From the NCBI GenBank assembly GCA_005191425.1, contig SUPR01000059.1, forward strand, positions 1 through 22,361: a stretch of 22,361 bases of DNA, written 5' to 3'. This stretch comes from Candidatus Helarchaeota ASGARD archaeon Hel_GB_B (GTDB taxonomy: Archaea > Asgardarchaeota > Lokiarchaeia > Helarchaeales > HEL-GB-B). Positions 1 through 22,361 of the stretch are shown here, piece by piece. The notes under the pieces were generated by a model. That model was not told where the DNA came from. It saw only the letters and a list, made by a program, of their open reading frames with translations, and did not search any database. Position 1 is the first letter of the stretch, and every line of letters begins with the position of its first letter. A program made the position numbers and the translations under genes.

Positions 1-132
1 TTTCCAGATTTGGTGAAAGGAATAATAAAAGAAATGGAAATAGGAAAAAAGATGTTAGGAAGGTCGGTGGGACTTGTATTAAAAGTAATAGAGAATTGCT
101 GCGGAAAAATAGTAGAAAAAAATAAAAATTAA
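1..132 (+). CDS. 3' end of an upstream gene cut by the window edge (…FPDLVKGIIKEMEIGKKMLGRSVGLVLKVIENCCGKIVEKNKN*), product unknown
   Basis: Frame 1 is open from base 1 to TAA at 130-132. The stretch is purine-rich and coding-like and is co-oriented with the next gene. Too short to assign a family. Confidence 0.45.
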   Translation, partial: FPDLVKGIIKEMEIGKKMLGRSVGLVLKVIENCCGKIVEKNKN

Positions 133-224
133 AGATGTTTTATTTTTAAAGCATAGGATTTTGTAAAAAGTCTTCAGTAATATTTTTAAGCCAAATATTT
201 CTAAAAAACTTAGGAAATAAGGAT

Positions 225-1610
225 TTGAATAAATTGAATATTAATTTTACAAATTCTTCGGAAAAATTAAGCTTAAAAAAAATATTTGGATACGCTTTGG
301 GTGGAGTTCCAACTACATTACTTGCAGGAGTGTTTACTTTATGCTATGTTGATTTTTTTTATGATGATTTAAAATTAAATTGGAGTCTATTCATTTTGGG
401 ACAAGTTATTTACATGATTGTTAATGCCTTAAATGACCCATTTTTAGGTCAATTATCGGATAGAACAGACAGAATAAAATGGGGTAGTAGAAGAATAATT
501 TATATTAAATATGGAGGGCCAATATGGGCTTTAATTTTCGTTATTATTTGGTTTCCATGGAGTTATACAAATCAAATTTTAATATTCTTACAATTTGTTG
601 TAAGTGTATGTGCATTTGATACTATGCTAACACTTGTTGTGCTATGTTGGATGGCACTTCTACCTGAAATAACGTCTAATATTGACCAAAGAAATAAGGC
701 TAATCTAATTGCAAATATTTTTATGTTTATAAGCGCGATCCCAGTAATTATTATTCAATTATTAAAAAGTTATGGCTTAGTAGCATTTCAAATAGGAAAT
801 ATAATAATAGCTATAATTTCAGTATTTTGTTTCATTGTAGTATCGTATACATGTAAGGAACGTCCAGAATTTCAGAAGGATAAGACTTTTCCCTTTAAAA
901 AAGCTATAAAAAAGACTTTAAAAACAAAATCATTTCTTTATTATTTAGGGTATAATTTTACGCAAGTATTCAAAAATTCCATTGGTTTAACATATTTATT
1001 TACTTATTTATTAATTCTTGGAAATAACGAGATAGCACTTTTAGGTGCATTTCTTGTTTTTGTTTTAGTAGGTTTCGGGTCAAATTATGTTTGTATAAAA
1101 TTGAGGCCGAAATGGGGCATGAAAAAAATTATTGTAAGATTTGGAATTCTAAATGTAATTGGCACTTTTGTAGCATTTATATTAATTATTAATCCCATGA
1201 CAGAATTTTTAATTTGGTTTGCATTTATTTGGACTACCTTTTTTGGTGGTTATAGTGTTTTCAATTATCCTTTAATGACGTTATCTATTGATGAAGATGA
1301 ATTAAAAAGTGGGTCGCGACGAGAAGGAATGTTCTTAGGAATGAATGCATTGTTCACAAAACCTGCAGAAAGTATTGGGCCAATTATTGCGACTTTTATT
1401 CTGGAATTTTTTGGTTATGTTAAAAATTCAGCTGTTCAACCAGCATCTGCATTATTTGGAATTAAAATATTATTTTTAATAATACCAGCAATTGCTACGA
1501 TAATTGGTTTGGTCTTTATTTATTTTCATCCTATTGATATAAATCGTTCGTCTATTATAAAAACTGAATTAGATAAATTACACCGCCAAAAATTGGAAAA
1601 ACTATCTTAA
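225..1610 (+). CDS. MFS transporter, glycoside-pentoside-hexuronide (GPH/MelB-like) family
   Basis: 461 aa with ~12 hydrophobic segments. GPH motifs NALNDPFLGQLSDRT..WGSRR and DEDELKSGSRREGMFLG. TTG start preceded by AGGA. Confidence 0.92.
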   Translation: MNKLNINFTNSSEKLSLKKIFGYALGGVPTTLLAGVFTLCYVDFFYDDLKLNWSLFILGQVIYMIVNALNDPFLGQLSDRTDRIKWGSRRIIYIKYGGPIWALIFVIIWFPWSYTNQILIFLQFVVSVCAFDTMLTLVVLCWMALLPEITSNIDQRNKANLIANIFMFISAIPVIIIQLLKSYGLVAFQIGNIIIAIISVFCFIVVSYTCKERPEFQKDKTFPFKKAIKKTLKTKSFLYYLGYNFTQVFKNSIGLTYLFTYLLILGNNEIALLGAFLVFVLVGFGSNYVCIKLRPKWGMKKIIVRFGILNVIGTFVAFILIINPMTEFLIWFAFIWTTFFGGYSVFNYPLMTLSIDEDELKSGSRREGMFLGMNALFTKPAESIGPIIATFILEFFGYVKNSAVQPASALFGIKILFLIIPAIATIIGLVFIYFHPIDINRSSIIKTELDKLHRQKLEKLS

Positions 1611-1688
1611 GAAACAATTTTTTGGAAGAAAATTTTTAATTAAAAATTTTCAGAATATATAAAAAGTAAATACAAAAAATGAAATAAA

Positions 1689-2732
1689 ATGAATAATGAT
1701 TCTTGGTTCTGCGTTTATCATACGTATTCTACTTCATATTCCTCCAGTAAAAAGGCAATCAAATTATTTGAAAAAGATGTTGAATTTGCAGAAAAATTAG
1801 GAATAAAATATATAATTATGGAAGATTATTATAAAAACCTTAACTGGGGAGAATATTCTGTTTTTTGGAATAAAGAAAATTTGGAGAAAATGATAAAAAT
1901 AATACATGACCATAATATGAAATTTATTCCATACATAGATGCAACAGAATTAACTATTTTAGGAGATACATACAAAAAATTTGGAAAGAAATGGAGCGCT
2001 AAAAATAAATGGGGTAAGATTTATTCTGGTTTTAATTCTATATTTTTACCGCTTGCATATCCAAATCCAAAATTCGATTTTTTTACAAGATTGATGTGTC
2101 CAAAATCAGGTTGGCATGATTATTTACTTGATCAAGTTAATTTTCTTTTAAATAATCTTCAAATAGATGGTATTTATATTGATAGAATAGATTATCGAGT
2201 CAAATGTTATGATGTAAACCATGAGAATAATGCAATGCATTTTCAGAACGGAATCCCAGAACTTATTAATGATATAGTAAATGAAGTTAAAAGTTTTGAT
2301 AGTAATTATGTTTCTATAATGAATGATTCTTGTATGCCACCAGATGAAATAATGGTGCGTTGTATTAAATCAGTAGACTTTGTATTGTCCGAATTACTAC
2401 CTCTTGATTGGAACCCGAATTCGTTATATAATAAGATCAATATTGAATGGGGAGATTTAGCTTGGAAGTTAAGAAAACTCTTGAGACCAATATTTCAAGT
2501 TTTTGTAGAAATGCAATTCCATTCAGAATCAATGACTGATATTAATAGAATTAAAAAAATTGTTAAAAGGTTAAGTGCTAATATTAATCCTGATAGAATA
2601 TTATTATTTACACATAGAAAAGATATTAAAGGACTTAAAACGATTAAGCAGGTTGTTTCGCAAACTGGTGCAAATATATGTTATTTTGTTGGATTAAAAA
2701 GACTTTCCGTTTTGAAAAATGACCTATTATAA
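1689..2732 (+). CDS. Putative glycoside hydrolase-like TIM-barrel protein, family unassigned
   Basis: 347 aa with FIPYID, MCPKSGWHDYLLDQVNFLL and IDGIYIDRI segments typical of GH-like (beta/alpha)8 proteins. Lies 78 bp downstream of the sugar transporter. Confidence 0.6.
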   Translation: MNNDSWFCVYHTYSTSYSSSKKAIKLFEKDVEFAEKLGIKYIIMEDYYKNLNWGEYSVFWNKENLEKMIKIIHDHNMKFIPYIDATELTILGDTYKKFGKKWSAKNKWGKIYSGFNSIFLPLAYPNPKFDFFTRLMCPKSGWHDYLLDQVNFLLNNLQIDGIYIDRIDYRVKCYDVNHENNAMHFQNGIPELINDIVNEVKSFDSNYVSIMNDSCMPPDEIMVRCIKSVDFVLSELLPLDWNPNSLYNKINIEWGDLAWKLRKLLRPIFQVFVEMQFHSESMTDINRIKKIVKRLSANINPDRILLFTHRKDIKGLKTIKQVVSQTGANICYFVGLKRLSVLKNDLL

Positions 2733-2988
2733 TAATTTTCTTAATAAATTTAAAAAATAAATTTAGAATAAATCTAAAAAGGGGAGAGATTTACTCAAAA
2801 AATTATTTTATAAAAGAGGGAATAAAATTAAATTATTTTTCTATATAAATGATTATAGAGAGATATTATTAAAGATTTTTAATTTTATGTAAAAATTATT
2901 TGCAATTTTGGTTTGAAATTTTAATATATTTTGTATTTTAAAGTTTCTGATCAATAAATCTGTTAATTTAAAAAATTAAAGGAAACAT

Positions 2989-4086
2989 TTATGAAATTTT
3001 AATTCTTGGTGGAAGTACAAAAACTTCTCTTGGTCCAGTTCTAACGATATTTATTGCTTCTTCTGGGCAGAAATGAGCACAAACACCACATCCTATGCAT
3101 CTTTTAGAATCTATTACTGCTTTTTCATCATCTAGCTTAATTGCTTCCATAGGACATTTCTCTACACATGTTCCACAAGCGATACAATTTTCACTTATAG
3201 TTTCTGCAATATAAGATGTTAAGGTATGATAAGGTACAACACCTTCATAAAATAATCTAAATATTCCACAGCAACATTTGCAACAACTGCATATTCCATC
3301 CAAACCTTTATTAAAATCTAAGTTAGAATGAAAGACTTTATGAACCAGCCCTAAGTCTTCGGCTTTTTTAAGCACCTTTTTTGCTTCATCTTTAGAGATT
3401 TGTCTTGCAAACCCATAATTAATAGAATAATTGGCCGCTTTACCTAAAATTAAACATATTTCCCTTTCATCAGTTATCTTGCATGGATCACCAACAAGAT
3501 CTTTTTGCTGCTTGCAATAACAATGTGCAAGTGCGATTTTATCATGTTGATCAATTATTTTCGATGCTTCTTCAATTAATAATACCTCTTCTTTTCCAAC
3601 CACAACTTTTTCCTCTACAGGAATTATGCGTGCGGGCGCAGGGAACTTTTTAAATTCAGGCATTACTTCATCATAATTTCTTTGAGTTCCATTTCTAAGA
3701 TCGATAAATATTCTGTCAAATAGATTGGCTAATTTCCGTTCCTTTTCCCCCTTATTACCCTTCATTAATGAAAATTCAATTAAACCTGGAAATGGAGGCA
3801 TTAAAGTATAAACCATTATACCAGTGCTACGGCTAGGATTGCCAGAAATTACTCCATTTTTCATTAGATCTTCTAATATTTCGATTATTTCTTTCTCAGA
3901 TTTATCAGTTTTTTCTTTAATTTGTTCTAAATTTAAAGACGAATGCCTAAAAATCGTAATAAATTCTGCTTGTTCTTCAGTTAATTTCATTTTTAAAAAT
4001 TCTATTAAAGTATCAGATACTGGGAATGGCATTTTACCAGCATTAACAATAGTTTGAGCTGCTTTTTTCCATTTTTTTTCTGAAAT
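2989..4086 (-). CDS. Cys-rich 4Fe-4S binding protein (N-terminal wHTH-like region, CxC…C…C…CxCCxCCC core, C-terminal 2x[4Fe-4S] ferredoxin)
   Basis: 18 Cys, including CIACGTCVEKCP and CIGCGVCAHFCP. The ORF track starts at ATG 4032, but the frame stays open to ATT at 4086, 6 nt after AGGTG (4097-4093). The longer start is my inference. Confidence 0.85.
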   Translation of the reverse strand: MSEKKWKKAAQTIVNAGKMPFPVSDTLIEFLKMKLTEEQAEFITIFRHSSLNLEQIKEKTDKSEKEIIEILEDLMKNGVISGNPSRSTGIMVYTLMPPFPGLIEFSLMKGNKGEKERKLANLFDRIFIDLRNGTQRNYDEVMPEFKKFPAPARIIPVEEKVVVGKEEVLLIEEASKIIDQHDKIALAHCYCKQQKDLVGDPCKITDEREICLILGKAANYSINYGFARQISKDEAKKVLKKAEDLGLVHKVFHSNLDFNKGLDGICSCCKCCCGIFRLFYEGVVPYHTLTSYIAETISENCIACGTCVEKCPMEAIKLDDEKAVIDSKRCIGCGVCAHFCPEEAINIVRTGPREVFVLPPRIKIS

Positions 4087-4278
4087 CTTTTACACCTTTT
4101 GTAAATTATTTAAAATATCTAACATTTGTTGAATATTTTTATTTTTCTATTGAAAATATTTTTATAATGATTTTTTAATTAAAAAAATATGATAAGGAGG
4201 GAAATTTTCCGATTTTAGGGTTATTTGGATATAATAAAAGGAATAAATTGCTTAAAAGAAGATAGAATCTTAGATAAA

Positions 4279-4676
4279 TTAGCCTCTACTTTTTAAATTT
4301 ATCCCTTTCCACTTAAATTTTCCTCCACCTCTTAAACTAGTTATGTCTAATTTTCCTTTAAATCCGAACGGTTTAAAATAATTATTTATCGTTTCAAATA
4401 TATTAATTGCTTTTATTCTTAGGAACTATTTTCATTTAAAATATTAATAAATTAGATAAATTCAGAACATAAATCAAAAATTATTTTTAATTTATCTTTT
4501 TAAATGATTTTAGGAGTGTCTTCTTTAGAATGCCATCCATCTAGAATAGTTTTTTCACTCAAACAAGCTATTGCAGTAGCTTTTAGCCCTCTTTTTGAGA
4601 ATGGCCAACTATCTATAACCCCAGAAATTGATATATTATCTAATTCCAAATTTAATCCTATTTTTTCGCTGATCAT
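4279..4676 (-). pseudogene. Probable decayed gene of unknown family
   Basis: A 58-aa ORF at 4676-4500 (MISEKIGLNLELDNISISGVIDSWPFSKRGLKATAIACLSEKTILDGWHSKEDTPKII) continues in frame through stops. A 48-aa coding-like piece follows in another frame at 4425-4279 (…AINIFETINNYFKPFGFKGKLDITSLRGGGKFKWKG…). G+C is higher than in the flanking spacers. Confidence 0.35.
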
Positions 4677-4855
4677 TATAAATAATTAATTCATCTGAGT
4701 GTTTTTACGGTAATCTCTTTATTAATTATAACCAACTTTCCAGATCAGCCAACAGATTCAATATTTATAGTATATTATGAAATAAATAAAAATTAAATAA
4801 AAAAAGTGATATATATCTTTTAAAAATTGATTAAAATAAGGTTTCTATTCTAATT

Positions 4856-6523
4856 TTATGATTTAGAATCTTTTTCTCTTAAAACACGTCTTAATATTTT
4901 GCCGACTGCACTTTTTGGTAATTTAGAAACAAATTCTATGGATCTAGGATATTTAAATGCCGCCATATTTTCTTTTGCCCATTCAATGATTTCAGCTTCA
5001 GTAATCTTATCCTTATATTCGGGAGTAGGTATAATGAAAGCCTTAATATTTTCTCCCTTCTCGGGGTCTTTCACTCCAATTACTGAGCATTCCAAAACTG
5101 CTGGATGTTCATATAATATTTCTTCAACTTCGCGCGGGTAAACACTATGCCCTTTATATTTAATTAAATCCTTAACTCTATCTATTAAAAAAATATATCC
5201 TTCTTCATCAAGTTTAGCGAAATCACCAGTTTTTAACCAAGTATATCCACCAGCTTCAAATAATACATTTTTTGTTTCTTCGGGTCTATTATGATAACCA
5301 ACCATTACTTGTGGTCCGGCAACAACTAATTCCCCTACTTCGCCTATCGGGAGAAAGTTATGTTCTTTATCAATAATACCTACCAAGGTATTCGCAATTG
5401 GATGTCCACAACTACCCGGCTTTTTCTTTGCCCAAGGGGGTGAATTTGTTACTACGGGGCTTGCTTCGCTTAGACCATATCCTTCACCCATTGCAAAGCC
5501 TGTTTTTTGTTCCCACTTTTTAGCTAATTCGACTGGTAATGCGCCTGCTCCCACATTCGCATATTTCAAGCTTGAAAGATCAACATCTTTAATTTCTGGA
5601 GCATTTAATAAATTAATAAACATGGTTGTTACTCCAAGCATGGTATTTGGTCTATGTTTTTGTATAATCTCTATTATTTTTTGTACATCAAAAAGTGCCA
5701 GTACAAATGCCTTAGAACCTACTAAAGGGGATAATGCAAGCTCACAAGTTTGTCCATATATGTGATACCATGGTAAAACCGAAATTACAATAAGATCCCC
5801 CTTTATATATTCATTTTTCATATAATCAGAAATTTGTTTGATTTGCAATATGTTAGATAAAATATTATAATGTGTTAACAATGCTCCTTTGGGTAATCCA
5901 GTTGTTCCACCAGTATATTGTATAACAGCAATATCTTCTTTTGGATTTATTTGAATATCTGGTATTTCTGGAATTTCTTGAACTTGATCCATTAAGGTAT
6001 TATAGTGAATTATATTTCCTTTTTCTGGCTTTTTGGGTATCCCACCTTCAACATTAACTAAAATTACTTTTTTAAGAGTTAATTCATCGGCTACTTTCCG
6101 ATAATGACGAAAAAAGCGATCGAGCATAACTAGATATTTTGCACCAGAATCCTTGATTTGGTATGATAATTCTCTAGCTACGAATAATGGACTGATTGCC
6201 GTGACAATAGCTCCAATGGAAAGCGCAGCAAAATAGGTAATCGCAAAGTAGGGACTATTTGGAAGCCATATTGCTACAATATCTCCTTTTTTAACACCAA
6301 TATTTTGTAGGGCTTTTATAAATTTTCGAGTCAAATTATCCAGTTCTTTAAAAGTAAATTCTCTTGTGTAATATACCATACAAATTTTATCCCCAAAATT
6401 TTTTGCACCTTGTACGAAGAGATCACGTAGAGACATATCTTCAGGTATATCGATTTCTAAAGTAATTCCTGGTGGTAAATAATCTTTCCAATATCGATTT
6501 TTTATATAATCAGGTAAATCCAT
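4856..6523 (-). CDS. fadD: Long-chain fatty acid--CoA ligase (ANL superfamily)
   Basis: 555 aa with AMP-binding motif QYTGGTTGLPKGA, GYGLSEASP, KTGD, DRVKDLIKYKG and C-terminal PKSAVGKILRR. GAGG upstream of ATG. Confidence 0.93.
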   Translation of the reverse strand: MDLPDYIKNRYWKDYLPPGITLEIDIPEDMSLRDLFVQGAKNFGDKICMVYYTREFTFKELDNLTRKFIKALQNIGVKKGDIVAIWLPNSPYFAITYFAALSIGAIVTAISPLFVARELSYQIKDSGAKYLVMLDRFFRHYRKVADELTLKKVILVNVEGGIPKKPEKGNIIHYNTLMDQVQEIPEIPDIQINPKEDIAVIQYTGGTTGLPKGALLTHYNILSNILQIKQISDYMKNEYIKGDLIVISVLPWYHIYGQTCELALSPLVGSKAFVLALFDVQKIIEIIQKHRPNTMLGVTTMFINLLNAPEIKDVDLSSLKYANVGAGALPVELAKKWEQKTGFAMGEGYGLSEASPVVTNSPPWAKKKPGSCGHPIANTLVGIIDKEHNFLPIGEVGELVVAGPQVMVGYHNRPEETKNVLFEAGGYTWLKTGDFAKLDEEGYIFLIDRVKDLIKYKGHSVYPREVEEILYEHPAVLECSVIGVKDPEKGENIKAFIIPTPEYKDKITEAEIIEWAKENMAAFKYPRSIEFVSKLPKSAVGKILRRVLREKDSKS

Positions 6524-6561
6524 ATTTTAATTGCCTCAAAATTTTTATAATAGAATTATAT

Positions 6562-6601
6562 ATTTGGTAAGATTTTTAATAATTTGGTAAGATTTTTAAT
6601 A
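6562..6601. repeat. Perfect 2x20-bp tandem duplication ATTTGGTAAGATTTTTAATA
   Basis: Read directly at 6562-6581 and 6582-6601, 39-78 bp upstream of the fadD start. Confidence 0.9.
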
Positions 6602-6702
6602 TATTTCTTATATTGATTATTTAAATGAAAATAAAAGCGAGAATTAAATTTTTTCTGATTTTTAATATTTTTAACTCTCGCAAATTGATATATAATTTCT
6701 AA

Positions 6703-6935
6703 TATCATAAAAATATTAAAGGTATAAAGTTAGGAAAAATACCTATTGGTTGGCTGGATTAATGAGAAATCAAGCAAATATCCAAGATTTAACTGTTGAA
6801 GTTGTTCTTAAAAAGGCTAAAAATAATGCGTTACAAGCATTATTAACTGATCCAGTTGTTAATAGTTTAACTCAAGCTGCACAAATCTTGAATGATTTAT
6901 GTAAACTTCAAGCTGAATATTTACCTTTTGAATAA
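6703..6935 (+). pseudogene. 3' remnant of a family 4 glycoside hydrolase (alpha-galactosidase/6-phospho-glucosidase-like), frameshifted and 5'-deleted
   Basis: KNIKGIKLGKIPIG[frameshift near 6750]LAGLMRNQANIQDLTVE…ALQALLTDPVV…LQAEYLP matches the GH4 C-terminus. There is no room upstream for the other ~370 codons. Confidence 0.8.
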
Positions 6936-8217
6936 TTTAAAAGGGGGAATACAAGTCATTTCATATTTTAATAATTATAAACGGCATTTGGGTTTATTGT
7001 TAGACCAAAATCGCGTTATAAAATTTAGACATGCAATATTTCAAAATGTAAAAACGGACGATATTGTTATTGATTTAGGGTGTGGCATCGGAATTTTAGG
7101 ATTTTTCGCTTTAGAATCGGGCGCAAGCCATGTATATGCAATTGAACCAACTGAAATTATTGAACTTGCAAAAAAGATCTCAATTTTAAATGGTTATTCG
7201 AATAGAATTACTTTTATTAAAAAAAACGGGAAAGGTATAAGCAAAAAAGACATCCCAGAAAAAGTTGATGTAATAATTTCTGAACCTATTTCAAATTTTT
7301 TACTTGAAGGTGATTTATGGTCTACTATTCAATATCTTAAGAGATTTTTAAAGGAGGACGGAAAAATTATTCCCTATTCAGGAAAATTATTTATTGCGCC
7401 ATCTGAAAATGCTCCACAAACATTCTTAGATTCATGTAATGTTTTGAATTATCCAAACCTTTTTCATATTAATTTTGACGATTTTACAAAAAATGTTATG
7501 TATAAATCAGAAGTTTTTGATGTCAATCCAAAAAATTGGGTTTCTGAACCAGAGATTATATTGGACATTAATTTAAAAAATGATGAGTTAAAAGATTATT
7601 TTTCGAAAGTTATTAAATTTAAAATTGAAAAATCAGGTCTAATACAAGGATTTCATATTTATTTTAAATTAAATATTGCACCAAAAATTGAAATATCAAG
7701 CCTTGATAATTCCCATTATGCAACATGGGCACCGCAATTTTTACCAATAAAACTACCAATTCAAGTTAATGGTGGTGAAATTTTAAGTTTAAAAATAAGC
7801 ACAAAAACTTTTCCAGATTATCATTATCAATGGGACTTAGAATTGGAACATTTTTCATTCTATTCTGATTTAAGTATTGATTTAAATAGATTAGAGGGTT
7901 TGGAAATAAATTTTAAACCAGAAATAATCATAAAAAATGATTCTATTTATTATTTAGACCAAGATTTTTTTGTTCAGTATGATATTGAGTCAGAAATGGA
8001 GAAAAAAATAATAGATTTAATTCAAAAAGAAAATAAAATTAAAAATATAATCCAAGAAATAAAAAACACCTATAAAACGGATAATCTAAAGACGGAAATT
8101 TTCTTAACATTTACTAATATCATTAAAAAATTAAATTCACTAAATATGATAGAAATTAAGAGCTATTCACCATCTTTTTTAAGAAACAATTTTTCATGGA
8201 CTATTAGAATACCTTAA
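6892..8217 (+). CDS. Protein arginine N-methyltransferase (PRMT)-like SAM-dependent methyltransferase with C-terminal extension
   Basis: Motif I VIDLGCGIG, post-I VYAIE, motif II KVDVIISE, double-E-like loop SEPISNFLLE, motif III FLKEDGKIIP, beta-barrel strand IQGFHIYF and THW-like SHYATW. The real start may be ATT at 6958. Confidence 0.82.
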   Translation: MIYVNFKLNIYLLNNLKGGIQVISYFNNYKRHLGLLLDQNRVIKFRHAIFQNVKTDDIVIDLGCGIGILGFFALESGASHVYAIEPTEIIELAKKISILNGYSNRITFIKKNGKGISKKDIPEKVDVIISEPISNFLLEGDLWSTIQYLKRFLKEDGKIIPYSGKLFIAPSENAPQTFLDSCNVLNYPNLFHINFDDFTKNVMYKSEVFDVNPKNWVSEPEIILDINLKNDELKDYFSKVIKFKIEKSGLIQGFHIYFKLNIAPKIEISSLDNSHYATWAPQFLPIKLPIQVNGGEILSLKISTKTFPDYHYQWDLELEHFSFYSDLSIDLNRLEGLEINFKPEIIIKNDSIYYLDQDFFVQYDIESEMEKKIIDLIQKENKIKNIIQEIKNTYKTDNLKTEIFLTFTNIIKKLNSLNMIEIKSYSPSFLRNNFSWTIRIP

Positions 8218-8395
8218 AATCAAATAATAGCAAGTAATCAGATATCTAACAAAAGATTAGAATTTGAATAAATTGAGAAATAACTTTCAATAATATATAA
8301 TTTATTGTTTTTTTATTGTATTTTTAGTTAGATTAATATTGCAATAATTTCTTAAAAGATATAAAAATTATTTTTTATTTATAATGTGGATATTT

Positions 8396-8578
8396 ATGAT
8401 CCAAGAAATTCATTATACATGTCCTAAATGCGGAATGTTCGTAGCAATTACAATAAAAGTCCATAATGTTGGTGTAGATGGTCAGAACCAGGTAAAACTT
8501 TTAATGCCAATCTGTTCTGAGTGTAATAAAAAATTGATAAGAATTTACAGTAAATCTGAACTTAAATTAATTCAATGA
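8396..8578 (+). CDS. Small zinc-ribbon protein (CPKC…CSEC), ~60 aa
   Basis: Two CxxC pairs. ATG 8396 has GTGGA upstream; the ORF track uses ATG 8384. Confidence 0.7.
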   Translation: MIQEIHYTCPKCGMFVAITIKVHNVGVDGQNQVKLLMPICSECNKKLIRIYSKSELKLIQ

Positions 8579-8596
8579 AGATAATATAATAAAAAA

Positions 8597-9859
8597 TCAA
8601 TTAATTTTATGGAATATTACAATACGGTTGGTATTCGTGCCAGCACATTGGTTATATACCCCCCAAATATTGGAAGTTTTTGTAAATTTTTGCGAATTTA
8701 TCAATATTCCTTCACACTTAAATCCAGAATTTATTCCAAGAGGTAAAACATATTCTTCAAGTTTAATTGTACCTTTTTTTATTTCACCCACTTCAAAAGC
8801 TACCCATCCGTCAACTTGGGTTATACGATATAATTCATTAAACACATCTTGCATTATATTAGACCAATCTTTAATATTTTTAGCCAATGTAATTTTTTTA
8901 GAAATTTTTTTAATATCGATATTATTAAACCAGCATCTTAACCAATTATCTTTTGAATATTGAACAATATTTAAGAATGGAGGGGAAGTTATAGTAAGTT
9001 TTACTGAATTAGTATCAATTTCAGGTGTAGCTCGAGAGTCGTTTTTTAAAAATAAAGCAGAACTTCCTATATTTCTAAGGGTTTGAATTTGTTTGATTGT
9101 CAGATTTCGTATAAGTGATTTTGACTTCTTTAGTATTAATTCGCGGATATTTCTATATTCTGGTTTTTGATTTAATTTTTTATTGATTTTAATTTGTCGT
9201 TCTGGCGAAACTGCTTGATTTGGTGGGAGTGTATAGACAGAGAAAAATCCTTTAGAGTGCCCTGTTAATCTATTAGTAGCCACCATTCGTATCCATTTAT
9301 CTATATTGTCTTCTTCATTATCTTTTTGTCGTTCAGAAAGATAATTTTTCAAAGATACTAATTCACCTTCAGTGTCAGGATGATAAAACATAGATAAATC
9401 AATATCAGCTTTAAGTTTTTTATTTAAAGGGATTTTAAATAACCTTTCTTTAATTGCATCTAAGTCTGGAACAAAGAATCTAGGATATATAAGAATTTTG
9501 CTTAATGGATTTATATCATTAGATATTATTTTGCGACCTAGCAGAGCAGCTTCAATAACAGTTGTACCTCTTCCACTAAAGGGGTCGTAAACAATATCAT
9601 TTCTTTTTGTTAGAAATTTTATGAAAAATCGAGGTAGTTGTGGTTTAAAACATGCTCTATAAGAAATTTCATGTATTGAAGATGCTTGTCTTTGTTTTGA
9701 AGTCCAAAATTCATTAATATATTTAAAAAAATAAGTATTATTTATTTGGACAGGTTTAACTACTGTTTTTTGAGTTTTTCCTACACATTTATCTAATGTA
9801 TCATTTAGAGAAAAATTTCGCAAATATTCTGAGATAATATCAGAGTTTTTTAAGCTCAA
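8597..9859 (-). CDS. Site-specific amino (N4-C/N6-A) DNA methyltransferase, solitary
   Basis: SAM-binding VYDPFSGRGTT precedes catalytic ITSPPF (alpha-type motif order). TTG start with GGTG upstream. Confidence 0.85.
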   Translation of the reverse strand: MSLKNSDIISEYLRNFSLNDTLDKCVGKTQKTVVKPVQINNTYFFKYINEFWTSKQRQASSIHEISYRACFKPQLPRFFIKFLTKRNDIVYDPFSGRGTTVIEAALLGRKIISNDINPLSKILIYPRFFVPDLDAIKERLFKIPLNKKLKADIDLSMFYHPDTEGELVSLKNYLSERQKDNEEDNIDKWIRMVATNRLTGHSKGFFSVYTLPPNQAVSPERQIKINKKLNQKPEYRNIRELILKKSKSLIRNLTIKQIQTLRNIGSSALFLKNDSRATPEIDTNSVKLTITSPPFLNIVQYSKDNWLRCWFNNIDIKKISKKITLAKNIKDWSNIMQDVFNELYRITQVDGWVAFEVGEIKKGTIKLEEYVLPLGINSGFKCEGILINSQKFTKTSNIWGVYNQCAGTNTNRIVIFHKIN

Positions 9860-10144
9860 TCTTTTTTTACACCGAATTATAATATTTATTTATTTAAATA
9901 AGATATATTTAATTTATATTTCTTATTATAGAATAAAAAATTGGTATACAATTAATTTAAATTGATATATTGTTAAATTAATTAAGTACTTTAGTATTTC
10001 ATTAAAAAACGGAATGAAAAACAGATAAAATTAAATTAAAAATTTCCAGATATTTTTTAAATTGATTAAGGGAGTTTTTATAAAGATTATATAATGTAAA
10101 TAACTTGTTTTTATGAATAAAAATTAGAATAATTAATAATTATT

Positions 10145-11575
10145 TTAATTAGATGTATAACTGAAGTATTTAACGACATTTGATAAAATTTTTGTTAACA
10201 TTTCAATACTAGTAAAAACTGGAATTCCAATTTCGCGGAATACACCTCTGAGATTATCAAATTGGGAGTAATCGCCAAAAATCCAGAAGAAGATTGGTTT
10301 TTTATAAGATTTTAAAATATCAAGGAAGGCTTTATTACTTAAAATATCCCATTCTCTATGACTGACAGATACCATAGTTAATATAATAAGATCAACATTT
10401 TCATCTCTATTTAAAATATTTAATATGTCGAGAATAATAGGAGCGCCGTTGGTTTCAATAGCGGGCCAAATGTCACATGGATTCCCCTGTCCTGTTTTCA
10501 TCCATTTTGGGAATTTTTTTGCAATTTTAATTTTCGATTTTTCAGTATAAGAAGCCATTTTAAGGTTTTTTTGCTTTTCTATATTATCGGAGAGGACTAC
10601 ACCAGCGCCACCAGATATTGTAACAACTGCAACTCGGTTACCTATTTTTATTTTTTGATTATTTTTTTGAAATAATATTGAAAATACAGTAAGGGTTTCC
10701 AAAAATTCGTTGAAATCATTAACGCGAATTATCCCAGTTTGATTTATTAAACCATTCAAAATATTTTCATCTGTTGAAATTGAGCCAGTATGTGATAATG
10801 CAGCATTAGAACCACTTTTAGACGATCCGCCTTTAAGTAGAATTATAGGTTTTTCCTTAATGACTTTTTTTGCTAAATTAAAAAATCGTCTACCATCTAT
10901 AAAACCCTCTAGATATAGTCCGATTACTTTTGTATTAGGGTCATTTCCAATATATTCAAGCGCATCACACTCATTAATGTCAAGTTTATTTCCAATTGCT
11001 AGAATTTTATTTGGTCTAAAATAATTTCCACGTGTACTACCAATTACTATTTGAAACATCATTCCACCTGCCATCATTCCGCTTTGAGACACTATAGATA
11101 CATTACCTTTAAAATCAAGTATATCAATACCTTTAAATATCACTCCAAGAGGAGCAAAAGGAGTGAAAACTCTATTATAGAAGTCAGTATAGCCAGTGCA
11201 ATTTGGACCCCAAACCTTTATTCCAGCTTGACTTGTAATCTTTTTAATTTGATTAAATAATTCGAAATTGCCCACTTCATTAAAACCCGAAGATTCAATA
11301 AGAATTGCCTTTACTTTTTTTTGGACACATTCTTGAACTACGTTTAATACTTTATCTGGAGGTATAAATATAATAACTAGGTCTAAATCCTCTTTTATGT
11401 CCAAGATAGAAGGATAGGCTTTTAGGCCCAATATTTCATCAGCAAATGGATTAATTGGAAATACTTTAATTGAACCATTTAATAATAAATTACGAACAAT
11501 ATGATTACTATCTTTTCTTGGATTTCTAGAGGCACCTACTACTGCAACTGTCTTAGGTGTAAAATAAATTTCCAT
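10145..11575 (-). CDS. ADP-forming acyl/acetate--CoA ligase alpha subunit (CoA-binding, ACD family)
   Basis: TPKTVAVVGAS CoA-binding start, WGPNCTG, SQSG, GNKLDINE, phospho-His motif AALSHTGS, TISGGAG and NPCD. No ATP-grasp domain. Confidence 0.9.
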   Translation of the reverse strand: MEIYFTPKTVAVVGASRNPRKDSNHIVRNLLLNGSIKVFPINPFADEILGLKAYPSILDIKEDLDLVIIFIPPDKVLNVVQECVQKKVKAILIESSGFNEVGNFELFNQIKKITSQAGIKVWGPNCTGYTDFYNRVFTPFAPLGVIFKGIDILDFKGNVSIVSQSGMMAGGMMFQIVIGSTRGNYFRPNKILAIGNKLDINECDALEYIGNDPNTKVIGLYLEGFIDGRRFFNLAKKVIKEKPIILLKGGSSKSGSNAALSHTGSISTDENILNGLINQTGIIRVNDFNEFLETLTVFSILFQKNNQKIKIGNRVAVVTISGGAGVVLSDNIEKQKNLKMASYTEKSKIKIAKKFPKWMKTGQGNPCDIWPAIETNGAPIILDILNILNRDENVDLIILTMVSVSHREWDILSNKAFLDILKSYKKPIFFWIFGDYSQFDNLRGVFREIGIPVFTSIEMLTKILSNVVKYFSYTSN

Positions 11576-11622
11576 AAAAATGTAATTATATTTATGTAGA
11601 AAAATTTTCTTATTATGCGGAT

Positions 11623-11641
11623 TTTATCTTTTAAAGATAAA
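11623..11641. promoter_or_regulatory. Palindrome TTTATCTTT-T-AAAGATAAA, candidate operator upstream of the ACD gene
   Basis: Perfect 9-bp arms with a 1-nt centre, ~48 bp upstream of ATG 11575. Confidence 0.35.
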
Positions 11642-11859
11642 TTATTAGAATGAAATAAATATTTCAGGTAAAATATGGTAATTTGGAGTTCCAATTCATT
11701 ATATTTTATATCTTTATGGACTTATTATTATGAACAAGGATGATATAATGCAATAAATTAAGCATAATGAATAGGAATATGAATAAATATTAAGTTAAAA
11801 AGATTTTTATTATTTAGAAATAAATTATCCGAATTATTTTTATTAGGAATAACAATTAA

Positions 11860-14028
11860 TCATTTATTTTTAATTAGTTCTTCTAATTTATTGTCTGGGA
11901 TTTTTTGCCAGTGAGAAAATACAGTTTGCCAAAATGCCCACCCCGAAGTTTTCGACCTGATTTCATTGGACAGATTAAATGTTTCACTTACCGGAATGTA
12001 TCCAGTGACCTTGGAATAAGACCCTTCAGGCTCAATTTTATCGATTTTACCCCTCCTACTCTCGATAATAGAAGTGCATTTACCAATATAATTAGAAGGA
12101 GTTATAATTTGAATTTTATAAATAGGCTCTAATATGATTGGATTTAATTTATTAAGTTCCATTAGAAAAGAACTCTGAAATTCCTTAACAATCATAATTG
12201 GGCCTAAATTCAGTAATGATTCATCGATAATACTATTATTGACCATTATTTTAAGCCCAAATATTTTTTCTCTAATTAGCGGGCCTTTTTGCAATAATAA
12301 CTTGAATAAATTTATTAAAAATTGGTTATATTCGTCCCTTTTTTTATTTATAACTTTTTGGTGCGTATCAAGATAAGTAATTAAGATATTATTTTTCCCG
12401 ATAATGGAGAAATTTAATTTATCTTTATTTACATTTTCAGACTCATCAAGAAAGTTAATTAGAATAGATTTTAATTCGTCCGGAGGTAAATCATGATAGA
12501 TAGTTCCCTTTTGAAATAAATCTAAGATTTTTTGGTCTAATGGTCTAATTTGATATTCAATAGAAAACATATCATCATTAGATTTAAAATTTAATATATT
12601 ACTCTCTTTATAAATACTTTCTGTATAAATTACAAGAGGTTTACTTGTAATAATTTTAATACCCAAATCTTCAATTTCTTTTTTGATGATTTCAAGGTGT
12701 AATTCACCCATTCCAGATATAAGATATTCTCCTGTGTCATTATTTATTATAATTTCTAAATTGGGGTCTTCAATACTAATTTTTTGTAAAATTTCGACCA
12801 TTTTTTTCAATTCTCTTGGGTGATATGGTTCAATTGAAATAGTCATGACAGGATCTTGGTTGTAATGGATCTGTTCAAACGGAAAACCAAGATTCTTATA
12901 TTTCCAATCAATTAATGTTTCTCCAATTAACAAATCTTTATTTCCGGATAGACCAATAATATTTCCTGCTTTAATTTCTTTTACCGAATTTTTATTAGCA
13001 CCCATATAAATATATAAATTTAAAACGCGGAATTCATCTTGTTTATTCAATAAAAATAGTTTATCGCCTATCTTAATAGTACCTGAAAAAATTCTTCCGA
13101 CAGCTATCCTTCCAGAATGTATATCATTAATAATTTTATTTATCTCTATCAATGTAATACCGGAACTATCACACTCAACAAGATTTTTGCCTAATTTTGA
13201 ATTGATGTCTCCTTTCCATATTCGAGGAATCCTATAACTTTGAGCGGAATTAGGACTAGGTATATTTGTAATAATAGCATCTATTATTGCAGCATCTAAG
13301 GGAAATAAATCATATCCAAATTTTCTATAATTAAAAATATCGTCATATTTTTCATAAATTTCCATAATACTATTAAATTTTTTACCTGTTTGGATCATTT
13401 GTCTAAAAGTAAAACCCCAGTGATGTAATGCAGACCCAAACACCACATTATTTTTATGCGGGACAATTTTCCATTTTTCGTAGTAATAATCCGGTAAATT
13501 ATTTTTGAGAATTTTATTAAATATCTGGATAATTAAATCTAGTCTTTTTTGAATTTTTGATTCATTTAGCTTTAGTTCCTTGATCAATCGGTCAATCTTG
13601 TTGATAAATAAAACAGGTCTTATTAATTCTTGCATTGCTTGTCTTGTTAATATCTCAGTTTGTACCATGCAGCCTTCAACTGCATCAACAACCACAATTA
13701 CACCGTCAATAACTCTGAGAGCTCTCGTTACTTTTCCACTAAAATCGACATGCCCTGGAGTATCAACTAAATTAATTATATAATTATCGGCTAATAAAGA
13801 AATATTAGCTGCTTTGATAGTAATTCCTCGTTTTTGTTCTTCGTCAAGAAAATCAAGTACGCGGGCATCCCCAGCAATAGATTTAGAAATTATACCAGAT
13901 TTTGATAAAAGAATATCTGAGAGAGTAGTTTTTCCATGGTCTATGTGAGCAATAATTCCTACATTTTTGATGTGTTTAGAATTTTCCATTAGTTTTAATA
14001 TTTGTTCCCAATTTTTAATATGTACCAA
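11860..14028 (-). CDS. fusA: Archaeal elongation factor 2 paralog (aEF-2p-like) lacking the diphthamide histidine
   Basis: Intact G motifs (AHIDHGKTT, RGITI, DTPGHVDF, NKID, GSA) and EF-2 domains II-V. The HEDAIHRGP loop is replaced by DESLLNLGP and the C-terminal RKGL tail is missing. Not in an str operon. TTG start with GGTGAT in the rnz 3' end. Confidence 0.88.
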   Translation of the reverse strand: MVHIKNWEQILKLMENSKHIKNVGIIAHIDHGKTTLSDILLSKSGIISKSIAGDARVLDFLDEEQKRGITIKAANISLLADNYIINLVDTPGHVDFSGKVTRALRVIDGVIVVVDAVEGCMVQTEILTRQAMQELIRPVLFINKIDRLIKELKLNESKIQKRLDLIIQIFNKILKNNLPDYYYEKWKIVPHKNNVVFGSALHHWGFTFRQMIQTGKKFNSIMEIYEKYDDIFNYRKFGYDLFPLDAAIIDAIITNIPSPNSAQSYRIPRIWKGDINSKLGKNLVECDSSGITLIEINKIINDIHSGRIAVGRIFSGTIKIGDKLFLLNKQDEFRVLNLYIYMGANKNSVKEIKAGNIIGLSGNKDLLIGETLIDWKYKNLGFPFEQIHYNQDPVMTISIEPYHPRELKKMVEILQKISIEDPNLEIIINNDTGEYLISGMGELHLEIIKKEIEDLGIKIITSKPLVIYTESIYKESNILNFKSNDDMFSIEYQIRPLDQKILDLFQKGTIYHDLPPDELKSILINFLDESENVNKDKLNFSIIGKNNILITYLDTHQKVINKKRDEYNQFLINLFKLLLQKGPLIREKIFGLKIMVNNSIIDESLLNLGPIMIVKEFQSSFLMELNKLNPIILEPIYKIQIITPSNYIGKCTSIIESRRGKIDKIEPEGSYSKVTGYIPVSETFNLSNEIRSKTSGWAFWQTVFSHWQKIPDNKLEELIKNK

Positions 14029-14031
14029 GAT

Positions 14032-14952
14032 TTAATCACCATTTCGATATTTTACCTCAATTTTTGTAAGGTCATCAGGGAAAATTGTATCAGGAAAAAT
14101 ATCTTGTGTTTCTTCCATTAATTCAGAAATATCAGTATATCTCGAACTGAAATGGACTAATACTAGCTTCCTAACTCCAGCTTGCTTTGCTAGTTCTGCA
14201 GATTCTTTAACAGTAGAATGTTTAGTTTCCAATGCTTTATCTAACAGTTTATAACTAAATGTCCCGTCCATAATTAATAAATCAGCGTCTTTTGCAGAAT
14301 TTAGTATATCCTTAGTTGGTCTGGTATCAAGAGCTATGACAATTTTACGACCTGGACGCGGTTCACCAACAACTTGATTAGAAAAAATTTTTCTTCCATC
14401 ATTTAAAGTAATATCTTCTCCTTCTTGAAGTTTTTTCCATAATGGGCCAATTGGAATATTTAATTCAAGAGCTTTATCTCTATTAAACTTGCCTTTTCTA
14501 GGTTTCTCTTTAAATATATAATACAAACAGAAACATCCATGTTCAGCAAGTCCTGTTAAAATAAAAAATTCTTTATCTTCAAAAATAATGGCAGGTCTAT
14601 TAATTTCTTTCACTATGACATTAAAATTTATGTTCAATATAATTGAATTTAAAATGCAATCAATAAAATTGGCAGTCCCAGGTGGCCCGAAAATAAAAAG
14701 GTCATCTTTTCTATTTAGTAAATCAGAGGACATTAATATACCTGGAATTCCCATAATATGATCGCCATGTAAATGAGTAATGTAAATGGAATGAATTTTT
14801 AATAAACTTAATTTTACTTTAAAAAACTGTTGCTGTGAATTTTCTCCAGGATCGAATAGATAAATTTTACCTTTCCTTTTAATTGCAATACTAGTTAAAT
14901 TTCTATTTTTTGTAGGTATTGTTCCCGAAGTTCCTAAAAAATAAATCTCCAT
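14032..14952 (-). CDS. rnz: Ribonuclease Z (tRNA 3' endonuclease)
   Basis: FLGTSG, DPGE, THLHGDH, GP-rich exosite (IPIGPLWKKLQEG), HST..E and HFSSRY. Confidence 0.96.
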   Translation of the reverse strand: MEIYFLGTSGTIPTKNRNLTSIAIKRKGKIYLFDPGENSQQQFFKVKLSLLKIHSIYITHLHGDHIMGIPGILMSSDLLNRKDDLFIFGPPGTANFIDCILNSIILNINFNVIVKEINRPAIIFEDKEFFILTGLAEHGCFCLYYIFKEKPRKGKFNRDKALELNIPIGPLWKKLQEGEDITLNDGRKIFSNQVVGEPRPGRKIVIALDTRPTKDILNSAKDADLLIMDGTFSYKLLDKALETKHSTVKESAELAKQAGVRKLVLVHFSSRYTDISELMEETQDIFPDTIFPDDLTKIEVKYRNGD

Positions 14953-14967
14953 TTTATATACCCATCA

Positions 14968-16023
14968 TTATTTTACTCTAATAATCCACAAATTCCGGAT
15001 AAGTGATCTATGTATATAATAATCATATTTTCTGACGATAATAAAATCCATCTTTTTTAAAATTTCTTCAATATAATTTCCATAAATATTTGGTGTCGCA
15101 AATACAATTTTATTATTATTATAAATAATATCTTTGCATTGAGATAGAAAATTTTTGTATAATTTAAAAATTGATGAACTTTTGAGTGGTGATGATCTAC
15201 CATAAGGAGGGTCTGTTATAATGTTATCAATTTTTTTAATTGGGAGAATCTGAGAATCCGCTCTAAATATCATAAAATTTGAGATTTTATAATAATTTAA
15301 ATTGATCTTGCTTGCATGTATCATTTTCCAACTTATATCAGAACCAATCACATGATAATTTAATATTCCAGCTTCAATTAAAATGGAACCAATACCACAA
15401 TGCGGATCATATATAACTGCTCCACTTTTAATTTCTGCCAAATTTACCATTAACCTTGCAAATTTCGCGTCCATACCGCAGGGATGAAAGTAAGGCCTAT
15501 TTGGTCCGGATCTTTCATAAAATTCTTTTGAATTACTTTTATGTAATTCAATTCCAAAAATTAACGAACCATTTACAATAATACCTTTAAATTTTAATTC
15601 AGGACTCACTAAATCTACTTTTAAATTATTTTTAAATTTTGTAAGTATCAGAGCACCAATATATGATTCCAATTGGACTGAACTTAAACTATGACTCAAA
15701 TTTTTATGCATTTTTTTTATTTTTTCAATTCTAACTGAAAAAGAATATACGCGCGGTTCTTGAAAAGTCATTTCCATATCATTTATTGCAGTCTTAATGG
15801 AATTGAAATCCAAATTACATTTAAATAATAAAGTATAAACACCTTTACAAAATGCAGCCCTGTTAATTATCTCTCGATATCCATTATCTTCCAAATCAAG
15901 TATTAAACAATTGTCTACTTTTTCAATAACACTATATGAGATATCACTAGACTTCAATATTCCAAGAATTTCATCATTTGGTAAAGTTGGATGAATCCCA
16001 GCTAAAATACAGAATATTCTCAT
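14968..16023 (-). CDS. trm11: tRNA (guanine-10, N2)-(di)methyltransferase, THUMP + methylase (aTrm11/TrmG10)
   Basis: THUMP domain, ARLMVNLA, YDPHCGIGSILIE, GSDI and TDPPYGRSS. Adjacent to rnz. Confidence 0.88.
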   Translation of the reverse strand: MRIFCILAGIHPTLPNDEILGILKSSDISYSVIEKVDNCLILDLEDNGYREIINRAAFCKGVYTLLFKCNLDFNSIKTAINDMEMTFQEPRVYSFSVRIEKIKKMHKNLSHSLSSVQLESYIGALILTKFKNNLKVDLVSPELKFKGIIVNGSLIFGIELHKSNSKEFYERSGPNRPYFHPCGMDAKFARLMVNLAEIKSGAVIYDPHCGIGSILIEAGILNYHVIGSDISWKMIHASKINLNYYKISNFMIFRADSQILPIKKIDNIITDPPYGRSSPLKSSSIFKLYKNFLSQCKDIIYNNNKIVFATPNIYGNYIEEILKKMDFIIVRKYDYYIHRSLIRNLWIIRVK

Positions 16024-16196
16024 TTCTATAATTTCACTATTAATTACAAGTGTGTTTGTTGATTCTAATAGCTGATCTAATTAAAATATTTTTTATTTTT
16101 TTGAATTTCTTTTAGTTAGAATTAATTTTTCGCAAAAGTTGGAGTTTAAATATTATATTCCGAAAAAAAAGATAACAATAAATTAGTGGTGAATTA

Positions 16197-17741
16197 ATGA
16201 AAAGTTTAGACTTTTTACTACTCATTTCTCCTCAAAAGCCATTTCTCAGACCATTTGACGTATTTTACCCCTTTTCACATCAACAAGACAAGAATTTTTT
16301 ACCTCTATCAAATGGTGGACTGTCATTACTTGGTGTTCTAAATGAAGAATTTGAAGTTGGGTTCCATGATCTTGCACATTTCAAATATTTAAAAAAATCT
16401 TCTCTTAGAGAAACTGTAGAAAATGTTATTAAAAAATACAATCCAAAAATTGTAGGACTACATTGTTATACATTTAATTTTAATGGGATGAAAGAAACTC
16501 TAAAATACATTAAAGAAATTAATGAAAACATAATAACAATAGCAGGAGGACAACATGTTACCTTTCAAGATGAAGAATCAATAAAAGAATGTAATGGAAA
16601 TTTAGATATTGTCGTACGCGGTGAAGGTGAAAAAATTATTTACAATTTAATAAACGCACTAATTAAAAATAAACCGTTAAAAAATGTTCGAGGAATAACG
16701 ACTGATAGTTTTAAAACAGTGGATGAACTCCCCTTAACTACTGAAGAGTTAAATTCATTGCCTAATCCTTTATTCAGTGCAATTCCAATAGAAGAACGTA
16801 AATCCTTAATTTATTATCCAATTAATAGCTCAAGAGGGTGTTCATACCGGTGCCTGTTTTGTGTCAATCATGAGTTTTGGATTGGTGGAGTACGATTTAT
16901 GGATCCAGAAAAAGTAATTTCGACCATTAATGATCTATATGACTGTTTTAAACATAAAAGAATATTTATGGACTTTACAGATACTATCTTACCACTTCAT
17001 CTGGAAAAATTCAAGGATCTTGTAAATTTATATACTAGTGAAATCAACCAACCAATTTATTTTGCCTTAACAAGAGCAAATTATACTGATGATGAACGGT
17101 TGATGTTAATAAAAAGATTGATTCAAGATGTAGGAGTACTCTCCATAGGAGTAGAAAATGGGAATAATGAAGTTCTTAGAATAATGAGAAAACCATCATG
17201 GGAAAAACAGCTTCAAGCATTAAAAAATATTAGAAAATTTAAAATGAAATTAACCCCATCTTGGTTGATTGGACATCCGGGAGAAACATTATCTACAATG
17301 GTAGAAAATTTACAGAAGATAGACTTTTTATTCAATAATAAATTAATAGATACATTAATACCATTCATATGGGTACCTTTACCAGGAACCCCTCCGTTTG
17401 AAAACCCAGATAAATATCATGTCAAAATTATATCATACGACTGGGATAGATACGATAGAGCAATTTATCTCCCACCATACCATTTATTAGACCCATTTGA
17501 CCATAATAAAATAGCATTAAGCAACCAACAAATCTGGGCATATTTTTTGGGGGTTATTTCATTGTGCAATAAAAATAGTACCAATTTCAATTTTAAAGAA
17601 GTTCATGAACGAATTACATTTGATCAATTTTTAACAAGAGTAAAAAATGACCACCTTTATACATTGTTCAGCCCTGGAAAAGATGGTGACATTAATTATT
17701 ATCCGGATTTAGACCAATTCTTAGTCCCACAAGAAACATAA
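16197..17741 (+). CDS. Cobalamin-binding (class B) radical SAM protein
   Basis: N-terminal B12-binding domain (IAGGQHVT, DIVVRGEGE), SSRGCSYRCLFC (CxxxCxxC), SIGVENG and IGHPGET. GGTGA at 16188-16192 before ATG. Confidence 0.9.
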   Translation: MKSLDFLLLISPQKPFLRPFDVFYPFSHQQDKNFLPLSNGGLSLLGVLNEEFEVGFHDLAHFKYLKKSSLRETVENVIKKYNPKIVGLHCYTFNFNGMKETLKYIKEINENIITIAGGQHVTFQDEESIKECNGNLDIVVRGEGEKIIYNLINALIKNKPLKNVRGITTDSFKTVDELPLTTEELNSLPNPLFSAIPIEERKSLIYYPINSSRGCSYRCLFCVNHEFWIGGVRFMDPEKVISTINDLYDCFKHKRIFMDFTDTILPLHLEKFKDLVNLYTSEINQPIYFALTRANYTDDERLMLIKRLIQDVGVLSIGVENGNNEVLRIMRKPSWEKQLQALKNIRKFKMKLTPSWLIGHPGETLSTMVENLQKIDFLFNNKLIDTLIPFIWVPLPGTPPFENPDKYHVKIISYDWDRYDRAIYLPPYHLLDPFDHNKIALSNQQIWAYFLGVISLCNKNSTNFNFKEVHERITFDQFLTRVKNDHLYTLFSPGKDGDINYYPDLDQFLVPQET

Positions 17742-17764
17742 ATTTCCCATTTTTTATTATATTT

Positions 17765-20700
17765 TCATAATTTTTTTCGTAATCGCCTTATCCAAGGTTT
17801 TATCTCACTCCAATCATATCTAAGAATTTCAGGTTCAAATTTTAAATTCCAATTTTTTAATTTCCTTTTAATTAATTCTTTAAGTTCAATATCATAACAA
17901 ATAATAACAATATTGACATTGGATAATTGCACCTCTTGAATTGAAAGATCTGTCCTTAATTGTTCTATTTCATTTTCTTCAAAAATTAAATTTATTATTA
18001 TGGAAAAGTTAGGTAAAAATATATCATAATTTATTTCTATGTCAAATGCTTTATTGTCTGTCCTAAAACTGATATCATTATTAGATAACTGTTCAATTAT
18101 ATTTTTTTTAAGTATTTTTTTCCCAGATATTCTATTAGCCCAGCCATAATATATATCATATAAATTATTATTGTCTAAATTATATATTTTATAACTTTTT
18201 AAGTTTTTAATAGGAGCTATTTTTTTTTCTACTAATGAAATATTACACCCTAAATAATCTGAAATTTCTTCAACTTTAGGAAAATCAGTCCCAAATTTTT
18301 CAAGTAATACATCGGGATAATAATCAGAGAAATCTTGTTTTATTTCTTCAATAATTTGATAATCATCAAGTTTTTCTAAAGATCTTTTATTAAAATTGAT
18401 GGTATCATTCATTTTTTTATTATCAATAAAAGAATTAAAGTGCATTGAATCTTGGCCTATATTATTTTTGGATTGACTATTATAAGTTAAAAATTGGAGG
18501 TTATGATTTAATCCATTTTCTATAAGTTTTTCTAATTCATTCCAATCATTATTATTAAAACTAAATACAAATATTTCATTATAATTCCATTTATTTAACC
18601 AATTTTTTATTTTAATTTTATCAGAAATAAAGCCTGTTATAATAATAAATTGATTTATTTCTTTTTCACAAGATTCCATCATTAAATCAGTAAATTGTTT
18701 TCTGAAATTATCTTGATTTATCATATTATATTCTTGGACATATAATTTGATCAAGATATTTTCCGTAAACCAAATATAATCAAACAAGCTGCCTTTTTCT
18801 GCATAACCAAATATTCCTGGTTGTACAAATTCACGTTCGATTAAATTTTTAACAGCATTTAACAAATAATCAGTCCCATCATTTAAGCAATACCATTTTT
18901 GCAATTTGTTTTTTTCAAAAACGGGCACTAATTTCGAAGATATAATTCCATTTTCAATCAGTTCTTCAATTTCAAGTTCAAATTCTTCAAGATTTATATT
19001 CAATTTAGCAATAATTTGATATTTATTAAGAGGATTTCTAATCAAAATATCGCGTAATTTAAGATAGAAATATTTTCCCTTGCTGGAAAGATTTTTCCAA
19101 TAAATTTTTTCCCAATCTTGAAGGTTAAAATCATTATCTTCAAAAATTTGATTTTGAATTTCATTGTGACTTAAATTTTGTTCATTATTTTTAATAATAT
19201 AATTATTTCTATCAAGATATACAATAGATTTGCCTCGTTTTGTTGGGTTGTTAGGTTGTTCATTATTGTTTTGAGTAGAATTACTTATTTCAATATAATT
19301 TTTTGAAGATCTTTGAATACTTGAACCGTCCATATCTAAATCATTTGTATTTTTATAAATAAAGGGAAAATGGAACTTATTGTTTTCATATATTTCTTTC
19401 TTTGAAACATGATCAAAATATGAATCAATTGTCCTGATCCTAAATGGATATGAAAAACTTGGGATTGTAATTATAGCCTCTCTTTTTGGCATTATTTTTA
19501 AGTATTCTTCTTGTTCTTTATTCAAATTTTGATAATTTGCAATTTTCTTGGCATCATAAGTACTTCTAAAGGACACTTTAATACCAGAATTACTTATAAT
19601 GTCTGGACTTATTTCAGGCCTTGTGGCGATTGTTATCATACTTTGTCCAACACCCCTTAATAATAATGGAATATCTTCACCCAAATTTGTTTCTGCAACT
19701 TCCCTTAAGATCGCTGGTAATAATAATTGAGAGTCTTCTATTACAATTATGTGTTTTAATTCTTGAGTTAGCCCACGGCGAAGAGCATTATCAAATATAA
19801 ATTTTAAAATTAAGTTCATCAGAAATCGGACATCTTGTTTAGTCCCACCATTACTTAGTAAATAGTTAAAATCAAAAATTACCTTCTTGTCCATCAAACT
19901 TTGAAATTTGAAATTTGTTTTATCTACATAAAAAATCTTTTTTAAATTTCCAGACCGAAATCTATCGAACCTGTTTTCTAATGAATTTATAGTCATTCGG
20001 ATTGTTGGATTTTTTGTTGAATTATTTCGGAGATAAATTTTAAGCTCTTCAAAAAAAGCTTTAAGACTTCTTTTAGAGGGATCGCATACCACTTCTTTTA
20101 TAACTTCGCGGCATACTTTTTCCATTTGGATTGAAAGTTCTGTTTTGTTTTGAAAATCAGATTTAAATAACTCGACTATTATTGAAAATAGTTTTCTTGC
20201 ATGCTCTTCCTCATTGCTATCATAAGGGTCGAACATATTTATCTGAAAAGGCGCTTCGATAGAACCTGGTCTGAGTACTAAAATAGGAATATTATCTTTA
20301 TTTTTTATTAACTCTACATAGTCACCTTTCCAGTCTAAACATATCCAATTTATTTCAGGATAAAACTTCGATATATTTTTCAGGATATTTTTTACAAATG
20401 TTGTTTTCCCCATTCCAATTAAACCGGTAACGAACATATTTAATCTAAGGTCCATAACATCCAGACCTACTTGAAATAAATCAGTTTTGTCTCTAAATAA
20501 TGCAGTCCCGATAACTAATTTTTGTTCTACAATATCTTTTGGTGGTATTTCAAAATTTGGGATATTAGTCCTATTTATTGAAGGAAATGGTTCTTCGGGT
20601 AAGTGTAAATATGTTGCAAGCCTTTCACTTGTTAATATTGAATCTTTGCCTAATTTATCTCTAATAATAAGTTTTGGTAAGATGTAATATAATAAATTTT

Positions 20701-22087
20701 TTTTAACTATTTCTAAATCGATTGAATGTTGATTACCACTAAATATTGAATCAATTATAGCAATTATTTTTTTTGAACTTCGTTGTATCTCTTCAAAATT
20801 ATAAGACCTTATAATAAAATATGCAGAAACCCGCCATAATGCAGTTATTTCAACATGTCTAATTTTCAATATTTTTTGTCGGAAATCGTTTTCGGGGATA
20901 TTTGTAAGGTCATAAAAAGGATTGTTTTCCCCATTTTTAAATTTATAAAGTTCAAAAGGCTGGAAATTAATGATAAAACTACCATTTGAAATATTACTAC
21001 CCAATATAGACATTATTAAATTGTCAATTTGAGTTCTTTTTGAATATGCCTTAATTTCTGGTTTTCCAATTAATTTTATTATCTGTAAATATAATTTCTT
21101 TTCTTTTTGGTTAATTTCTAAAATATCTTCCTCATTAATTTTTATATTAAATTTACCTATACCACCAATTACATCAGACCAAGCTTTTCTTAAGGCATCG
21201 CCATCTAAAATAGTAAATTTCAATTCTGGAAATGATGTTTTGTAGATTTCGATTATAATATCAATTTTTGACCTCAAATCTTTTAAAAGTTCCTCCAGAT
21301 TTTTCCCCTCCATTGTAAAAAATAATCTTAAATGAACTTTATTACTCTCTATTGTTATTTCATAACTAAAACTAACCTCTTCAAGATAATTAAATAATGC
21401 TGTAAGATGGTAATGTAAATAATGTTGGTTATTATTAACAAATATTTTTTCTATATTTTTCATCAACAGTCTATTTTCTCTGACTTGAATGTTTTTAGGG
21501 ATATTTGAAACTTCTAATATGGAAATAATCCTATAATAACCTTTTTTACTAGATAATACAACAGCTTGACCGATAATTTTATGATTTATAACTTTATATT
21601 TTAAGTTTCCTGCAATTAAATAATTTTTAATCAGAATATAAATAATAATTATTGACCAAATACCAAAAAATACTATAATTTTTAGTATCCACATACCTAT
21701 TATTAACATCGAATTAATTACTATAATTTGAATTTCAGAAGGAATAATACCCAGTCCAATAATCATTTCAGTAATACTTATTGTGATACCCAATAAGACA
21801 ATAATTAATTCAATTTTTTTTAAATATTTAGAGGTATTTTTTTTCGTTCTAAAATAATCTACGATGAGAATAGCAATACAAAAAAATAAAATTGTAAAAA
21901 TAAGGGCTGTATAAAATTTAAAATAGTTTAATATATTTCCTATAAATATTAAATTCGAGAATCGTATATTGTTTATCAAAATATTAATAACTAATAAAAT
22001 AACTCCATATATTAAAAAAATAAAAAAACAGATTTTTAATAAATTCACTCTACTTTTGAGACTTTTTTTATTTTTATAATGTTTCAC
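17765..22087 (-). CDS. Membrane-anchored HerA/VirB4-like (DUF87-type) P-loop ATPase with duplicated C-terminal modules
   Basis: 1440 aa with ~4-5 N-terminal TM segments. Walker A GLIGMGKTT, LDWKGDY, variant Walker B IVIEDSQ and LLRGVG Arg-finger region. An N/Q-rich linker is followed by two ~180-aa similar modules. GTG start. Confidence 0.8.
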   Translation of the reverse strand: MKHYKNKKSLKSRVNLLKICFFIFLIYGVILLVINILINNIRFSNLIFIGNILNYFKFYTALIFTILFFCIAILIVDYFRTKKNTSKYLKKIELIIVLLGITISITEMIIGLGIIPSEIQIIVINSMLIIGMWILKIIVFFGIWSIIIIYILIKNYLIAGNLKYKVINHKIIGQAVVLSSKKGYYRIISILEVSNIPKNIQVRENRLLMKNIEKIFVNNNQHYLHYHLTALFNYLEEVSFSYEITIESNKVHLRLFFTMEGKNLEELLKDLRSKIDIIIEIYKTSFPELKFTILDGDALRKAWSDVIGGIGKFNIKINEEDILEINQKEKKLYLQIIKLIGKPEIKAYSKRTQIDNLIMSILGSNISNGSFIINFQPFELYKFKNGENNPFYDLTNIPENDFRQKILKIRHVEITALWRVSAYFIIRSYNFEEIQRSSKKIIAIIDSIFSGNQHSIDLEIVKKNLLYYILPKLIIRDKLGKDSILTSERLATYLHLPEEPFPSINRTNIPNFEIPPKDIVEQKLVIGTALFRDKTDLFQVGLDVMDLRLNMFVTGLIGMGKTTFVKNILKNISKFYPEINWICLDWKGDYVELIKNKDNIPILVLRPGSIEAPFQINMFDPYDSNEEEHARKLFSIIVELFKSDFQNKTELSIQMEKVCREVIKEVVCDPSKRSLKAFFEELKIYLRNNSTKNPTIRMTINSLENRFDRFRSGNLKKIFYVDKTNFKFQSLMDKKVIFDFNYLLSNGGTKQDVRFLMNLILKFIFDNALRRGLTQELKHIIVIEDSQLLLPAILREVAETNLGEDIPLLLRGVGQSMITIATRPEISPDIISNSGIKVSFRSTYDAKKIANYQNLNKEQEEYLKIMPKREAIITIPSFSYPFRIRTIDSYFDHVSKKEIYENNKFHFPFIYKNTNDLDMDGSSIQRSSKNYIEISNSTQNNNEQPNNPTKRGKSIVYLDRNNYIIKNNEQNLSHNEIQNQIFEDNDFNLQDWEKIYWKNLSSKGKYFYLKLRDILIRNPLNKYQIIAKLNINLEEFELEIEELIENGIISSKLVPVFEKNKLQKWYCLNDGTDYLLNAVKNLIEREFVQPGIFGYAEKGSLFDYIWFTENILIKLYVQEYNMINQDNFRKQFTDLMMESCEKEINQFIIITGFISDKIKIKNWLNKWNYNEIFVFSFNNNDWNELEKLIENGLNHNLQFLTYNSQSKNNIGQDSMHFNSFIDNKKMNDTINFNKRSLEKLDDYQIIEEIKQDFSDYYPDVLLEKFGTDFPKVEEISDYLGCNISLVEKKIAPIKNLKSYKIYNLDNNNLYDIYYGWANRISGKKILKKNIIEQLSNNDISFRTDNKAFDIEINYDIFLPNFSIIINLIFEENEIEQLRTDLSIQEVQLSNVNIVIICYDIELKELIKRKLKNWNLKFEPEILRYDWSEIKPWIRRLRKKL

Positions 22088-22110
22088 ACCAGTATATTAT
22101 CCTAAAAAGT

Positions 22111-22118
22111 TATTTAAA
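22111..22118 (-). promoter_or_regulatory. Candidate TATA box (TTTAAATA) for a leaderless ATPase transcript
   Basis: Centre ~27 nt upstream of GTG 22087. Confidence 0.3.
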
Positions 22119-22161
22119 CACCTAAAAATAATATTTGCGACTTTCGTTTTAACAATATTTA

Positions 22162-22252
22162 AAGAACATTTGTCAGAAATTTGCGCAAAGAATCATTGAA
22201 ATCTTATCAAATTTCGTTCATTGCAGGTCAGTTTCATCATCCAAATGTTCTT
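22162..22252 (-). ncRNA. Box C/D 2'-O-methylation guide sRNA, predicted SSU rRNA helix-34 guide (U25/snR56-like)
   Basis: Minus strand: AAGAACATTTG-G-ATGATGA (C box 22240-22234), guide AACTGACCTGCA, ATGA (D' 22221-22218), 7-bp hairpin, ATGATTC (C' 22196-22190), TTTGCGCAAATTT, CTGA (D 22176-22173), CAAATGTTCTT. The terminal 11-mers are exact reverse complements and leave a 3-nt K-turn bulge. Confidence 0.88.
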
Positions 22253-22270
22253 ATAATAATTATATTTTGA

Positions 22271-22278
22271 AATATAAA
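22271..22278 (-). promoter_or_regulatory. Candidate TATA box (TTTATATT) for the C/D sRNA
   Basis: Centred about 22-25 nt upstream of the 5' end of the terminal stem, close to archaeal TATA spacing. Low specificity in AT-rich DNA. Confidence 0.45.
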
Positions 22279-22361
22279 TAAGGGGTTTTACCAAATTTGA
22301 ATTTTTTTTCGACTTAATTTTTAATCATTACTTTATAAATCTACCTCTAATTCTTTTAATG

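Follow-up and report, generated by a model that had tools for sequence, protein, structure and literature searches.

The role of a 1440-residue Asgard protein

A single gene on a contig from Candidatus Helarchaeota archaeon Hel_GB_B (the window, analysed at its full length of 22,361 nucleotides) raises the question of what a protein that joins a membrane anchor, a P-loop motor, and a long C-terminal tail moves at the membrane, and whether it works by itself. A preliminary description had read the gene as a candidate single-gene DNA translocase, that is, a stand-alone motor for DNA uptake, segregation, or defence.

The open reading frame runs uninterrupted on the minus strand from a GTG start codon, which is shared with two close orthologs, to a stop codon at 17765–17767, and its base composition equals that of the flanking DNA. 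Alignment of about 20 full-length relatives (34–60% identity) gave more than 100 invariant columns, indicating that the gene is real and that selection acts on the protein. A promoter-like block ahead of the gene is kept in five orthologs and has a TATA-like core whose end lies 24 nt upstream of the GTG, suggesting that the ATPase gene has its own promoter and that its mRNA is leaderless or carries a short leader. The following features were assigned.

17765–22087, minus strand: whole gene, P0001, 1440 aa (ORF list and full-length homologs)
22109–22124, minus strand: promoter-like element TAGGTGTTTAAATAAC, consensus AGGAGTTTAAATAT (conserved block)
21608–22054, minus strand: N-terminal membrane anchor, aa 12–160 (Kyte-Doolittle scan)
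20558–21595, minus strand: N-domain, mixed alpha/beta, aa 165–510 (AF2 model and whole-protein structural alignments)
19409–20557, minus strand: predicted RecA-like P-loop ATPase domain, aa 511–893 (VIA-align; DUF87)
20402–20425, minus strand: Walker A, GLIGMGKT, aa 555–562 (G555, G558, G560, and K561 invariant)
19727–19753, minus strand: Walker B region, HIIVIEDSQ, aa 779–787 (E784, D785, and Q787 invariant)
19616–19627, minus strand: ATRP motif, aa 821–824 (four of four residues invariant)
19088–19408, minus strand: low-complexity linker, aa 894–1000 (N/Q-rich; length varies among relatives)
18509–19087, minus strand: tail module 1, aa 1001–1193 (AF2 model, structural matches, and conservation)
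18371–18505, minus strand: inter-module linker, aa 1195–1239 (predicted disordered; pLDDT <50 at model residues 206–250)
17768–18367, minus strand: tail module 2, aa 1241–1440 (predicted second winged helix and endonuclease-like domain)

The ORF, the hydropathy profile, and the structural models thus bear out the fusion of a multi-helix anchor, a motor, and tandem modules that had first been described. Four strong transmembrane peaks were found within aa 12–160 (at 19, 58, 94, and 134). The lysine-rich stretches of the anchor, at the N-terminus and in the loop at aa 79–92, are both predicted to be cytoplasmic. With the lysine-rich N-terminus inside and the ATPase cytoplasmic, four helices are favoured; of the four or five originally counted, a fifth would place the motor outside the cell. 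In most full-length relatives that were scanned, the N-terminal region shows between one and six hydrophobic peaks.

Predicted structure of the motor core

The AF2 model of the core (m28403c7d68a7, pLDDT 78.8) was compared with known structures. Foldseek matched TrwK/VirB4 over ~820–850 columns (E 1.5e-23), and the core (aa 165–900) aligned along its entire extent with full-length VirB4 (E 2e-24; residues 15–741 of the Agrobacterium protein on model residues 2–724) and with the archaeal CedB (E 1e-21; model residues 100–723). Full-length VirB4, TraC, TrbE, and CagE gave E values of 1e-24 to 1e-21, while HerA reached 5e-16 in an alignment that begins at model residue ~146 and runs onward; VirB4 and CedB are therefore the closest, ahead of HerA. 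The soluble region of about 350 residues noted earlier is the N-domain, which in these whole-protein structural alignments corresponds to the N-terminal domain of VirB4, a likeness that comes from local alignments and is accompanied by a high global rmsd of ~18 Å.

For the ATPase domain, VIA-align gave the highest of these scores against the VirB4 C-terminal domain (4ag5; Z 31.8, rmsd 2.8, 334 residues), followed by DndH-C (Z 30.8), TrwB (26.9), and HerA (26.7; HerA structures overall Z 24–27), and FtsK scored 18.6 over ~215 residues. The model places the motor in the FtsK-HerA superfamily, nearest VirB4 and CedB. DUF87 (PF01935) scored 35.1 bits on the gene (cut-off 23.2) in a six-frame genome search and is above threshold in more distant relatives as well, in keeping with the HerA/DUF87-type assignment made at the outset; in a whole-protein Pfam hmmscan the P-loop matches were all sub-threshold. 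None of the VirB4 or type IV secretion system (T4SS) sequence models searched matched the protein, PF03135 found nothing in the genome, and NCBIfam returned nothing. The Walker A motif lies where it had been placed, and 18 relatives show no variation in it, in the acidic pair E784-D785, or in ATRP. We take ATRP to resemble the (A)TQRP arginine-finger motif of FtsK/HerA.

Tandem modules in the C-terminal tail

The linker that follows the motor is 28% N+Q over aa 901–1000, and the N/Q-rich stretch pointed out before falls at aa ~935–950 (nt ~19240–19285). The tail beyond it (AF2 model m9920df6cfa78, pLDDT 82) is predicted to be a tandem repeat of winged-helix and restriction-endonuclease-like modules, as the tandem DNA-binding modules of the preliminary description had anticipated. 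Module 1 is modelled as a winged helix (aa ~1002–1068) followed by an alpha-beta-beta-beta-alpha-beta endonuclease-like domain (aa ~1074–1191), and module 2 repeats the same order of secondary structure; hhalign of the two modules gave E 4e-6 and a probability of 73% over 182 columns. The winged helix of module 1 found structural matches at Z ~9, and module 2 matched the Can2 nuclease domain (Z 9.1) and PspGI/BsoBI/SgrAI (Z 8.2–8.6), the endonuclease-fold matches being middling overall (Z 8–9, Foldseek E ~1e-5). D/E1086, D1103, and K1114 are conserved in module 1, where the canonical acidic residue two positions ahead of the lysine is absent; the D and K positions are not kept in module 2.

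Tails are lineage-specific. Shorter relatives carry a single copy of module 1, the tails of Thorarchaeota have no similarity to modules 1 or 2, and MarR/TrmB-type winged-helix matches near the C-terminus of some other Asgard lineages are weak and sub-threshold. Among known proteins, those of the AAA_14-DUF4143 and Mrr type, in which an ATPase or a winged helix precedes an endonuclease-fold domain, are the counterparts of the tail: the modules match DUF4143, Mrr_cat, DpnII-MboI, DUF91, and MarR/ArsR winged-helix models in structural comparison, if weakly (TM 0.24–0.34, E ~1e-5). They differ from these in standing in tandem on a VirB4-like membrane motor and in their incomplete catalytic signature.

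Distribution and gene neighborhood

The core profile matched in 218 of the 301 Asgard genomes searched, with shorter forms counted and one to three matches per genome, and no characterized homolog was among those found. In the nearest sister family searched, the protein is mostly a short form without the tail. Within the window, the neighbors are an EF-2 paralog, a tRNase Z-like gene, a tRNA methyltransferase, and a radical SAM enzyme, and synteny is held down to 35% identity. The setting is thus one of housekeeping genes, neither a mobile element nor a defence island. The initial observation that nurA/mre11/rad50, T4SS, and ced neighbors are missing holds within the window; it does not extend to the upstream side, since the contig stops 274 bp upstream of the gene.

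That side was followed in orthologous loci and on a second contig of the same genome, C131, which ends 120 bp past its TFB-like gene and has the gene order of one ortholog locus (L011). Upstream in these lie a TFB-like factor, a type-IV-filament ATPase and its platform (a T2SSE/T2SSF-like pair), surface proteins, and the genes of a Ras/Roadblock switch. Within 10 kb on either side at 32 loci, a 600-aa surface protein was found at 16, the TFB-like gene at 13, T2SSE at 12, and Ras at 8, counts that come from related genomes and are hence inflated by shared ancestry. The surface proteins are large, carry Ig/MG-like domains, and are anchored at both ends; the neighborhood also includes a small polytopic membrane protein with three transmembrane segments. 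Gene order varies between lineages, and some genes between the cluster members are plainly housekeeping (S10, GlmS, and EF-2). The same genome holds a second full cluster, including an ATPase paralog, on a further contig (C135), so that the whole set is present twice. The contig end, the conserved upstream genes, and their joint duplication with the ATPase weaken the view of a stand-alone, single-gene machine; the ATPase probably belongs to an envelope gene cluster that is conserved in Asgard archaea and has no previous description.

A two-TM protein of 82–110 aa is a candidate VirB2-like pilin. Its matches to TrbC/VirB2 are sub-threshold (18.5 bits), and its named atlas feature neighbors are T4SS-pilin or conjugation-element membrane-protein families. 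It is encoded within 6 kb of the ATPase gene in three other Asgard families, directly upstream in one and 4.6–6 kb away in Thorarchaeota and the third. It was found in none of the 76 genomes of families f3 and f4 (the class of this genome), this genome included.

Comparison with known systems and candidate functions

Type IV secretion, conjugation, and archaeal DNA import by the Ced/Ted systems all have VirB4 as their motor. With VirB4, TrwK, and TraC the Asgard protein shares membrane association and a core of an N-domain and a RecA-like C-domain; it differs in having its own four transmembrane helices as an N-terminal fusion, in a 550-aa tail with two predicted winged-helix and endonuclease-fold modules, and in being chromosomal and vertically conserved, with no plasmid or integrative and conjugative element. 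VirB6, VirB8, VirB11-proper, and VirD4 partners were not identified for the gene, nor was a VirB6/CedA-like or relaxase-like one. CedB and TedB are likewise archaeal, chromosomal VirB4/HerA-like ATPases, and CedB differs in its length (597 aa) and in having no DNA-binding tail. In Sulfolobales, a TFB paralog controls Ced, which also has a functional link to type IV (Ups) pili (PMC11868833, PMC6101591); the T2SSE/T2SSF pair and the TFB-like gene that adjoin the Asgard ATPase offer a parallel, drawn from gene position. The pilins of Ced and Ted are VirB2-like (PMC9905601), as is the candidate near the ATPase gene in the three Asgard families, though not in this genome.

The reading we put first, at a probability of roughly 45%, is a VirB4-type membrane motor that serves a DNA-handling machine akin to Ced/T4SS. 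Three others were weighed against it.

In layout, the protein recalls FtsK/SpoIIIE: four transmembrane helices are followed by a spacer, then by a motor from the shared superfamily bearing an (A)T(Q)RP-type motif, and last by C-terminal winged helices. It could accordingly be a single-gene pump that clears or segregates the chromosome at division, its helices at the closing septum and its winged helices reading chromosome polarity or holding DNA. No FtsK_SpoIIIE match above cut-off was found in the genome, which is 94% complete, and a family that is widespread in Asgard archaea, sits among housekeeping genes, and appears to have its own conserved promoter would suit such a role. The motor, however, is clearly closer to VirB4, DndH, TrwB, and HerA (Z 27–32) than to FtsK and draws no PF01580 match, FtsK has no VirB4-like N-domain, and the winged helices, each joined to an endonuclease-fold domain, do not constitute a gamma domain. 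A T2SSE/T2SSF pair, surface proteins, and a pilin-like gene are unexpected beside a segregation pump, tails that differ between lineages or are mostly missing in the nearest sister family do not fit one, and two paralogs per genome, one in each cluster, would be odd for a division factor. We regard this reading as doubtful.

VirB4 also dislocates the pilin VirB2 from the bilayer. The Asgard protein might in the same way help to assemble a surface filament or secretion structure by extracting membrane proteins, pilin-like or otherwise, with no DNA transport and with its winged-helix tail used for regulation or docking. The VirB4-like core and the envelope neighbors (T2SSE, the T2SSF-like platform, the Ig/MG-like surface proteins, and the small three-TM protein) agree with this, as does the pilin-like protein nearby in three families. 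Two winged-helix and endonuclease-fold modules are, however, hard to account for without nucleic acid, weak, sub-threshold winged-helix matches are also seen in tails from some other lineages, and the pilin-like gene was not found in this genome, leaving an assembly motor of this kind equally doubtful.

HerA, an archaeal helicase of double-strand-break repair that is also known from defence, shares the superfamily and DUF87 with the Asgard protein, which differs in its membrane anchor, in the loci examined having no NurA, Mre11, Rad50, SIR2, or DUF4297 partner, and in the higher scores of VirB4 on both the ATPase domain and the whole core; the genome has separate, much higher-scoring DUF87 genes (551-aa and 510-aa frames). 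A membrane-tethered anti-phage or anti-plasmid ATPase of the SIR2-HerA, DUF4297-HerA, or DndH/DptH kind, intercepting incoming DNA and cutting it with the endonuclease-like modules, would match weak PADLOC hits (HerA 3e-6, mad8 3.7e-6), the rank of DndH-C as third-best structural match, and a fusion layout common in defence, but is unlikely given the housekeeping synteny, a vertical distribution that covers most of the Asgard genomes searched (one to three matches in each) where defence genes are patchy, the unremarkable base composition, and a nuclease signature that module 1 has in incomplete form and module 2 no longer has.

Proposed role

Of the uptake, segregation, and defence roles first proposed, we favour the uptake-type one. 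As a VirB4-type motor, the protein would be a membrane-anchored FtsK-HerA translocation ATPase whose N-domain and ATPase domain take the two-domain shape of VirB4. Its subunits would form a ring beneath the membrane, each tethered by four helices, and ATP hydrolysis, for which the Walker A, Walker B, and ATRP motifs are intact, would move a substrate at the membrane. Judging by the modules on their flexible linker, the substrate or cofactor would most likely be DNA; module 1 may have kept the ability to cut it, and any catalytic role of module 2 has probably been lost. The ATPase may act with the neighboring TFB-like, T2SSE/T2SSF, surface, small polytopic, and Ras/Roadblock genes; since it appears to have its own conserved promoter, adjacency to them does not imply co-expression. 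The likeliest role for this Asgard family would be that of the motor of a domesticated Ced/T4SS-like apparatus for DNA exchange or uptake.

A membrane-anchored ATPase of 1440 residues

The gene under study is a single 1440-codon open reading frame with a GTG start, and the main parts of its product are listed here with the residues of the protein.

Window 17765-22087 (-), ATPase gene, 1440 aa
aa 12-160, membrane anchor
aa 165-510, N-domain
aa 511-893, ATPase domain
aa 1001-1193, tail module 1
aa 1241-1440, tail module 2

A search among 5.8 billion proteins recovered about 20 relatives of full length (34-60% identity); those that carry a name are called Helarchaeota or Promethearchaeota "ATP-binding protein". 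Their alignment contains more than 100 invariant columns, and on the strength of these relatives and columns the gene is real. A paralog of 1375 aa is encoded on contig C135 of the same genome. No record of the exact protein was found among the contigs searched for its encoding gene, and a scan of genome contigs yielded only six close Helarchaeota-like loci. The public sequencing runs listed as containing the sequence included no RNA run; the DNA runs were hydrothermal-vent and marine-sediment metagenomes.

Kyte-Doolittle hydropathy identified four strong hydrophobic helices within aa 12-160. These helices, together with a lysine-rich N-terminus and a lysine-rich loop at aa 79-92, argue for a cytoplasmic location of the remainder of the protein. 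An N/Q-rich stretch at aa ~935-950 precedes approximately 450 structured residues. The membrane anchor, soluble region of about 350 aa, N/Q-rich linker and long tail of the preliminary description were thus all recovered.

The core has the shape of VirB4

The Walker A motif GLIGMGKT (aa 555-562, nt 20402-20425) and the motifs IIVIED and ATRP are invariant across 18 relatives. The catalytic residues are intact: besides Walker A, they comprise E784 and D785, an acidic pair that follows a hydrophobic strand, as well as Q787 and ATRP, the last of which we take to be an arginine finger from its likeness to FtsK/HerA motifs. When the genome was searched in six frames with DUF87 (PF01935), the central domain of HerA, this gene scored 35.1 bits, above the cut-off of 23.2; with the full protein as query, Pfam hmmscan listed sub-threshold P-loop matches only, DUF87 not among them. 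The same domain scored above threshold in nine of ten sampled relatives, and scores in relatives range over 37-68 bits. By its motifs and the DUF87 match, the protein is a member of the FtsK-HerA superfamily, in line with the HerA/VirB4-like motor described earlier.

Below the superfamily level, sequence comparison returned little. No NCBIfam family, VirB4 models included, matched the ATPase protein, PF03135 (CagE_TrbE_VirB) had no match in the genome at E <= 1, and PF01580 (FtsK_SpoIIIE) gave two sub-threshold genome matches, both on other contigs. Among PDB sequences, phmmer and the ATPase profile found marginal matches only, the best being a SIR2-HerA-type NTPase (E 0.009) and DptH (0.13). 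A profile of aa 490-900 searched against 1.8 billion proteins matched 2713 cluster representatives at E <= 0.001 and 173 at E <= 1e-30.

Solved structures were then compared, using VIA-align, with an AlphaFold2 model of the core (aa 165-900, 736 residues, pLDDT 78.8).

Structural matches of the ATPase domain (VIA-align)
VirB4 C-terminal domain (4ag5): Z 31.8, rmsd 2.8, 334 residues
DndH-C: Z 30.8
TrwB: Z 26.9
HerA: Z 26.7
FtsK: Z 18.6

In Foldseek searches, the whole 736-residue model aligned with full-length TrwK/VirB4 in the PDB (E 1.5e-23), and in the AFDB residues 2-724 of the model aligned with residues 15-741 of Agrobacterium VirB4 (E 2e-24). The next matches were TraC, TrbE and CagE, followed by Sulfolobus CedB (Q4JAQ5), of which residues 25-590 align with model residues 100-723 (E 1e-21). 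HerA reached only 5e-16, in an alignment that starts at model residue ~146. The region of about 350 aa before the ATPase domain is therefore best read, from the predicted model, as a VirB4-type N-domain, in a whole-core alignment whose global rmsd is high because the orientation of the two domains differs. The modeled two-domain fold makes the protein VirB4-shaped, yet it is not a sequence-level member of the VirB4 family, as neither PF03135 nor an NCBIfam VirB4 model matches. To our knowledge, VirB4 is the one ATPase common to all type IV secretion and conjugation systems.

A duplicated tail of winged-helix and probable endonuclease-fold domains

The tail was modeled separately (aa 990-1440, pLDDT 82). 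In the predicted model, a disordered linker lies between two modules that share one order of elements: first a winged helix, made of four helices and a beta hairpin, and then an alpha-beta-beta-beta-alpha-beta-alpha-beta-alpha domain. Profile-profile alignment of module 1 with module 2 gave an E-value of 4e-6 over 182 columns, in keeping with the tandem DNA-binding modules proposed earlier. The first winged helix matched many winged-helix proteins, including TFE, ORC2 and ArsR/SmtB, at Z ~9. The second domain matched the nuclease domain of Can2 (Z 9.1), the restriction enzymes PspGI, BsoBI and SgrAI (Z 8.2-8.6), and predicted models of Mrr, DpnII, DUF91 and DUF4143 proteins (E 1e-5 to 3e-4). 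Both modules have the alpha-beta-beta-beta-alpha-beta core topology, and a PD-(D/E)xK endonuclease fold is likely for these domains, at scores that are middling.

Module 1 keeps an acidic residue at position 1086 in 18 of 18 relatives, D1103 in 16 of 18 and K1114 in 17 of 18; with no acidic residue two positions before K1114, its PD-(D/E)xK signature is partial. Module 2 conserves none of the matching positions. Shorter Helarchaeota relatives carry module 1 as a single copy, and module 2 is restricted to the clade of ~1400-aa proteins. The tails of Thorarchaeota relatives had no similarity to either module in hhalign comparisons, and some other lineages have weak, sub-threshold MarR/TrmB-type matches near the C-terminus. 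Regions shaped like module 1 were also seen in DUF87/HerA-type proteins of ~660-670 aa from mostly bacterial clusters (most commonly Planctomycetota) and in a 1242-aa AFDB protein named "DNA helicase". The combination of ATPase, winged helix and endonuclease-like fold may, judging from these models, recur outside the present family.

The protein has four transmembrane helices and winged helices, and a pump for chromosome segregation of the FtsK/SpoIIIE kind was considered. The winged helices, however, are paired with endonuclease-like domains and have no specific likeness to the gamma domain. The motor is clearly closer to VirB4 than to FtsK (Z 31.8 versus 18.6), and PF01580 has no match above cut-off; we consider a segregation pump improbable.

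Distribution of the family

A profile of the core (aa 165-900) matched 218 of the 301 genomes sampled from the phylum and 71 of the 90 of high quality, and the named relatives are from Helarchaeota, Thorarchaeota and Njordarchaeota. Public records call these proteins "ATP-binding protein", "DUF87 domain-containing protein" or "hypothetical protein". The match spans the N-domain in several families, with frames of 950-1330 aa, and most full-length relatives of the wider ATPase family have N-terminal transmembrane helices. Within the same class, the sister family that is best sampled mostly has a match to the ATPase alone, in frames of 560-620 aa; hydropathy suggests about three transmembrane helices directly before the ATPase in these short proteins, which lack both N-domain and tail. 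The short form, an example of which lies at 9097-10893 (-) of locus L031, resembles CedB in size.

A conserved and duplicated gene neighborhood

Neighboring genes were surveyed at 32 loci from public contigs and phylum genomes by clustering the ORFs within 10 kb on either side of the ATPase gene. These loci are related to one another, and the counts are therefore not of independent events.

Recurrent neighbors of the ATPase gene
~600-aa protein, transmembrane helices at both ends in most copies, weak Ig/MG-like matches: 16/32 loci
~344-aa TFIIB-like (TFB-like) protein, zinc ribbon and cyclin repeat: 13/32 loci
T2SSE-family ATPase: 12/32 loci
Ras-like GTPase: 8/32 loci, all 8 of which also have a ~300-aa protein and 6 a Roadblock-domain protein

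Where the contig reaches far enough, the T2SSE gene is followed by one for a 503-aa polytopic protein whose nearest atlas clusters are T2SSF (score 0.96). Gene order differs among Helarchaeota clades, Thorarchaeota and other families, which indicates that proximity has survived rearrangement. None of the 32 loci contains nurA, mre11 or rad50, extending to the family the absence first noted here. HerA, which acts in double-strand break repair, differs in being soluble and accompanied by these three genes, whereas the Asgard protein has four transmembrane helices and none of them nearby.

Upstream of the ATPase gene only 274 bp of the window remain, so the neighbors on that side lie outside it. 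Two features flank the gene within the window.

Window 16197-17741 (+), B12-binding radical SAM gene, convergent with the ATPase gene; a copy at L007 (the paralog's locus on C135) 8418-9965 (+) is 62% identical
Window 22169-22246 (-), C/D-box-like small RNA in the stretch that separates the ATPase gene from the contig end; boxes GGATGATGA...CTGACC and ...TGAT...TCTGACAAA

Rfam gave only sub-threshold C/D snoRNA matches (26 and 21 bits) for the small RNA. The same element lies upstream of the ATPase gene at locus L004 and between a TFB-like gene and the ATPase gene at L011, the locus of the closest ortholog. The radical SAM gene is convergent with both ATPase paralogs of the genome and also at L005, L008 and L011, and is one gene further away at L009; it may be part of the same module as the ATPase.

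Another contig of the genome, C131, carries, in order, genes for an ArsR-type HTH protein, a Roadblock protein, the 300-aa protein, a Ras-like GTPase, the 600-aa surface protein, a small three-TM protein, T2SSE (744 aa), the T2SSF-like protein (503 aa), an Arf-like GTPase and the TFB-like factor, and ends 120 bp after the last. L011, whose ATPase core is 69% identical, keeps this order over the part that it spans, from the surface protein to the TFB-like gene. Next at L011 come the C/D-box-like RNA, the ATPase gene and then that for the radical SAM protein; read on the ATPase gene's strand, the window begins with the same three features. Because the order at L011 bridges the two, C131 and the window are most likely adjacent at these ends; a search for sequence overlap between them found none.

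C135 carries a second full gene set around the paralog.

L037 (C131 locus) 3469-16256 and L007 (C135), two paralogous copies of a gene set of ~17-20 kb
L037 3973-6451 (+) and L007 4066-6614 (-), trio of Roadblock protein, ~300-aa protein and Ras-like GTPase
L007 2217-4016 (-) and, at a further locus, L027 11831-13804 (+), large proteins of 560-830 aa beside the cluster, N-terminal hydrophobic helix

Both sets contain the ArsR-type HTH gene, the trio (Roadblock proteins of 323-333 aa), the ~600-aa surface protein, the small three-TM protein, T2SSE, the TFB-like factor, the VirB4-like ATPase and the radical SAM gene, with the two halves in different order. The T2SSF-like gene was seen in the C131 copy only; the examined stretch of C135 stops inside the T2SSE gene. 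The duplication and retention of the whole multi-gene set is the strongest indication of cooperation among its genes. The large proteins have a second, C-terminal helix in most copies and weak MG4, Big_1 and CarboxypepD_reg matches, and are probably anchored surface proteins. For the small three-TM protein of the Helarchaeales cluster, no atlas neighbor was informative (scores below 0.8). The trio may resemble the CvnB-CvnC-CvnD part of actinobacterial conservons and the MglB/MglA pairs that steer type IV pili (PMC13343842).

The VirB4-like core and the T2SSE gene with its T2SSF-like partner would also suit a motor that assembles a filament or secretion apparatus and transports no DNA; given the predicted winged-helix and endonuclease-fold tail, we find such a motor unlikely.

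Beyond the radical SAM gene, the window encodes a THUMP/UPF0020 methyltransferase, a tRNase Z-like protein and an EF-2 paralog. Another locus, with an ATPase of only 37% identity, keeps this order, and base composition is uniform across the region of the window. This conserved housekeeping synteny and uniform composition argue against a mobile element, an origin that we rejected on these grounds, and against a defense island, so that a defense ATPase, to which weak PADLOC matches to HerA and mad8 might point, is the least probable reading. The family is chromosomal, widespread and vertically inherited.

A pilin-like family beside the ATPase in other lineages

In other lineages, the ATPase gene is found near a gene whose product, of 82-110 aa, has two hydrophobic helices and also a short, basic loop. 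This pilin-like gene lies directly upstream of the ATPase gene in one family, 4.6-6 kb from it in Thorarchaeota (locus tags four apart in one assembly) and ~5 kb from it in a third family. Copies of this family (alignment A5) include the following.

L026 15663-15911 (+), pilin-like gene
L017 12450-12701 (-), pilin-like gene
L034 16003-16335 (-), pilin-like gene

The family comprises at least 626 proteins, with two to five copies in Thorarchaeota, and matches 141 of 301 Asgard genomes. It had no match in this genome or in any genome of the window's class searched, nor among PDB sequences, and a large protein search with A5 returned only unnamed Asgard proteins without a Pfam domain. TrbC/VirB2 matches were sub-threshold (18.5 and 14.3 bits), and the named atlas feature neighbors, which serve as a lead only, were T4SS-pilin or conjugation-element membrane-protein families (scores 0.82-0.86). 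This unannotated two-TM family is a candidate conjugation-type pilin. In this genome, no T4SS part besides the VirB4-like ATPase was seen among the annotated neighbors or in the search with the pilin-like family.

Comparison with Ced and significance

Sulfolobales take up DNA by the Ced system, whose VirB4/HerA-like ATPase brings it in through a VirB2-like pilus; Ced acts alongside the type IV Ups pili and is induced through a TFB paralog (PMC9905601, PMC11868833, PMC6101591). Sulfolobales and Thermoproteales are so far the only archaea in which VirB4 has been linked to DNA import (by Ced and Ted; PMC9905601). The Asgard loci likewise combine a VirB4-like motor with a T2SSE/T2SSF pair, a TFB-like gene and, in some lineages, a pilin-like gene. 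Ced is the closest functional precedent; the parallels are suggestive and are of gene position only. Among annotations, no neighbor of the ATPase resembles cedA, cedA1 or cedA2.

The reading that we favor, tentatively and at a probability of roughly 0.45, is that the protein is the motor of a Ced- or T4SS-like envelope machine that handles DNA; such a motor would form a ring, act on DNA and cooperate with the products of the neighboring genes. A fuller proposal is more doubtful. It holds that this is a chromosomal, vertically inherited Asgard relative of the conjugation/Ced machinery, whose VirB4-like motor has taken in a membrane domain and, within Helarchaeales, modules of its own for binding and cutting DNA, and which would work with a type-IV-filament ATPase and platform, surface proteins, a Ras/Roadblock switch and a dedicated TFB-like factor to exchange DNA between cells or take it up.

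In the literature covered by full-text searches, no paper mentions a membrane ATPase of the VirB4 or HerA kind from Asgard archaea. The motor belongs to a family already known; its fusion, its tail and the conserved gene cluster are undescribed. New here are a VirB4-shaped, membrane-anchored motor conserved over many Asgard lineages, its duplication jointly with a fixed group of genes for envelope proteins and GTPases, and the pilin-like gene that adjoins it in some lineages. Together they offer a testable candidate for how Asgard archaea exchange DNA or build a surface machine, which bears on gene flow at the prokaryote-eukaryote boundary. They also suggest what Ras/Roadblock and TFB-like genes, usually treated only as eukaryote-like signatures, might do. 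If the fuller proposal is true, the closest prokaryotic relatives of eukaryotes would possess a regulated DNA-exchange system.

Follow-up and report, generated by a model that had tools for sequence, protein, structure and literature searches.

At the upper end of the window, by which we mean the whole stretch of 22,361 nt that was analysed, lies an element of ~91 nt that is read on the minus strand, 22252..22162. Its parts are listed in Table 1. It can be seen that all letters of the C box, the D box, the exact 11-bp stem and the 3-nt G-A-U bulge, which had been noted in a preliminary description of this DNA, are present on the minus strand. The 12-nt guide ahead of an AUGA box D', and the C encoded at 22226 as the D'+5 nucleotide, are likewise as given there on a reading of the sequence.

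Table 1. Coordinates of the predicted box C/D guide RNA gene and of its upstream TATA-like stretch (positions are those of the window)
Feature	Position	Strand	Remarks
5' stem arm AAGAACATTTG	22252-22242	minus	exact complement of 22162-22172; part of the 11-bp terminal stem
Unpaired G	22241	minus	forms the 3-nt K-turn bulge with the first A and U of box C
Box C ATGATGA	22240-22234	minus	consensus RUGAUGA; TGATGA invariant across all homologs
D' guide AACTGACCTGCA, 12 nt	22233-22222	minus	nt 2-11 complementary to 16S GCAGGUCAGU
Box D' variant ATGA (AUGA)	22221-22218	minus	consensus CUGA; exactly 12 nt past box C
D'-C' spacer, 21 nt	22217-22197	minus	small hairpin in the minimum-free-energy fold, arms 22209-22215 and 22198-22204
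Box C' variant ATGATTC (AUGAUUC)	22196-22190	minus	consensus RUGAUGA; first GA retained
Second (D) guide position TTTGCGCAAATTT, 13 nt	22189-22177	minus	orphan
Box D CTGA	22176-22173	minus	consensus; invariant among homologs
3' stem arm CAAATGTTCTT	22172-22162	minus	abuts box D
TATA-like TTATTTATAT	22272-22281	minus	centre ~25 nt upstream of the stem; sequence reading

The terminal stem of the sRNA is Watson-Crick paired at 11 of 11 positions, and the kink-turn (K-turn) next to it has canonical geometry, with the helix abutting box D and then G-A-U unpaired ahead of the GA of box C. Within the internal motif the sixth letter of C', a U, can pair with the first letter of D', an A, at the place where the consensus has a G-C pair. 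As the G-A cores of D' and C' are kept and this A-U pair can form, we regard the internal motif as altered and not destroyed. The RNA is predicted to fold with -20.2 kcal/mol (z = -2.9 against shuffled sequences). The stretch TTATTTATAT is a possible promoter, though in a genome of 28% GC such a stretch is weak evidence; an A/T box resembling it lies ~24-31 nt upstream of the copy in G001, a genome of the same genus. A terminator function is also possible for the U-rich end of the 3' stem arm.

The last 77 nt of the window (22285-22361) belong to a multi-copy repeat, with identical copies at the end of contig C134 and inside contig C100 and a 92% copy in C90. The repeat starts 33 nt upstream of the sRNA, which itself lies outside it, and several environmental contigs break at 22280-22285. 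This repeat is probably the end of a mobile element, and probably also the reason why the contig stops 33 nt upstream of the sRNA. No RNA run was among those listed for the locus. In contigs from four vent and sediment DNA runs there were zero variants within the element, and the two nearest lay a little beyond its border (22104 and 22160). The next gene downstream, an ORF of 1440 aa (17765-22087, minus strand), encodes N-terminal membrane segments and a Walker-A-like GMGKTT, and it had no Pfam match at E<=0.01. Further neighbours at 11860-14028 and 14032-16023 (minus strand) are translation or RNA-processing genes, coding for aEF-2, an RNase Z-like metallo-beta-lactamase and a UPF0020/THUMP-type methyltransferase; no link between these neighbour genes and the sRNA was evident.

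To see how unusual such an element is, we scanned the genome assembly (3.54 Mb, 28% GC, 94% complete) for all pairs of [AG]TGATGA and CTGA lying 35-95 nt apart. The pair described here was the sole one genome-wide with a closing stem of more than 8 bp, and 14 pairs had a stem of at least 6 bp, compared with 1 in a reversed-genome control. The pattern scan found no canonical C/D sRNA elsewhere in the genome. The only other match to a relaxed dual-guide C/D pattern lies on contig C106 (minus strand, ~26870 of the reverse complement) and reads ATGATGA, 11 nt, CTGA, 13 nt, ATGAATA, 12 nt, CTGA; this may be a second C/D sRNA. A genome-wide screen for further rRNA-complementary guides gave 43 matches against 20 in the control, a background too high for the screen to be of use. 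With regard to the protein partners, the genome carries a fibrillarin gene (308 bits) and two L7Ae-family genes. A Nop5 gene was not found in the 94% complete assembly; since only 112 nt separate the start of the fibrillarin gene from a contig edge, the assembly may have lost it.

Neither 16S nor 23S rRNA was found in the window's own assembly, and the pairing of the guide therefore rests on the rRNAs of relatives, the host's own 16S not having been assembled. We found that all same-class 16S sequences spanning the region contain GGCAGGTCAGTAT, mostly with GCCCC next to it, and the helix-34 sequence that the preliminary description had given is thus borne out in each related 16S read across this stretch. 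Nucleotides 2-11 of the guide can pair with GCAGGUCAGU in relatives' 16S over an unbroken run of ten Watson-Crick pairs, the upper end of the 9-10 bp that had been anticipated. When two to three 16S and two 23S sequences were scanned, this helix-34 duplex came out as the unique top match, with a score of 10 and a runner-up of at most 8. The D'+5 nucleotide faces the first G of CAGGUC and is Watson-Crick paired with it. That G we take to be E. coli position 1197, with the numbering anchored on C1192 and m2G1207, and GCAGGUCAGU, which belongs to the 3' strand of helix 34, is presumably E. coli about 1194-1203. On this reading of the guide, the host's own helix 34 would be expected to read GGCAGGUCAGUA. 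In a pan-archaeal 16S alignment (Dennis et al., 2015, PMC4644070), the E. coli counterpart of the first G of CAGGUC is the first A of CAAGUC.

The second guide position, TTTGCGCAAATTT, reached a score of 9 neither in relatives' 16S and 23S nor in the 8 tRNAs parsed, 8 being all that the aragorn parse gave, so that the search for a tRNA target was incomplete. Comparison with the copies described below suggests that this position probably once carried a guide to the 5' strand of helix 34 and has since decayed. A separate observation concerns the 16S at locus L007 of G002, a genome of the same order, which at about locus positions 2725-2860 is ~128 nt longer than the other 16S sequences and diverges from them right after GGCAGGTCAGTAT. 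The divergence together with the extra length points to an insertion right where the target of the guide ends on its 3' side, and this insertion is probably an rRNA intron.

Homologs of the sRNA were sought by BLAST and by pattern searches in the genomes of relatives. The same-genus genome G001 matched over the 5' half at E = 6e-8 and retains box C, most of the guide and box D, and homologs are also carried by G003 and G005, which belong to the same order and to another family. The guide 12-mer of G005 is identical to that of the window despite diverged flanks, and the copy in G003 forms 10 pairs with its own 16S. The copy in G001 has a D' that reads AGGA and forms only 7 contiguous pairs with the canonical 16S sequence, and for this reason the guide may be decaying in this genus. 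Compensatory changes in the stem, for which a search of relatives had been proposed, were seen in both G001 and G003: for the A-U of the window at stem pair 5, G001 has G-C; for its C-G at pair 6, G001 has A-U and G003 has G-C; and for its A-U at pairs 10 and 11, G003 has U-A. These pairs were read by eye, as MAFFT alignments set the G003 stem one column off.

All four copies from the order preserve the GA core of D' (ATGA in two, AGGA in two) and the G-A core of C', and in G003 a C' of AUGAUUU occurs together with a D' of AUGA. The GAAA(U)/(A)UUUC arms of the spacer hairpin recur in G001 and G003. It can also be seen that guide and target co-vary, in that Hodarchaeales 16S GGUAGGUCAGUA has a U where their sRNA has an A, and 16S of the Lokiarchaeia class has a C where the guide in the window has a G. 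The gene neighbourhood is common to the window and G001 only, where the downstream 1440-aa protein is 47% identical to its ortholog. There is no shared synteny with G003 or G005, in which the copies adjoin unrelated genes. Since synteny is restricted to the genus, we take the element to be an independent RNA gene and not a leader of the 1440-aa ORF.

A pattern search across the phylum gave 26 matches in 25 of 400 genomes, the window's own included, compared with 2 in a reversed control. A helix-34 guide sRNA occurs in 4/4 Odin/Baldr genomes and in 16 of the 22 Hodarchaeales genomes. Searches failed to detect the sRNA in the order's three f2 genomes, which are 82-88% complete, and likewise in a sample of 41 genomes from the largest family of the class, for which a flexible-register pattern gave one chance match. 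Two-mismatch pattern matches in f2 and a BLAST match in G004 were also set aside as chance, all of them lying in coding regions. The distribution of the sRNA within Asgard archaea, as far as these searches reach, is patchy. A metagenome scan for copies with an A[TG]GA-type D' returned 114 stretches, essentially all of them chance matches in coding DNA and of no help for covariation; a possible unrelated sRNA (L237/L324) turned up in the same scan. The identification made in the preliminary description holds, and we regard the locus as a real box C/D guide RNA gene that annotation has missed. The genome is that of an Asgard archaeon, its relatives within the phylum being Hodarchaeota, Odinarchaeota, Baldrarchaeota and Promethearchaeota.

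The copies in other Asgard groups help to explain the form of the gene in the window. In the Odin/Baldr genomes the layout is canonical for an archaeal dual guide: box C, a 12-nt guide, CUGA, a spacer of 4-5 nt, UGAUGA, a 12-nt AUGCACCUC-type guide and CUGA. The target to which this second guide is complementary, GGAGGUGCAUGG, forms the 5' strand of helix 34, and the second-guide targets of relatives lie at about E. coli G1050/G1051/U1052. Relatives carry an AUGCACC-type guide at the second-guide position; the Rfam family sR6 (RF01829) has the same second guide as the Odin/Baldr copies. As both guides of the relatives fit strands of helix 34, the ancestral RNA seems to have addressed both strands. 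Two guides on opposite strands of one helix have been read as a folding chaperone in addition to their role in methylation (Dennis et al., PMC4644070).

In the Hodarchaeales copies both guides are kept and the D'-C' spacer is ~36 nt long with a hairpin of ~10 bp. This hairpin (L039-L054, for example L051:1500-1600) has compensatory changes, and its loop keeps GGACACC, which is complementary to 16S AGGUGUCC some 30 nt downstream of the second guide's target; by analogy with what has been described for yeast snoRNAs, the loop may provide an accessory rRNA pairing. A 10-nt match to 16S that spans D' of one Hodarchaeales copy was put down to chance, since the copies do not conserve the stretch concerned. 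In the order to which the window belongs, the internal boxes are AUGA or AGGA together with an AUGAUUC-like box, the spacer is ~20 nt with a small hairpin, and the second guide is still recognisable in G001 as GAUGCACCC. On our reading the gene is a member of a family of helix-34 guides that is Asgard-wide and probably pan-archaeal. Judged from sequence, the copy in the window is a derived form with one working guide (as predicted), an 11-bp stem, relaxed C' and D' boxes and a decayed second guide. Its single-guide layout is eukaryote-like, being typical of eukaryotic snoRNAs.

We consider it probable that this sRNA, a descendant of the dual-guide family, directs ribose methylation of one conserved G in 16S helix 34. 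The steps that we envisage are drawn from the established workings of archaeal C/D sRNPs. The terminal C/D kink-turn, with its 11-bp stem, 3-nt bulge and tandem sheared G-A pairs, would be bound by L7Ae, as would the internal D'/C' motif with its conserved G-A core, and a Nop5 dimer would then recruit fibrillarin. The 12-nt D' guide would pair with ten nucleotides of nascent 16S (GCAGGUCAGU), and fibrillarin would methylate the 2'-OH of the G (E. coli 1197) opposite the fifth guide nucleotide. In the history of the lineage the second guide would have decayed, C' and D' drifted, the spacer gained a hairpin and the stem lengthened to 11 bp. Transcription, RNP assembly and methylation are what we infer here; the features themselves, their conservation, the covariation and the complementarity are observed. 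Symmetric motifs are generally considered optimal for the activity of archaeal sRNPs, and the AUGA/AUGAUUC pair in the window departs from consensus.

A potential explanation that would not need to invoke methylation is that the element is a decaying relic of a dual helix-34 guide, perhaps still binding L7Ae in this genus or serving only as a folding chaperone that pairs with helix 34 and transfers no methyl group. The off-consensus D' and C' boxes and the orphan D guide fit such a state, as do the G001 copy of the same genus, with its 7 contiguous pairs and its AGGA box D', and the failure to find the sRNA in many of the related genomes searched. A chaperone role for dual guides to opposite strands has moreover been proposed earlier (PMC4644070). 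However, the window's genome (G000) and G005, though diverged at the level of families, have one and the same guide 12-mer and 10 pairs are kept in G003, the G-A cores of D' and C' persist in all four copies with the C to A change in D' matched by a G to U change in C', and the terminal K-turn is perfect, its stem having been maintained through compensatory changes. We therefore think a relic of this kind unlikely, and favour a guide that still directs methylation.

Two further explanations would deny that the locus is a guide RNA gene at all. The element lies ~75 nt upstream of the start of the 1440-aa ORF (22087) on the same strand, an arrangement that recurs in G001 upstream of the 47%-identity ortholog, and it might accordingly be a cis-acting 5' leader of that gene, for example a kink-turn through which L7Ae regulates translation; L7Ae-bound K-turns in archaeal mRNA leaders are known and were reportedly described in one study. 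Against this, the homologs in G003 and G005 adjoin unrelated genes, the conserved part is an rRNA-complementary guide for which a leader element would have no need, and other Asgard families have dozens of copies that are compact sRNAs standing by themselves, all of which makes a leader very improbable. Box motifs such as ATGATGA and CTGA are frequent at 28% GC and a 77-nt multi-copy repeat begins 33 nt upstream, so that a chance combination of motifs in AT-rich intergenic DNA, or a part of the neighbouring repeat, could be proposed instead. The element is, however, unique in the genome and outside the repeat, it is conserved in other families with compensatory changes, its guide and target co-vary, and the reversed-sequence controls were near zero; this reading is already contradicted by the conservation data, and we hold it to be improbable in the extreme. 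We conclude that a helix-34 methylation guide accounts best for the locus.

Some consequences follow for annotation and for the biology of the site. ORF-based pipelines miss guide RNAs, and no Rfam model detects this sRNA; the locus and its homologs in about 25 genomes could serve as the seed of an Asgard helix-34 sRNA family. The helix-34 segment around E. coli 1197 lines the A-site and the tetracycline pocket. That this guide seems to be retained in a genome which yielded no further canonical C/D sRNA hints that the modification, or the pairing, is important there.

The guide itself had been described before in another phylum. Pyrobaculum calidifontis (Thermoproteota) sR32 was published in 2015 with this guide core (Dennis et al., PMC4644070, supplement), and the 16S alignment of these authors bears the label 'P32' in this block (PMC4644070). 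Like the sRNA in the window, sR32 has UACUGACCUGCG directly upstream of an AUGA box, in the same register and with the same predicted helix-34 G as target. It differs in that the guide is the D guide and not the D' guide, in that it is a compact thermophile RNA of ~50 nt without a long terminal stem, and in that its other guide aims just downstream and not at the opposite helix-34 strand. As sR32 carries the guide, the site is not new for Archaea, and the novelty implied in the preliminary description does not stand, the same guide in the same register being found in many archaeal phyla. The locus is another copy of a widespread archaeal guide of which one copy had been catalogued before.

To assess how widespread, 185,579 species genomes were scanned for a box followed by two free nucleotides, CUGACCU, three more free nucleotides and then CUGA. 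Clear sRNAs came from Thermoproteota (including Desulfurococcales and Caldivirga), Nitrososphaerota, Nitrosocaldus, archaeon HR01, Methanobacteriota and Micrarchaeota; the same scan also returned many bacterial chance matches. The partner guide often addresses the other helix-34 strand, with the order of the guides either as in Asgard archaea or mirrored, the mirror-image order being seen in Methanobacteriota and Micrarchaeota MAGs. Going by these predicted guides, the site is guided in Asgard, TACK, DPANN and euryarchaeal lineages. On five DPANN contigs (L084, L126, L131, L133 and L151; Nanoarchaeia or 'uncultured archaeon') the box-guide-box unit lies directly upstream of a sequence that ends in a tRNA-like T-arm, GGTTCAAATCC, and this downstream sequence contains GTAGGTC, which is complementary to the guide. 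The unit there could be a box C/D element linked to or within a tRNA gene, with a tRNA as its target instead of 16S.

The compact dual guides of the Odin/Baldr genomes, Nitrososphaerota, Nitrosocaldus and HR01 share with the window a box C followed by a 12-nt guide containing CUGACCU and then D'. Unlike the window, they have consensus CUGA/UGAUGA internal boxes, a D'-C' spacer of 4-5 nt and little or no terminal stem, and they keep a working AUGCACCUC-type second guide. The Odin/Baldr copies, which come from the same phylum, are very probably orthologs of the sRNA in the window.

In eukaryotes, yeast snR56 is assigned to 18S Gm1428 and human U25 to Gm1490 (PMC4344503, PMC3511168), and the preliminary description had presented the locus as an archaeal counterpart of U25/snR56. 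The register agrees as had been proposed there, with the D'+5 nucleotide directed to the first G of CAGGUC: the consensus guides of snR56, DdR1 (Dictyostelium) and snoR25 (plant-type) all read GACCUG plus 2 nt and then the box, the comparison having been made at the locus itself for DdR1 and snoR25 and through the Odin/Baldr homolog for snR56. The eukaryotic 18S context at that site we take to be CAGGUC, an assumption that also rests on the guide consensus. The snR56/SNORD25 (U25)/AtsnoR19 group (Rfam clan CL00049) resembles the sRNA in the window in rRNA position, in having the guide upstream of D', and in its single functional guide, long terminal stem and non-consensus internal boxes; beyond the boxes and the guide, no sequence or structure similarity between them was detectable.

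Rfam searches of the whole window at gathering thresholds gave no match, SNORD25 and snR56, the families that the preliminary description had singled out for such a search, included. The SNORD25 covariance model run over the whole genome did not return the locus, and both SNORD25 and snR56 were absent from the list of matches at E<=10 for it. Permissive searches gave C/D families only at scores far below the Rfam thresholds: DdR1 and snoR25 aligned to the locus itself, and the snR56 model did so only to the copy of a relative, where it scored 19 bits (gathering score 54). Of the proposed counterpart, then, position and register stand: positional equivalence with U25/snR56 is supported by the predicted pairing, and homology to U25 cannot be shown, since a guide is forced by its conserved target and descent and convergence would look the same. 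Hoeppner & Poole (2012) took the same position on other archaeal-eukaryotic pairs, and the helix-34 pair is absent from their list.

It is conceivable, if in our view quite unlikely, that the helix-34 guide represents one RNA lineage running from archaea to eukaryotes, with the Asgard family as the direct ancestor of at least one snoRNA family of LECA and the form in the window as an architecture shift occurring inside Asgard. If this were true, the Asgard dual guides would cover the U25/snR56 site together with an opposite-strand site next to the snR40/U32 and snR55/U33 sites. Homology is not proved by the locus, which does offer a concrete case for testing descent against convergence, and adds one well-conserved positional equivalence between the guide RNAs of Archaea and those of eukaryotes.
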